Assembly (NCBI RefSeq): GCF_037042905.1 | Contig: NC_087250.1 | Coordinates: 11,286,001 to 11,350,000, forward strand | Source: Lytechinus pictus | Taxonomy: Eukaryota | Direction of reading: 5' to 3' | DNA length: 64,000 bases | Shown here: positions 1 through 64,000 of the stretch, one piece after another | Numbering within the stretch: position 1 is the first letter of the stretch | Layout: the number at the start of each line of letters is the position of its first letter | Notes under the pieces: model-generated | Told to the model about the DNA's origin: nothing | The model's input: the letters and a program-made list of their open reading frames with translations, nothing else | Database searches by the model: none | Made by a program: the position numbers and the translations under genes

Positions 1-3000
1 TTTTTCCCATTGGTATAATACACAGAAATCAAACTTATTGACTTTCTTCTAATGACAGTCAAAAGTACATTAAAATATAAATACATGAACGTGTATACTT
101 ACGGTCTGTCAATTAAGATGAGGAAAAAGAGAAAGAATAACAAGAATAAAAAAACAACATTGAGGAATATTTTGGAAAACGTAGTTCGAAACGTTCTTGG
201 AACTATTTGTAAGGTTTCAGAGGTTGGTCTGATTAAAAAAAGGGTAATTTTGGAGAATCAAAAAATATAATTGTTTTAATGTCAGTACACTAAATATCAA
301 TGGATTTTTGTTCGTACTTAAACTCCGGGTTAATCAAGGCGACATTACGTTGTATTGAACAGATCTAATTTAATGAAGAATTTTTTTTCCATTGATATAT
401 TAAATAGACAGAGTCAAGCTTTATATTGACATTCCTTTAAGGAATAGTCCAAACTACATTAAATAATAATTTCATTTGGTTGTATACTCACATCCTGTCA
501 ATTAAGATGAGGAAAAAGGGAAAGAATAACAAGAATATAAAAATATTAAGGAATATTTTCGAAAAAGAACTTGGAAACATACTTGGAACTATTTGTATAG
601 TTTCAGAGGTTGGTCTGATTTGAAATAAGTAATTTTAGAAAATCAAAAATTATAATTGTTTTATTGTCAGTACACTAAATATCAATGGATTTTGGTTCGT
701 ACTTAAACTCCGGGTTAATCAAGGCGACATAACGTTGTATTGAACATATCTAATTTCATGAAGATTTTTTTTCCCATTGGTATAATACACAGAAATCAAA
801 CTTATTGACTTTCTTCTAATGACAGTCAAAAGTACATTAAAATATGAATACATGAACGTGTATACTTACCGACTGTCAATTAAGATGAGGAAAAAGAGAA
901 AGAATAACAAAAATAAAAAAAAAAACATTGAGGAAAATTTTGAAAACGTAGTTCGAAACGTTCTTGGAACTATTTGTAAGGTTTCAGAGGTTGGTCTGAT
1001 TAAAAAAAGGGTAATTTTGGAGAATCAAAAAATATAATTGTTTTAATGTCAGTACACTAAATATCAATGGATTTTTGTTTGTACTTAAACTCCGGGTTAA
1101 TCAAGGCGACATTACGTTGTATTGAACATATCTAATTTAATGAAGATTTTTTTTTCCATTGATATATTAAATAAACAGAAATAAAGCTTATTGACTTTTA
1201 TGTAAAGAATAGTCAAAAGTACATTAAAATACAAATACATGAAGGCGTATACTCACCGGCTGTCAAATAAGATAAGGAAAAAGAGAAAGAATAACAAGAA
1301 TATAAAAATATTAAGGAATATTCTCGAAAACGTACTTCGAAACGTACTTGGAACTATTTGTATGGTTTCAGAGGTTTGTCTGATTTGAAATAAGTAATTT
1401 TTAAAAATAAAAAAATATAATTGTTTTATTGTCAGTGCACTAAATATCAATGGATTTTTGTTCGTACTTATACTCTAGGTTAATCAAGGCGACCTTGTGT
1501 TGTATTGTACATATCTAATTTCATTAAGATTTTTTTTTCCATTGGTATATTAAATACACGGAAATCAAGCTTATTGACTTTCCTCTAAAAAATAGTCAAA
1601 AGAACATTAAAATATGAATACATAAACGTGCATACTTACGCGCTGTCAAATAAGATAAGGAAAAGAAAAAGAATAACAAGAATATACAAACATTAAGGAA
1701 TATTCTCAAAAACGTACTTTGAAACGTACTTGAAACTATTTGTATGGTTTCAGAGGTTAGTCTGATTTGAAAAAAGTAATTTTAGAGAATCAAAAGATAG
1801 AATTTTTTTATTGTCAGTACATATCAATGGATTTTTGTTCGTACTTAAACTCCGGGTTAATCAAGGCGACATTACGTTGTATTGAACATATCTAATTTCA
1901 TGAAGATTTTTTTTCCCATTGGTATAATACACAGAAATCAAACTTATTGACTTTCTTCTAATGACAGTCAAAAGTACATTAAAATATGAATACATGAACG
2001 TGTATACTTACGGTCTGTCAATTAAGATGAGGAAAAAGAGAAAGAATAACAATAATAAAAAAACAACATTGAGGAATATTTTGGAAAACGTAGTTCGAAA
2101 CGTTCTTGGAACTATTTGTAAGGTTTCAGAGGTTGGTCTGATTAAAAAAAGGGTAATTTTGGAGAATCAAAAAATATAATTGTTTTAATGTCAGTACACT
2201 AAATATCAATGGATTTTTGTTCGTACTTAAACTCCGGGTTAATCAAGGCGACATTACGTTGTATTGAACAGATCTAATTTTATGAAGAATTTTTTTTCCA
2301 TTGATATATTAAATAGACAGAGTCAAGCTTTATATTGACATTCCTTTAAGGAATAGTCCAAACTACATTAAATAATAATTTCATTTGGTTGTATACTCAC
2401 ATCCTGTCAATTAAGATGAGGAAAAAGGGAAAGAATAACAAGAATATAAAAATATTAAGGAATATTTTCGAAAAAGAACTTGGAAACATACTTGGAACTA
2501 TTTGTATAGTTTCAGAGGTTGGTCTGATTTGAAATAAGTAATTTTAGAAAATCAAAAATTATAATTGTTTTATTGTCAGTACACTAAATATCAATGGATT
2601 TTGGTTCGTACTTAAACTCCGGGTTAATCAAGGCGACATAACGTTGTATTGAACATATCTAATTTCATGAAGATTTTTTTTCCCATTGGTATAATACACA
2701 GAAATCAAACTTATTGACTTTCTTCTAATGACAGTCAAAAGTACATTAAAATATGAATACATGAACGTGTATACTTACCGACTGTCAATTAAGATAAGGA
2801 AAAAGAGAAAGAATAACAAAAATAAAAAAAACAACATTGAGGAATATTTTGGAAAACGTAGTTCGAAACGTTCTTGGAACTATTTGTAAGGTTTCAGAGG
2901 TTGGTCTGATTAAAAAAAGGGTAATTTTGGAGAATCAAAAAATATAATTGTTTTAATGTCAGTACACTAAATATCAATGGATTTTTGTTTGTACTTAAAC

Positions 3001-6000
3001 TCCGGGTTAATCAAGGCGACATTACGTTGTATTGAACATATCTAATTTAATGAAGATTTTTTTTTCCATTGATATATTAAATAAACAGAAATAAAGCTTA
3101 TTGACTTTTATGTAAAGAATAGTCAAAAGTACATTAAAATACAAATACATGAAGGCGTATACTCACCGGCTGTCAAATAAGATAAGGAAAAAGAGAAAGA
3201 ATAACAAGAATATAAAAATATTAAGGAATATTCTCGAAAACGTACTTCGAAACGTACTTGGAACTATTTTTATGGTTTCAGAGGTTTGTCTGATTTGAAA
3301 TAAGTAATTAAAAAAAAAAAAAATATATAATTGTTTTATTGTCAGTGCACTAAATATCAATGGATTTTTGTTCGTACTTATACTCTAGGTTAATCAAGGC
3401 GACCTTGTGTTGTATTGTACATATCTAATTTCATTAAGATTTTTTTTTCCATTGGTATATTAAATACACGGAAATCAAGCTTATTGACTTTCCTCTAAAA
3501 AATAGTCAAAAGAACATTAAAATATGAATACATAAACGTGCATACTTACGCGCTGTCAAATAAGATAAGATAAAGAAAAAGACTAACAAGAATATAAAAA
3601 CATTAAGGAATATTCTCGAAAACGTACTTTAAAACGTACTTGAAACTATTTGTATGGTTTCAGAGGTTAGTCTGATTTGAAATAAGTAATTTTAGAGATT
3701 TGAAAAATAGAATTATTTTATTGTCATGACACTAAATATCATTTTTTTTTTCATTTATACTGTGTTTAATCAAGGTGACTGTACGTTATGTTTAATATAT
3801 CTGATTTAATAAATTATTTTATTGTCATTACACTAGATATAATTGGATTTTTTTCATCGTACTTATACTGTGGTTTGATCAAAGTAACCGTACGCTGTAT
3901 TAAACATATTTGATTACATAAAGATTTTTTTTTCTATTTATATATTAAATAGACAGAGTCAAGCTTTATATTGACATTCCTTTAAGGAATAGTCCAAACT
4001 ACATTAAATAATAATTTCATTTGGTTGTATACTCACATCCTGTCAATTAAGATGAGGAAAAAGTGAAAGAATAACAAGAATATAAAAATATTAAGGAATA
4101 TTTTCGAAAAAGAACTTGGAAACATACTTGGAACTATTTGTATAGTTTCAGAGGTTGGTCTGATTTGAAATAAGTAATTTTAGAAAATCAAAATTATAAT
4201 TGTTTTATTGTCAGTACACTAAATATCAATGGATTTTGGTTCGTACTTAAACTCCGGGTTAATCAAGGCGACATAACGTTGTATTGAACATATCTAATTT
4301 CATGAAGATTTTTTTTCCCATTGGTATAATACACAGAAATCAAACTTATTGACTTTCTTCTAATGACAGTCAAAAGTACATTAAAATATGAATACATGAA
4401 CGTGTATACTTACGGTCTGTCAATTAAGATGAGGAAAAAGAGAAAGAATAACAAGAATAAAAAAACAACATTGAGGAATATTTTGGAAAACGTAGTTCGA
4501 AACGTTCTTGGAACTATTTGTAAGGTTTCAGAGGTTGGTCTGATTAAAAATGGGTAATTTTGGAGAATCAAAAAATATAATTGTTTTAATGTCAGTACAC
4601 TAAATATCAATGGATTTTTGTTCGTACTTAAACTCCGGGTTAATCAAGGCGCCATTACGTTGTATTAAACAGATCTAATTTAATGAAGAATTTTTTTTTC
4701 CATTGATATATTAAATAGACAGAGTCAAGCTTTATATTGACATTCCTTTAAGGAATAGTCCAAACTACATTAAATAATAATTTCATTTGGTTGTATACTC
4801 ACATCCTGTCAATTAAGATAAGGAAAAAGGGAAAGAATAACAAGAATATAAAAATATTAAGGAATATTTTCGAAAAAGAACTTGGAAACATACTTGGAAT
4901 TATTTGTATAGTTTCAGAGGTTGGTCTGATTTGAAATAAGTAATTTTAGAAAATCAAAAATTATAATTGTTTTATTGTCAGTACACTAAATATCAATGGA
5001 TTTTGGTTCGTACTTAAACTCCGGGTTAATCAAGGCGACCTTGTGTTGTATTGAACATATCTAATTTCATGAAGATTTTTTTTCCCATTGGTATAATACA
5101 CAGAAATCAAACTTATTGACTTTCTTCTAATGACAGTCAAAAGTACATTAAAATATGAATACATGAACGTGTATACTTACGGTCTGTCAATTAAGATGAG
5201 GAAAAAGAGAAAGAATAACAAGAATAAAAAAACAACATTGAGGAATATTTTGGAAAACGTAGTTCGAAACGTTCTTGGAACTATTTGTAAGGTTTCAGAG
5301 GTTGGTCTGATTAAAAAAAGGGTAATTTTGGAGAATCAAAAAATATAATTGTTTTAATGTCAGTACACTAAATATCAATGGATTTTTGTTTGTACTTAAA
5401 CTCCGGGTTAATCAAGGCGACATTACGTTGTATTGAACATATCTAATTTAATGAAGATTTTTTTTTCCATTGATATATTAAATAAACAGAAATAAAGCTT
5501 ATTGACTTTTATGTAAAGAATAGTCAAAAGTACATTAAAATACAAATACATGAAGGCGTATACTCACCGGCTGTCAAATAAGATAAGGAAAAAGAGAAAG
5601 AATAACAAGAATATAAAAATATTAAGGAATATTCTCGAAAACGTACTTCGAAACGTACTTGGAACTATTTGTATGGTTTCAGAGGTTTGTCTGATTTGAA
5701 ATAAGTAATTTTTAAAAATAAAAAAATATAATTGTTTTATTGTCAGTGCACTAAATATCAATGGATTTTTGTTCGTACTTATACTCTAGGTTAATCAAGG
5801 CGACCTTGTGTTGTATTGTACATATCTAATTTCATTAAGATTTTTTTTTCCATTGGTATATTAAATACACGGAAATCAAGCTTATTGACTTTCCTCTAAA
5901 AAATAGTCAAAAGAACATTAAAATATGAATACATAAACGTGCATACTTACGCGCTGTCAAATAAGATAAGATAAAGAAAAAGAATAACAAGAATATAAAA

Positions 6001-9000
6001 ACATTAAGGAATATTCTCGAAAACGTACTTTAAAACGTACTTGAAACTATGTGTATGGTTTCAGAGGTTAGTCTGATTTGAAATAAGTAATTTTAGAGAT
6101 TTGAAAAATAGAATTATTTTATTGTCATGACACTAAATATCATTTTTTTTTTCATTTATACTGTGTTTAATCAAGGTGACTGTACGTTATGTTTAATATA
6201 TCTGATTTAATAAATTATTTTATTGTCATTACACTAGATATAATTGGATTTTTTTCATCGTACTTATACTGTGGTTTGATCAAAGTAACCGTACGCTGTA
6301 TTAAACATATTTGATTACATAAAGATTTTTTTTTCTATTTATATATTAAATAGACAGAGTCAAGCTTTATATTGACATTCCTTTAAGGAATAGTCCAAAC
6401 TACATTAAATAATAATTTCATTTGGTTGTATACTCACATCCTGTCAATTAAGATGAGGAAAAAGTGAAAGAATAACAAGAATATAAAAATATTAAGGAAT
6501 ATTTTCGAAAAAGAACTTGGAAACATACTTGGAACTATTTGTATAGTTTCAGAGGTTGGTCTGATTTGAAATAAGTAATTTTAGAAAATCAAAAATTATA
6601 ATTGTTTTATTGTCAGTACACTAAATATCAATGGATTTTGGTTCGTACTTAAACTCCGGGTTAATCAAGGCGACATAACGTTGTATTGAACATATCTAAT
6701 TTCATGAAGATTTTTTTTCCCATTGGTATAATACACAGAAATCAAACTTATTGACTTTCTTCTAATGACAGTCAAAAGTACATTAAAATATGAATACATG
6801 AACGTGTATACTTACGGTCTGTCAATTAAGATGAGGAAAAAGAGAAAGAATAACAAGAATAAAAAAACAACATTGAGGAATATTTTGGAAAACGTAGTTC
6901 GAAACGTTCTTGGAACTATTTGTAAGGTTTCAGAGGTTGGTCTGATTAAAAATGGGTAATTTTGGAGAATCAAAAAATATAATTGTTTTAATGTCAGTAC
7001 ACTAAATATCAATGGATTTTTGTTCGTACTTAAACTCCGGGTTAATCAAGGCGCCATTACGTTGTATAAAACAGATCTAATTTAATGAAGAATTTTTTTT
7101 CCATTGATATATTAAATAGACAGAGTCAAGCTTTATATTGACATTCCTTTAAGGAATAGTCCAAACTACATTAAATAATAATTTCATTTGGTTGTATACT
7201 CAGATCCTGTCAATTAAGATGAGGAAAAAGGGAAAGAATAACAAGAATATAAAAATATTAAGGAATATTTTCGAAAAAGAACTTGGAAACATACTTGGAA
7301 CTATTTGTATAGTTTCAGAGGTTGGTCTGATTTGAAATAAGTAATTTTAGAAAATCAAAAATTATAATTGTTTTATTGTCAGTACACTAAATATCAATGG
7401 ATTTTGGTTCGTACTTAAACTCCGGGTTAATCAAGGCGACATAACGTTGTATTGAACATATCTAATTTCATGAAGATTTTTTTTCCCATTGGTATAATAC
7501 ACAGAAATCAAACTTATTGACTTTCTTCTAATGACAGTCAAAAGTACATTAAAATATGAATACATGAACGTGTATACTTACGGTCTGTCAATTAAGATGA
7601 GGAAAAAGAGAAAGAATAACAAGAATAAAAAAACAACATTGAGGAATATTTTGGAAAACGTAGTTCGAAACGTTCTTGGAACTATTTGTAAGGTTTCAGA
7701 GGTTGGTCTGATTAAAAATGGGTAATTTTGGAGAATCAAAAAATATAATTGTTTTAATGTCAGTACACTAAATATCAATGGATTTTTGTTCGTACTTAAA
7801 CTCCGGGTTAATCAAGGCGCCATTACGTTGTATAAAACAGATCTAATTTAATGAAGATTTTTTTTTCCATTGATATATTAAATAGACAGAGTCAAGCTTT
7901 ATATTGACATTCCTTTAAGGAATAGTCCAAACTACATTAAATAATAATTTCATTTGGTTGTATACTCAGATCCTGTCAATTAAGATGAGGAAAAAGGGAA
8001 AGAATAACAAGAATATAAAAATATTAAGGAATATTTTCGAAAAAGAACTTGGAAACATACTTGGAACTATTTGTATAGTTTCAGAGGTTGGTCTGATTTG
8101 AAATAAGTAATTTTAGAAAATCAAAAATTATAATTGTTTTATTGTCAGTACACTAAATATCAATGGATTTTGGTTCGTACTTAAACTCCGGGTTAATCAA
8201 GGCGACCTTGTGTTGTATTGAACATATCTAATTTCATGAAGATTTTTTTTCCCATTGGTATAATACACAGAAATCAAACTTATTGACTTTCTTCTAATGA
8301 CAGTCAAAAGTACATTAAAATATGAATACATGAACGTGTATACTTACGGTCTGTCAATTAAGATGAGGAAAAAGAGAAAGAATAACAAGAATAAAAAAAC
8401 AACATTGAGGAATATTTTGGAAAACGTAGTTCGAAACGTTCTTGGAACTATTTGTAAGGTTTCAGAGGTTGGTCTGATTAAAAAAAGGGTAATTTTGGAG
8501 AATCAAAAAATATAATTGTTTTAATGTCAGTACACTAAATATCAATGGATTTTTGTTCGTACTTAAACTCCGGGTTAATCAAGGCGACATTACGTTGTAT
8601 TGAACAGATCTAATTTAATGAAGAATTTTTTTTCCATTGATATATTAAATAAACAGAAATAAAGCTTATTGACTTTTATGTAAAGAATAGTCAAAAGTAC
8701 ATTAAAATACAAATACATGAAGGCGTATACTTACCGACTGTCAAATAAGATGAGGAAAAAGAGAAAGAATAACAAGAATATAAAAATATTAAGGAATATT
8801 CTCGAAAACGTACTTCGAAACGTACTTGGAACTATTTGTATGGTTTCAGAGGTTTGTCTGATTTGAAATAAGTAATTTTAAAAAATAAAAAAATATAATT
8901 GTTTTATTGTCAGTGCACTAAATATAAATGGATTTTGTTTCGTACTTATACTCTAGGTTAATCAAGGCGACCTTGTGTTGTATTGAACATATCTAATTTC

Positions 9001-11718
9001 ATTAAGATTATCTTTCCCATTGGTATAATACACAGAAATCAAACTTATTGACTTTCTTCTAATGACAGTCAAAAGTACATTAAAATATGAATACATGAAC
9101 GTGTATACTTACCGACTGTCAATTAAGATGAGGAAAAAGAGAAAGAATAACAAGAATAAAAAAACAACATTGAGGAATATTTTGGAAAACGTAGTTCGAA
9201 ACGTTCTTGGAACTATTTGTAAGGTTTCAGAGGTTGGTCTGATTAAAAAAAGGGTAATTTTGGAGAATCAAAATATATATTTGTTTTAATGTCAGTACAC
9301 TAAATATCAATGGATTTTTGTTCGTACTTAAACTCCGGGTTAATCAAGGCGACATTACGTTGTATTGAACATATCTAATTTAATGAAGATTTTTTTTTCT
9401 ATTGATATATTAAATAAACAGAAATAAAGCTTATTGACTTTTATGTAAAGAATAGTCAAAAGTACATTAAAATACAAATACATGAAGGCGTATACTCACC
9501 GGCTGTCAAATAAGATAAGGAAAAAGAGAAAGAATAACAAGAATATAAAAATATTAAGGAATATTCTCGAAAACGTACTTCGAAACGTACTTGGAACTAT
9601 TTGTATGGTTTCAGAGGTTGGTCTGATTTGAAATAAGTAATTTTAAAAAATAAAAAAATATAATTGTTTTATTGTCAGTACACTAAATATCAATGGATTT
9701 TTGTTCGTACTTATACTCTAGGTTAATCAAGGCGACCTTGTGTTGTATTGTACATATCTCATTTCATTAAGATTTTTTTTCCATTGGTATATTAAATACA
9801 CGGAAATCAAGCTTATTGACTTTCTTCTAAAAAATAGTCAAAAGAACATTAAAATATGAATACATAAACGTGCATACTTACGCGCTGTCAAATAAGATAA
9901 GGAAAAGAAAAAGAATAACAAGAATATAAAAACATTAAGGAATATTCTCAAAAACGTACTTTGAAACGTACTTGAAACTATTTGTATGGTTTTAGAGGTT
10001 AGTCTGATTTGAAATAAGTAATTTTAGAGAATCGAAAAATACAATTTTTTTATTGTCATGACACTAAATATCAATGGTTTTTTGTATTTATACTGTGGTT
10101 AATCAAGGTGACTGTATGTTGTGTTTAATATATCTGATTTAATGAAGGAATCTTTTTCGTTGATATATGGAATACATGTAGTCAGAAATCAAGCCTAAAG
10201 ACATTCCTCTAAAGTATAGTCCAAAATACACTTTAAAAATAAATACAGTAAGATATATACTTCCGGGCTGTCAAATAAGATAATGAAACAGAGAAAGAAT
10301 AACAACAACGTGAAAACATTAAGAAAATTTTGCGAAAACGTACTTGGAACTATTCGGTGGTTTAGAGGTGGGTATGTTTCGAAAAAGGAAATCTTAGAGG
10401 ATCCAAAAACGAAATTATTTTATTGTCATTACACTAGATATAAATGGATTTTTTTCATCGTACTTATACTGTGGTTTGATCAAGGTAACCGTACGTTGTA
10501 TTGAACATATCTGATTACATAAAGAAACTTTTTTCCATTTATATATTGAATAGACAGAGTCAAGCTTTATATTGACATTCCTCTAAGGAATAGTCCAAAC
10601 TACATTAATCAATAATTTCATTTGATTGTATACTCACATCCTGTCAATTAAGATGAGGAAAAAGAGAAAGAATAACAAGAAAATAAAACATTGAGGAATA
10701 TTTTGGAAAACGTAGTTCGAAACGTTCTTGGAACTATTTGTAAGGTTTCAGAGGTTGGTCTGATTAAAAAAGGGTAATTTTGGAGAAAATTAAAAAAAAT
10801 ATAATTGTTTTAATGTCAGTACACTAAATATCATAGGATGTTTTCGTACTTATAATGTTGGTTAATCAAGGTGACCGTACATATACGTTGTGTTTAATGT
10901 ATCTGATTACATGAAGATTTTTTTTCCATTGATGTATTGAATAGACAGGAATCAAGCTTTATATTGACATTCCTCTAAGAAATATTCCAAAGTACATTAA
11001 AACATTAATACATGAACGTGTATACTTACGGGCTGTCAAATAAGATAAGGAAAAAATAAACAAAATCAAGAATATAAACACATTAAAGAACATTTTCGAA
11101 AACGTACTTTGAAACGTACTTAAAACTATTTGTATGGTGTTAGAGGTTGGCCTGATTTTAAATATGTTATTTTAGATGATCGAAAAATATAATCATTTTG
11201 TTGCCATTACACTAAATATCATGGGATTTTTTCGTACTTATAATGTTGGTTAATAAAGGTGACCATACGTTTGGTTTAATGTATCTGATTACATGAATAA
11301 ACTTTTTCCATTAATATATTGAATAGACAGAAATCAAGCCTATGGACATTTCTCTAAAGAATAGTCAAAAATATATTAGAATATAAAAACATAAACGTGT
11401 ATACTTACGGGCTGTAAGATGAGGAAAAAGAGAAAGAATAACAATATAAAAACATTAAGAAATATTTTCGAGAACGTACTTAAACGTTCTTGGAAATATT
11501 CGTATTGTTTAAGAGGTTGGTCTGATTTTAAATAAGTAATTTTAGAAGATCGAAAATAAGAATTAGTTTCACTAAATATCTTTTTTCGTACTTTATCGGT
11601 GGATTATCAAAGTTACCGTACGTCGTGTTAAAAAAAAAAATATTTTTTAAATAATATTGTTCATTTTTATAATCAATCAATAGAAATCAAGCTTATAGAC
11701 ATTCCTCTAAAGAATAGT

Positions 11719-12850
11719 AACAAGATGAATGCCTCTGGCCGTCTCACCTGCATCACGCGATTCAATATAGCAGCAGTGCTGATTTTGAAAACTACTATAA
11801 CTCGCACAAGATGTTCAGTGATACTTGGTTACTCTTATTTCCACGTTTTATGAACTAGACCCATACACTTATAGAGATATGATGGTAATTCGACAAATAC
11901 CCCCAACGTGGCCAAAGTTCATTGACCTTACATGACCTTTGACCTTGATCATGTGACCTGAAACTCGCACAGGATGTTCAGTGATACTTGATTACTCTTA
12001 TGTCCAAGTTTCAAGAGAAAGATCCATCAACTTTCCAAGTTATGATGGTAATTCAACAGATACCACCATTATGGCCAGAATTCATTGACTTTTGACCTTG
12101 GTCATGTGACCTAAAATGCGCAAAGGATGTTCAGTGATACTTCATTACTCTTATGTCCAAGTTTTATGAACAAGACCAACACACTTTCAAAGTTATGGCG
12201 GTAATTCAACAAATACCCCAATTTGACCAAAGTTCATTGACCCTAAATGACCTTTGACCTTGATCATGTGACCTGAAACTTGCAAAGGATGTTCAGTAAT
12301 ACTTGATTACTATTATGTCCAAGTTTCATGAATCAGATCCATAAACTTTTAAAGTTATGATGGTAAATCTACAGATACCCCCAATTCGGCCAAAGTTCAT
12401 TGACCCTAAATGACCATTGACCTTGGTCATGTGACGTGAAACTCATGCAGGATGTTTAGTGATACTTGATTAACCTTATGTATAAGTTTCATGAACTAGG
12501 TCCATATACTTTCTAAGTTATGATGACATTTCAAAAACTTAACCTTAGGTAAAGATTTTGATGTTGATTCCCCCAACATGGTCTAAGTTCATTGACCCTA
12601 AATGACCATTGACCATGGTCATGTGACATGAAACTCAGGCAGGATGTTCAGTAATACTTGATTAACCTTATGGCCAAGTTTCATGAACTAGGTCTATATA
12701 CTTTCTAAGTTATGCTGTCATTTCAAAAACTTAACCTCAGGTTAAGATTTGGTGTTGACGCCGCCGCCGCCGCCGCCGCCGTCGCCGTCGCCGCCGCCGT
12801 CGGAAAAGCGGCGCCTATAGTCTCACTCTGCTATGCAGGTGAGACAAAAA
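11719..12850 (-). mobile_element. Non-autonomous Helentron-like element (HINE/DINE-1-type architecture), copy 1
   Basis: Subterminal IRs gtctcacctgcat (11741-11753) and atgcaggtgagac (12833-12845), a short partner IR gtctcac near one end, a (GCC)n microsatellite at 12760-12800, and ~155-190-bp internal tandem units. Inserted in an A/T tract of the satellite with no TSD. Confidence 0.8.
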
Positions 12851-12959
12851 CTAAAATTAACATATAAATGCATTAAGGTGTATGCTCACATGCTGTCAAT
12901 TAAGATGAGGAAACGATAAAGAATTACAAGAACATAAAAAGAGTAAGGAATAGTTTTTT

Positions 12960-13100
12960 TAGCTTAGATTTTATGATTTCACAAAGTGCAGTTTATGTAA
13001 CTGTACCAGATCTAGATCCACGATGAAATAGTAATACTTAATCTTGGTTTTACAGACTTTCTCACGAAATCAGTGTTTTACTGCAACTACTTTATTTAGC
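12960..13100 (+). mobile_element. Partial copy (right end) of the Kolobok-like MITE embedded in satellite
   Basis: Matches 15600-15740 (agcttagattttatgatttcac...ctgcaactactttatttagct) and has the same satellite junction. Confidence 0.75.
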
Positions 13101-13569
13101 TTTACGATGAGGAAATTATAAAGAATTACAAGAACATAAAAAGAGTAAGGAATAGTTTCGAAACGTGCTTTAAACTATTCGTGTGGTTTTAGAGGTTGGT
13201 CTGATTTAAAATAAGTAATTTTGGAGAATTAAAAAATAAAATTGTTTAATTGTCAGTACACTAAATATCAATGGATTTTTGTATGTACTTATAGTTCGTT
13301 TTAATCAAGGTGATATTAGGTTAGAATATAAACACATTAAAGAACATTTTCGAAAACGTAATTTGAGTCGTACTTAAAACTATTCGTATGGTGTTAGAGG
13401 TTGGTCTGATTTTAAATATGTAATTTTAGAGAATCGAAAAATAGAATTATTATATTGTCATGAGACTTTCTATCAATAAATTTTTGCTTGTACTTATACT
13501 GTAGTTAATCAAGGTGACTGTTCGTTGTGTTTAATATATCTGATATCATGAAGGAATCTTCTTCGTTGA

Positions 13570-13840
13570 TATTTGCTGAGAAATAAGAAAAATAAGCGCG
13601 GATTCGGTCACTTCCGTCGAGTCTTTATTCTAGCAATAGTAATACACAGTTCCACCTGTGCCTATCTATGTTGGCGATCTTCAGTGTGATCGTTTTTCAG
13701 CTTAGATTTTATGATTTCACCAAGTTAAGTTCATGTAACTGTACCAGATCTAGATCCACGATGATATAGTAATTCTTAATTTTGGTTTTACAGACTTTCT
13801 CACAAAGTCAGTGTTTTACTGCAACTACTTTTATTTAGCT
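13570..13840 (+). mobile_element. Partial copy (right two-thirds) of the Kolobok-like MITE embedded in satellite
   Basis: Matches 15485-15740 and ends tttagct|ttaagatgagg, returning to satellite. Confidence 0.75.
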
Positions 13841-15354
13841 TTAAGATGAGGAAATGATAAAGAATTACAAGAATATGAAAAGAATAAGGAATATTTTTGA
13901 AAAACGTACTTAGAAACGTACTTTAAATTATTCGTATGGGGATAGAGGTTGGTCTGATTTGAAATGAGTAAATCTAGATGATCGACACATTTTGTTGTCA
14001 TTGCACTAAATATCATAGGATGTTTTCGTACTTATAATGTTGGTTAATCAAGGTGACAGTAAATGTACGTTGTGTTTAATGTATCTGATTGCATGCAGAA
14101 TTTTTTTTCCAATGATATATAGGAATAGACAGAAATAAAGCTTATTGAAATTCCTTTAATGAATAGTCCAAAGTACATTAACATACAAATACATTAAGGC
14201 GTATACTTACCAGCTGTCAAATAATATAAGTAAAAAGAGACAGAATAACAAGAATATAAAAATATTAAGGAACATTCTAGAAAACGTACTTGAAAACGTA
14301 CTTGGAACTATTTGTATTGTTTCAGAGGTTGGTCTGATTTGAAATAAGTAATTTTAGAAAATAAAAAAGTATAATTGTTTTATTGTCAGTACACTAAATA
14401 TCAATGGATTTTTTTCGTACTTAAACTCCGGGTTAATCAAGGTGACATTACGTTGTATTGAACATATCAAATTTCATGAATTTTTTTTTCCATTGATGTA
14501 TTGAATAGACAGGAATCAAGCTTTATATTGACATTCCTCTAAGGAATATTCCAAAGTACATTAAAAAATTAATACATGAACGTGTATACTTACGGGCTGT
14601 CAAATAAGAATAAAATCAAGAATATGAACACATTAAAGAACATTTTCGAAAACGTATTTGAGTCGTACTTAAAACTATTCGTATGGTGTTAGAGGTTGGC
14701 CTGATTTTAAATATGTAATTTTAGAGAATCAAAAAATAGAATTATTATATTGTCATAAGACTTTCTATCAGTAAATTTTTGCTTGTACTTATACTGTAGT
14801 TATGAAGGTGACTGTTCGTTGTGTTTAATATATCTGATATCATGAAGGAATCTTTTTCGTTGATATATTGAATATTCAGAAATCAAGCTTATAGACATTT
14901 TTTAAAGAATAGTAAAAAAAAATACATTAACATTAAAATGCATTAGGGTGTATATTCACATTCTGTCAATTAAGATGAGGAAAAAAGAGAAAGAATGACA
15001 AGAACTTAAAGAAGGTAATGAATATTTTCAAAACCGAACTTAGAAACGTGCTTGGAACTATTCGTATTGTTCTAGAGGTTAGTTAGATTTAAATAAGTAG
15101 TTTTTGATGATTGAAAATTATAATTATTTTATTATCATTCTATTAAATATCAATTGATTTTTGTTCGTACTTCTACCATGGTTAATCAAGGTGATTGTAC
15201 GTTGTATTGAACGTATCTGATTACATGAAGAAACTTTTTCCGCTGATATATTGAATGCACAAAAATCAATCCTATTGACATTTCTCTAAAGAATAGTCGA
15301 AAATACATTAACATATAAATGCATTAAGGTGTATACTCACATGCTGTCATTTAA

Positions 15355-15740
15355 AGATAAATGCCAGTTGTGGTAACGATCTCAAAATGTTCTTTTTACA
15401 GAATCTAATATAATGACCCCCCCCTAGTTTTTGTTAGTATGAATACAAAATTGAGCTAAAGGATTTTGGAATATATTGCGTAATTGCGGAGAAATAAGCA
15501 AAATAAGCGCGGATTCTGTCACTTCCGTCGAGTCTTTATTCTAGCAATAGTAATACACAGTCCTATCTGTGTTGGCGATCTTCAGTGTGATCGTTTTTCA
15601 GCTTAGATTTCATGATTTCACCAAGTTCAGTTTATGTAACTGTACCAGATCTAGATCCACGATGATATAGTAATACTTAATTTCGTTTTACAGACTTTCT
15701 CACGAAATCAGTGTTTTACTGCAACTACTTTAATTTAGCT
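15355..15740 (+). mobile_element. TTAA-inserting non-autonomous DNA transposon (Kolobok-like MITE, ~390 bp)
   Basis: Starts ttaa|agataaatgccag and ends tttagct|ttac. It interrupts the satellite motif ctgtcaa-TTAA-gatgagg. A homologous inverted copy lies at 42864-43256. Confidence 0.75.
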
Positions 15741-17651
15741 TTACTATGAGGAAATTATAAAGAATTACAAGAACATAAAAAGAGTAAGGAATAGTTTCGA
15801 AACGCACTTTGAACTATTCGTGTGGTTTTAGAGGTTGGTCTGATTTGAAATAAGTAATTTTGGAGAATTAAAAATAAAAATGTTTTTTTTTAGTACACTA
15901 AGTACAATAAATATCAATGGATTTTTGTTCGTACTTATACTCCAGGTTAATCAAGGTGACATTACGTTGTATTGAACATATCAATTTCATAAAGAATTTT
16001 TTTACATTGATGTATTGAATAGACAGGAATCAAGCTTTACATTGATATACCTCTAAGGAATAGTCCAAAGTACATGAAAACATTGATACATGAACGTGTA
16101 CATACTTACGGGCTGTCAATTAAGATGAGGAAAAAGAGAAAGAATAACAAGAATAAAAAACCATTGGGAAATATTTCCAAAAACGTACTTCGAAACGTAC
16201 TTTAAACTATTTGTGTGGTTTTAGAGGTAGGTCTGATTTGAAATAAGTAATTTTGGAGAATTAAAAAATAAAATTGTTTTATTGTCAGTACACTAAATAT
16301 CAATATAATTTTTTTCGTACTTATACTCTGGGTTAATTAAGGTGACATTAAGTTGTATTGAACAAATCAAATTTTATTTAAAAAAATTTCCATTGATGTA
16401 TTTAATAGACAGGATTCAACCTTAATATTGACATTCCTCTAAGGAATATTCCAAAGTACAATAAAATATTAATACATGAACGTGTATACTTACCACCTGT
16501 CAAATAAGATAAGGAAAAAGAGAAAGAATAACAAGAAAAAAAAAACATTGAGGAATATTTCCAAAAACGTACTTCAAAATGTACTTGGAACTATTTGTAT
16601 GGTTTTACAGGTTGGTCTGATTTAAAACAATTAATTTTGGAGAATTAAAAAATAAAATTGTTTCATTGTCAGTACACTAAATATCAATATAATTTTTTTC
16701 GTACTTATACTTCAGGTAAAGCAAGGTGACTGTTCGTTCTGTTTAATATATCTGATATCATGAAGGAATCTTTCTCGTTGATATATTGAATAGTGAGAAA
16801 TCAAGCTTATAGACATTATTTAAATAATAGTAAAAACATAAATTGAAATTAAAATGCATTAGGGTGTATATTTACATTTTGTCAATTAAGATAAGGAAAA
16901 GAAGAAAGAATAACAAGAATATAAAAAACCTAATTAGAAACGTACTTTGAACTATTCGTATGGTTTCAGAGGATGGTCTGATTAAAAAAAAAAGTAATTT
17001 TGGAGAATTAAAAAATATAATTGTTTTATTGTCAGTACACTAAACATCAATGGATTTTTGTTCGTACTTATACTCCGGGTTGATCAAGGTGACCTTACGT
17101 TGTATTGAACATATCTAAATTCATGATTTTTTTTTCATTGATATATTAAATACACAGAAATCAAACTTATTGACTTTCTTCTAAAGAATAGTCCAAAGTA
17201 CATTAAAATATGAATACCTGATCGTGTAAACTTACGCCCTGTCAAATAAGATAAGGAAAAGAGAAAGAATAACAAGAATATAAAAACATTAAGATTTTTT
17301 TTCGAAAACGTACTTTCAAACGTACTTGGAACTATTTCTATGGTTTTAGAGGTTTGTCTGATTTGAAATAAGTAATTTTAGATAATCGAAAAATATGATT
17401 ATTTTATTGTCATGACACTAAATATCAATAGTTTTGTTTTTAATTCATACTGTGGTTAATTAAGGTAACCGTACGATGTATTGAACATATCTGATTACAT
17501 AAAGAAACCTTTTCCTTACTATATTGAATAGATAGAATCAAGCTTTATATTGACATTCCTCTAAGAAATAGTCCAAACTACATTAAAATATAATATCATT
17601 TCGTTGTTTACCCACATTCTGTCAGTTAAGATGAGGAAAAGAGAAAGTATA

Positions 17652-19190
17652 ATTCACATGTTCATGTTCATGTTCAGTTCATTTATTCATTTCTAAAAAA
17701 GGCATTGAGTACAAATATATACATAGAAAAGACACTTCAAATATAAACATCAGTATTTTAAAGATGTAAACATGCAAAACACTACTTTAAATAAATACAG
17801 TGATATTCATGTATATTTAGGCCTGTGTACAGTAATAATATGAGAAACGAAAAGGAGGACTTAAAATAAAGCCAAAAGTGGCCTTGTGAGTTAAAGTCTT
17901 CTAAATTAATAAATTCTAATTTGGAGGCTACTTAGTATATACAATAATCAAAGCATATATGACAACTTAGGTTAAAAAGTAAGTGGATTAAGAAACGGAC
18001 ATACGGTATAAGATAAGCAAAAAAAAATATGGCAAATCGTCTACAATATTGTAACATAGCTGCAAAATTAGTAATATTTAGAAAAAAATATTGTTTTGAT
18101 TTTCTTTTAAAGAGGGAAAGAGACTTGCATGTGCGAACAAATTTCGGAATAGAATTCCAGATTGTTGGGAAGGTGAAACGTATAGCTTTTTGTACATATG
18201 ACTTTCCTACTTTCCATAAATGAAACAAATTACATATACGTGTAGTGTGACAATGTACAACATTTTTTTATACAAGACATTTTACTGATCTTATTTGGTA
18301 ATATTTTTTAAAGTAGAAAAACCCCAATATTGCAACTTGATATTGATAAAGGTGGAAAATATTCAAAGTATTAAGTTTACAGAATAAAAGAGTTGAGGGT
18401 GAAAGGTAATGACTGTTGGTGCATATACGAACTGCTCTCTTTTGTAATTTAAATAGTTTATCTAATTTGGATTTCATGCAATTACCCAAACAGCAATACA
18501 ATAAAGAATGTGTGATAATATTAATGAATTGTAAATAGAGAGTAATGCAGGTTTAGGAAGAAAACTTCTTAATTTGTACATAATTCCAGTACATTTCGAT
18601 ACTTTAGTAGTTAAATAGTTCATGTGTGAATCCCAATTCAAATTTTCATCAACATGAACAAAAACAAACAACTTTAGACTTAGATAATTGGATTGAATTA
18701 ATACTTAGAGTAAGATCATTACATATATTGCTTGCATTAGATAATTTGTTATGAAAGTATATAAACGAGGATTTATCAATGTTTACCACCAGTTTGCTGG
18801 CTTTAAACCATCGGGATACATGTAGTAATTCAGAATTAATGTTTTCATTTATATATTTAAAGTCTGGTTGGGTATAAAAAAGTGTAGTTATCGTCTGCAT
18901 ACATTATGAAATCAAATTTACTAGATGACATAACAATATCGTTTTCGTAAACGAGAAAAAGCAAGGGACCTAATATCGAACCTTGGGGGACTCCATGTTC
19001 TCCATAACTAAGCTATAAGAAGATGATTTATTGTTAAAGTTAGTAAATTGATAACGATTATGTAAATAATTTGTAAACCAGATAAATGGAAGCCCACGTA
19101 CACCATAATATTGTAATTTGGTTAACAAAATATTGTGATCTACTATATCAAATGCCTTGGAAAGGTCAATGAATATTCCTACTAACTCAT
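17652..19190 (-). mobile_element. LINE B, 3' part (RT pseudogene, 3' UTR and tandem-repeat tail), CR1/L2 group
   Basis: Minus-strand translation gives GIFIDLSKAFDIVDH, GVPQGSILGPLLFL, MYADD, LQKRAVRI and IWNSIP across several frameshifts. The tail reads aataaatgaactgaacatgaacatgaac at ~17655-17690. Confidence 0.9.
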
Positions 19191-19390
19191 TTAAAAGTCT
19201 TTTTGAATAAATATGTTTTCAAAGTGGATTTAAACTTAGGTGGAGAAGAGTTCTTTACATATGATGGGGTGGTATTCCAAAGTGAAGGGGCAGCATGGAC
19301 AAAGAATCGTTCTCCATAAAATTGGTCTGAACACAAGGACAATTTAAAAGATCCTTTTGAGCTGATCGAAGTTTACGAAATGGCACATAC
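19191..19390 (-). pseudogene. LINE A, C-terminal end of ORF2
   Basis: Continues LINE A from 27640 across the TTAA site (APKYLIDCLV-KYVPFRKLRS, then GERFFVHAAPSLWN and FKSTLKTYLF) to a stop at ~19191. Confidence 0.8.
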
Positions 19391-20319
19391 TTAAAGGGAT
19401 GGTCCGAGCTGAAAATATTTATATCTTAACCCTTTGCGTGCGGGCCCGCGAAACCGGATACCTCTCCCTGCGGCGGAGCCGTTTTTGTACATTGCTGATA
19501 TTTGGATCTGTGGCGGTGTTTTCCTAATCTATTGCTAATTGCACCAAACTGAAGTATTTTCAGGATTTTTAGTAAATGTAAAGATGAAAGATCAGACATT
19601 TTTCTTTCTAGAATTAAAGGTCTCGCTTCTCAAATCAACAGAATAGTTAAGAAATTTACGAGGAAAAAGTCGTGTTATTTTGTAAAATCTTCATTTTTCC
19701 CCCAAGTCAATAGGCACTGTGTACAAAATTGCGTAAGGGCAATCAGCACGCGCGGACAAGTCGGGTTCGATCGATACCGCTTTGTTGTCTGCTCTAGTGC
19801 TTTTTTCAATGCCTATTGTCACGCTACTCATGAATGGTCTCTTTACCTCCTTGTATTCAGATCATTTGCAAAGTGTATAATTACGACGATAATCCGTTTT
19901 GGGTGAAATCACAGCATACCAAATACCTTTATTTTCCAGAATGAATAAAAAAGGGTGAATATATTCCCTTGCAAGTACGATGATGATGCTGCGCAACGAA
20001 AGTCCGAAACTATATTGTGATTTTTGGCTTCTGGGCTTCAAGACGGTGGCCTCAATGTTTCACTAAAAATCGCCCTTGGTTTCTTCTTTTCATAAATTTT
20101 AGTTTGTAATAAAAAATAATTTTGTTCCTGAAGATTGCATAACAGTGTTCGATTTGTTTTCCTGTTGCAATTTCAAAGAGCGAAGGGGGTAAACATAGGC
20201 GGATCCAGCTTTTTCCGAAAGGGGGGCGCACTGCCGAGCGGCGCAAAAAAATTTGCACTTCATCGGCGCCATAAAAGAAAATTTTGAAAAAGGTGTATAT
20301 ATATATAAAAATATATACA

Positions 20320-20320
<1 letters not shown>

Positions 20321-20372
<52 letters not shown>
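20321..20372. repeat. (TA)n microsatellite
   Basis: Directly visible. Confidence 0.95.
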
Positions 20373-20375
<3 letters not shown>

Positions 20376-20804
20376 TTAAACGTTAAAACAAAGGTATTGA
20401 CAAACTGTATTTATACATTGAAAATGATATTTAGTGGTTTAAGGTCTAACAAATATACGTCTGCATGGTTGCTCCCGGTATAAGCAACGTTTTGGACTAA
20501 AATATCGAATCATCTTCATAAAACACTAGAGAAGCTGTCTTACACTAAAGGCCATAGAGGTGGCACAATGTGGAATGTGTAAAGAAGAAAAGTGACTGAC
20601 CTTTTTTTTACTAAAGCATTGGAAAATAAGATCAAAATTAAAGAATTTGCTCTACACTTTTGTATGATTCTGGGATTTCTTAAAATAACAAATTAAAGAT
20701 TTCATGACATCTAGGGGCAACTGTCCCGCCCCAGTCCACTCTGTAAGGGCATGCGATAAGCTTTGTTATTCGTTATGACCATTCAACAATAAAATGTATA
20801 ACCA

Positions 20805-22725
20805 GCTAGGTGCCGCTGATCATTCTTGACCGGCGCCGATCTAGATTTGGTTGGCAATAGGCCCTTCTTCATTATTCTACCGGTGCCGATTTAAATTTAG
20901 GTGGCGCCGGTTAAGATTCAGGAAGCGGCAATTCATAATCGACTGGCGCCGATTATTCTTGACTGGCACCGATTTGGATTTAGGTGGAGCTAATTATTCT
21001 TGATCGGCGCTGGTTAAGAACTCATGCAGGCAGCGTCGATTTTTCTTTACCGGCGCCGAGTTATAACCAGATGGCGCCGATTATTCTTGTCCGGCGCCTA
21101 TTTAGATTTAGGTGGCGCTGATTATACATCCTTGATTGGCATCGGTTAAGACTCTGGCAGTGCCGATTTTTTTCTTGACTCGCGCCGATTTATAACCAAA
21201 TAGCGCTGATTATTCTTGCCCGGCGCCGATTTAGATGTGGAGCTGATTATTCTTGATCTGCGCCGGTTAAGCCTCTGGCAGCGCCGATTTATAACCAGAT
21301 GGCGCTGATTATTCTTGTCTGGCCCCGATTTAGATTTAGGTGGCACTGATTATCCTTGATCGGCGCCGGTTAAGAACTCAGGCAGCGTTTTTGTCTCACC
21401 TGAATAGCAGAGTGAGACTATAGGCGCCGCTTTTCCGATGGCGGCGGCGGCGGCGTCAACACCAAATCTTAACCTGAGGTTAAGTTTTTGAAATGACAGC
21501 ATAACTTAGAAAGTATATGGACCTAGTTCATGAAACTTGGCCATAAGGTTAATCAAGTATTACTAAACATCCTGCCTGAGTTTCATGTCACATGAGCATG
21601 GTCAATGGTCATTTAGGGTCAATGAACTTAGACCATGTTGGGGGAATCAACATCAAAATCTTAACCTAAGGTTAAGTTTTTGAAATGTCATCATAACTTA
21701 GAAAATATATGGACCTAGTTCATGAAACTTATACATAAGGTTAATCAAGTATCACTGAACATCCTGCATGAGTTTCACGTCACATGACCAAGGTCAATGG
21801 TCATTTAGGGTCAATGAACTTTGGCCGAATTGGGGGTATCTGTCGATTTACCATCATAACTTTAAAAGTTTATAGATCTGATTCATGAAACTTAGACATA
21901 ATAGTAATCAAGTATTACTGAACATCCTGTGCAAGTTTCAGGTCACATGATCAAGGTCAAAGGTCATTTGGGGTCAATGAACTTTGGTCAAATTGGGGTA
22001 TTTGTTGAATTACCGCCATAACTTTGAAAGTGTGTTGGTCTAGTTCATAAAACTTGGACATAATAGTAATCAAGTATCACTGAACATCCTTTGCGCATTT
22101 TAGGTCACATGACCAAGGTCAAATGTCAATGAACTTTGGCCATAATGGGGGTATCTGTTGAATTACCATCATAACTTAGAAAGTTGATGAATCTTTCTCT
22201 TGAAACTTGGACATAAGAGTAATCAAGTATCACTGCACATCCTGTGCGAGTTTCAGGTCACATGATCAAGGTCAATGGTCATGTAAGGTCAATGAACTTT
22301 GGCCACGTTGGGGTATTTGTTGAATTACCATCATACATTATCTCTATAAGTGTATGGGTCTAGTTCATAAAACGTAGAAATAAGAGTAACCAAGTATCAC
22401 TGAACATCTTGTGCGAGTTATAGTAGTTTTCAAAATCAGCCCTGCTGCTATATTGAATCGCGTGATGCAGGTGAGACGGCCAGAGGCATTCCACTTGTTT
22501 TTTCTTTACCGGCGCCGATTTATAACCGAATGGCGCCGATTATTCTTGTCCAGCGCCGATTTAGATTTAGGTGGTGCTGATTATCCTTGATTGGCGCCGG
22601 TTAAGACTCTGGCAGTGTCAATTTTTCTTGACTTGCGCCGATTTATAACCAAATAGCGCTGATTATTCTTGTCCAGCTCCGATTTAGATTTAGGTGGCGC
22701 TGATTATTCTTAATTGGCACCAGTT
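20805..22725. repeat. GC-rich minisatellite of ~20-bp ggcgccgatt-cored subunits, interrupted by HINE copy 2
   Basis: Repeated ggcgccgatt/ggcgctgatt followed by attcttg, tagatttagg, tataacc or taagactc variants on both sides of 21388-22500. Confidence 0.85.
21388..22500 (+). mobile_element. Non-autonomous Helentron-like element (HINE), copy 2
   Basis: Reverse complement of 11719-12850: ttttt-gtctcacctgaat-agcag-agtgagac, (GGC)n, tandem core units, atgcaggtgagac (22465-22477), ending cttgttt inside a T tract. Confidence 0.8.
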
Positions 22726-25700
22726 TTATGCAGGCAGCGCGCGAAGTTGTTGGAAAAAAGGTAGTTTTCTTTTCTTTCCTTTATTTTTATTTTTTCAAGC
22801 GGCGCCTTTTCTTTCTTTTACTTTTTTTTTGAGCGGCGCCACTCAAATATTAGGGGGGCGCGCGCCCCCTGCGCCACCCCCCTGGATCCGCCGATGGTAA
22901 ATGTGACTCAAATCTGAAATCACACCTCCCAACGCTCTCCTCGTCTCGTTCTACGTTTCATTTTTCTATCTCCCTTTTCCCTCCAAAATAACGATACTAT
23001 ACCGATTACTGTTCGTCACAATGAGAGAAAGTAAATTTTATTATCTATTGAAATTGTAGCATAAACTTTTAGTTCATTGTTAGTTTTAGCGTTTGAACTG
23101 ATAATGCTTTTGTCGAATTTTCAGTGCAAAAATGTTCACATGGGAGAGAAAGAGAGAATGAGATGAAGAGCTTCCAAAACCTAACATGACAAATTCATTC
23201 TATAAAATGACGTGAATTTCAAATTGAGGTGGGGGACTATAGTATTCTAATTCTTTATAAGTAAATATTTTTGCAATAGCAAAAGCGCACATAATGGTTT
23301 ACATTATACCTTTTTGGTCTATTTCCTCTTTTTCCCCTTCCATTCTTTCTGTCGATTTATCATTCTCCTATACATGTATCTCGATTTGCATTTTCTATTC
23401 TTTTTTAAAATCTCACTTGCATCTTCTTCCATCCCTATGGGTATCATCACCCAGGGGGAAATTGTATTTTTTGTGAAGAAAGCACTGTCATGCTCAAGAA
23501 AATGTTCTGCATGTTTTAAATAAGTAAACATTTACTTTTTTTATTGTTACTGTCGTAATATAAAAAGCAGTATTCCTAAAAGCTTTTTGTATCGCTAAAT
23601 ACGAGAAGCATTTACTAGGTCAACCTGACGAAATACACTAATCTTCCTTTTATTCAGGGCGTTGGCTATTTGTCCCTGCTCTTTTTATAAGGAATTTGTT
23701 TGAGCGTCCGCCATGACTTTCTTTCGTTCGTTTTTAACAGAGCAGAGGATAAACGGTGTTAGTAATTCCTTTATTTTGTTTCCTTTGAAATAGAGGACAA
23801 AAATAAGAGCAATATTGGATGAGAGAATGAGAGAAAGCGGGGGGTGGGTTCAAAAGTTTTCTAGGGGCTCGTATTATATAAAATTTGTTTACAAATTTTC
23901 AATAGCACTTGAAAGCTACTGAAACCATTCTATTTGACTGGCGGATGGTAATTTTTGTTTTATTATTGCGCATTTTTCAATATAAAATGTGCATGTATAA
24001 TGTATTTATAAAACGGTATACCAATTAAGGATTTCCTCGTTTTCCCTTTTCCCTGGTTTCTAACCTGTAACTGAATGTATTATCTATCGCTTTCATTCCC
24101 TTATATCTATCGTCTTTCTTTATCCCCTCCCTTCTACACCTTTTTTCTCTAAGTTCTTCTCATTTAAATTATATCTGTATCGTCTTCTTTCTTCCCGATT
24201 TGGATTACGAGGTATATGCCTGCCCCCATGCCCTCAATCCTTTCTGATTTTTCTTCTCAGTACCTGTCATTTTACATTTCATCTAACGTCTCCCCCCCCC
24301 CCCCCTCTCTCTCTCTTAATCGGAAACGGTTCCGAGAGAATGCCTAATTTTTGGCAACTTGTATTGATCGGAGATGGTTGCATTTGTGGGCCTCTCGTCC
24401 TATTGCATCGTGGTCATCATGTCGAAAATTTGATAACGTGTGTAGATATCTTTCGCAAAAGACAATATGATGATGATCATCATCATCATCGTATAGAAAT
24501 GCACGACTAAACTATTTTTTGTGAACTTGGGGCTTAGGGTTATGGCAAGACAGAGGCCTCAATCTTTCACTGAAAGTAATTTTCTTTTTTAGATTTTTTC
24601 ATAAATTTTATGTCTCATTTAATTCGATTTCCCACGCAGATATTATAATAATAATAAAATAATCTTGTTCCTGAAGTTTGCGCATCGGTATTCGATTTGT
24701 AATATCCTGAAATTATTTCAAAGAGTTAAAAGAATAAAAGTGACTAAAATTGTAAGTCTGAAATTATACCTCCCAACTCTCTTCCTGTCACTTTCTACGT
24801 TTCTTTCTTTATCTTACTATTCCCTCAAAAAGAGCCAAGCAATTACTGAAAGTAACAGAAAGTTTTTTTTTCTTGAATAAATTATAGCATCCGCAATCAT
24901 AAGTGTATTTATTTGTTCTTTCGTTTTGTTCGATTGTCTCCTTCGTTCTATTCTATTGTCTCCTTGATTTCACAACAGAAAATAAATCATTAAAAAAAAC
25001 CATTTACAATAGTTAGAATTCATTTTTGTCTCTATCGTTTTAATCGTTCAATCTAATAGTACAGAGGCGGCGGAGTTGGTCGGTATTTTCAGTCCTCACC
25101 CCTTGCAGCAAACATGTACAAAAAATCCGAAGTCTATATAAATTTCTGATTTTTTTTCGGCCGGTCCACTCCCTCCCACATTCAGTAACGAAAGCAATTT
25201 TTTTCCCTCTATGAATCTTTTCTACCACGCTATTCGCCGGTAAAAAAAAGGGAGAAAGAAATTTGCAAAAAAAGTAGGAAATTCAAGAAAATTTGGGTCG
25301 GTATCAACCTTTTTTTTTTGGGGGGGTGTAGGTTACAAATGAATAAAAGTTTGTAGGGGGTGCCTTAGCGTAATTTATCATCATGTATCATTCTATTTCC
25401 TCCAAGTTCGCCCGAGGAAACTTTTAGTTCATTATCAGTTTTATCATTTGAAGTGATTATGTTTCTGTCAACTTTTCAATGCAAAAGTTTTCATCTGGGA
25501 TAGAAAAGGAAATAAGATGAAGAGCTTCTAAAACCTAACCTATTATAAATTCATTCTGTAAATGATATGAATTAACAAATTGTAATATTTTAGCCGCTTC
25601 ATCCCCGTCCCACAGCTCAACCCCTGTACCATAAAAAAACATTGCTGTCCCTGTATAACATCTTTTTCCAAACATTTTGGTTAAGATGCAAACCATGGTA

Positions 25701-27639
25701 AGCGCCCCAAATGCGATTTTTTTTTTATGGGGGGGTCGTAACGGGGAAAAAAGGGGCCAGGACGGTCTTTATTCTTATCTTTTCCACCGCGTTACTCGCA
25801 ATTAAAAAACAGAAAATCGGACAGAGGAGACAAACAAGCAATATATATTAGAGTGTAGGTCAGAACATTTCCATCGGGGGGAGGGGGGGGGGTCAAACAA
25901 GAACAATGATAAACAGTCATCAGTTTGGCAAGGGTCTGAGGACCGAGTTGCAACAAACAAACGTTGTGGGATTTTTTAAAGTAATCTAACCAAAAAATAA
26001 AGTCATGTTGTAATTCGTTTAAGTAGATATTCATGCATGGAATTTTAGCAAAAGCGCACTTGTCTGTTTCCCCTTTTATCACAGTATCTCATTCTCTCTC
26101 GTTATCCCTGACATTTGAACATATTTTTTCGATAATTACCCTAAATAATTATTCGTTCATCCTTATATGCATCATCACCCAGGGGAAGCGCCTTTATGTA
26201 ATATGGTCGAAAAAACAAGATTAATAAAAGCTTTTCGTATTGCTAAGTACGAAAAGCGTTCAATGGGTCATCCTGCCGATAAACACTAATCTTCCTTTTG
26301 TTCGGGGCGTTGACCATCTATATCCTGCTCTTTTCGGAAGGAATTTGCTTGAGTGGCCGCCCAGACATTCTTTTGTTCGGGTAGTGCAGATATCATGAAC
26401 TACATGGACGTTCCCATTTTGAAAAGAGCAGAAGATGAATGGTGTGCTAAACTGCTTTCTTTTCTCTTTTTTTTCATAATAGTAGACAAAAAATAATGAA
26501 AAGAAGAGGGATGATGGGGAGCGAAAAAGTTCAAAAGTGCACCAAGATCAGCTCAAAGTACTAAGACTTTTCTGAAAATGCAATCAATCGATGAAACCAA
26601 GGAGATATCATTCTATCTAGAGTGATATCTTCTTGATTAAACAAATAAGACGAAAATGGTGAATAAAGCGTAGCTTATTACGCGACGATCTTGCAGAAAA
26701 GATGTTAGCGTATATCTATCAGAACAATGATATGGATCAAATCACGTGATCGGAAAAAAATCACGTGATCAGGCCTTATGCGCGCGCGTACGTGCTCGTC
26801 ACAAAATTTATCCTTCCCGTCCGACTCCAACGAAAAAATCTGGTAAAGTTGAAATGATTTCCTATTTTTGGGATTTTTCCCCACGTAGCTGTATATTTTT
26901 TTCAATCTGTTATCGAAATAGGTTTATAAAGTAAATAGTGGCAGAGGTTTTAGTACATAACAATTACGAAAAAGCTGAAAAACTTCATCGAATTAAACCA
27001 AACATTTCTCGGCTTCTGTAGAAGCCCGTCGTAGCTAAGTGAATGACTCGCTGGGCTTGTGTGGAAGCCCGTCGCACGCAAAGGGTTAATATAAAAAGTA
27101 TAATTCACTGAGCAAAATGCCGAAAATTTCATCAAAATCGGATAACAAATAACAAAGTTTTTTCATTTTAAAGTTTAGCAATAATTTGTGAAAACAGTCG
27201 TCATGAATATTTATTAGGCGGGCTGATGATGTCACATCTCCACTTCTTCTTTTGTATTTTATTATATAAAATGAGGTTTATTCAAAGTTTTTCCTCCAAG
27301 AACTAGAAAAATTGGATTGACAACTGATTTAGTGCATTAGATATTTATTGCTGCAACTTATTTCATTATAAGGGAGACATATCATTCACACAAGTATGAA
27401 GTAATGAAAAATAAATGATTTTATGTAATAACATAAGGAAACAGAAGTGGAGATGTGACATCATCAGCCCACCTAATGAATATTCATGACAACTGTTTTC
27501 ACAAAATATTGCGAAACTTTAAACTTCAATAACTTTATTATTTGTTATCCGATTTTGATGATTTTTTTTGCATTTTGCTCAGTGAATTCTACTTTATGTA
27601 TTAAGATATACATATTTTCAGCCCGGACCAGCCCTTTAA

Positions 27640-28498
27640 CTAAACAATCAATAAGATATTTTGGAGCCACTGCATGGAGGCACTGATAAGTTACTTAAAC
27701 ATTACACTGGACTCGGAGCCAATGTAGTAATTTTATATAGGTGTGATAGGTGTGATGTGGGAATGTTTTTTTTAGTACGGGTGACTAGTCGTGCTGCAGA
27801 GTTTTGAATTACTTGTAATTTGTTAATTTGGGAATCGGGCATCCTATAGAGTAAACTACTGCAGTAATCTAAATGACACATTACAAGAGCCTAGACAAGC
27901 TGCTTGGTAGTCTTTGCATCTAAGAATTGACGAACTCTACCAAGTTTACATGGAGCAAAAGATGCTGATTTACATTTTGCAGAAACAAACTTGTTAATGA
28001 CCATATTTTCATCAAATATCACACCCAGGTTTCTGGCTGTATATGTGGGCATAATTGATGATGTATCAAACTTAACAGCTGGAAGTTTCATACTTCTGCG
28101 AAAATGAGATGTCAGATGTAAAATCTCTGTTTTCTGATCATTCAATTTCAGACCATTTGCTGTGGACCACTGTTTGATCTCCCTTACACATTTTTCTACT
28201 TGGGAGATTGCATCATCAATGTTACGTGGTTTAAAAGAAGCATATACTTGCGTGTCATCAGCATAACAAATCCCAGATAATCCATTACACGCTATCACAT
28301 CATGTAGAGGAGATGAGAACATGGTAAATAACAGCGGACCTACCACTGAACCTTGGGGTATGCCTATACAAGGCTTGTGAACTGAAGATTCTAACCCGTT
28401 TATTACTACTCTCTGTTTTCTTTGAGTCAAATATGATTCAAACCACTTATAAGCAAGGCCCGTAATGCCGAACCTCACTTTCAACCTCTGCAATAATA
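27640..28498 (-). pseudogene. LINE A, RT core (C-terminal half)
   Basis: ORF 27891-28544 contains GIPQGSVVGPLLF, YADDTQ, LKLNDQKTE and ARNLGVIFD. Downstream frames show DYCSS, LQVIQNSAARLV and LHWL. Confidence 0.92.
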
Positions 28499-28644
28499 AA
28501 GCAATATTGACTGGCCTGGGGACGATACGACATATATCGCCCAAACTAGATTTATATCACCCGAGTCGAAGACGAGGGTGATATAAATCTAGTGAGGGCG
28601 ATATATGTCCTTTTGCCCCCAGGCCAGTCAATATTGCTATTATT
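28492..28644. repeat. ~150-bp terminal hairpin of the Crypton element
   Basis: gcaatattgactggcctgggg...tagatttatatcaccc, loop gagtcgaagacga, gggtgatataaatcta...ccccaggccagtcaatattgc. Confidence 0.92.
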
Positions 28645-28965
28645 AACCAAATCAGACATCTAGAGCTTGTACGCGGAATTTTGACATTCAAAGTAAATTT
28701 AGTAAAACTCACCATTATTGAAGATTGCAGTCTTGAGTATTACAACACTACTGTAATCAGATTGAAAATCGATATCCTGCCAATTCAAAGTTCAAACTCC
28801 AATCGATATCAAAAGTCATGAAGGAAAATTTCTTCAACGATGAGAAATGCAACGAAAAAAACTGTTTAAAGTTTGAACTTCAGATAACAATTAGTAACAT
28901 GGGATTCGCAAAAGTCCAACAATTAAAATCAACAAGTCTATTTACAGTGTCCCATTTTCACGAGA

Positions 28966-29351
28966 CTAATTGTTGTAATAGTTTATAGTCACCGTGCAAT
29001 TTTGGAGCAGAAATGGAGTTTGCTGAACTTGCATCCTTTGACTATGAGTGTTAGTTGTAGTCGTGCTTCTGTTTATGATGTTTCCGGCTGAAGAAGCATT
29101 TGAAGGAGGAGCTGTGTTCATATCCAACGGTTGCAAAACATCCTGTATGTTGCGTACCTGTATTTCTTCAGTGACTCTTATTTCTGAGTGAACAGAATAA
29201 ACAGATAGCTGCGAATTGGGTAATATTAGATCCCGATCTACCTCATCAAAGTTTAGGCCGAGATCATTGTCCACTTCATTCACTGTTTGATGGATTACGC
29301 TTGGCTGACCTGCATCCTGAACTCTATCAAAAGTTATAATATGTGGGTTGA
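28966..29351 (-). pseudogene. Crypton ORF, low-complexity C-terminal tail
   Basis: Joins 33965 in frame (CDRVDF-NPHIITF) once LINE D is removed and ends LQNCTVTINYYNN. Confidence 0.75.
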
Positions 29352-29663
29352 GCGCGTGAGTGTTGCTCCTCAGCTTGTGCCTAACTTCTGACTTTTTTAT
29401 ATGTTTCTGATATGAGTGATTGTCTCTACTGTGAACCAAGTGGAAGGGACAGTATCAAGGAAGTTACAGGACAATTTTTAGTAGTATCTTCATTTTATTA
29501 TGTGAGTAGTTGTGTTTTCTATTTCACAACATTGAACTTGCTTAAAAGGCACTGGCCATTTTGAACAGCAACCATATATATAGGCCTACACATTATAGCC
29601 TGAGGTGGTCAAGCTGAACTTGAATCAAAAGCTGTCTATTGTTTCCAAACAATAGAACCCCAA

Positions 29664-32354
29664 ATGACCATGGCACTGACCAGCTTAGTGACCGCTGGTG
29701 TCATCCTACTGTTATGTGACACAACTGTATCGAGTACTTCACATACATATGATTATGTAGCGAATGAGCATATACCTAGGCACAATATATGGAAATCTAA
29801 TGGCAAATACTGCGGCAAACACTCGTTTTATTACCCTAACTCGGTTGCCACGTTCCAAACACTTCTTCTACAAGCAGGAGATATAAGTCCTAACCCAGGT
29901 CCTAATGAAAATGATAGACAACTTGAATATTACCAATCACAAACCGGAAGAATCTCACAACCCGATTCAGACTATAAATATATATATTCTCGAGAGGAGC
30001 TATATAATCTAAACCCTCTTCATCGTTACTCGGGCTGCAAGCAAAGGCTTTCGCGGCCAATTTGGGAAACCATTAATAGTCTCGGTATTGGCAACACAAA
30101 GAAAACTAGACGAGGAAAAGGGGGAAGGGCTGTCAGACCATTGCCTGTACATGCATCTACAAACTCTCCTGATGATGATTCTAACATTGTTGGACGCCCT
30201 CTAGGATCTGCAGAGATTGCCAATTACAACTCCAATATGTGCCTGAAATGTCGGAAATCAATCCACCTAAATCAGAAGAGTATCACCTGTGTGGGCTGCA
30301 AATCTCTGTGGCACCTGAAGTGCACCAATGTACCACTCTCAAGGTATGACGACGGATCCACTAATTCTGGGAATTGGGAATGCTTCAGATGTGACCACCA
30401 ATCTGATGAAGACCAGCAATACAACCAGGATAGATGTCAACGTGAATATCCAATTAAAATTTCTACTAAAGGACTCAAGATTGCTCACATTAATATTCAT
30501 AGTCTCCTAGCTAAACATGACCATCTTAAAGAGAAATTAGTCCACCGGCCATTTGATGTCTTTACTGTATCAGAAACTTTGTTAGACGGTAGTGTAGTTG
30601 AAGCGGAGATACATCTGAATGGATTTACTATTGAGAGAGCTGATAGAAACCGTCATGGTGGAGGGGTAGCTGTGTATGTTTCGAATGAACTGGTCTATAC
30701 TCGCAGATTAGATTTAGAAATTGAAGGTATTGAGTCGTTGTGGGTAGAAGTTATATTGACAAACTCAACTCATATTCTTATAGGGACGTTCTACCGACCC
30801 CCGAGTTCAAAGGTCGAGTATCAAATGTTAATTGGTCAGTCAATCACCAGAGCAACAAGTGAACAAAAAGAGTTATACATTCTTGGTGATTTTAATTGGG
30901 ATATGTACTGTAGAGACTCTAAGTTTGTTAAACAGCTATGCAACCAGAATTACCTGAAGCAAATGATTAATTTCCCAACTAGGATTACAGAAACTAGCAC
31001 AAGTCTGATTGATCTGATCTTGACAAATACCCCCCAAAATGTATGTGAAAGTAAAGTACTCTCTGAAGGATTGAGTGACCATAGTCTGGTTTATGTAGTT
31101 CGGAAAATGTTCAAACCTAAAATACCACCAAAAATAGTACAGTTCAGATCTTACAAGAAGTTTAAAGAAGCTGATTTTATTAATGATCTTAGAAGTGCTG
31201 ACTTGAACTACTACCTGGGCAACCCAGATTTCCATGTAGCTTGGAATTCATGGAAATCTGGCTTCCTTAAAGTATGCGAAAAGCATGCACCGTGTATAAC
31301 TAGGAGAGTCAGGGGTGAAAAGACTCCATGGGTTACAGAAGAATTCATTGACCTGTCAAGAAATCGAGACAGACTGAAACTGAAGGCAGAACAAAGTAGG
31401 TCATCTGCAGATTGGAAACAGTATCGTTCAGTTAGAAATCATGTCAACAACCTGCGCCAAACACTAAAGAAAGGCTATTACCAGAGTAGTATCTTAGAAA
31501 ACAGAAACAACTCTGCCAAACTATGGAAAGTATTGAAAACCTTGACAACATGTGATACTAAATTTGCCACAGACCAGCTCATTGTAAATGGAGATCAAGT
31601 GTCTGACACCCTTGACATGGCCAATGAATTCAACACATACTTTGTATCTGTAGGTGCCAGTTTGGCTTTAAATTTTACCACAGGGGTAGAATGTAGTATT
31701 GACGAGTTACTTACCTGTATAACTAAGCCTACCCCTGGTACTAAATTTGTCTTTGAACAGTTTGTGGAACAAAACGTATCAAATATCATGAAGATGCTGC
31801 AAACATCCAAAGCAAAGGGATTGGATGGTCTTGATACTGTGCTTCTAAAAGCAGCCTCTCCATTGATTTGTACTCACCTCACTTCACTCTTTAATCGCTC
31901 TCTAGATTCTGGATTTATCCCCGATGAATGGAAACATGCTAAAGTAACTCCCATTCACAAGGGAGGTGAGAAACATGACCCTAATAACTATAGACCTATA
32001 TCTGTCATCCCTGTGGTTATGAAAATATTCGAAAGACTAGTCCATACCCAGGTTCAAGATTACTTTTTGGAACATAATTTATTTGCTAGTGAACAGTCTG
32101 GATTTCGGAAGAACCACTCAACAAGCACAGTACTTACCTATTTGAGTGATCACCTGTACAAGCAAATGGATCAGGGTCGACTAACGGGAGTTGTGTTTTT
32201 AGACCTCAAGAAGGCATTTGACTCAGTCGACCATGATCTATTGCTTCACAAACTTACCATGTATGGAATTCTTGGAACAGAGTATAATTGGTTTGAAAAC
32301 TACCTGAAACATCGTTCACAGTGTACTTCTGTAAAAGATCTTCCTCTGATTTGA
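29664..32354 (+). CDS. LINE D polyprotein: hydrophobic leader, 2A-like motif, PHD finger, apurinic-like endonuclease, N-terminal RT
   Basis: GDISPNPGP at aa 72-80; C4HC3 PHD at aa 193-243; APE motifs HINIHSL, VSET, GGGVA, FYRPP, LGDFN, IDLI, SDH; RT motifs NYRPIS, QSGFR, FLDLKKAFDSVDH. Truncated by a frameshift. Confidence 0.92.
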   Translation: MTMALTSLVTAGVILLLCDTTVSSTSHTYDYVANEHIPRHNIWKSNGKYCGKHSFYYPNSVATFQTLLLQAGDISPNPGPNENDRQLEYYQSQTGRISQPDSDYKYIYSREELYNLNPLHRYSGCKQRLSRPIWETINSLGIGNTKKTRRGKGGRAVRPLPVHASTNSPDDDSNIVGRPLGSAEIANYNSNMCLKCRKSIHLNQKSITCVGCKSLWHLKCTNVPLSRYDDGSTNSGNWECFRCDHQSDEDQQYNQDRCQREYPIKISTKGLKIAHINIHSLLAKHDHLKEKLVHRPFDVFTVSETLLDGSVVEAEIHLNGFTIERADRNRHGGGVAVYVSNELVYTRRLDLEIEGIESLWVEVILTNSTHILIGTFYRPPSSKVEYQMLIGQSITRATSEQKELYILGDFNWDMYCRDSKFVKQLCNQNYLKQMINFPTRITETSTSLIDLILTNTPQNVCESKVLSEGLSDHSLVYVVRKMFKPKIPPKIVQFRSYKKFKEADFINDLRSADLNYYLGNPDFHVAWNSWKSGFLKVCEKHAPCITRRVRGEKTPWVTEEFIDLSRNRDRLKLKAEQSRSSADWKQYRSVRNHVNNLRQTLKKGYYQSSILENRNNSAKLWKVLKTLTTCDTKFATDQLIVNGDQVSDTLDMANEFNTYFVSVGASLALNFTTGVECSIDELLTCITKPTPGTKFVFEQFVEQNVSNIMKMLQTSKAKGLDGLDTVLLKAASPLICTHLTSLFNRSLDSGFIPDEWKHAKVTPIHKGGEKHDPNNYRPISVIPVVMKIFERLVHTQVQDYFLEHNLFASEQSGFRKNHSTSTVLTYLSDHLYKQMDQGRLTGVVFLDLKKAFDSVDHDLLLHKLTMYGILGTEYNWFENYLKHRSQCTSVKDLPLI

Positions 32355-32373
32355 AAAAAAAGTACAAACAGGA

Positions 32374-33283
32374 GTGCCTCAAGGCTCAATCTTGGGGCCT
32401 CTCCTGTTCACTATAATGGTGAATGACATGCCCAATGTACTTAAGAAATGTAAGATCATGCTCTATGCTGATGATACTGCATTAATGTACAGTGCTAAAT
32501 GCACTGAAGAAATTGAAACAGAAATCAATGCTGATCTTCAGAGAATAAGTCAATGGCTAATATTAAATCGACTTACATTAAACCCTGAAAAGTCGAAATT
32601 CATGTTATTTGGTACCTCAAACAAACTAAAAAAATGCAAATCCCTTAAATGTGCAAGTTGATAATCATGCCCTTGAAAGAGTTTCAAATTTTAAACACCT
32701 GGGCACGTGGTTGGACGAGTCCCTCACCTGGCAAAAACAAGTTGATGAGATGAGCAAAAAGATTGGGTCACGTATTGCCTTACTAAGTAGACTAAGAAAG
32801 TACTTAACTATCGATAGTGCCAAACTCCTAGCTAATGTATTGATAACACCTCATTTTGACTACTGCAGTCCTTCCTGGGCAAACTGTTCACAATACGTAA
32901 AGAATGTTCTCATAGCCCAGCATAAGAAAATGGCAAGACTTGTCCTTAGATGCAATTGTATGACACCTACTGTTGAGGTATTGTCACAACTGAAATGGGT
33001 AAACATTGAAGAAAGATGGAAATTCAACAAATGTAAATTAATGTATAATGCCCTGAATGGAGAGGGTCCTAAATATATTTGTGATATGTTTACTAAAAGT
33101 AATAGTGTCCACACTCACAGTACGAGGGGTGCCACCTCACAAGGCCTGTTGGTGCCTATGGTCAAAACACAGATGGGGAAAAAAGCTTTTCTCATGAAGG
33201 GTCACTCTTGTGGAACGGACTTCCTTCAGCTCTTAAAAATGCAGCAACCAAAGAAGCATTCACCACCTTATACTGGAGATTAG
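32374..33283 (+). pseudogene. LINE D RT C-terminal portion (frameshifted pieces)
   Basis: PQGSILGPLLF, YADDT, LNPEKS, FKHLG and FDYCS in two ORFs (32374-32661, 32651-33283). Confidence 0.9.
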
Positions 33284-33964
33284 CAAAAACTCGTGAGGGA
33301 TTGTAATTACTTGTTTATGCAGTTGTTAGCTTGCCAGGGAATGTAAATCATTTGAATAGCAATCTTATATAATACTATACTATATGTAACATGCAGTCAC
33401 TATATATCTACATTTTATTTACTTATATCATATGCAATATTTAATGTGCTGTGTAAAATAAATGTATATAATTGTTATTTAACTAGAATAATATGATGTA
33501 GTCGAATGAATATTGATAATAACCACTCTGTAGTATATAAGTGTAATACATCTATAAGTAATTTATGTATCCGATATACATATATATATATACTCATGGT
33601 TCTGTTCCTATTCTTTGTATGTTAGATCGATTTCTAGATTTACCCTTCCATTGTCACTGAATTGATAAATTTTTAAGTATAAAAACGTAGAAATCTATAA
33701 TAATGAAAAATACATACCTATTACCGGTAATTTTTCCTTGTTTTTCCTGTCAACTTCCAATACTGCTTCCTTTCTCAAGAACTCAAATCATTTTTCTCTC
33801 TTCGTATTACAGTGTAACAATGTCGACTTTTAATGTGTTGTATAAAATGTGTTCTTTTGATTGTTTTATGTATATATGTATTGTGCAGGGCCCTGGTTGA
33901 CAACAGTGTTTAAACCACTGAACAGGCTACCCTGGGTAAAGAAGACGAATAAAAAAAAAAAAAA

Positions 33965-34668
33965 AATCAACACGATCACAATTTTCATGCGAGGTTTTGT
34001 TTGATGTGTTCAGACTCACAGATGGTGCAGCTTGAGGCTGAGCTTCACGTACTCCAATGGCACGAGATAATGCATCTGACCTGTTCATCTTTTGGTTTCT
34101 AGACACACGGCCAGCGTAACTTGCGAGGCTAGATTGATTGTTGTGTCACTAACTTGACAAATTTCTCTGTCTTCAAACCTTTCCTTGTCAAGTATTCTAA
34201 TGCTTGTTGTTCTTACACAGTGATTAGTGTACTTCTTTGACAGTTTTGCTTTTTGTGGTAAGCTCTTCATCATATTACCAAGAGTGTTCTTCCCCATTGG
34301 TGTTGTGGTGTACCATAGGCCCGATTCAGGACGCGTTTGCTTGGGCGTTTGGAACATAAATTCACAATCATCATTCAATTTAGACATGTATGTCTTAAAT
34401 GACGCGACTGGGCAACGTGGATCACCTGGAGTAGCATACATGCGAGCACCATCTACTCTGGAACTTTGATTATCCTCTCTAGTTTTTTTTAGTTAGTTCA
34501 TTTACAGTTTGGGTAACGTACTCACGTTTATTTGCATCTTTTTTCAGTTGAAAATCAGCCTTTTTCAAGGTTCTTAAGTTCTCTCTACCTCTGCGACAAA
34601 AGTAGAGACTTAACTCGAACCAAACCTTCTCACTAAGTGTTACAGGTGTTTCATCCTCTTTGAAGTAA
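33965..34668 (-). pseudogene. Crypton tyrosine recombinase catalytic domain (DUF3504-like), frameshifted
   Basis: VWFELSLYFCRRGRENLR (catalytic Arg region), RCPVASF, WY..TPMGKNTL, YTNHCVRTT (HxxR) and a frameshifted SLASY (catalytic Tyr). Confidence 0.88.
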
Positions 34669-36633
34669 GGCGTGTTGTCAAAAGTGTGCGTGCGTCTTTA
34701 CCTTTATATTCTACGGCGAACCCGCTGAGCGTGCCATTGTCCATTTTTCTTTCCTACGGGTCAGTGCTCTTGCCATTCAAGACGCCAGCGTGCCCTTTTG
34801 CAGCGAAAACGGAAGCGTTCGCTTTTATCTTTTCTTCTGACATGCTTCGGTTGGCTCTCCGATAATATGTTTTTGCATTAGCGCCCTCTATGTTCACGAT
34901 ATCGGCGTTTTAGGCAAACTATTGAACGTCCGATCTCTAGTCACTGATCTGAATATCATTGTGTCCTTGTATCGGTGTGTCTAGTCCATTGGGGGTACAT
35001 TTTCCAAAGTTACGCTTTCACAATTTCTTTTTATAGTTTTTCGTTTCAGGTTTCAGTAGTGACAAAGTTCAATTAGATTTAGATTTGATTTTTTTTAAAT
35101 AGAACGAGTTCTTTTATTTTGAAGAATATACCGTTAAGACACCGACTTTCTAAAAGTAAATGTTCAGGCGCGGGTAAGATTTTTTTTCATCACACTGAGC
35201 CCACACAGTCAGCATTGTCGGGTGAAAAGGAAAAATATGGAATTGTCCTTAACTTCTTTGTAAAAGAAATGCAAAACCCTTTGCAAAAGATGCAATATAA
35301 ATCATACCTGGGTCCCAAAATGATGGCATTTAAATATCTACATTGAAACGCTATACTGTGACAAAAAATAATAAACTCATAAAATGCAAGCGTTTTTGTG
35401 GGAAAATGGACAAGGGCATCGTTGAAATTCATATTTGAGCTAAACATAGGCCTATATCTAATTTAGCCAAAGTGCACAACAATTTTACTCTTATTATACA
35501 TTATGTTTAAACATTAACATGCTAGAAACTTATATATTCACACATAATACAGATGTCGTGCAAAACAAACGAATAAAATATCATTAATTTGAACTTTTAA
35601 AAATTAAATTGGATGCTCAAGCAGTTATATCGGTCATTGTTGATTAAATGCACAATTCTTGAATTTCATTGCCCGAAATTTAGAACAAGTAAAAAGAAAA
35701 AGTATTTTCGTTACTTTGTAAGACCATTTCAAACATCTTTACTTTCAAACGAAATCAAAAGCACTTAACAATTTAGTATAAAAATTATCAAATTTGAGGT
35801 AGTCTTGACCATGAATTGAGTTGAATGTTTATAAAGGAATTATAGCGTATTTTAATGAATCCCATTCTAAACTTTGAATGACCGATGTCTCCGGGGAAAA
35901 AATATCGCGTGAATTAAAATGCAAATTAACACATTTAAGTGACTCTGACATGAAATTGGACATGAAAACCTATATTATCTTTTTACCTGGGATCCGTCTT
36001 TATTCTCTTATCAATTTCCCCTGTGATCTAGAGTACTATGTGACCAAGTGTTCTTGATTACCATCCAGCAGACACAGAACCGAAGGGGGTCTGGGCTGAA
36101 GCCTCCACACTCTTTTTCCTCCAAATAGCGTACAAAACGTAAAAAGTACCATGATTTTATGCATGGTGATCCCCTTCAAAACCGTTCGGCGGTTGGGGAA
36201 GGCTTAATTATTTCTTTCAATTTTTAAGTTCTACTCACAATATTTAATTTTGTCAACTTAATTTTAATGGCTTCTTTTTTTTCATCCAACTTCATTTCTT
36301 CCTTTGAATTTTTCTAAACCTTTTCTATACTTATTTTTTTAACCTTCACGTTTGACTTATACAGTAGTGCATATTGCCGTTGATTTCTTCTTCCTATCAA
36401 ATATCTGAATTTATCTGCAATATGTGTGTGTCAAATTATTGTAAATTAGATTCCCAGTGTCTAAGGTAAACATAATTTACCGACGTAAAGTTTGTAATAC
36501 GAAAGCCTCTTTGGCCTAGTTTCCCTTCCAACTTTGTACTTCACTTCTTAATCGTATAGCTGTATTCTGTATAGCTTGCAAATTTAAATACTTTTACACA
36601 AAAAAAAAATCAATAAACGTTCAGGAAATGGTA

Positions 36634-36797
36634 ATGCCTCGGTCACATTTGCTCTCCGGCGGCCGTACGGCGAGTCGAAAACAGCCGTTTTATTCATTTT
36701 TATTCAAACAACCTATATTTAGCTGGTACAAAAACTGTTGAAACGACTGTTTTCGACTCGCCGTACGGCCGCCGTAGAACAAATGTGACCGAGGTAT
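36634..36797. mobile_element. 164-bp palindromic MITE flanked by TA
   Basis: ta|atgcctcggtcacatttgctctccggcggccgtacggcgagtcgaaaacag ... ctgttttcgactcgccgtacggccgccgtagaacaaatgtgaccgaggtat|ta. Confidence 0.88.
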
Positions 36798-36934
36798 TAG
36801 GCATACTAGATCAAGAAGGATGGAGTGTATGCTGGCGCAGATCCTGCCGAATTAACACAATACAATCTAATAGGCGCCGTATTTATTTTGAACAATAGTT
36901 GGCCTCTCAAAAGTATTGTGGTCTATTCTGTGAC

Positions 36935-37016
36935 CTCTACTATTGTAAGCGCTTTGGGCCTAATGGGAAAAGCGCAGTACAAATAATAAGTAATAATAAT
37001 AATAATAATAATAATA
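36935..37016 (+). mobile_element. Probable 3' tail of an L2-like LINE/SINE
   Basis: tgtaagcgctttggg...aaaagcgcagtacaaat stem followed by (AAT)n. Confidence 0.5.
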
Positions 37017-38729
37017 CTAAAAGAAGTCAGTGGGTCTATATTCTGCACCTGGAGGGTACAGTAGTGATACCGGGGGGGGGGGGGGTGGCATCCGGCCCTT
37101 GCGCCCTCCCCCTTTGAGAGCCATTATCAATTGCTAATGTAAATATGCCATTTTTACACAAGTGTGCCCCCCTTTGAAACTCACAGCATGTATTTTAATG
37201 AGGATATGTCGTTCATGCACAAGTGAGGACCTTCACTTTCGCCTGGTAAACACCCCTTTTCCAAATATATTTGATTATTAAAATGCACGGAGAGATGATA
37301 GGCAAATAATATAACTCGAATGTTAACATTAAGAGTAGACCTATAAGGAGGGAAGTTACATGGTTAATTAAAAATGTGTTGATAAAATATCAGTGGAACG
37401 TTATGTTATAATTTGCTGCGCCAAACAGGTTTTATGTAAAATTGCTCTTTATAAAGACAAGTATTAAACTACATTAAATGTCGAAATGCTGAGATGTATA
37501 ATGGAAACCATATTAAGATACACATTACGAAAAGAACCAAAATCAAGGCTCTAGTATGGGGACAAAACGAGAACAAGAAAACTACCCATTTGATGCTAAT
37601 TTTGATTCCCCGAAAGCCGGACGTTGAAAATGACCTGGGCCAGTGCATTGTTAGCTGTATTTAATGGGAGAGCTCGGCTTACCCCATTGTCAAGGTAGAT
37701 TTAAATTACCCCATTCTTGATTGGGGAGATTACCCTATTGTTGAACATAGAGGTGGTCTGACTGGTGGCGGATTTCAATAGAAGGAAGACCCCTTGATTG
37801 GTGGGGGTATTTCAATGGGAGATTACCACTTTGTCAGCGCGGGTGACTGTCTTAATACTTTGATGTGTCCCCGATGTGTCTTTTAATCGAACACCGTGTT
37901 TGCAACTAATCCCAATTAATGAGACTATTTGGCATCAAAATGAAAGTCTAACTTCCATCCTTTTCATAGATTTCGTTTGAAAATACTTACAGTGTACGTT
38001 TATAAGGTAAACTTGAAATATGAGAAGGCGCTTTATAATATGTAAACCAAATATGATTTGTTCATAAGTATCTTTATAATAAATGTTTTCAAAATCGAGT
38101 TTCATAGAACAGATGTATAATACTCGATTTAATAACAACCATAATATTTCAAAGTCATCGAGAGGGTAAGTATCAGACTAAATAATGCAAGCGTGATTTG
38201 TTCAGGCGCTGGTAAGATTTTTCTTTTCAATCCCACTGAGCCTGATCTCTTTTTTTTTTCATACAAAAGCCGGGATAGACATGTGGTTAAATAAGCATTA
38301 ATTGGATTCGTGCTTTCGGGAAAACAGTATTTATTTACGAGCAAGAACATTGAAGTGTTCAGTGTTGGCACCGGTTGGCACCACTGCGATGAAGTTAATT
38401 CGAATTGTGTTTTTGAACAGGATCAAAATAGTAGAAGTAAAAACGTTAAGCTTATTATATATATATGTATTAATCATTCGGATTTATGCATTATTCTGAA
38501 CTACACGTGTCTATAATTGAATGATTTATATGTATTAAATCAGTGGCATATTTTCAGGTGGGGGCACATTTTCCCTTGAAAACTTTTTAGACAAAAAAGT
38601 TGTCACTAAAATAGGGCATTTTGACCTGTTTAAAACGTGACGTTAAAAAATTAAGGTCTTTACTTGTGTTTGAACAACATATTCATATTACAAATATTTG
38701 CTGTGACTCTCAAAAAGTGAGTACACTTG

Positions 38730-40090
38730 CAGGGGCGGAACCAGCCTTCGCCAAAGGGGGGGGGGGTGTCTTTTTAACCACATACCCCCGATCAGCCGCT
38801 CAAATATGATTTTTGTTTGTTTAAATGAATGTAAAATAATCTCATAAGCCTTATTTAAATAGTGCGAGCGCGAAGCTCGAGCTATTGTTTAAATTATTAT
38901 TCCATGTATTTTGTCCTAAAATGGCATTCTGGCAATGCTTGTGATCCTAAACGAGATGAGTAAATTTAATATACGCTTTGATCATTCTGATAAAAAAAAG
39001 ATATGTTAACGGCTGATTGCAGTTAGCCATGAAGACGTTACATATTTCAACAGTCAAATAACGCGAGCGCGAAGCGCGAGCTGAAAATTTTGACCTTTCT
39101 ACCCGAAGAATTGAAATTCTAAGCAATTTTTGTAATCATGAAAAAGTTGAATATATAACAAAGCAATTGATGCGAGCGCGAAGCGGAAGCGGAAAATTCT
39201 AGATTTGTAGGAAAATTGTGAGTGGATATGGATCACAGTTAAAAAGGAGCTGATATGTTTCATTATTATTACTTTGAGTTTGACATACACGTAGGACCGG
39301 GACATTCTAAGAACATTATTCTATCGTATGAAAATTATGACTGTCTTCCTATTTCTCTTCCTATCAATGCGCTAGATGAAACTTGTCGATATTCCATTCT
39401 GAAAAAGGAACAATTTAAAGCGCTTTTGTAATAATGAATAAGATGCATGAGTTAATATATTTTTAACAATCAATGTGCGCGCATATCGCCAGCCGAAAAT
39501 TGTTGATAAACTGTCATAAAATGGAGATTTTAAGTAGTTTGTTATAGAATTAATATTTAAATTTTTATAACTCACCAATCAAAATGCAAGCATGCAGCGC
39601 TAGCTGATACGTTTTTACAATCTGACATGAATAGGGATATTTTTATAAGTATATGGAATACAGGAAAATAATAGGTACCTGGAAATCAAATTTAGTGAGC
39701 GCGCAGCGCAAGCAGAAAATGTTTATATTCAGACAATAAAAAAGATATTTTTACAGAACACTTTTTTAAAATGAAAGTTCAATTTCCGAGCTGAAATATG
39801 TTATGTATATTGACTTCAAAATTTGATATTTAAAGTTCCATATATGTAAATCACCTAAAAGGTAATGCGAGCGCAAAGCACGAGCGAAAATTTTATATAA
39901 TGACATGAAAGATTTTGTTTTATTGTTTTCGAAGTCTTCCCCTCATCTTATTTATTCACTCGTTTTCTCCTCTCATGTTTACCATTTTTTCTCCCCTCTT
40001 TTTCCTTTTTTGGTCTTTCTTTCCCCCTTTTTTTGCTCCGCCAATAGGGGGAGGAGGGAGGGCGGACCCCTTGCCCCACCCCTGGATCCA
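38730..40090. mobile_element. hAT-like non-autonomous element with periodic gcgagcgcgaagcgcgagc motifs
   Basis: Left end caggggcggaaccag and right end ccccctggatcc resemble the termini of the element at 20194-22896. The right tip is damaged and no TSD is found. Confidence 0.6.
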
Positions 40091-40330
40091 ACTCTGGAAC
40101 AATCTACCAAAAAGTATTAAACAAGCAGGTTCAAGAGAGAAATTTAAATCCGTGTTAAAACCTTTTTTGTTAAATATAGCTTTCCCTCCGGATGTGAAGC
40201 CCCTCAATTGTTTACAGCCTACTGTGAACTGTACAACTACTTTATTTTTTGGTGAAATTCCTTCTCTCTCTATAATTTTTCCTTAGCGTTTAGATAAATG
40301 TTTTGTTCTAAGTGGTATACAAATAATGTA
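40091..40330 (+). pseudogene. Short LINE 3'-end fragment
   Basis: LWNNLPKSIKQAGSREKFKSVLKPFL resembles the CR1/L2 ORF2 C-terminus. Confidence 0.55.
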
Positions 40331-42115
40331 AATTAGTGGCGTGCGTTTCCCGATCTCCGTATCGAAATCAATATTAATGAGAGAGCGCAATTTCATTGTT
40401 TTCGCTCTAATGGGGGAGGGGAGGGGGAGAGGGTCAGTGTTCAATCAAGCAAAAGACGTAGGCCTATATGTGCATAAGTCCATGTCATTGGTGTAATGAT
40501 AAAGATGATGAATCTGATGAATTCTGTTTGTCGACGTTATAATAAAGTTAATACAATCAATATGATTCAGGCGTACACCGCTTTAACTGCATGGTATCAT
40601 GCATCCAGAAATCGAAATAGCCGATGTATTCAAAACGTACGTAGCCGGGATGGCATGCAGTTCGGATGTTACAGTACTCTAACATTAGAATAATCTCGTA
40701 TTACAAATGTCAATTTTGCGAAAATGCACACAAATTCATAACTTGATAGACTCTGGGGGATGATGTCGATATAAAAATCGCATCGACCTCGATATGCAAG
40801 CATGTTTGATACTGCGTCGGACTTGACAACCCGCAAAATCTTTTCCAAAATTAGATGAAGGCCATCCATTCTCATTCTTTTTAATCTAAATATAATCTAT
40901 GTATTTCAGGATCATGATATGAAAACCTTTTATAACAAACATGATAAAGGAAAAACGCGTCTCAAGTTATACATGGTTCATTGCCGCAAAATATACCAAT
41001 CATCTTCATTTGTTATCATTTAATCATCAACATTATCACTGATATTATTATTCGTATTATCATGTCCGTTAATATCACTTCAAAGTTATAATTATCATTA
41101 TATCATCATCACTGTTATCATCATCACCATCATCATTCATTCAGTATCTATTTCCAATCGTTCTCCAATATCAATTTTATATTTTATATAATTAAGAATA
41201 TATGAAAGGTAATAGTAATGATAATGGTGATGCTGGTAATCATGAACATTAGATCCGTTTTGTGAGATAATTTATGCGATTTTACACGCTAATCGCTACT
41301 CGATGATGGTGAAAGAAAGAAGTCGGGACGGTAGTTACTGTATACACGTACTTTATTACACTATAGTACAAAAGATTCCCCATCGGACGGGCCAACGGTC
41401 TTTTGAAATAGGTTTATCTATTGAAATTATGACAATAATCACGACAGCGGATATGGGGAACTATTCTCTGAGCGCCTCTCCCATTCATTGTTGTCTGTGG
41501 CGAACCCGTTGAGCGTGCCATTGTCAATGATTCTCTACACGGGTGAGTGATCTTGCTTTTTCATGATCATAGGCCTGGGCAATGACTAAGAACAGTTCGA
41601 TGAGTATCAATGCCAAGTAATCCTGAAAGGTCAATAATGTTAAATTCTCTTGCTGGAGAAGACTATATCATGGCCCTATTTGCTTTTGCTGTAGGCCAGT
41701 TGTGTACAACCTGATATAGATGATAAATAATAATTATCTTTCATCTATTTTAGAGTAATGATCTAATGTTAATATCATTCTACATAATCACCCTGAAGCT
41801 TACGGCCCCATATCTTCACCCGTGAGGTATTGAAATTTGAAGTTTAAATTATTGAACATCATGGCATCCTAGTATTGTACTGATTTTTACCATCACTGCA
41901 ATATAGATACAAACATAGAGTTAATTCTACTCACATTGATTTTACTTTAGAACAAATTCAACCCCCCCCCTTCCCTTCCCGCTACAACCTTTCTTTCATT
42001 CCCTTTCAATATTTCCTTACAAAAAATGATCCTAATTTCAATAACTATGATAATGACATATATGATTTGCTGTTGACGATAATGATGCTGCTGATGATAG
42101 TGATGATAATCAAAA

Positions 42116-42148
<33 letters not shown>

Positions 42149-42863
42149 ATGGTGAATGTGGTAGTGGTAGCCTTGGTGATTATGACAAATAAAAATACTG
42201 AAAGTTACGAAAGTCACACATTCAATGAATAATACCTAGAAACATACTTTTAGATGAAATAAAAATCACACACAATTTGTGCAACTTGTAAGCCTCCCAT
42301 TTAGTTTATTCTTATTTTTTTAACTGAATTGTGTCCGCTTATATTCCTTCTTGATGATAATTTAAAGCTTTTAAGTTTATAATTATATTGGTAAATCCCG
42401 GTCAGAAAAGTTCATGTCACCATTCCATTCCTGAGTACTATATAATATCAAGGAGATGATATCTCCTTGATTATATGAGCATGGCCCTAAAGTGATTGTG
42501 ATGTGATAGGTATGAAATCAAATGTGTTTTATTGGAAAATTTAGCCCTTTTCACACATTCTTTTTTTTCCAGCGATTTGGCGACCGATCAAAATGTCTGT
42601 GTATTTTGAATTGGAAACCATCTATCGGGACAGACTTCAAGATGTAGGTCTGAATAACATTGCAACATACTTCGTTTGGTGCTCAAAAGGTTATTTCTAA
42701 AATAGAACATCATCGAGAAATGGTGCTTGATTCATGACATCTGAAGAAAAAAATCCGATGACCACTGCACTTTTGTAAACATTTTAAAATGCTTGTTAAT
42801 ACTCGACAAAATTCAAAAGACAAAATTACGTATTATTTACCAAAGTTAATCGAAGAGTTTTAA

Positions 42864-43256
42864 AGAGAAATTCCAGTATTTGCAGTAAACACTGATTTCA
42901 TGAGAAAGTCTGTAAAACAAGGCTTAATTGTCAGTATATCATCGAGGATCTAGATCTGGTACATTACATAAACTGAACTTTGTGAAATCTTGAAATCTAC
43001 GCTGAAAAATGTTCACACTGAAGATCACCAACACAGATAGGCACACGTGGGACAGTGTATTATTATTGCTAAAATAAAGACCCGACGGAAGTTACCGAAT
43101 CCGCGCTTATTTTGCTTATTTCTCAGCAATTACACAATTTCTTCCAGAATCCTTTGGCACATATTTTTTATTCATACAAACAGACACTTAGGTGGTCATT
43201 ATATTAGATTCTGTAAAAAGTCATTTTTAGATCGTTACCAAAACTGGAATTTATCT
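42864..43256 (-). mobile_element. Kolobok-like MITE, same family as 15355-15740
   Basis: ttaa|agagaaattccag ... ctggaatttatct|ttaa. The internal sequence is a diverged reverse complement of the satellite-embedded copy. Confidence 0.8.
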
Positions 43257-43649
43257 TTAACATGACAATTAGAACAATAAATTAAACACTACCCATGCAG
43301 AGAACGATCGAGATGAGAATAAAAACTTGATCAGATGATGTAATATACTGATAAGCTTTTTCTTTATCTTCCTTTTTCCTCTTCGTATTCTTCCTCATCT
43401 CTCATTATTATTCTCATCCCTTTTTACTTCTCCCCCATTCTACATGTACGTCTGCTTCTCCTTGGTAATTCTTCTTCTCCTCCTCCTTCTCCCACCTCAC
43501 CGATTTATGAAGATAAAATTATAATGAAATAATAGAAATGTTTATGAAGATAATACTTATAATAGAGAAATGAAGATGATTGCGATTGTAACAGCGGTGA
43601 TGACGATATTGATAATTATGAGAGGTCATAGACCATGTACAGCAAAAAG

Positions 43650-44021
43650 TATCAGACGCAATTTCAAATATGATTACATGACGTTTTCGATACGAAATAT
43701 TAATCATAAATCTAGATCTAGTACATTAATATACACTTATTTTTGTAGAATAATGAAATCGCCGCTCAATATCGATAATTCTGATGATGACTAAAACATA
43801 AAAGCATACGTGGGACAGTGTATTATAATATTGCCTCGAAAAATACCTGACACTTGATGGAATTCCGTGCTTATATCGCTCATTTCTCAGCACGATTTTC
43901 TTTCACAGGGCTATTTGGCAAATATTTTTCATTTATACAAACAAACACTCCGTTGGTAAATTTCATTGGATTCTGATCGAACTAATTTTCAGATCGTGAC
44001 CACATTTGGTATTCATCTTCA
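43650..44021 (-). mobile_element. Older diverged relative of the Kolobok-like MITE
   Basis: Shares tctagatctagtacatta, gtgggacagtgtatta, tttctcagca and agatcgtgacca with 42864-43256. Confidence 0.55.
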
Positions 44022-45311
44022 ATTCCGAACATTACGTTTAATACGTTAAACCAATTAAATGAAGTTACATACTTTAGTCTGTTATAATTTGTTTATATGT
44101 ACTCTCATACCCCGAGAGGGGATCGATGGGGTGAATAAAATGTAAATCTAAATCAGGGGCGGATCCAGCCTCCGCCACTGCATGTCTTCCCCTCTGTTCC
44201 CCTTTCACTCTTTCCCTTTTCCCCCTTTATTTCTCCCCCCCCCCCCCATCGTCCACCAGATCTCTCTTCTTCTTTCCCCTTATTTTCTGTCTCTATCCAT
44301 TCCATATTCCAATTTGCCCCCTCCCCCCTCTCCCGTTGATTCGATCCTAAATTTCTTCCCCTCTCAAATTTCCATTTTTTTTTCTCTTTCAACTGTTTTT
44401 CCTCCATATTTTTTTCACCCTTCCTCTTCCTCCATCCCAATGTTTTTTTCTTATTTTCTCTCTGTTTCCCCTTCCTTTTCTCTCCCTATCCTTAGTTTTC
44501 TTCTTCCTCGTTTCATCTTCTCTTTTGGTCCCGCTTCTTTAAAACAAGGAGATAAAGAAAATTAAGAGACAATAATTATGTTATCCTGGGGAAATGGTTG
44601 CCCGTCCAAAAATTGAACAAACTATTTTTAACAGTTTCTAATAAATCTTTGATCTATCTATGCTTTATAGTGCCAAGCTGTTCCGGTCATATTCATTTCA
44701 TCTTTCCATTTCCTTCGCTTTATTTTATTTTTATTTTTTTTTTTTTGGGGGGGGGGGCTCCCGACACTTGTTTCAGATGCGAGTAATAATAAATATTCCA
44801 AGTTGACGTGAATTGTACGAATGGCTTGGGCCTACGAAACGAAAATGTGTGGAATCTTATTTTCCCACCTAAAACATCATGAATTGACCCTCTTCCAATG
44901 CGAAAAAGGAGGTTTTCATGGTTATTGCAGCAAATTCGAAAGATCAGTAACGATTTATGACACGTGCGTGATTTTGGATTAAGCTACTGTGGCTTTATGA
45001 ATGCACCCGAACTTCTATTATAGATGCGAACCATAGTTCAGAACAGTGACCCGAACTCTCCGATCCGACAATAAATATAAAGGCACGCCTTTGTTTTGGT
45101 CGTAGAGGGAGCTATTTAGAATAGATTCTCCGGTTTTTCGACAGAAATTAAGACTTGCAGGAAAGACGAACAAAAGAACGGTGGCATCAATGGGCCTTTG
45201 ATGGCGGCCGTTCCTTTGAAGAGAAGGGAACGTTGGGCAGGAAAGCCGAAGCGAAAACCCGGATGCAGTAAAGACGGTATAGAACGGTGCATGGACTTTT
45301 GACAAGCTCCC

Positions 45312-45788
45312 TAACTGTACAATTTTTGAATATCTTCACTTTCGATCTCATCATGATGAACGGTGTTACCTTTCCCGAGTTTTTTCAACTCCACCAGCGC
45401 TGCTTTGAACGCCACATTAGCCTTGGTAAATTCTGGATCCTTTACCATATCAATTACATCTGAACGCACAGATTTATGGTGCCTATTCAAGCAAGATTTC
45501 AGAGAATTTAACGATGCTGTTTTGTAATGTGATCCGTCCGATTTACGTAATTCCACATAGAACTTTACGTAATTCCACATAGAACTTACTCAGAATTGGA
45601 GCGAGTGTGCTCTTGTCCACAGTCTCCAAATCAATATCGATGCATTTCTCAAACAGATACTCCTTGAAAAGTGTGATCGCTTGCTTTGTAGATCTCTTAG
45701 TGCTGTCTGCATCCTTATTTCCAAGAATTTTACTAAATTCTTCTTCGTCGAAGCTTGCGAAACGCTTTGGTTTCGTGGAGGCAGCCAT
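45312..45788 (-). pseudogene. Crypton ORF N-terminal (core-binding) part
   Basis: MAASTKPKRFAS...STKRST...FKEYL...LSKFYVELRKSDGSHYKTASL...LNRH...KKLGKGNTVHH, typical of DUF3504/Crypton proteins. Frameshifted by a 22-bp tandem duplication at 45542-45585. Confidence 0.85.
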
Positions 45789-46132
45789 CTTGAGATTGCG
45801 AAATACTCTGTTTACGAATACAACGCCAGCTACGCCCGGCCCGCGCCCGCTGCTCAAAATTATTTTACGTACAAAACCTATGCACCAGCAAGAATCGCCT
45901 GCGGCGGGATTCGGGTAACAAAAATTCGGAGAAAATTTAAGAATGCCCGGATGTTAGCGCTGCCTTTTATTGCCCGCTACATTTCCACGCATTTTCTCAT
46001 TGACTTTCTTGAGCGGTCAATAAATTGGGCCCGTGGATAAACAAATTGAATTTTATTGACCGGCCATTTGATCCCAGGATTAAGCAGGCAACAATGTTTT
46101 AAAGTTGCCCTGCTCAGATGTCTGATACGGTT

Positions 46133-46434
46133 AATAATACATCATGTTTAATTGTATCGAATGCTGAAGAAATATCGAGCAGTACAAGAATGGTTTCATT
46201 TCCCTTGTCTAAGGAAGAGTCGATGTCGTTTGAAACTTTCAACAGAGCTGTTTCACAACTATGAAATGGGCGATATGCAGACTAAATTGGAGACTACAGA
46301 TCACTATCTGATAGATAATTCTGAATCTGTAGCACTGCAGCTCTTTTAATGATTTTACCTAGAAATGCTAGGTTTGCAACAGGTCGATAATTCTTCAGCT
46401 CCTCTTGGCGAATTTAGGGCTCTTGAGAAGAGGG
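46133..46434 (-). pseudogene. LINE A, RT N-terminal segment between Crypton and Gypsy
   Basis: Reads KNYRPVANLAFLGKII...SAYRPFHSCETALLKVSNDI...LVLLDISSAFDTIKHDV with internal stops. Confidence 0.88.
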
Positions 46435-46588
46435 TGTTTCGATATCAAAATTGATATCTAAGCACTTCATACACCTCCCGCAACATGGATACCAAGCCTG
46501 TTGATTGACCTGCCTAGCTGGCCTGTATAATAAAACTGTATATAAGTTCACTACCAAAGTCTCCACCAGAGTCCTTTGTATTGGATCA
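46435..46588 (+). repeat. 5' LTR
   Basis: Direct repeat of 52088-52241 with 5 mismatches by eye. Contains tataataaa. Confidence 0.95.
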
Positions 46589-46600
46589 TGGTGGCAGCTG
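46589..46600 (+). promoter_or_regulatory. Primer binding site, probably tRNA-Leu type
   Basis: tggtggcagc immediately after the 5' LTR. Confidence 0.7.
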
Positions 46601-47238
46601 AAACCAGTGATCGCTTTTGAAATGACAAGGATCAAGTAACCAGCTACTGTTGGGAAGTAAACTGCATGTCTTTTTACCGAAATTCGCATGCTTCATAACC
46701 TACTAACCACTGGTACGGGTGCCCGCTCGCACCGGCTATCGCATCGCTACTGTACGTGAATACCGTACTGTGCATACTCAATGCACTGTCACAGCAAACC
46801 AAATCGTGTTGTCAGAAGGAGCGAGATGCCAACGGTGACTGGAAACAATCAAATATAGCCTGAGTAAGTTATAACTGTGTTCAATCACTGGCACAGAGGT
46901 CTGCATCAGAAGATCAACATACACTAAAAGTTGATAAAACCTAAATAACTTAATTTTCTGGACTGGAGTGTGAACAACGAAATAATATTTTCCTAATATT
47001 AATTGTAAATCTGGAGTGTGAGAAGTGAGTGGGAGTGACCAGCATTTTCACTGCATGAAACACCTGATGACATTCACACAGGGCTGTGAGTGCGTTACAG
47101 GTATCATCACCAGTCGACCTGTGACTGTAAGGAGCGTTCACACGTGGATATAATCAGACATTAATATCTACACTCATTTATTTAAATACCTAATACGTAC
47201 AGGGAACATACACAATTAGTAGTGGAAAATATCCAGAA

Positions 47239-48300
47239 ATGAACTGGGAGGCAACAGACCTACCCGAAGAATTCCAGCTTTTCAGACAAAGAATGGAACT
47301 GATTCTAGCAGACCAAGACATAACTGATCAGAGAAAAGTGTCTATGAAAATCAAGATTGCTGTTGGCAATGAAGGCTTGCGTCGAATCAATGCATCGGGG
47401 CTATCAGAGACCGATAAAGAAAAACCGCAAGAGCTATGGAGACTATTAGAGGCACAGTTAAAGGTCAATATCAATTTTCGCATACACCGCTTAGAGCTAA
47501 TGCGGTACAGGCAGAAAACAGATGAAACGATCGATGAATTCGTAACCAGGTGTAGGGACAAAGCCAAAAATTGCGATTTCGAGGAAGCTGAGTTAAATGA
47601 GCGAATCATGGAGCCAGTGATTGCGTCAACTCCAAGTCTCGAATTCCAAAAGTCATTGCTAGATCAACCGAAAGGTAACAAGGTCAAACAAATTTTGGTA
47701 GAAGGTCGTAAATACGAGGCAGTCGCTGCGAGCCGACATTAAGGAGCTTTCGATTTGCACGTCGACTAGTGGACTGCGACGAAAGTACGTCATAATAGCC
47801 TGCTTTGTGTTTACGGTATACAGAACCCCTGGAGTAAATCACCACGTGGCTTCAATCAATGGGCAAGGATTTGATTGCTCGTTTACTACGTTTTGAACGA
47901 GCGTGATCTGAGCGAAATCCACGTTCGTCATCATGAAGTTGACGTGTCAGGAATGGCTTGCACATGCTCAGTGTCTTCCAATCATGTGATCGACTGACTT
48001 TGTATACCATCAACACAAAGCAGACTACTATGACGTACTTTCGTCGCAGTCCACTAGTCGACGTGCAAATCGAAAGCTCCCTAATGTCTTGAGACACTAG
48101 ACCCTAAACAGAATATCGATTCGTTCAAGCGTAACCAGGGACGAAAAGCGTGTGGTAACTGCGGACGTTTCCACAAACCTCGTCAATGCCCTGCGTATGA
48201 CGATGAGTGCCGTGCCTGTGGCACCAAGGGCCATTGGGCCAAATTTTGTCATAAATCGAAAAATGATCGTAGTCGTAAACAGAATCGTTGATCAGATGAC
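47239..48300 (+). pseudogene. Gypsy gag with two zinc knuckles, interrupted by a MITE
   Basis: ORF 47239-47742 has RQKTDETIDEFVTRCR. After the MITE the sequence reads CGNCGRFH...CPAYDDECRACGTKGHWAKFC (~48150-48250). Confidence 0.85.
47742..48081. mobile_element. ~340-bp Harbinger-like MITE in gag
   Basis: ~80-bp TIRs ggagctttcgatttgcacgtcgactagtggactgcgacgaaagtacgtcata / tatgacgtactttcgtcgcagtccactagtcgacgtgcaaatcgaaagctccc, with TTA/TAA flanks. Confidence 0.88.
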
Positions 48301-48312
48301 CGAAGATCCGAC

Positions 48313-51300
48313 ATGGTATCTGATGATCGGAAACCAAAACAAAACAAATCACGATCAAAGTCGAAAAGTGGAAAGAGTAAACCTATAAGCCAAATGGACA
48401 TAACACATGATACTACCACAGATCATGATTATTATCAATCTACAGATAGTCCATTCAACGTAGCACAATTCGACACCATACACACTAGTGGACCACACAC
48501 AGTTGTAAATCCAGAAGGTACTGTAGCATTTGCTAACATTGACATAATATGCCCACAGAGAGTAGGTCAATATACGCTTTACCTAAAAGTGGACTCGGGG
48601 GCAAGTGCTAACACTATCACAGTACGTACCGCCAAAGCAATATACGGTCGAAACAGGGAATCAGTAGTGAAGCAAACAACAATCAAACTTATAGCTTACG
48701 GAGAGATACCAATTCCATGTAAGGGTACACTAGACATAAAGTTTAGATACAAGAGTACAAAATGGTCAGCACAGACATTCTATGTAGCAGATGTCAATGG
48801 TCCAGCGATCCTAGGGATGTTAGGTTGCACTGACCTTGGAATTATCACAATTCACTCAATGCACGACAAAACACCTACATCCATTCCTCAACCTAAACAA
48901 ACACCTATTACAAGTGTAAGGAATCTCAAACAAGAATATCTTAATCAGTTTGACGCTATTGGTAGTTTCCAGGGGAAGGCAATGCTTCATGTCAAGGACG
49001 ATGCTAAACCTACCATAGACGCACCCCGCAAGTGCAGCGTACACTTGAAAGACAAAATCAAGGCGAAACTGGACAATATGGAGCAGCAAAGAGTCATCAG
49101 AAAAATCGAGTACCACACTGATTGGTGCAGCTCCATGACCACTGTTGTGAAGAAAGATGGATCCATCAGGATTTGTCTTGACCCCAGGAGGTTAAATGAT
49201 GCCTTGAAGAGATGCCCGCACAAGGTACCAACCTTGGGAGAGGTCCAACCTGTCTTCGCAGGAGCCCAGTACTTCTCTAAGTTAGACGCGAAGGCTGGTT
49301 ACTTGTCGGTTCACCTATCAGAGGAGTGCCAGGATCTCACCACATTCCGTACACCATTTGGAAGGTACTGCTTCCAAAGACTATCATTTGGGTTATGTAC
49401 TAGTCAGGATATCTTCCAGCAGCGTATGGATAGGATATTCCAAAATGTGCCAGGCTGCATATGCATCGCAGATGACATAGCGATCGTAGGAAGAACTGAG
49501 GAGGAACACGATAGGAATCTCTACTTACTCATGGAGACGGCAAAGCAAGAAGGCTTAGTGTTCAACAGCTCCAAGTGTACTATCAAGAAGGAAGCCATCA
49601 ACTTCTTTGGTTCCAAGAACACTAGATCAGGTATCTACCCAGATCCCAGCAAGGTAGAAGCTATCACATCAATGCCATCACCCAAGGACAAGAAAGATGT
49701 TCAGAGAAGCCTAGGATTATTCACATACCTAGCAGCATACATTCCTAACTTCTCAGAGAAGTCAGCGCCACTTCGAGAACTTCTACAGAAGGAAGTACCA
49801 TTCATTTGGGACGATGATCATGAACATTCCTTGAACAGCCCGAAAAGTACAGTATCATCAGGTGCATGTCTACAATTCTATGACCCAAAGAAAGAGACAA
49901 CTCTTGACGTAGATGCATCGATGAAAGGGCTAGGAACATGCCTGCTCCAGCAAGGCAAACCATTTGCATCCAAAAGTCTTTCCACTGCACAGTCTTTCCA
50001 CTGCACAGTCCAACTATTCCAACATAGAGAGGGAAACCTTAGCCGTAGTGTTTGGTATCAACCGCTTCCATAAATATCTATTCGGGAAGGAATTCACCGT
50101 CATAACACATCACAGACCATTGGAGATGATATGGAAGAAACCTCTTAGAAGTGCACCTCCACGTCTACAGAGATTGCTTATTAAAGTCCAAGGATACCGA
50201 AGTCAAGTCAAGTATCGACCAAGAAAAGACATGATTATTTCCGATACATTGAGCCGACTTCATAATCCCAAGGAAGCACGCGATGTTCCGCTAGATGTCA
50301 GAGTGGAATCCATCTGCTCTGAAGCCGAAGATTCGCACCAGATTGACTTGATATACTTTGGACAACACAAGAGAACAGAGCTTCAGAGAGAAACAGCTAA
50401 TGACCATGTTCTCAGATCACTATGGCAAATAGTCACTCAGGGATGGCCTGAGACCATCCAAGAATTGCCGACATCCCTTCGTCAATTTTGGTCTTACAGA
50501 GATGAAATCGGAGTATCACACGGAGTACTCTTCAAGGGAAGTCAAGTCATCATACTGAAGACACTAAGGAATGACATCCTTAGACAGCTTCACCTAGGAC
50601 ACATGGGAATCGTGAGACAGTGTTCTGGCCAAAAATCAACAAGGACATTGATCAGTTGATAAAGCAGTGTGAAACATGCCAGAAACACCAAGCAAGACAG
50701 CAGAAAGAGCCACTGCATCCCCATGATGTACCACCAGCACCATGGACCAGACTAGGAACCGACTTGTTCATGCTCAATAGACAAGAGTATCTACTCGTTA
50801 CTGATTACTATTCCAAGTATCCGATCATTGCTATGCTAACCAATACATCCAGTGCAGCTATAGCAAGAGAGATGACGGGAATCTTCAGTCTGTTCGGTCC
50901 ACCATAAGAGATTGTGTCCGACAACGGTCCACAATTTTTCGGGAAACCATTCCAAGACATGTGCAAGAAGTGGAATATCAAGCACATCACTTCTTCACCG
51001 CACTATCCAAAATCCAACAGATTAGCTGAGAGAATTGTTCGTACAATCAAAAATATTTTGACGCAGTGTTCTCAAACTAGCCAAGACAGTCAACTAGCCA
51101 TGCTGCACCTGAGAGCAACACCAGTTGACAATAATCTGAGATCACCAGCAGAGATGTTGTTTGGAACACCAATCCGAACCACATTGCCAAGTCACTATCT
51201 TTCGAGAGATTCTGCTGCCACCGAGTTTCTCTTGAATAGGCAATCACAATGAAGGAAGTGCATGATCGACATGCAAGTTCTGATTTGCCACCACTGCATG

Positions 51301-51644
51301 TAGGACAGCCAGTGAGGGTTCTGCATCCAAGAGACCACACTTGGATACCAGCCAAGGTATCCAAGGTCTGTGAAGAACCTCGATCCTACGAAGTTTCAAC
51401 GCCGAACGGAGGAATCTTGAGGAGAAATAGATCTCACTTGAGGGAAGTTCCATCCACCAACCCAACTCCGAAGCGTGTGAGGTTCGACGAAGACCACTCC
51501 ACAGAAACTCAACCAGAGGAAGACAACGTCCAACAATCACCAATGTCCAACTCTAACGCTAATCAATCTCAACAGACATACTCACAAACTACGAGATCTG
51601 GACGCACTATTCGCAAACCAGAGAAATCCATGTTTGAAGATTGA
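48313..51644 (+). pseudogene. Gypsy pol (protease, RT, RNase H, integrase), fragmented
   Basis: KVDSGAS (protease); IRICLDPRRLN, FSKLDAKAG, CIADD (RT); DVDAS, YSNIERE (RNase H); HLGH..CETC, GTDLF, SDNGPQF (integrase). Several frameshifts and stops. Confidence 0.93.
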
Positions 51645-52074
51645 ACATTATGAGCACTCTAAATTCTCAAACAAAGAAGAGAAAGACAAGAAAGAAGAAC
51701 AACACTGAAGACATTAGTGTAATTTAAAAGTTTATTATATGCATGTATAATCATTGTACATTATTTTTTTGTATGTCAAGATAGTGTTTACGAAATTATC
51801 AGAAAGACACTAAAGCCAAAACTTATTGTTTGGAAATATTGATTTCAGGATCAATCCGGTTATCCAAATTATTTTCAGTTTTGCACAAGATTGAAGTTAT
51901 GTAAAATTGAAAATGCACACAGTTTATCACAAATTGATATCATTCTCACGAAACAAACAATTTCTATATTATTATCTGATATATCATAACTAAGCCAAAT
52001 TCCCAAAATTTGCAGACTACCAAAAGTATTGTTTGAAAACAATATCATTGAAATTTGAAATTCTGAATCCTATC

Positions 52075-52087
52075 AGAAGAAGGGGGA
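52075..52087 (+). promoter_or_regulatory. Polypurine tract
   Basis: agaagaaggggga abutting the 3' LTR. Confidence 0.85.
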
Positions 52088-52241
52088 TGGTACGATATCA
52101 GTATTGATATCTAAGCACTTCATACACCTCCCGCAACATGGATACCAAGCCCGTTGATTGACCTGCCTAGCTGGCCTGTATAATAAAACTGTATATAAGT
52201 TCACTACCAAAGTCTCCACCAGAGTCCTTTGTATTGGATCA
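52088..52241 (+). repeat. 3' LTR
   Basis: Direct repeat of 46435-46588. Confidence 0.95.
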
Positions 52242-54554
52242 GAGGGAGCACTGTAGCATTTTTAAGACTTTCTGGAAATAACCCTTCACTAAATGATTGG
52301 TTAATAATTCTTGTTATAAAAGGAACAAGTTCAGGAGTACACTTCTTCACAAGAGATGTAGGTATCGGGTCTAATTTACAAGTTGCTGAAGTTGACTTCT
52401 TGATAATAGTCTAAACTTCATTGAAATTCATTTCCTTAAATCTAGAGAAACCACAATTGCTACAAGGGTATTCACGAGTTGCAACCCGTTCAACAGACAC
52501 ATTAGACAAATCATCAGAAATTTGTTTTACTTTAGTGTCAAAGAAATTTGGAAAACGTTCTGGCAATAAAATACAATCAGGGTTAGATTTAGGAAGAGTT
52601 AGATCAGGCCTAGACCTAAATAGTTTCTCAAACTTCTGATACAGTTCGCGGGAATTGCAGTTCTCAAATTGTCTATGATGATATTCTTTCTTTCTTGTAG
52701 TAAGCACTTTCTTATAATCACATGAAGCCTTCATAAAGATTTGATGATGGATCTCTAATCTGATTGAGCGCCATTTCCGTTCTATTTGTCTGAGTTCCTG
52801 CTTCTTTTTACGAATATCTTCATTCAACCATGGTGCATGGGTACGAGGGAGGACTAAGCGAGTGAGCAAAGGTGCATGTTCGTCAAGCAACTCATGAAGC
52901 ACGGTGTCATAGAGCTGTACCTGCTGTTCCAGATCTTCGATGGAAGATGTCAACAGTTTTGATTGACGAATGCTCTCGCGAAACTCATCAAGATTCAAGT
53001 TGTTAAGTTTCCTGAATTTAACTTCAGTTCTTCGTTGCTTGGGCTTTTCAATCATCAGAGAACAAAGAATTGCTGAGTGATCAGAAGGCAGATAGCTTGT
53101 CACATCCAGCTCAGAGATGAGATTTGTAGTTTCACGTGACAGCAGAAGATCCAGCGTATGTCCACTCCTGTGCGTTGGTAAAGTGACATGTTGTTTCAAA
53201 TTGACTGAACTAATGATTTCAAGAAACCGGGCTGCATCTTTATTAAGAGGATTATCAACATGAAAGTTAAAATCCCCAGCCAACATTAGCTGGTTAGGAT
53301 AAACAGCTATCCGCTCAAGAAATAAAGAGAACTCATCAAAGAAGATCTGAGATGTTAAACAACCTTTTCCAGTTCTTTGAGGTCGATAGACCACCACTAG
53401 GCGGAGAAATGGCCTTCCCTTTACACCAATAAGAAGGTCAATATATTCAAACGATGTATACTGTTTCATGTCGTAACTATGGACTTTAAAAGTTTTTTTT
53501 CTCGATGCAAACTCCTACTCCACCACCTGATCGACCTTTGCGTGGAGTATGATGGAAGTCATAGTTCTGAAGACACCCGAAAATATCAGTTATAGTTCTA
53601 TCATCTTTAAAGTTTCCTGAGAGCCATGTCTCCGTTAATGCAAGGATATTGATGTGGTTACTGATGACAAATTCACATATTGAAGAAGATTTAGAGTTTA
53701 CAGACCTTGCATTCCAAAGGGCAAAACGAAAGGTTGAAGAATTATCAAAAGTGGCGATGTAACGATCTGGAGAAGAGGAATGATATTCCAAAGAATAGGA
53801 GGCCTGATTACGGGTAACACGCTTCTTTCCACCTTTTCTCCCTCACCTTGTTGGACGACGTCTCTTTGATATGCCGAGTTTATTATTGATAGCCCATGTT
53901 GTAGCATCAAGGCGGCGGTGTAAATTGGGAATGGCGAGGAGTGTTTTCCTATCATATTTAATTCTTTTTGTCGATACATTCTGTATAGCTGAAGCATGAA
54001 GATAACCATCGCTGGATGTACTCTCATTGGTCTGTTGTGAAGGTCCTGGGTTGGTTTGAACATCACCACACTGCACAATGTTGAATGTAGAATCAGAGTT
54101 ACTGTAATAGAGAACCATTTTCCCAATAAACTTTACTTTGACAATGAAGTAATCAGAATGCTTCTCGAGGCACACAAAAGACTGAAGACTTCATAGGCTT
54201 TCTTCTCTGTCTGCCTGGCTGGAGCAGAAGGGGATGACCAAAGCAACAATGAACAAGAAATGAATAGAAGACATTGTCCAACTAGTAGGATAGCTGTGGA
54301 CAATGAAGCTATTGTGAAAAGTACTGCAATGTCCATGCAATGGAGTCTACTCAGTTTCAGAATCCAATCAAACTGATATCCAGGTTTCCAGAGATATATC
54401 TAGAATGAAGCAATTTTACAGCTGTAAATCAGTCCAGTGGAATCAGTAATAATTCCAAAGAAGTACAGTAATATCAATTTCCAGCAAAATATATGAAAGT
54501 TGAAGAGAGGTAGCCAAGCAGCTGTTCGGTGCTTGACCAGTGTTGAAAGAAGAG
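52242..54554 (-). mobile_element. LINE A, 5' part (UTR, hydrophobic leader, 2A-like motif, endonuclease, linker)
   Basis: GDVQTNPGP; WNARSV, LTETW, GGGVG, VYRP, AGDFN, TLDL, SDH; LDPIPT...KNATVLP, joining 46429 (LLKSP) when the LTR element is removed. The 5' boundary is approximate. Confidence 0.9.
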
Positions 54555-55670
54555 TTTGTTTCAGTAGAAGTTGATCGATTGTTAAGGAATTTTTTATATA
54601 ATGTATTTTTCTTTCTGATGTGTCTTAATAATTCAGGAGTAATCCATGGCTTACGTATAAAAGTTTTCTTCTTCTTTTGTAAAATCAAAGGCAAATTCTT
54701 ATCATACAAAATGTTAAACTTATTCAAAGATATACCAAAGGCAGTATTTACTTCATTGCAAGAATACACTGATGACCAATCAGTATTATAAAGTTCTTTT
54801 TGTAAATGTTTCACACCAGCATCAGTAATTCTACGTCTATATGTGTTATTGGTCCTTTGCTGATTCTTTAATAGCAAGTCAGTTATATTTAATATAAGAA
54901 ATACAGGTAAATGATCAGTTATATCAACAGAAAAAATACCACTTTCCACATTTATTGTAAAGGCGTTTAAGAAAATATTATCAATAAGAGATGCTGTATT
55001 TAAAGTGATACGGGTGGGTTGATTAATGACAGGATGTAGACCAAAAGAAGAGTTCGTATTTAAAAACGAATTTGTGTTATCTTCTTTTTCTTTCATCATA
55101 TCAATATTAAAATCCCCTGTCATGATAATCTCTCTCTTATCATTACCAAGTATGCTAAGAGTTTGAGAGTAAAAATCAATGAATGATATAACATCAGTAC
55201 TTGGCTTTCTATAAAAAACACCTATTGTCAAATTATCCTTTTCATGTCTAAATAAGTCAATAAATAAGTATTGACATGTTTCTGTATCTGCAGAGAGAAA
55301 AATATCATTTCTTACAGAGACATTTATATCAGTTTTAATAAAAAGACAAACGCCACCACCTCTGCCTGTTATTCTATCAAAGTTTACAAAATCATAACCA
55401 TCTAAGTGAAATGGAATTAAAGGTGTGCCGGATATCCATGTTTCTGATATAGCTATTACCGATAACCTATTTTCTAGAGTAGACAAGAAATCTGAAATGA
55501 TATCAAAGTTTTTATGAAGACTACGCGCATTGAAATGTATCAGACTGAATTCATTATTACTTTGAAAATGTACATTGAACTCTTACGGTGTATAATAATT
55601 AGAAGTACATGCATTTGATAAACAGTTTACATTAAGTTCTGGATCAAGATCAACAAGAGGATTACTCATA
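54555..55670 (-). pseudogene. LINE B ORF2 N-terminus (endonuclease)
   Basis: HFNARSL, ISETW, GGGVC, FYRKP, TGDFN, PTRIT, IDNI, TDH and KPWIT. The endonuclease call is firm; assignment to the same element as 17652-19190 is inferred. Confidence 0.85.
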
Positions 55671-55873
55671 TATATAAAAATGGGTTTACTTTGATGTTAT
55701 CATAGACTCTGAATAAAATACTTTAGAAATATATAAAGAAGAGGATTGCAGCTTTGCGTATTGTAATAATGTAACAACTCGTGTATATGTAATCACAAAG
55801 AGATGAAAGTTGGTTCATAAGTCCTTTCATCACATTAAAATCACAGAGGTGTAAACCTTGAGAAGTTTGACAT

Positions 55874-58525
55874 ATTTTTATTTTATTTTATTTTTTTATT
55901 TATTTCTGATATTTTGACAGGGTAGCCCATTCACCAATAAGTAGTGGTCTTCCATGAGGCCCTGAATAACAATAAACATATTTACAAAATGCATAACGTA
56001 TGTACAGAATGTTACATCATTAAGATTCACATTAGGATTTGAATGTAAAACGAAACATTAACAAACTTAGCAGCAAACAAAACGCAGACGGGCACTCGTT
56101 TGACGTATAATAAAATATCAATAAATCAAATTAATTAAGAAGGACATCTTGAAAATACTGATAATATACACCAAATCATCAAGGTCATGCTAACACAAAA
56201 TAAGCACAACAGTGGATGTTCCGCAAGTTATTTATAAATTACAAGTTCTTTTAAACATTCTCTTAAATGAAATGACAGAAGGAGCTGTTCTAATTGAATT
56301 ATCAAGCTTATTCCATTTAAATATTGAAGATACGATTGGACTACACTTATAACAATCAGTGCGAAACTTGGGCACGCGTAAATATCAACTGTCTCTCTGT
56401 CTGGTATGATGTTCATGTACATCATTTGGATTGGTTAAGTTTACCTGAAGGTAAGAAGGTGCTAAATTATGGACACATTTAAATATCATCAAAACGCGAC
56501 TGAGCTCAAATCGTTTGTCTAGTGTCATCCATTTAAGACTTGTGAACAAATCAGCCGACGGTGTGTCGTATGTCTTGTTCAATATAATTCTTGCAGCCCT
56601 CTTCTGAATTTTTTGCAGCTTAATTGTATGGGATTGAAATCTATTCGACCATACAGCAGAACAGTAATCAAATCTTGGCAACACTAAACTGTTATAAAGC
56701 AACTTTAAGGACTGCACAGTCATAGAACTTTTCGCTCTCTTTATTATGCCAATGCTTTTCTGAGTAAGTTTACATACATTTTCTATTTGTTTTGACCATT
56801 TCAGTTCTTCATCTATCAAAACTCCTAAGCATTTGGTGAATTGAACTCTATTTATCAAATCACCGTTTAACAAAATCGTGAAAGAATCTATTTTCCTGAG
56901 ATTAGCACGAGAACCTATTATCATGACACAAGTTTTTTCAGTGTTGAGGACGAGCTGATTATCTTTAATCCATGCCATGACCTTGTTTAATGCAACAGTT
57001 AATTTTTCTTCCAAAACTGTCGCATCATTTGCACTGACGGTAAGTGTCGTGTCGTCAGCGTACATATCTATAATACCTTCATGAATACATTCAGGTAAAC
57101 TATTAACATATATTGAAAATAAAAGGGGACCTAGAATTGACCCTTGTGGCACGCCTAATTTGACGATTGAAGGGTGCGATTTGGCTCCTTTAAATTGTGT
57201 CACTTGTTGTCGATCAAATAAATATGATTTGAACCAAGTGATAGTCCTCTTACTACAACCAATGCAAGTTAATTTCTTTAAAAGCAGCTCATGGTCCACG
57301 GTATCAAAGGCCTTCCGAAGATCTATGAACGCAACTCCAGAAATTAAATTGTTATCAATGTTTAACGACCACTGATTTACAAGTTTTGCAAGGGCAGTAG
57401 TTGTTGAATGCATAGGCCGAAAACCAGATTGATTTGGGTGTAATAAATTATTCACGTCCAAGAATTCACTTAGCTGTTGGTGAACAGCCCTTTCTAAAAT
57501 TTTACTCACGATTGGTAATATAGAAATTGGACGGTAATTATTCAACGAAGACATATCACCAGATTTAAATATTGGTACTACCCGAGCCTTTTTTCCATTC
57601 ACGAGGAACAACTCCAGTAGTAAGGGATTTGTTAATAATATCACAAAGGGACTCTGCGATAACATTTTTTGTCATCTTTAAAAGTTTGCAGCTGACATGA
57701 TCTTCCCCAGTTGATTTATCTTTACTCAGATTATCAATCTGTTTCAAAACAAAATCTCTAGTAATCAACTCTAGCTCAAATTGAGAGTGAATTGAACCAA
57801 CATTTGTATCATCTTCTACTTGAACTCTCTGTTGAGACGCATCCCTTTGCAGGTCCTTAGTAATATTAGTAGCATTTGAAATGAAAAATTCATTAAATGC
57901 TTCAGCAATATTTGCATTGCCCGACACATCTGTTCCATCTACGTTTATGGTGTTGGGAGAAATAGGTAATGACTTGGGCACAAGTTCTCTCAAACATCTC
58001 CACATTTTCTTACTATTGTTTTGATTTTGTGAAATCTGGTTAGCATTATATTCTTTTTTACTTTTTCTCATGAGATGAATAACTTTATTTTTCAGAAATT
58101 TGTATGTGTCCCAAATATCATTTTTTTTGTTAACTTTAGCTGTTTTTAGAACCTTATCACGTTCCTTCATTAGCTTGACGACCTCGTCAGATATCCAAGG
58201 ACAAGCTTTTTTTCTTATCCGCTTTTTACAAAAGGGAATGTGCCTGTTGATTACATCATTGAAAAAAGTCAACCATACATCCCAAGCAACATCAACATCA
58301 TCTATATCTTTTACGACCTGCCAAGGAATATTTCTCAATTCACTATAAAATGTTTCCTCATCAAGATTTTAAAATGAACGAAATTCTGCAAATTCGGAAT
58401 CTTTATACATCTTAGCACTGAAATCGCGAATTGTATACACCAAATAATGATCACTTATACTAGTTTCAAATATTCCCCATTCACTGTATAGTTCTTTGTC
58501 TGATACAAATATCAAATCAATTAAA
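55874..58525 (-). mobile_element. LINE C, 5'-truncated CR1/L2-group element inserted in the LINE B inter-ORF spacer
   Basis: IDLIF..SDH, CPWIS, NYRPIS, FIDLRKAFDTVDH, PQGSILGP, YADDT. The 3' end cagggcc...gggctaccctg plus (TAAAA)n tail at 55874-55965 resembles the LINE D tail. Confidence 0.92.
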
Positions 58526-58774
58526 CACAATACAATAACACAATACAATACGAAAATATGATTGAACAGAATAAATAACAAGAATAAAATGTTCAATCAG
58601 TACAAATAACAATAATGATAACAGTTTAAATCAATTAATTCAAAATGAGGAATATATATCAGTAACTGTTATACAAGAAAAATGGTAAAAGTTCACTTTA
58701 ACTTTATAAATAAAGAGAAAGTTCCTTCCAGGAGATTTAGTAGTTTGTTTTGCTTTCACTTTCTATTATTGTTC

Positions 58775-59480
58775 TCATGGTTTTCTCAGATCATCTTCAT
58801 TTCTTATGACCTTTTTCCTATGTTCATTTCCTTTCAGTAGAGCGATTATTCTAACGTCATTGCTCCAGGCAGCTTCAACATCGGGATGACTTTTCGTGGA
58901 AGTCAGGAGTTTTTGATTCGTAGTTGTAAGATCTTCAACTATCGCTCTTTTCTGTCCTTTCAATTTTCTTCTGTTTGCTATCACTTCTTGTCGTTTTCAA
59001 TAGGACTTCAATTTCACTATGATTCCGCGTGGTGATTTAAGTGCCGATCCGGCTTCTGAAGCTTGCTCTGGTGGACCAACTCGGTGGCTTCTTTCTATGT
59101 CTTCAAGCTTGAGGTCGACCTTGAGGGTATCCTTGGCAATCTTCATCAATATATTGTCTGTACTTTCACCTTTTCTCTCAGGACATCCGAAAAATCGAAG
59201 ACAGTTCCGACGTGAATATTGTTCTTGTGTGTTGATGCTGTGGCTGATCCCTTTCATCTTGTCTGTCTGCTCATTTACTCTTTTCTTTAGGCCTTTTATT
59301 TCCTTTTCTTTGGTAACTATGCTGATCTGTAAGTCCATTATCTCTGATACCTGATTTTCAATAGTTTCTTCCAGGACTCTAATCTTCTTGTTAATTGAAT
59401 CATGAAACAATGCAATAAAGCCTTTGTTCTGTAGGAGATCCTTAATGACTTCTTCTGTTAGAGTTGAGTTTTCCTTTGAA
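58775..59480 (-). pseudogene. LINE ORF1 protein (coiled coil plus RRM-like domain), probably LINE B
   Basis: Coiled coil, then EQYSRRNCLRFFG.PE, IERSHRVG, PRGIIVKL, IVEDLT and AWS. One in-frame stop at ~58997. Confidence 0.88.
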
Positions 59481-59881
59481 CGTGCTCTAGTGGTCACATG
59501 AGAGGTTGATATGCTGGACAATAGGAAGCTTATCTTGAGTAGATTGGAAAGTCTAAAGCAGCACAATGGAGTTAAGGCCCAGGTCATTGAATGTTGCACT
59601 TCTAGAGTTCACTGAACTGTGATAATCTGTTCAAAATCAACTTGAAGTAAAGCTGACATCGAAAGTAGTATATGGGACCTCAGAGAAAATGATGACAAGA
59701 ACTCAAATCCTTTAGATATAAATATCACTTTAAATACATATCATATGATACCATGTTGATTATCAAATGTCTCCTGGAGGGATGTATTCCAACACAATTT
59801 ACAACATTGTAAAAAAAGCAATTCAAATTCAGAGAGAAATTGGTGTAAAATATCAGAGAAAAACCTTGATGTGTGCGCTCC

Positions 59882-59883
<2 letters not shown>

Positions 59884-59934
<51 letters not shown>

Positions 59935-59938
59935 CATA
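59884..59938. repeat. (CT)n(AT)n microsatellite at the LINE B 5' end / satellite junction
   Basis: Directly visible. Confidence 0.9.
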
Positions 59939-59939
59939 T

Positions 59940-62900
59940 AAAGAATAAAAAAAAATGAGGAATCGAAAACGTACTTCGAAAGGTAGTTGAAACAATTTGT
60001 ATGGTTTCAGAAGCTGGTCTGATCAAAAAAAGGTAATTTCATAGAATAAAAAAATAAAATTGTTTAAATGTCAGTACACTAAATATCAATGGATTTTTGT
60101 TCGTACTTATACTCCGGGTTGATCAAGGTGACCTTACATTGTATTGAACATATCTAATTTCATGAAGATTTTGTTGTTCCATTAATATATTAAATAGACA
60201 GAAATCAAGTTTGTTGACGTTCCTCTAAACAATAGTCCAAAGTACATTAAAATATGAATACATGAACGTGTATACTTACGCACTGTCAAATAAGATAAGG
60301 AAAAAGAGAAAGAATAACAAGAATATAAAAGCATTAAGGAATGTTCTCGAAAACGTACTTCAAAACGTACTTGGAACTATTTGTATGGTTTCAGAGGTTG
60401 GTCTGATTTGAAATAAGTAATTTTAGAGAATCGAAAAAAGAATTTTGTTATTGTCATGGCAATAAATATCAATAGTTTTTTTTTTAAATTATACTGTGAT
60501 TAATCAAGGTGACTGTACGTTGTGTTTAATATATCTCATTTAATGAAGGAATCTTTTTCGTTGATATATTGAATACACGTAGTCAGAAATCAAGCCTATA
60601 GACATTCCTCTAAAGTATAGTCCAAATTACACTTTAAAAATAAATACATTAAGATGCGTACTTCCGTGCTGTCAAATAAGATAAGGAAACAGAGATATAA
60701 TAACAGCAATGTGAAAACATTAAGGAAATTTAGCAAAAACGTACTTGGAACTATTCGTGTGGTTTAGAGGTGGGTATGATTCGAAAAAGAAAATTTCAGA
60801 GGATCCAAAAAACGAAATTATTGTATTGTCATTACCTAGATATAAATGGATTTTTTTTAACGTCCTTATACTGTGGATTAATCAAGGTAACCGAACGTTG
60901 TATTGAACATATTTGATTACATAAAAAAAAACTTTCTCCTTATTATATTGAATAGACAAAATCAAGCTTTATATTGACATTCCTCTAAAGAATAGTCCAA
61001 ACTTCATTAAAATATAATTAAATTTGGTTGTATACTCAAATTCTGTCAATTAAGATGAGGAAAAAGAGAAAGAATAACAACAATGTGAAAACATTAAGGA
61101 CATTTTGCGAAAACGTACTTGGAACTATTTGTGTGGTTTCAGAGGTTGGTCTGATTTAAAATAAGTAATTTTAGAAAATCAAAAAATATAATTGTTTTAT
61201 TGTCAGTACACTAAATAACAATAGATTTTTCTTCGTACTTAAACTCCGGGTTGATCAAAGTGACCTTACGTTGTATTGAACATATCTAATTTCATGAAGT
61301 TTTTTTCCATTAATATATTAAATAGACAGAAATCAAGCTTCTTGACATTCCTCTAATTAATAGTCCAAAGTATATTAAAATATGAATACATAAAATTGTA
61401 TACTTACGCCCTGGTAAAAAAGATAAGGAAAAAAGAAAGAATAACAAGAATATATAAACATTAAAGAATATTCTCGGAAACATAATTAGAAACGTACTTG
61501 GAACTATTCGTAAGGTTTCAGAAATTGGTCTGATTTAAGAAAAGTAATGTTAGAGAATCAAAAAATATAATTGTTTTATTGTCAGTACACTAAACATCAA
61601 TGGATTTTTGTTCGTACTTATACTCCGGGTTGATCAAGGTGACCTTACGTTGTATTGAACATATCTTATTTTATGAAGATTTTTTTCCCATTGATATATT
61701 AAATAGACAGAAATCAAGCTTATTGACTTATTGAAAAGAATTCGAATAACAAGAATATAAAAATATTAAGGAATATTCTCGAAAACATACTTCGTAACGT
61801 ACTTGGAACTATTTGTATGGTTTCAAAGGTTGGTGTGATTTGGAAAAAAAGTAATTTTAGAGAATCGAAAAAAAATAGAATTATTTTATTGTCATGACAC
61901 TAAATATCAATAGTTTTGTTTTTAAATTATACAGGGGTTAATCAAGGTAACCGAATGTTGTATCGAACATATCTGATTACATAAAGAACCTTTTCCTTAC
62001 TTTATTGAATAGACAGAATCAAGCTTTATATTGACATTCCTCTAAGGAATAGTCCAAACAATATTAGAATATAATTTCATTTGGTTGTATACTCACATTC
62101 TGTCAATTACGATGAGGAAAAAGAGAAAGAATAACAAAATGAAAAAAAAAACATTGAAGAATATTTTCAAAAACGTACTTTGAAACGTACTTGAAACTAT
62201 TTGTATGGTTTCAGAAGTGGTCTGATTATAAAAAAGGTAATTTCAGAGAATAAAAAAATAAAAATGATTAAATGTCAGTACACTAAATAATATAAATAAT
62301 ATTCGTACTTATACTCCGGGTTGATCAAGGTGACCTTACGTTGTATTTAACATATCTAATTTCATGAAGATTTTTTTTCCATTAATATATTAAATAGACG
62401 TAAATCAAGCTTATTGACTTTCCTCTAAACAATAGTCCAAAGTACATTAAAATATGAATACATGAACGTGTATACTTACGCACTGTCAAATAAGATAAGG
62501 AAAAAAAAAAGAATAACAAGAATATATAAACATTAAAGAATATTCTCGGAAACATAATTAGAAACGTACTTGGAACTATTCGTAAGGTTTCAGAAATTGG
62601 TCTGATTTAAGAAAAGTAATGTTAGAGAATCAAAAAATATAATTGTTTTATTGTCAGTACACTAAACATCAATGGATTTTTGTTCGTACTTATACTCCGG
62701 GTTGATCAAGGTGACCTTACGTTGTATTGAACATATCTTATTTTATGAAGATTTTTTTCCCATTGATATATTAAATAGACAGATATCAAGCTTATTGACT
62801 TTCCTCTAAACAATCGTCCAAAGTACATTTAAATATGAATACATGAACGTGTATACTTACGCACTGTCAAAAAAGATAAGGAAAAGAGAACAAATAACAA

Positions 62901-63897
62901 GAAAATAAAAACATTAAGGAATATTCTCGAAAACATTATTAGAAACGTACTTGGAACTATTCGTAAGGTTTCAGAGGTTGGTCTGATTTAAAAAAGTAAT
63001 TTAAGAGAATAACAAAATATAATTGTTTATTGTCAGGACACTAAACATCAATGGATTTTTGTTCGTAGTTATACTCCGGGTTGATCAAGGCGACCTTACG
63101 TTGAATTGAACAACATATCTAATTCCATGAAGATTTTTTTCCATTGATATATTAAATACACAGAAATCAAACTTATTGACTTTCTTCTAAAGAATAGTCC
63201 AAACTACATTAAAATATAATTTCATTTGGTTGTATACTCAAACTCTTTCAATTAAGATGAGGAAAAAGAGAAAGAATAACAACAATGTGAAAACATTAAG
63301 GAAATTTTGCGAAAACGTACTTGGAACTATTCGTGTGGTTTCAGAGGTTGGTCTGATATATAATAAGTAATTTCAGAAAAGCAAAAAATATAATTGTTTT
63401 ATTGTCAGTGCACTAAATATACATGGATTTTTGTTCGTACTTATACTCCGGGTTGATAAAGGTGACCTTACGTTGTATTGAACATATCTAATTTTTATGA
63501 AGATTTTTTTTCCATTCAAATATTAAATAGACAGAAATCAAGCTTATTGACTTTCCTCTAAACAATAGTCCAAAAAACATTAAAATATGAACACATGAAA
63601 TTGTATACTTACGCCCTGTCAAATAAGATAAGGAAAGGAGAAAGAATAACAAGAATATAAAAATATTAAGGAAACTTCTCGAAAACGTACTTCATAACGT
63701 ACTTGGAACTATTCTTATGGTTTCAGAGGTTGGTCTGAATTAAAAAAAAGTACTTTTAGAGAATCGAAAAATAGAATTGTTTTATTGTCATGACACTAAA
63801 CATCAATGGATTTTTGTTCGTACTTATACTCCGGGTTGATCAAGGTGACCTTACGTTGTATTGAACATATCTTATTTCATGATGATTTTTTTCCATT
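59940..63897. repeat. Satellite array, same ~383-bp family and orientation (right arm, diverged monomers)
   Basis: Same motifs as 1-17652. Non-satellite sequence begins at ~63900. Confidence 0.96.
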
Positions 63898-64000
63898 GAA
63901 AGTGTTAAGTCTGCTACGAACTCATACAAAATGTAGACTACAGGCGTATGTGCAGTTTCATTTGGTTCATTTTAATGAGATCAAACTATCCAGAGAAGTA

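Follow-up and report, generated by a model that had tools for sequence, protein, structure and literature searches.

The CryptonA elements of animals, as presented by Kojima and Jurka (2011, PMC3212892), contain a single DUF3504-type tyrosine recombinase gene with no accessory domain, and one of them, CryptonA-2_SP, is given as 2263 bp. In that account no terminal repeats are reported for animal Cryptons, rows of the supplement carry 'n.d.', and neither 'hairpin' nor 'palindrom' occurs in the main text and six supplement files. Crypton transposition is without experimental demonstration, and a double-stranded circle is assumed in the text of a 2026 review (PMC13565253).

Comparable layouts occur in other mobile systems. 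In the recombination of integron cassettes, as PMC5027507 describes it, the attC site takes part as a bottom-strand hairpin marked by unpaired features, and replication resolves the outcome. DIRS-1, a tyrosine-recombinase element, carries near one end an 88-bp internal complementary region (ICR), described as exactly complementary to both adjoined termini, together with reverse transcriptase/RNase H, gag and long inverted terminal repeats (passages of PMC7192593). IS200/IS605 elements are said in PMC13565253 to have strand-specific subterminal hairpins, no target duplication and a single-stranded circle, with an HUH transposase and small hairpins at both ends.

A Crypton copy with features of each of these lies in 64,000 nucleotides of Lytechinus pictus (NCBI RefSeq GCF_037042905.1, contig NC_087250.1, forward-strand positions 11,286,001 to 11,350,000), the whole of which is here called the window. 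Its single recombinase gene and its size of about 2.3 kb are those of CryptonA, and it has the short direct repeat typical of Cryptons, here 7 bp. Unlike the published CryptonA elements, it combines this repeat with a 150-nt terminal hairpin and an internal segment that mirrors the predicted junction of its two ends. As in attC, an imperfect hairpin with strand-marking unpaired features stands 3' of a gene and is associated with a tyrosine recombinase (PMC5027507), but the unpaired features differ in kind: extrahelical bases in attC, G.A mismatches and GNA/GNNA loops in the Crypton. Its core is AATAATA, with no GTTRRRY/RYYYAAC consensus, and unlike an integron cassette it encodes its own enzyme and has no separate IntI/attI platform. 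Single-strand use is proven for attC (PMC5027507), whereas for the Crypton it is proposed here. The mirror shares with the ICR of DIRS-1 its position near one end and its complementarity to both adjoined termini, but it is imperfect, one half of it is a hairpin arm, and the Crypton has no reverse transcriptase/RNase H, gag or long inverted terminal repeats of its own. An earlier note on this DNA, made from its letters, had drawn the DIRS analogy, which thus holds for the layout and stops at the reverse transcriptase and the inverted repeats. With IS200/IS605 the Crypton shares strand-specific hairpin structure, the lack of a target duplication and, in the mechanism proposed below, a single-stranded circle, but not the HUH transposase or the small hairpins at both ends. 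The Crypton is neither a DIRS element nor an integron cassette, and its layout resembles both.

Extent, identity and decay of the element

The ends of the element are fixed by empty-site contigs, present in 3 of 4 runs, in which 28491 is joined to 46133 and 7 letters could belong to either side; these contigs possibly derive from other copies of the host LINE, and runs with a small share of the window's words were left out of the contig mapping. The element and its surroundings comprise:

28492-46139, minus strand: whole DUF3504-type Crypton copy including both 7-bp cores (empty-site joint and recombinase gene pieces)
28492-28498, plus strand: core AATAATA at the 3' (hairpin) end (letters and empty-site joint)
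46133-46139, plus strand: core AATAATA at the 5' end (letters and empty-site joint)
46116-46132, minus strand: 5' terminus of the Crypton, the partner of the mirror (sequence comparison)
46054-46065, minus strand: 11/12 copy of a hairpin-arm motif inside the 5' end, a candidate recombinase binding site (sequence match, p = 0.03)
45314-45788, minus strand: N-terminal part of the recombinase gene, residues 1-151 of protein P0001 (tblastn, 95-97%)
33966-34667, minus strand: catalytic part, residues 152-385 of P0001 (DUF3504, 3.7e-8, and tblastn)
28966-29328, minus strand: C-terminal part, residues 385-508 of P0001, and stop codon (tblastn, 87%)
29329-33965, plus strand: nested L2/CR1-type LINE with poly(A) tail, foreign to the Crypton (PHD, endonuclease and reverse transcriptase domains)
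34669-45311, no strand assigned: nested 10.6 kb insertion with TAA on both sides and imperfect terminal inverted repeats, foreign to the Crypton (alignments)
27891-28491, minus strand: host LINE reverse transcriptase gene, the part after the insertion, resuming beyond the Crypton from 46140 (RVT_1 6.9e-15, open frame, joint)

The nearest protein, P0001 (508 aa; source name KIAA1958-like, Lytechinus variegatus), has DUF3504 and Phage_integrase domains in a Pfam scan and aligns to the window in six pieces at 87-97% identity, all on the minus strand, from 45788 to 28969. In the window itself the DUF3504 match covers 34088-34492 (3.7e-8). The N-terminal part is broken by a 22-nt tandem duplication near 45542-45585 and the catalytic part by two frameshifts, near 34487 and 34146; with the 4.6 kb LINE and the 10.6 kb insertion besides, this copy is dead. 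Subtraction of the two nested insertions, summed from piece coordinates, leaves a native length of about 2.34 kb. Since the gene lies on the minus strand and the native element is this short, the hairpin marks the 3' end and the wide spacing of the termini is secondary. The earlier note had thus placed a Crypton here with the correct boundaries; what it called the left end is an element end, which in gene orientation is the 3' one, and its 17.5 kb separation is true of the present coordinates only, the native distance being about 2.3 kb before two later insertions.

Across a 56-sequence recombinase alignment, H300, R303 and Y335 are invariant and R177, K211 and H326 stand at 90% or more. We take these six, from motif knowledge, to be the catalytic residues, and their retention in the family would indicate an active element rather than a domesticated gene, the window copy itself being broken. 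A Pfam scan of the five recombinase pieces and P0001 finds no C-terminal accessory domain, own reverse transcriptase or DDE transposase; the reverse transcriptase matches in the window belong to the host and nested LINEs. Besides the internal mirror, the Crypton has no end-to-end inverted match that would count as terminal inverted repeats. By its protein and its ends the element is classed as CryptonA-type, an assignment drawn from DUF3504 and animal homologues. Summed contig depth is 8,000-18,000 in the bins holding the two ends (three runs) versus 100-130 in the coding bin 28977-29573, which hints at many short derivatives keeping both ends, although depth gives no copy number.

The host LINE's reverse transcriptase frame is open across the empty site of the Crypton, and an endonuclease-like frame of the same LINE, judged from translations only, lies at 52411-53514 on the minus strand. 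Broken gag/pol-like frames at 47194-51644, again from translations only, suggest an LTR retrotransposon apparently within the host LINE. The nested L2/CR1-type LINE is nearly intact, with a 916-aa frame, a hydrophobic start and a 3-bp repeat at its borders. The 10.6 kb insertion has no evident coding ORF and high contig depth at both ends, and it resembles a large non-autonomous PIF/Harbinger element, a placement based on the TWA target duplication that we take to mark that group. At 36632-36799 lies a hairpin element of 168 nt whose contig depth is very high and whose sequence bears no relation to the hairpin of the Crypton. Elsewhere in the window, a satellite of about 383 bp forms near-identical 765-bp higher-order units (1-11200, 13300-17500 and 59900-64000), and an inverted repeat pair at 11719-12774 and 21440-22499 (874 nt at 97%, 8.7 kb apart, with internal tandem structure) is possibly of foldback type.

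Hairpin and junction mirror

Inward from the core at the 3' end, on the plus strand throughout, the features are:

28499-28500, plus strand: two unpaired bases without a mirror partner, the register being ambiguous within the A run 28498-28500 (alignment and fold)
28501-28567, plus strand: outer (terminal) hairpin arm (alignment, fold)
28562-28576, plus strand: apex, with a GA/GA tandem mismatch and a GAA loop (28568-28570), on the strand antisense to the recombinase gene (fold, loop survey)
28571-28637, plus strand: inner hairpin arm, complement of the 3' terminus (alignment, fold)
28638-28644, plus strand: inverted internal core TATTATT (letters)
28645-28661, plus strand: mirror of the 5' terminus, 15/17 complementary to 46116-46132 (alignment, fold)

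The letters bear out the earlier note's account of AATAATA at both ends and of its inverted form inside. Left of the internal core, the complement of the terminus that the note had read there is confirmed by arms pairing across 28494-28645 at 86% over 153 columns; the fold has z = -17, and 0 of 200 shuffles folds equally well. Right of the core, the near-complement of the far terminus also stands: the reverse complement of 28645-28661 and the stretch 46116-46132 disagree at just 2 of their 17 positions, and this is the sole plus-strand site at three or fewer mismatches in the 64 kb window, the next best reaching 13/17 (4 mismatches). From base composition, such a match has a chance of 1.5e-7 at a fixed position, and 0.02 are expected in the window. 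In the fold, four further pairs extend the mirror pairing to 28666 after a 1-nt bulge.

Joining of the ends extends the fold, from -64 kcal/mol in the integrated form to -83 when joined, and the stem then runs through the core into the 5' end. The internal site thus matches the predicted junction, as the earlier note had held, with the amendment that the junction exceeds the mirror by 2 nt, two A's of 28498-28500 staying unpaired beside the core. A TA target duplication as the source of these two bases is rejected in the window because the empty site accounts for one 7-bp core only. Among the 15 of 907 contig joints listed there is no end-to-end circle junction, and the joints and loose ends listed include no strand-switch at the mirror and no loose end at the termini, although contigs drop rare forms. 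Excision to a circle is a putative step.

Recurrence in related families

Relatives were drawn as the best 80 of 393 confirmed metagenome loci, from an alignment of 56 of 121 recombinase proteins, and these 80 form 57 families at 80% nucleotide identity. The loci are presumably animal DNA, and metagenome contigs of repeats may be chimeric. Viral contigs gave 70 pattern matches, none of them confirmed as a relative.

Of these best 80 loci, 24 have a hairpin of 80-300 nt that lies 3' of the recombinase match and no more than 1200 nt away from it. Among their families with at least 600 nt downstream, 14 of 29 have such a hairpin versus 1 of 30 in the upstream control, and 15 of the 29 lack it by the same criterion. 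The mirror was sought in 24 sequences, the window and 23 loci, that have both a hairpin and 100 nt or more of upstream DNA, L025 being dropped with 7 nt; the 60 nt at the hairpin's inner foot were compared with the sequence's own upstream DNA against 300 shuffles in 2-mer blocks. An inverted match at p ≤ 0.05 is found in 18 of the 24, the window included, and the inverted score lies above all 300 shuffles in 9 of 24, versus 0 of 24 in direct orientation. By family, with the window left out, 9 of 14 testable families match; two matches, in L062 (an arm-like copy) and L069 (which includes flank), are not true terminus matches. The match is absent in 5 of the 14 hairpin families, two of which have less than 220 nt upstream. 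Without the anchor at the hairpin foot the test is weaker (inverted 9/30 families, direct 2/30).

The letters of the mirror are family-specific. When one member per family, chosen by length, is scored against all, its own upstream region is strictly top-scoring in 8 of 13 families, and of two near misses one was lost by one point to the window and the other to a sister family. Mirror and terminus agree at 16.2 of 20 positions within families versus 9.1 across them in 15 hand-anchored positives, a selected set that illustrates letter differences only. In six multi-copy families the 5' boundary, marked by differing flanks or the start of shared sequence, coincides with the mirror-matching segment. 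The junction again appears to exceed the mirror, by 2 nt for the L012 family and by 2-3 nt for the L068/L075 group, as read from invariant flank letters without empty sites and in contigs that may be chimeric. Mismatches between mirror and end are fixed, being identical across four L012-family copies. In 6 of 10 families (p < 0.05), arm-like motifs recur within the element, 45-130 nt from its 5' end.

Of the more distant hairpins tested in addition, that of L035 is positive (p = 0.007) and those of L073 (against L026), L029 and L031 are negative. L029 and L031 have short hairpins without the apex motif and without a mirror, and L073 has its hairpin 1.7 kb from the gene match, no 5' match and the motif on the opposite strand, and this hairpin may belong to a neighbour. 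Because these three deviate, the design is described as common and may not be universal. The earlier note had allowed that other copies might lack the mirror or that the hairpin might be an independent MITE; related families, for the most part, keep a mirror in letters of their own, and the hairpin sits 3' of the recombinase gene.

Some loci show further particulars. In L069 (1-70) the 5' flank resembles an arm of a related family's hairpin and could be taken for a mirror site, a hint from 60 nt of one contig that L069 may have inserted into another element's mirror. L044 has an inverted copy of a hairpin arm upstream of the gene (998-1086). The terminal arm of L012 carries the inner arm's letters at an internal loop where its sisters L013-L015 differ, through either arm conversion or an assembly artefact.

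One-strand structure and the enzyme

The hairpins are marked on one strand. Over 16 families, the window included, stem mismatches on the antisense strand are G.A in 62 cases versus C.T in 11, a bias that a binomial test overstates because tandem pairs are not independent; G.T versus A.C shows none (21 vs 22). In 13 of 16 families the apex carries a closed C-G(N1-2)A-G loop on the antisense strand, and in 0 of 16 does it lie on the sense strand. DNA mini-hairpins with loops of this type are described in PMC13037366 as owing their very high stability to a sheared G.A pair. Standard energy models, which miss the stability of sheared G.A mini-hairpins, rank the two strands of the window about equal (-63.8 vs -65.0) and do not favour the antisense one.

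An AlphaFold model of the enzyme is closest to Cre (Z 21, rmsd 3.1-3.3 over about 295 residues) and further from the integron integrase 2a3v (Z 16, rmsd 5.1, 264 residues). An IntI-like fold was sought in the model and is not singled out, and fold does not reveal substrate.

Proposed mechanism and alternatives

The feature is best explained as the recombination end of a CryptonA-type element. In gene direction the layout reads core, A, recombinase gene, A', core', B', loop, B, core. At the chromosomal stage the antisense strand, or an extruded cruciform, would fold B' on B, with core' pairing to the flanking core, and this folded hairpin site would recombine with the double-stranded 5' end to give excision. 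Once the ends are joined, A would pair with A', and the junction would then form an unbroken pseudo-duplex across the core, bulged by 2 nt beside it. In an integron, the outer stem of attC is completed by the 5' end that the cassette itself contributes once it is circular. The recombinase would then join the folded junction to an AT-rich, core-like target, probably by single-strand exchange completed by replication, as for attC. Because A would pair with A', the mirror is read as the opposite strand of the recombination site and not as a second site.

We consider it slightly more likely than not that the folded antisense junction strand, as a single-stranded circle or an extruded cruciform, is the substrate of the recombinase and that the mirror serves as the opposite strand across the core, as in attC. 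A mirror design kept in family-specific letters suggests movement via a folded DNA strand, like that of bacterial integron cassettes. Against this reading stand the Cre-like model, the 15 of 29 families without a hairpin among the best 80 of 393 loci, the 5 of 14 hairpin families with no mirror match, the weaker unanchored test, the deviating L029, L031 and L073, the folding energies of the window and the missing circle among the 15 of 907 joints; ordinary recombination between double strands would account for the perfect 7-bp direct repeat just as well. The hairpin replication origin that the earlier note had offered may also apply, for second-strand synthesis.

The classic double-stranded model, which is the published one (PMC3212892; PMC13565253), would have a double-stranded circle leave through the 7-bp repeats. 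On this reading the mirror would be a further site for the recombinase on duplex DNA, either a second one or an accessory one, with a part in synapse assembly, directionality or inversion of the Flp kind. The Cre-like fold and the perfect repeat suit it, as do the arm-like motifs that 6 of 10 families carry near the 5' end, as expected of binding sites, and Starships are described as moving with a circular intermediate. Yet double-stranded binding leaves the G.A mismatches and GNA loops of one strand unexplained, and we regard this reading as unlikely. Inversion between junction and mirror would also flip the apex, and of the 16 families 0 show this, though flipped copies might be dead ends; with the apex orientation fixed, free inversion is disfavoured, and with it the freely inverting second recombinase site of the earlier note.

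Somewhat less probable is a DIRS-like splint or template, in which a linear single strand is released, the mirror holds or restores its ends, the hairpin primes the second strand and a normal double-stranded circle integrates. Its geometry is that of the ICR in DIRS, whose complementarity extends to both termini and which PMC7192593 reports as essential for retrotransposition, and single-stranded phage origins are described as carrying mini-hairpins (PMC13037366). The Crypton, however, has no reverse transcriptase of its own, and the fixed mismatches in the four L012-family copies, together with the 2-nt bulge beside the window core, argue that the ends are not copied from the mirror, which also counts against the repair template that the earlier note had offered. 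A pure splint role of the mirror is possible.

The structure could instead act as RNA, as an antisense guide pairing with the junction. One-strand structure and junction complementarity would suit such a guide, and IS110 elements use a bridge RNA. RNA hairpins favour GNRA loops, whereas the loops here (GAA, GCA, GTTA, GTCA) suit DNA mini-hairpins; stems show no G.U bias (21 vs 22), and Rfam yields just three microRNA matches, far below cut-offs, so that we give this reading very little credence. Just as improbable is an origin as a by-product, whether by a fold-back that was duplicated once only or through a hairpin MITE of other descent next to the Crypton. This would account for the roughly half of families without a detectable hairpin but appears largely refuted by the cross-family match, since the outer arm is the element end itself, the mirror follows each family's own 5' end, and hairpins in the best 80 of 393 loci lie downstream in 14/29 families versus upstream in 1/30.

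Implications

A search of openly accessible literature found no description of a terminal hairpin or junction mirror in Cryptons. Within a known group of transposons, the anatomy is real and conserved and has apparently gone undescribed, and the proposed mechanism can be put to the test. For animal Crypton ends, formerly reported as featureless in the text of PMC3212892, this anatomy now supplies exact positions, and it gives curators a rule for locating Crypton boundaries. It also points to a candidate strand for the substrate, and the pairing it predicts is open to tests with short oligonucleotides and a natural, intact enzyme.

It is conceivable, though we lean slightly against it, that many animal Cryptons transpose via a folded single-stranded circle whose junction is completed by the internal mirror, a self-encoded eukaryotic parallel to the recombination of integron cassettes, with structure setting the site and letters differing by family. 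If true, this would add a eukaryotic member to the few tyrosine recombinases described as using folded single strands (IntI, XerC/D; PMC5027507), and it would bear on the former DNA targets of domesticated DUF3504 proteins.

Follow-up and report, generated by a model that had tools for sequence, protein, structure and literature searches.

Directly after the 2A-like site of a set of LINE retrotransposons lies a stretch of about 55 residues which, judged from its family alignment, is a real, unannotated module common to dozens of related elements. From its position, its pattern of conservation and structure predictions that show no compact fold, all described below, we infer that the block forms a flexible N-terminal partner-binding tail of the endonuclease-reverse transcriptase protein, which would bind the element's own RNA and/or act as a nuclear-import signal. 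The probability that we attach to this reading is roughly 45%.

Two copies of the block in Lytechinus pictus

The whole stretch of DNA analysed here (the window) comprises 64,000 nucleotides of the Lytechinus pictus genome, and it holds two block-bearing elements, both of which are decayed LINE retrotransposons: LINE D on the plus strand and, on the minus strand, a divergent element referred to as the second LINE (Table 1). The translation of LINE D (29604-32354, +) contains GDISPNPGPNENDRQLEYYQSQTGRISQPDSDYKYIYSREELYNLNPLHRYSGCKQRLSRPIWETINSLGIGNTKKTRRGKGGR. Ahead of its endonuclease stands GDISPNPGP (29877-29903), a putative 2A-like site that conforms to the pattern G-D-[VI]-x-x-N-P-G-P. The apurinic/apyrimidinic-type (APE) endonuclease is followed by a reverse transcriptase (RT) that continues in two shifted frames, which makes LINE D an APE-type non-LTR retrotransposon. 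Its RT is spread over three consecutive open reading frames, each in a different frame, and matched R2 and L1 ORF2p chains. By appearance, the block-bearing elements look CR1/L2-like.

The block of LINE D reads YKYIYSREELYNL...RLSRPIWETINSLGI...TRRGKGG (29973-30125, +). Its YKYIY starts at 29973, and the Y-I just ahead of the motif 1 core YSREELY creates a Y-x-Y. The second LINE reads GDVQTNPGPSQQTNESTSSDGYLHASAIQNVSTKRIKYDRKTLLAIPNLHRRLDATTWAINNKLGISKRRRPTR up to a stop (tblastn against LINE D, E 8.5e-08, 32.7% identity), and its block runs directly into the endonuclease without a PHD finger. The spacing from the N of NPGP to the Tyr of motif 1 is 32 residues in the second LINE versus 31 in LINE D. 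A six-frame profile scan of the window found the block only in LINE D and the minus-strand copy, all other scores being -1.8 or lower.

The preliminary description of this DNA had placed the block about 30 residues after NPGP in LINE D and, at the same spacing, in the divergent LINE A. This is confirmed: the Tyr of YSREELY (29985) is 27 residues past the final Pro, and a second copy, presumably in this LINE A, lies at 53807-53995. The span given for LINE D, 29973..30128, starts correctly, while its end takes in one extra codon, as TRRGKGG ends at 30125. The description as a conserved N-terminal module with a basic patch also agrees with the family alignment, where the patch itself is conserved.

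Table 1. Positions of the block and of the surrounding features in the two LINEs of the window
Feature	Position	Strand	Basis
LINE D, first Met and hydrophobic leader MTMALTSLVTAGVILLLCDTTVSS, 5' of the 2A-like site	29664..29735	+	translation
LINE D, 2A-like VATFQTLLLQAGDISPNPGP; NPGP at 29892-29903	29844..29903	+	sequence
LINE D, conserved block (motif 1, variable linker, motif 2, basic tail)	29958..30155	+	profile score 60.8, i-E 2.3e-20; family alignment
LINE D, motif 1 core YSREELY (Y0, S+1, R+2, L+5, Y+6)	29985..30005	+	conservation counts
LINE D, motif 2 RLSRPIWETINSLGI; L, W, I and LGI conserved	30045..30089	+	alignment; AlphaFold helix
LINE D, basic tail TKKTRRGKGGRAVR; family consensus T-[HR]-R-G-[KR]-R-x-G	30096..30137	+	alignment
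LINE D, PHD-type zinc finger	30240..30392	+	Pfam PF00628, E 0.0003, 21.2 bits, under the 24-bit cut-off; AlphaFold pLDDT ~92
LINE D, apurinic/apyrimidinic-type endonuclease	30495..31091	+	Pfam PF03372, E 1.9e-10; PF14529, E 7e-07; AlphaFold pLDDT 91-98
LINE D, reverse transcriptase, with two frame changes (near 32350-32354 and 32630-32661)	31971..33283	+	Pfam PF00078, E 7e-19
Second LINE, first Met and hydrophobic leader MSSIHFLFIVALVIPFCSSQA; in-frame TAA ~6 codons further	54212..54274	-	translation
Second LINE, 2A-like STFNIVQCGDVQTNPGP (GDVQTNPGP)	54041..54091	-	sequence
Second LINE, conserved block	53807..53995	-	profile score 46.8, i-E 5.5e-16
Second LINE, motif 1 YDRKTLL	53936-53956	-	sequence
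Second LINE, motif 2 RLDATTWAINNKLGI	53870-53914	-	sequence
Second LINE, basic tail, broken by TGA at 53843-53845	from 53869	-	sequence

Size and conservation of the block family

A profile of the block retrieved 51 database cluster representatives at E≤0.001 (best 1.2e-17), which places it far beyond chance, and 16 further proteins carry it. In two cluster look-ups, all named members were sea-urchin proteins (Diadema antillarum, L. pictus and L. variegatus). No Pfam family covers the block, and none of the RNA-binding or NLS families matches it. A word-index search for homologues of the isolated block (region 81-180) gave 19 candidates, none of them scored, and the ESM Atlas search returned only unnamed clusters, with a top score of 0.85. 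In every member whose sequence continues, the block lies upstream of an APE endonuclease. NPG is found 13-37 residues upstream in 37 of the 55 aligned blocks on which the conservation counts are based; 15 of the other 18 blocks fall inside the N-terminal 64 residues of the predicted protein.

In motif 1, 53 of the 55 blocks have Y, 50 have D, S, T or N at +1, 49 have L at +5, 53 are hydrophobic at +8 and 31 have N at +9. The +6 position (Phi) is hydrophobic in 27 blocks; among the rest H is the most frequent (20), followed by R (4), Q (3) and C (1). In motif 2, the counts are 45 for L, 51 for W and 53, 47 and 48 for the three residues of LGI; they are 49, 51 and 46 for the T, R and G of the tail, which holds a median of 8 K/R within the 16 residues past LGI. 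Since the profile behind the 51 matches had Y and L invariant, the conservation of these two residues is partly circular; further members carry H or N in place of Y, I in place of L or N in place of Phi. Within the alignment, +8, the Trp, LGI and T-[HR]-R-G equal Y and L in their conservation. The counts therefore point to a constraint on the face formed by positions 0, +5 and +8 and on motif 2 rather than on L-Phi, the eIF4E-contacting pair. The preliminary description had made conservation of Y, L and Phi the test of its motif, and the outcome is divided: Y and L(+5) are retained, whereas a hydrophobic Phi is confined to about half of the blocks.

Predicted structure of the tail

AlphaFold modelling of the block alone (75-residue query) resulted in a mean pLDDT of 74.5 and a pTM of 0.31, with short helices at residues 18-24, 26-29 and 39-48, the last of which is the motif 2 helix (pLDDT ~89). 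In a 400-residue model of LINE D, 100 of the 108 N-terminal residues, of which the block occupies 19-84, had a pLDDT <50, while the PHD finger and the endonuclease reached 91-98, and the tail was not docked on either of these two domains. The two runs conflict on the confidence of the helix (89 versus <50), a disagreement that probably stems from the alignment quality of one of them. A Foldseek search with the block gave no matches at E≤10, and a wide VIA-align search found none among 48,161 chains at a Z of at least 2. Overall, the block is predicted to be without a compact fold, in a non-globular and accessible context; burial in a folded domain, which would have spoken against the preliminary description, is not what the models predict.

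Motif 2 resembles a second Trp motif of the same proteins, ...P-K-K-L-W-K-T-L-K-S-L..., found in the interval between endonuclease and RT. The hhalign comparison gave a probability of 60% and a P of 8.6e-05 over 22 columns, a short, post hoc match in which the internal set had been chosen by a motif-derived pattern that favours it; all 11 control segments had a P of at least 0.088. We assume that the internal motif corresponds to the region of L1 W365, going by approximate spacing and the L1 sequence. According to the available excerpt of Thawani et al. (2023, PMC10830416), the EN linker/NTE of human L1 ORF2p (W365, F366, N371, R375, R385, N388) touches single-stranded template RNA and cDNA.

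A proposed flexible tail and its possible partners

Single-ORF, 2A-bearing LINEs have no ORF1p, which raises the question of how their enzyme locates the RNA that belongs to it, reaches the nucleus and ceases to be translated. As we read the block, it would be a conserved, intrinsically flexible tail of the endonuclease-RT protein that, after the 2A 'skip', would sit 13-37 residues from the new N-terminus. It would consist of motif 1, h-x-Y-[DST]-x3-L-x2-h-N, as the start of a helix; of motif 2, L-P-x2-V-W-x2-I-x2-L-G-I, as a Trp helix past a variable linker; and of a K/R-rich tail, T-[HR]-R-G-[KR]-R-x-G. Such a tail may fold only upon a partner, and it would most likely grip nucleic acid in the form of the element's own RNA, act as a nuclear-import signal, or both; in two-ORF LINEs these are jobs of ORF1p. 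Y and L(+5) would then be retained for starting and packing the first helix and not for eIF4E. A hydrophobic staple pairs the hydrophobic residue that precedes an S/T/D N-cap with a second one at N4 (i, i+5). The family matches this as a pattern, though not as a contact, with Y at 0 in 53/55, D/S/T/N at +1 in 50/55 and L at +5 in 49/55, and the AlphaFold helix of motif 1, which begins at +4, agrees only roughly with the start predicted from a staple. Readings of the block as a PAM2 (PABP-binding) motif, an AT-hook or a helix-turn-helix were dropped, as the spacings or residues that define them are not conserved in the family alignment.

Hydrophobic residues so strongly conserved in a segment with predicted disorder would suit a protein partner too, eIF4E included. 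The block may bind eIF4E in the manner of eIF4G and the 4E-BPs, at least where R(+2) is combined with a hydrophobic Phi, as in both window copies. Motif 1 would supply the canonical Y-x4-L-Phi helix for the dorsal face of eIF4E, and motif 2 a non-canonical hydrophobic element for the lateral face. The nascent LINE protein would then either grab the eIF4E on its own capped mRNA (cis preference) or oust eIF4G and halt translation before reverse transcription. We consider this unlikely. The window copies, YSREELY and YDRKTLL, do match Y-x4-L-Phi, as the preliminary description had it, with R at +2 and a hydrophobic +8; across the family, the fit of Y-x4-L-[LMFIVWY] falls to 26 of 55 blocks, even with the doubtful match P0148 counted in. 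R/K at +2 goes with 21 of the 27 hydrophobic-Phi blocks versus 2 of the 28 polar-Phi blocks, the +8 position is hydrophobic almost throughout (53/55), and R+2 and a hydrophobic +8 are features of the eIF4G (YDREFLLGF) and 4E-T (YTKEELLDI) motifs. The predicted non-globular state of the region is likewise in favour. Past Phi, the next conserved hydrophobic element brings L at 6-19 and W at 11-24 residues, to be set beside the 12-30 residues C-terminal of the canonical motif at which non-canonical motifs sit in the excerpt available from Peter et al. (2017, PMC5538437). However, the element is tightly conserved and predicted to be helical, which is atypical of non-canonical 4E motifs; those of 4E-BPs are called 'variable' in that excerpt, and motif 2, LGI and T-H-R-G show far tighter conservation. 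The L-Phi contacts are described there as 'the most conserved interactions' in eIF4E complexes, yet Phi is polar in 28 of 55 blocks (H in 20), including P0001 and P0059, the closest full-length, intact-looking relatives of LINE D (both H), and the members with Y changed to H or N, L to I or Phi to N depart from the motif as well.

Database evidence on eIF4E binding stayed below significance. The PDB sequence search with the block profile returned 13 sequences at E≤10, none of them significant (leucine-rich-repeat proteins, RPA1, RPC6 and two Drosophila eIF4G chains). The two sub-threshold chains, 5t47_B (E 0.7) and 4uec_B (E 0.89), are presumably the 4E-binding fragment of Drosophila eIF4G. 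Pfam eIF_4EBP was the sole family matched by more than one of the 51 members (two members, best E 0.057, sub-threshold), with P0137 matching profile positions 48-110 at E 0.069 and 13.5 bits. All these matches to 4E-binding proteins mirror a motif already known to be present, and the window copies alone gave no PDB match at E≤10 and no Pfam match. Moreover, bare Y-x4-L-Phi is no commoner than chance: 120 related LINE proteins contain it at a rate of 1.3 per 1000 residues versus 1.27 after shuffling, and 97 of them have at least one occurrence. Database scans for eIF4E motifs likewise give chance-level occurrences in the excerpt of Gosselin et al. (2013, PMC3763552), which also supplies a precedent in Angel1, a nuclease of the same fold that bears an eIF4E-binding motif. 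A more specific proposal for the R(+2)/hydrophobic-Phi subtype is that a bipartite 4E-binding region (canonical helix plus lateral Trp helix), fused to an RNA-binding basic tail, would let the LINE protein seize eIF4E on the element's own mRNA cap while emerging from the ribosome just after the 2A skip; as a sequence-based idea it strikes us as rather unlikely. If true, it would explain cis preference in single-ORF LINEs, the mRNA being switched from translation to reverse transcription, and the H-type relatives would have lost or altered the 4E-binding function.

Two other partners were weighed. Recruitment of the repressor cap-binding protein 4EHP through a GIGYF-type region (Y-x-Y-x4-L-Phi) was proposed in the preliminary description from YIYSREELY of LINE D, and we regard it as highly improbable: the first Tyr (-2) is Y in 4 of 55 blocks, as against 22 with I and 7 with L, the second window copy likewise shows I there, and a literal PLAL auxiliary motif is found in none of the 55 segments. 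In the excerpt of Peter et al. (2017, PMC5538437), moreover, the first Tyr has no role in 4EHP specificity, which is conferred by auxiliary sequences. Alternatively, the tail could dock within the LINE protein, on the RT, the thumb or the C-terminal segment, or else on its own RNP. It would thereby latch the enzyme in a stabilised or gated state, and motif 2 would be a paralogue of the internal Trp helix. Conserved hydrophobic residues in a region without its own fold, the likeness of motif 2 to the motif at the EN-linker/NTE position and the strict co-occurrence of the tail with an endonuclease-RT protein would all suit such docking. On the other hand, the AlphaFold model, from which the RT and C-terminal parts of the frame-shifted window copy were left out, keeps the tail off the PHD finger and endonuclease, and the block occurs in just 2 of 120 relatives picked by endonuclease/RT similarity, so the enzyme core has no need of it. 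We hold docking to be fairly unlikely. Taken together, the interpretation given in the preliminary description is partly supported, and a flexible tail bound to nucleic acid and/or the import machinery is the reading that we prefer.

The three-part tail supplies residues for mutation, namely Y, L+5, W, LGI and T-H-R-G. If eIF4E binding proves true, the block would be the first retrotransposon-encoded 4E-binding protein and would offer a concrete mechanism of cis preference; if it proves false, the module remains a new domain-level annotation in a large marine-invertebrate LINE family. In the literature searched, no paper joined 'non-LTR retrotransposon' with 'eIF4E-binding motif', and a literal search of papers for the basic-tail strings gave one irrelevant match.

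Comparison with known systems

With the 4E-binding regions of eIF4G, 4E-BPs and 4E-T, the block shares the Y, the L(+5), a helix after an extended Y-x-x, a further hydrophobic element that follows 11-24 residues later and a predicted non-globular setting; about half of the family adds R(+2) with a hydrophobic Phi. It differs from them in the unconserved Phi (27/55), in having a Trp helix, LGI and T-H-R-G downstream instead of a variable loop, and in the lack of a significant sequence match. The 4EHP-binding region of GIGYF1/2 has its Y-x-Y-x4-L-Phi in common with LINE D alone of the two window copies, and the rarity of the first Tyr and the missing PLAL motif set the family apart from it. Angel1, a CCR4-family protein with the endonuclease/exonuclease/phosphatase fold, belongs to the same fold superfamily as the LINE endonuclease and likewise carries Y-x4-L-Phi. 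Its motif, in contrast, lies in the C-terminal domain, is vertebrate-specific and binds eIF4E Tyr-dependently, as stated in the excerpt of Gosselin et al. (2013, PMC3763552), whereas the LINE tail is known here from its sequence. The EN-linker/NTE of LINE ORF2 proteins resembles motif 2 in its amphipathic Trp helix, P-x2-[LV]-W-K-T-[IL]-x-S-L, followed by basic residues; motif 2, however, is N-terminal of the endonuclease, while the NTE-position motif lies between endonuclease and RT.

The nearest described relatives are the 2A-bearing, APE-type non-LTR elements STR-51, STR-61, STR-142 and STR-197_SP of sea urchins. In the excerpt available from Odon et al. (2013, PMC3708506), their tract from 2A to APE spans 90-115 residues and has 'no motifs suggesting a function', and ORF1 is missing from most 2A-bearing non-LTR elements. 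Among the papers retrieved, this is the single one in which the tract is mentioned. Going by that excerpt, they share with the block family a single long ORF, an NPGP in the N-terminal region, an uncharacterised tract ahead of APE and, as far as its named members go, sea-urchin hosts. In the block family, by contrast, two conserved motifs and a basic tail can be discerned in this tract, and LINE D has a PHD finger between tract and APE, merging two of the three arrangements given in the same excerpt of Odon et al.

Organization of the two block-bearing LINEs

This region of eukaryotic DNA holds a nest of non-LTR elements. When its six reading frames were scanned with the profile, two copies of the block only were found, one in LINE D and one in a divergent LINE on the minus strand; it is absent from the further LINE fragments of the window, which share 24–47% identity with LINE D. 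From its first methionine, LINE D encodes a hydrophobic leader, the 2A-like GDISPNPGP, the block (motif 1, a variable linker, the Trp-containing motif 2 with LGI, and a basic tail), a PHD-type finger, an APE endonuclease and the start of the RT. LINE D is a decayed copy, as its RT is carried on in two further frames. In the second LINE a leader and GDVQTNPGP precede IKYDRKTLLAIPNLHRRLDATTWAINNKLGISKRRRPTR; this element is without a PHD finger, the block passing directly into the endonuclease, and it contains in-frame stops and, in its downstream part, frame shifts. Both are dead copies. Translations and the family profile confirmed that the two elements share a conserved block: the LINE D string is present as given in the preliminary description, and the motif Tyr follows the N of NPGP at nearly equal spacing in the two copies, 31 residues in LINE D and 32 in the second LINE. 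N-terminal 2A-like sequences have been described as doubling as signal sequence and recoding element (Roulston et al., 2016).

Features of the two block-bearing LINEs and other LINE fragments in the window
Feature	Position	Strand	Details
LINE D frame	29604-32354	+	916 codons without stop; first Met 29664
LINE D signal-peptide-like hydrophobic leader	29664-29735	+	MTMALTSLVTAGVILLLC..., ~50-60 residues upstream of 2A
LINE D string within the block	29973-30125	+	YKYIYSREELYNL ... RLSRPIWETINSLGI ... TRRGKGG
LINE D internal motif	~31521-31544	+	LWKVLKTL, residues 620-627; same region of related proteins P0003-P0116
LINE D RT continuation	32350-32661 and 32630-33283	+	two further frames
LINE D frame changes needed for RT read-through	32350-32354 and 32630-32661	+	
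Second LINE signal-peptide-like hydrophobic leader	54212-54274	-	MSSIHFLFIVALVIPFCSSQA, ~50-60 residues upstream of 2A
Second LINE stop	~54191-54193	-	in-frame TAA after leader
Second LINE stop	53843-53845	-	TGA within basic tail
Other LINE fragments	19030-19215, 27891-28556, 54443-55582, 56385-58524	-	RT/endonuclease pieces, other families
Other LINE fragment	45573-50659	+	RT/endonuclease pieces, other families

Distribution and conservation of the block

The bare Y-x4-L-Phi motif is no commoner than chance: across 120 related LINE proteins its density is 1.3 per 1000 residues, compared with 1.27 in shuffled sequences, and 97 of the proteins contain it at least once; the same caution was voiced for database scans of the motif by Gosselin et al. 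(2013; PMC3763552). The whole block is well beyond chance. Its four-sequence profile (A1) matched 51 proteins at E ≤ 0.001 among 1.84 billion representatives, three of them at E ≤ 1e-10 (best E 1.2e-17), and the 51-row alignment (A2), used in a word-limited second search, returned 27 matches, 16 of them new. In two look-ups, named members were 'uncharacterized protein' entries only, all from sea urchins (Diadema antillarum, Lytechinus pictus and L. variegatus), the second look-up adding no organism. The local Pfam copy has no family over the block, and for the tract between 2A and APE in sea-urchin non-LTR elements Odon et al. (2013; PMC3708506) noted 'no motifs suggesting a function'. The module is real and unannotated.

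In 37 of 55 aligned blocks NPG lies 13–37 residues upstream (median 22), and 15 of the remaining 18 are confined to residues 1–64 of the predicted protein. An APE endonuclease follows in 8 of 10 block-bearing proteins scanned, where the protein continues, and also in several proteins of the second search. The block is not a general clade feature: among the 120 relatives, chosen by whole-protein similarity, 41 show NPGP within residues 1–260 and only P0001 and P0059 have the block, the other NPGP-bearing proteins passing from the 2A to the endonuclease directly or through a PHD finger. Precomputed domain lists of many relatives (P0005-P0022, P0026, P0027 and others) include PF27108 and PF28493, which the local Pfam copy did not report for P0005 or P0027; neither is listed for P0001 or P0059.

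Conservation was counted over 55 rows (the two window copies, P0001, P0059 and all 51 matches, including the doubtful P0145 and P0148 and several partial matches). The expected conservation of motif 1 was borne out for Y (53/55) and L at +5 (49/55), counts that are partly circular because the search profile held both invariant, but not for Phi at +6, which is hydrophobic in 27 rows only (otherwise H 20, R 4, Q 3, C 1), a count not inflated because Phi already varied in that profile (Y, L, H, H). Later matches show Y>H (P0186), Y>N (P0149, P0190), L>I (P0194) and Phi = N (P0191). Position +1 is D/S/T/N in 50 rows, +8 hydrophobic in 53 and +9 N in 31; in motif 2, L, W and I are kept in 45, 51 and 39 rows, L, G and I of LGI in 53, 47 and 48, and T, [HR], R and G of the tail in 49, 49, 51 and 46; of the 16 residues that follow LGI, a median of 8 are K/R. 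Two subtypes can be distinguished, Y-x-R-x2-L-[LFY] and Y-D-[VTS]-x2-L-H, with R/K at +2 in 21 of 27 rows with hydrophobic Phi against 2 of 28 with polar Phi. Both window copies belong to the first, and P0001 (47% identity to LINE D over 82% of the query) and P0059, the closest full-length relatives of LINE D, to the second.

Predicted structure

The model of the 75-residue block, built on the 51-row alignment, had a mean pLDDT of 74.5 (about 89 over the Y...L and W...LGI stretches, 64–72 elsewhere), a pTM of 0.31 and short helices at residues 18-24, 26-29 and 39-48, the first beginning at +4 after an extended Y-S-R. Foldseek returned 0 structural neighbours at E ≤ 10 and VIA-align 0 of 48,161 chains at Z ≥ 2, an indication that the modelled block does not form a compact domain. 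A longer model of 400 residues (alignment A4, 80 rows) spanned the post-2A Pro through the end of the endonuclease; in it, pLDDT was below 50 for 100 of the first 108 residues (segments 4-79, 84-90 and 92-108), and no secondary structure was predicted there; the PHD finger reached about 92 and the endonuclease 91–98. As the block (residues 19-84) falls within this stretch, its packing on either domain is not predicted, so that the burial in a folded domain considered in the preliminary description finds no counterpart in the models. The lower confidence of the block in the longer model is probably due to poorer alignment of its columns.

Possible roles of the block

The block had been proposed to combine an eIF4E/4EHP-binding-like module with a basic RNA-binding patch. 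The eIF4E motif pattern fits both window copies, and in the first subtype, which resembles the motifs of eIF4G and 4E-T, the likeness exceeds three residues (+1 cap residue, R at +2, hydrophobic +8). The region is also predicted to be accessible, and unbiased library scans give a weak lean in this direction: the 13 PDB sequences listed include two chains of the 4E-binding fragment of Drosophila eIF4G (E 0.7 and 0.89), and Pfam eIF_4EBP is the sole family matched by more than one of the 51 members (two members, best E 0.057; related protein P0137, E 0.069 and 13.5 bits, cut-off 24 bits). However, these matches are all non-significant and mirror the motif already seen, and the window copies have no PDB or Pfam match. 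The distance of the second hydrophobic element, 6–19 residues (L) or 11–24 residues (W) after Phi, overlaps with the 12–30 residues between canonical and non-canonical motifs (Peter et al., 2017; PMC5538437); the tight conservation and predicted helix of this element are not typical of such motifs. The same source ascribes 'the most conserved interactions' in eIF4E complexes to L and Phi, yet half of the family has a polar Phi, and in those members the remainder of the block is still conserved. We regard an eIF4E-binding region as an unlikely identity for the block. The 4EHP (Y-x-Y) claim fared worse, as the first Tyr is present in 4 of 55 rows (I 22, L 7) and the 55 segments contain no PLAL auxiliary motif; Peter et al. 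(2017) describe this Tyr as without role in 4EHP specificity. As a candidate, the combined interpretation would suit both copies in the window together with half of the family, and it fails conservation at Phi and the first Tyr.

Six animal-type eIF4E sequences were obtained from metagenome contigs (Pfam IF4E E ~1e-57 in three scanned). Five contigs with the eIF4E pattern (L001, L006, L007, L008 and L014) encode short lysine/asparagine-rich eIF4E-like proteins, in which GIEPMWEDE is kept and the animal-type HPLQN..W..WFF start is absent.

We tentatively prefer to read the block as a flexible partner-binding N-terminal tail, most likely serving RNA binding and nuclear import, in LINEs without ORF1p (probability about 0.45). 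The block profile gave weak but position-consistent matches inside many relatives, on ...N-P-K-K-L-W-K-T-L-K-S-L... between endonuclease and RT (consensus ...N-[PS]-K-K-[LF]-W-K-T-[LI]-K-[ST]-L...; pattern matched in 68 of 121 proteins). In hhalign, motif 2 aligned to this internal region with a probability of 60% (P 8.6e-05, 22 columns), the internal set having been picked by a motif-derived pattern that favours the match; one reversed and ten offset control segments all gave P ≥ 0.088. The likeness could have arisen by duplication of a part, or by convergence on a helix that contacts RNA. Sub-threshold matches to the 7a6h_P/6i52_C pair of PDB chains, human RPC6 SHEVWKYICELGISKV with motif 2 and an RPA1 fragment SRIRYTVANLHSLN with the H-type motif 1 (E 0.19 each), are probably due to chance.

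The LINE D internal motif lies at a roughly equivalent distance upstream of the RT core as the EN-linker/NTE of L1 ORF2p, and is a tentative counterpart of W365. An RNA-holding element would plausibly suit the proposed basic RNA-binding patch better than the cap-protein idea. In the EN-linker/NTE of human L1 ORF2p, residues W365, F366, N371, R375, R385 and N388 contact single-stranded template RNA and cDNA (Thawani et al., 2023; PMC10830416). By analogy, through the likeness of motif 2 to the internal motif at roughly this position, a Trp helix with a basic run behind it is plausible as such an element.

What the first reader, a model, noticed from the sequence alone, without database searches (positions are those of the whole stretch)
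53820..53968. LINE A carries RIKYDRKTLL, a close mimic of the 4E-BP motif
Seen: KRIKYDRKTLLAI (Y codon 53954-53956), followed by RRLDATTWAINNKLGISKRRRPTR*GRKGG. Known: human 4E-BP1 reads RIIYDRKFLM. LINE A differs from LINE D in endonuclease and RT sequence and has no PHD finger, so this second occurrence suggests a selected module rather than chance.
Basis: partly seen in the sequence, partly recalled or inferred. Interest (0 to 1): 0.8.

Follow-up and report, generated by a model that had tools for sequence, protein, structure and literature searches.

The report
eIF4G-like motif module in LINE leaders
A dead LINE retrotransposon copy preserves a short protein module, shared by many echinoderm LINE families, whose sequence closely resembles the part of eIF4G and 4E-BP that grips the cap-binding factor eIF4E, although binding has not been tested.

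Summary
KRIKYDRKTLLAI is on the minus strand (53968-53930, Tyr codon 53956-53954). It is in the endonuclease frame, with one TGA between them.

It is not a chance motif. It lies in a conserved N-terminal module: hydrophobic leader, 2A-like GD[VI]xxNPGP, a 13-37 residue polar spacer, RIxY[DS]RxxLLxL, a variable linker, VWxxIxxLGI, T[HR]RGxRGG, then APE endonuclease and RT.

- A profile of the module found 305 database proteins.
- In 127 near-complete rows, Tyr and Leu(+5) are each kept in 114. 79 rows fit YxxxxLΦ.
- A 91-sequence profile searched against all PDB chains ranked the eIF4E-binding fragment of Drosophila eIF4G first (E 0.025, ungapped over 33 residues).
- All named relatives are echinoderm "uncharacterized proteins".

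Against the eIF4E reading:
- 48 of 127 rows break the consensus.
- Single-sequence searches and a 5-sequence profile do not recover eIF4G or 4E-BP.
- No eIF4E sequence was available, so no complex could be modelled.

The 2A peptide is already known (PMC3708506). My five literature searches found no description of the downstream module. I put eIF4E binding at about 0.4. This copy itself is a broken fossil.

The parts
54218..54274 (-). Start Met and hydrophobic, signal-peptide-like leader of LINE A (MSSIHFLFIVALVIPFCSS)
   Evidence: It aligns with residue 1 of the intact relative P0001.
54191..54193 (-). First in-frame TGA stop of this decayed copy
54041..54124 (-). 2A-like recoding peptide with its upstream context (GKMVLYYSNSDSTFNIVQCGDVQTNPGP; Q at the position where the consensus has E)
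   Evidence: The motif class is described in PMC3708506.
53969..54040 (-). Polar spacer of variable sequence between 2A and the motif, predicted disordered
   Evidence: AF2 pLDDT is 58 for residues 1-20. Across the family the spacer is 13-37 residues, median 24, and rich in S/T/N/D/H.
53930..53968 (-). KRIKYDRKTLLAI, a stretch that looks like a canonical eIF4E-binding motif (Tyr codon 53956-53954)
   Evidence: Family conservation. AF2 places a short helix at RKTLL.
53906..53929 (-). Linker PNLHRRLD containing the conserved R-L
   Evidence: The Tyr-to-Trp offset varies from 19 to 27 in 87 of 89 rows.
53870..53905 (-). Second conserved element ATTWAINNKLGI (family consensus VWxxIxxLGI), a predicted helix and a candidate non-canonical, lateral-surface motif
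   Evidence: The conserved Val column aligns with V641 of Drosophila eIF4G.
53819..53869 (-). Basic Arg/Gly tract SKRRRPTR*GRKGGKKR (family consensus T[HR]RGxRGG[RK][RK]), interrupted here by TGA at 53845-53843
52234..53731 (-). APE endonuclease, linker and start of the RT of LINE A, with a frameshift near 53499 and a further stop at 52413-52411
46132..46398 (-). RT fragment that continues LINE A (P0001 residues 680-768, 70% identity), separated from the rest by a nested LTR-element insertion
27753..28499 (-). RT fragment that continues LINE A (P0001 residues 766-1014, 63% identity), separated by about 17.6 kb of nested insertions that include LINE D
29814..30146 (+). The same module in LINE D: 2A-like GDISPNPGP, YKYIYSREELYNL (29973-30011, Tyr codon 29985-29987), RLSRPIWETINSLGI and TRRGKGGR, followed by a PHD finger, APE and RT

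Best explanation
LINE A is a dead, insertion-riddled copy of a single-ORF, 2A-bearing APE-type LINE. The flagged peptide is part of a portable N-terminal protein module that many echinoderm LINE families share. The module starts after the 2A-like NPGP site and a disordered spacer. It consists of a short amphipathic helix (consensus RIxY[DS]RxxLLxL), a variable loop, a second hydrophobic helix (VWxxIxxLGI) and an Arg/Gly-rich basic tract, all placed ahead of the endonuclease.

Most likely mechanism, which is inferred and not shown: the two hydrophobic elements act as a bipartite eIF4E-binding region of the eIF4G/4E-BP type. The canonical helix would sit on the dorsal surface of eIF4E and the second element on its lateral surface. 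The RG tract would hold RNA. Because the module is the first part of the enzyme to leave the ribosome, it could seize the cap-bound eIF4E of its own mRNA and displace eIF4G. That would switch the template from translation to RNP assembly, giving cis-preference to elements that lack ORF1.

Shown here: the module exists, it is conserved as protein, and it resembles eIF4E-binding regions. Inferred: binding and everything that follows from it.
For: 1. Conservation. The 5-sequence profile A1 found 305 proteins at E<=1e-3 and 81 at E<=1e-10 among 1.84 billion representatives. In 127 rows that cover at least 70 of 102 profile positions, Tyr is kept in 114, Leu(+5) in 114, Trp in 100, and the L of LGI in 116.

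2. Motif fit. YxxxxL-phi is present at the aligned position in 79 of 127 rows, Yx[RK]xxL-phi in 57, and Y[DSTNE][RK]xxL[LMFIV] in 49. In 34,475 residues of the same proteins outside the module, these patterns occur 30, 2 and 0 times.

3. Unbiased PDB search. The 91-sequence profile A2, run against 177,635 distinct PDB sequences, ranked the Drosophila eIF4G eIF4E-binding fragments first and second (4uec_B E 0.025; 5t47_B E 0.031). The alignment is ungapped over 33 residues, 'sritYdrdeLlslnsskkqrlpsdvwn' against 'GKKQYDREQLLQLREVKASRIQPEVKN'. The next hit has E 0.26. The module's conserved Val column (Y+20 in the A2 profile alignment) aligns with eIF4G V641 (Tyr621+20). The review PMC8558276 lists V641 as a lateral-surface contact.

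4. Known determinants. The extended consensus YX(R/K)X2L-phi-X2(R/K) comes from PMC6061780. The phage-selected eIF4E binder KKRYSRDQLVAL has Kd 77 nM against about 500 nM for eIF4G1 KKRYDREFLLGF. Ser or Thr at Y+1 improves affinity about fivefold (PMC3477164). Family members such as RIQYSRDGLLNL and PITYSRDALLNL look like that optimum.

5. Accessibility. AF2 predicts a disordered spacer (pLDDT 58), then an extended Tyr followed by a short helix (residues 32-36), then a second helix (47-56). Neither structural search found a globular fold match.

6. Autonomy. The module is better conserved between LINE D and P0001 than APE-RT is (32% against 24%). LINE D carries a PHD finger between the module and APE, so a fixed docking onto APE is unlikely.
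Against: No binding data exist, and no eIF4E sequence was available for modelling a complex.

The PDB hit is marginal (17.9 bits, about 3 bits above noise). It is also partly circular, because the family was flagged for this resemblance in the first place. Human eIF4G and the 4E-BPs did not reach E<=10 with the same profile.

LINE A and LINE D searched as single sequences gave 0 PDB hits at E<=10. The 5-sequence profile A1 did not recover eIF4G; its only hit was GatF at E 0.68. Scanned one by one against Pfam, 1 of 91 members touched eIF4G1-like_eIF4E-bd (E 0.083) and 1 of 91 touched eIF_4EBP (E 0.14). Neither is significant, and LINE A itself matched nothing.

48 of 127 rows lack YxxxxL-phi. 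One subgroup reads YD[VA]xTLH yet keeps VW..I..LGI and the RG tract. The function may therefore not depend on eIF4E-type contacts.

LINE A has Pro, not Arg or Lys, at Y+9.

AF2 is fairly confident for residues 31-60 (block means 83-89). This could mean a self-contained helical hairpin with Tyr and Leu in its own core.

Motif-based prediction has a poor record. In PMC3763552, 6 of 14 candidate motifs were expressed, and only Angel1 is reported as retained on eIF4E.
Confidence: 0.4

Rival explanations
1. The module is a small nucleic-acid-binding unit. A helical hairpin plus the Arg/Gly-rich tract would bind the element's own RNA or target DNA, replacing the missing ORF1 protein. Tyr and Leu would be core residues of the hairpin, and the likeness to eIF4E binders would be coincidental.
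For: The RG tract T[HR]RGxRGG[RK][RK] is as well conserved as the motif (R93 in 108 of 127 rows, G94 in 96). AF2 predicts a fairly confident two-helix unit. The conserved hydrophobic residues are spaced as in an amphipathic hairpin. Most 2A-bearing LINEs lack ORF1 (PMC3708506). 48 of 127 rows break the eIF4E consensus but keep the rest of the module.
Against: No match to any known nucleic-acid-binding fold or family was found. The loop between the two helices varies by 8 or more residues. This reading does not explain why the best PDB sequence match is an eIF4E-binding region, nor the preference for Asp/Ser at Y+1 and Arg at Y+2.
Confidence: 0.25
2. The module is a docking site for another host factor, or for another part of the LINE machinery. 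For example it could be a self-association element, or a helix that binds a different helix-binding groove.
For: The module is short, conserved, flanked by disorder and portable between families, as protein-interaction modules usually are. The variable phi position (H, R, S or T in many rows) would suit a partner other than eIF4E.
Against: No candidate partner emerges from any search.
Confidence: 0.2
3. The conservation is not due to protein function. It would be a by-product of nucleotide-level constraints in the 5' region (an internal promoter or RNA structure), or the resemblance in LINE A is pure chance.
For: The 5' ends of LINEs carry internal promoters (general knowledge, also stated in PMC3894237). 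Generic YxxxxL-phi is common, at 228 matches in the window's six frames.
Against: The pattern is kept across representatives that were clustered at 50% identity, with amino-acid-class substitutions (D/S/N/T at Y+1, L/I/F at Y+8), indels that preserve the frame, and one open frame into APE. The specific pattern is absent from 34,475 background residues.
Confidence: 0.03

Closest known systems
eIF4E-binding region of metazoan eIF4G (Drosophila eIF4G in PDB 4UEC and 5T47; human eIF4G1 peptide KKRYDREFLLGF)
   Same: It is the top hit of the module profile in the PDB. The two share the pattern Y-D-R-x-x-L-L-x-L, a following R-[IL], and a hydrophobic residue at Y+20 that contacts the lateral surface of eIF4E in eIF4G. 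Both have a two-part layout with a flexible linker.
   Different: The similarity is marginal (E 0.025) and spans only 33 residues. The module has Trp and LGI, which eIF4G lacks. It sits in a retrotransposon ORF ahead of an endonuclease. Common descent or capture from host eIF4G was not tested, and binding was not tested.
4E-BP1/2/3 and Thor (Pfam eIF_4EBP, PF05456)
   Same: That wording is recalled. It is consistent with Met at peptide position 10 and Glu at position 11 in PMC3477164. Both have Tyr in an extended stretch followed by a short helix.
   Different: No significant Pfam match was found (1 of 91 members at E 0.14). No 4E-BP chain appeared in the PDB profile search at E<=10. The module lacks the TP/SP phosphorylation sites and the PGVTS-type non-canonical loop. 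These last two features are recalled, apart from PGVTS, which is quoted.
2A-bearing APE-type non-LTR retrotransposons (Odon et al. 2013, PMC3708506; Rex1, L2, L2A, Crack, CR1 and Ingi clades)
   Same: A GD[VI]xxNPGP motif lies 40-80 residues from the N-terminus of the APE-RT ORF. Most are single-ORF elements, and sea urchin elements are prominent among them. LINE A and LINE D fit this description.
   Different: According to its legend, Figure 2 of the paper shows only 20 residues downstream of 2A. The sections I read (Results part 1 and the discussion of 2A functions) do not describe the Tyr motif, the VW..LGI element or the RG tract. The clade of LINE A and LINE D was not determined here.
Angel1, an endonuclease/exonuclease/phosphatase-fold protein with a functional YxxxxL-phi motif (PMC3763552)
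   Same: It is a protein of the EEP fold family that acquired a canonical eIF4E-binding motif and binds eIF4E in a Tyr-dependent way.
   Different: The Angel1 motif lies in the C-terminal domain of a host deadenylase-family protein. It is not in a disordered N-terminal leader, there is no second element or RG tract, and no homology is implied.

Membership tests
eIF4E-interacting proteins with a canonical 4E-binding motif (eIF4G / 4E-BP class) | Canonical motif YX4L-phi | tested here: met
   LINE A has YDRKTLL and LINE D has YSREELY. 79 of 127 family rows fit at the aligned position and 48 do not.
eIF4E-interacting proteins with a canonical 4E-binding motif (eIF4G / 4E-BP class) | Extended metazoan consensus YX(R/K)X2L-phi-X2(R/K) (PMC6061780) | tested here: inconclusive
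   LINE A has Arg at +2 but Pro at +9. In the family, 57 of 127 rows have R/K at +2 together with L-phi. Position +9 is N in 41 rows, R in 20, K in 18 and Q in 10.
eIF4E-interacting proteins with a canonical 4E-binding motif (eIF4G / 4E-BP class) | The motif lies in an accessible, disordered region and forms a short helix after the Tyr | tested here: met
   This is an AF2 prediction only. The spacer has pLDDT 58, there is a helix at residues 32-36 directly after Y30-D31, and no globular fold match was found.
eIF4E-interacting proteins with a canonical 4E-binding motif (eIF4G / 4E-BP class) | A non-canonical hydrophobic motif downstream that contacts the lateral surface of eIF4E | tested here: inconclusive
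   The candidate is VWxxIxxLGI, starting around Y+19/+20 (the offset varies between rows). The Val column aligns with eIF4G V641. No structural test was possible.
eIF4E-interacting proteins with a canonical 4E-binding motif (eIF4G / 4E-BP class) | Physical, Tyr-dependent binding to eIF4E and competition with eIF4G | not testable with these tools
   No eIF4E sequence could be obtained from a tool, so no complex prediction with eIF4E was run. No experiment was possible.
eIF4E-interacting proteins with a canonical 4E-binding motif (eIF4G / 4E-BP class) | Significant sequence match to Pfam eIF_4EBP (PF05456) or eIF4G1-like_eIF4E-bd (PF21140) | tested here: not met
   1 of 91 members hit each family, at E 0.14 and E 0.083, both far below the curated cut-offs. 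LINE A itself matched no family.
2A-bearing single-ORF APE-type non-LTR retrotransposons (PMC3708506) | D(V/I)ExNPGP-type motif 40-80 residues from the N-terminus of the APE/RT ORF | tested here: met
   LINE A has GDVQTNPGP ending 78 residues after the Met (counting the in-frame stop as one position), with Q in place of E. LINE D has GDISPNPGP.
2A-bearing single-ORF APE-type non-LTR retrotransposons (PMC3708506) | APE endonuclease and RT downstream in the same frame | tested here: met
   Pfam finds Exo_endo_phos and RVT_1 in LINE A pieces, in LINE D and in P0001. LINE A is interrupted by stops, a frameshift and insertions.
2A-bearing single-ORF APE-type non-LTR retrotransposons (PMC3708506) | Ribosome-skipping activity of the 2A sequence | not testable with these tools
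   Only 18 of 127 family rows have the canonical Glu. The paper reports low activity for Q/D/N at this site and none for non-conservative changes.
2A-bearing single-ORF APE-type non-LTR retrotransposons (PMC3708506) | Placement in the Rex1, L2, L2A, Crack, CR1 or Ingi clades by RT phylogeny | not tested

The most novel reading that the evidence does not exclude
A large group of ORF1-less LINEs encodes a two-part mimic of the eIF4G/4E-BP eIF4E-binding region, possibly captured from host eIF4G, fused to an RG-rich RNA-binding tract. It sits at the very start of the enzyme, exposed by a 2A skip. The nascent protein would grip the cap-bound eIF4E of its own mRNA, evict eIF4G, stop further translation of that template and commit it to RNP formation and nuclear entry. 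This would be a physical basis for cis-preference without ORF1p.
Probability: 0.3. Interest if true: 0.85.

Novelty: new variant of a known kind. Interest (0 to 1): 0.62.

Why it matters
How LINE proteins find their own mRNA (cis-preference), and how elements without ORF1 manage this, are open questions. A retrotransposon-encoded eIF4E-binding module would be a direct and testable link between the cap-binding machinery and retrotransposition. It would add a mobile-element class to the known eIF4E partners. It would also give a function to the stretch that the well-studied 2A peptide exposes.

Even if eIF4E is not the partner, the work defines a conserved, portable N-terminal module in echinoderm LINEs. 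The module is found in 305 database proteins, and every named one is annotated only as "uncharacterized". Five literature searches and the papers I read turned up no description of it.

Tried and rejected
- **Whole-genome search:** no genome is held for this window, so no family consensus from genomic copies could be examined.
- **Word-index search with P0001 residues 45-165:** it returned only P0001 itself, 1 of 83 candidates.
- **Protein atlas search of the module:** top scores were 0.88, below the level the tool calls meaningful, so it gave no lead.
- **Structural searches of the AF2 model:** Foldseek against the PDB found 0 matches at E<=0.001 (4 at E<=10, all implausible). VIA-align found 0 of 48,161 chains at Z>=2.
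- **Complex prediction:** the module was folded as two copies to test self-association. The verdict was "no answer", and the alignment was not used by the tool. This counts neither for nor against binding.
- **RNA evidence:** no RNA holder was listed. About 6% of each of two RNA-seq runs was read and no read was laid on 53486-54300. This is no test of expression.
- **Earlier findings of this scan:** three look-ups returned nothing.
- **Literature:** searches found no paper that links an eIF4E-binding motif to a LINE or retrotransposon protein. PMC3894237 contains neither "eIF4E" nor "4E-BP". Supplements of PMC3708506, which hold its alignments, were not opened and could show the module without comment.
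- **Intramolecular docking onto APE:** considered and rejected. LINE D has a PHD finger inserted between the module and APE, and the linker lengths differ between families.
- **Replication factor A hit** (6i52_C, E 0.26) and **GatF hit** (4n0h_F, E 0.68): treated as noise.
Full report
**1. What is in the sequence**

On the minus strand the window reads ...NVSTKRIKYDRKTLLAIPNLHRRLDATTWAINNKLGISKRRRPTR*GRKGGKKRV... The Tyr codon is at 53956-53954 and the stop is TGA at 53845-53843. The frame runs on unchanged into an APE endonuclease (Pfam Exo_endo_phos).

The copy is a fossil:
- A second in-frame TGA lies at 54193-54191.
- There is a frameshift near 53499 and a further stop at 52413-52411.
- The body is split by nested insertions. 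tblastn with the intact relative P0001 places its residues 1-671 at 54274-52234, residues 680-768 at 46398-46132, and residues 766-1014 at 28499-27753, all on the minus strand.

**2.

The ORF starts with a hydrophobic, signal-peptide-like leader (MSSIHFLFIVALVIPFCSS, 54274-54218). It is followed by a 2A-like peptide (…YYSNSDSTFNIVQCGDVQTNPGP, 54124-54041). LINE D (29604-33283, plus strand) has the same order. It reads leader, GDISPNPGP, a spacer, YKYIYSREELYNL, RLSRPIWETINSLGI and TRRGKGGR, and then a PHD finger, APE and RT.

2A-like peptides 40-80 residues from the N-terminus of single-ORF APE-type LINEs are known, notably in sea urchin (PMC3708506: abstract, Results part 1 and the discussion of 2A functions read). 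According to its legend, Figure 2 of that paper shows only 20 residues beyond the 2A site.

**3. Is it more than chance?**

The bare motif is weak evidence. Generic YxxxxLΦ occurs 228 times in the window's 127,996 six-frame codons. YDRKxLΦ occurs only once. The real evidence comes from relatives.

- A word-index search with the leader plus the start of APE found 8 proteins, of which 3 have complete N-termini.
- Their modules were aligned with LINE A and LINE D (A1). This profile was run against 1.84 billion representative proteins. It found 305 at E≤1e-3 and 81 at E≤1e-10, and most of the 150 listed hits cover the whole profile.
- I re-aligned the stored hits to the profile offline. In the 127 rows that cover at least 70 of 102 positions, the best-kept residues after the 2A are Tyr (114), Leu at +5 (114), Trp (100), the LGI triplet (116, 91 and 99) and the R-G of the basic tract (108 and 96).
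- The family consensus is RIxY[DS]RxxLLxL[NRK]…RLPxxVWxxIxxLGI…T[HR]RGxRGG.
- At the aligned position, YxxxxLΦ is present in 79 of 127 rows, Yx[RK]xxLΦ in 57, and Y[DSTNE][RK]xxL[LMFIV] in 49. In 34,475 residues of the same proteins outside the module, these patterns occur 30, 2 and 0 times.
- The window holds exactly two copies of the module, in LINE A and LINE D.
- I scanned 20 longer hits against Pfam. In 14 of them the module is followed by APE, and 3 also show RT. Another 3 are unrelated proteins that matched only the 2A part of the profile. The last 3 match no family.
- All named relatives are echinoderm proteins annotated as "uncharacterized": Strongylocentrotus, Lytechinus pictus, L. 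variegatus, Diadema antillarum, Amphiura filiformis and Anneissia japonica.
- LINE D and P0001 share 24% identity over 649 residues of APE-RT but 32% over the 111-residue module.

The module is therefore a selected protein element that moves between LINE families.

**4.

I aligned 91 post-2A modules (A2). These were the 2 from the window plus 89 of the 103 rows printed. Fourteen rows with long insertions were left out by eye, and several of those carry perfect YDRxxLL motifs.

Searched as a profile against all 177,635 distinct PDB chain sequences, A2 returned 20 sequences at E≤10:
- The top two are the eIF4E-binding fragments of Drosophila eIF4G (4uec_B, E 0.025, 17.9 bits; 5t47_B, E 0.031).
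- The next is a replication factor A chain at E 0.26, followed by β-lactamases at about 0.4.
- The eIF4G alignment is ungapped over 33 residues: 'sritYdrdeLlslnsskkqrlpsdvwn' against 'GKKQYDREQLLQLREVKASRIQPEVKN'.

The review PMC8558276 (passages read) gives Tyr621 as the canonical Tyr of Drosophila eIF4G. It gives V641, I646 and L647 as the residues that reach the lateral pocket of eIF4E. V641 is Tyr+20 and aligns with the module's conserved Val, just before the Trp. The resemblance therefore runs from the canonical helix into the region of the non-canonical motif.

Known determinants also fit:
- The extended metazoan consensus is YX(R/K)X2LΦX2(R/K) (PMC6061780, passages).
- A phage-display study gives KKRYSRDQLVAL a Kd of 77 nM, against about 500 nM for eIF4G1 KKRYDREFLLGF. 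It shows that Ser or Thr at Tyr+1 improves binding about fivefold (PMC3477164, passages and section 8).
- The family prefers D/S/N/T at +1 (106 of 127 rows), Arg at +2 (58), L/I/F at +8, and N/R/K/Q at +9.

**5. Structure prediction**

AF2 with A2 gave a mean pLDDT of 74.9 and a pTM of 0.35 for the 66 residues of LINE A:
- a low-confidence spacer (block means of 58);
- an extended Tyr30-Asp31 followed by a short helix at residues 32-36;
- a loop;
- a helix at residues 47-56 (ATTWAINNKL), with block means of 83-89 for residues 31-60.

Neither Foldseek nor VIA-align found any fold match. The Tyr-to-Trp distance ranges from 19 to 27 residues in 87 of 89 rows, so the loop is flexible. These results fit a two-part motif that folds on binding. 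They fit a small free-standing hairpin equally well, and I could not inspect coordinates to tell the two apart.

**6. Results against the eIF4E reading**

- The PDB hit is marginal and partly circular, because the family was flagged for this likeness.
- Human eIF4G and all 4E-BPs stayed above E 10 with the same profile.
- LINE A and LINE D searched as single sequences found nothing in the PDB at E≤10.
- The shallow profile A1 found only GatF at E 0.68.
- Member-by-member Pfam scans touched eIF4G1-like_eIF4E-bd and eIF_4EBP once each in 91 members, at E 0.083 and 0.14. LINE A matched no family.
- 48 of 127 rows break YxxxxLΦ. One subgroup reads YD[VA]xTLH while keeping the second helix and the RG tract.
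- LINE A has Pro at +9.
- Motif-led prediction has a poor record. In PMC3763552 (section read), 6 of 14 conserved candidate motifs were expressed, and only Angel1 is reported as retained on eIF4E.
- No eIF4E sequence could be obtained from any tool, so the obvious complex prediction was not run. A two-copy fold of the module gave no answer.

**7. Most likely mechanism**

*Shown:* a conserved, portable N-terminal module with the parts listed above.

*Inferred, at about 0.4:* the module is a two-part eIF4E-binding region of the eIF4G/4E-BP type joined to an RNA-binding RG tract. It emerges from the ribosome first, after the 2A site and ahead of the enzymes. It could therefore capture the eIF4E on the cap of its own mRNA, displace eIF4G, and turn the template from translation to RNP assembly. 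Elements without ORF1 would benefit most from such a device.

*Rivals:*
- a small RNA- or DNA-binding hairpin plus RG tract that replaces ORF1p (0.25);
- a docking or self-association site for another partner (0.2);
- a nucleotide-level constraint or chance (0.03).

**8. Novelty**

The 2A peptide and the single-ORF layout are known. Five full-text searches and a term search within PMC3894237 found no paper that ties an eIF4E-binding motif to a LINE or retrotransposon protein. The sections I read of PMC3708506 do not describe the downstream module, and I did not open its supplements.

I rate this a new variant of a known kind: a 2A-bearing LINE with an undescribed, eIF4G-like N-terminal module. 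The eIF4E link is unproven.

Noticed in passing
window 46400-52230 (+), ORFs 48085-51644: A Ty3/Gypsy-like LTR retrotransposon lies inside LINE A, between the LINE A pieces that end at 52234 and resume at 46398. It has a CCHC gag knuckle and a long ORF region (48292-51644). That region was read by eye only as protease-RT-RNase H-integrase.
   Followed up: partly
window 56250-59608 (-): A different LINE with a separate ORF1. ORF1 is a coiled coil that hits Fib_alpha/Mod_r-type coiled-coil families. ORF2 has an RT (RVT_1, E 3.7e-40). This LINE lacks the module.
   Followed up: partly
window 54443-55582 (-): A further APE endonuclease fragment from yet another LINE lies directly upstream of LINE A's start. 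It has no module hit.
   Followed up: partly
family alignment, profile position 25 (LINE A 54055-54053; LINE D GDISPNPGP): The Glu of the 2A consensus D(V/I)ExNPGP is present in only 18 of 127 family rows (N 32, H 27, S 20, Q 14, D 9). By the published activity data many of these 2A-like sites should skip weakly or not at all, yet the GD[VI]xPNPGP frame is almost invariant.
   Followed up: partly
window 54218-54274 (-); LINE D 29664-29730 (+); P0001-P0003 N-termini: The peptide upstream of the 2A begins with a signal-peptide-like hydrophobic stretch in every intact relative. This recalls the dual-function 2A-like signal sequences of sea urchin NLR genes (PMC4981915). Its role in a LINE is unexplained.
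   Followed up: no
P0008 (784 aa), N-terminus: This relative has GITYERSELTAV, a second hydrophobic element and KRGLRAGS ahead of APE, but no NPGP. The module therefore also occurs without a 2A site.
   Followed up: no
window 59750-59960: Compound microsatellite of (TA/TATA)n and (GA)n repeats. It translates as YIYIYI/RERERE runs.
   Followed up: no
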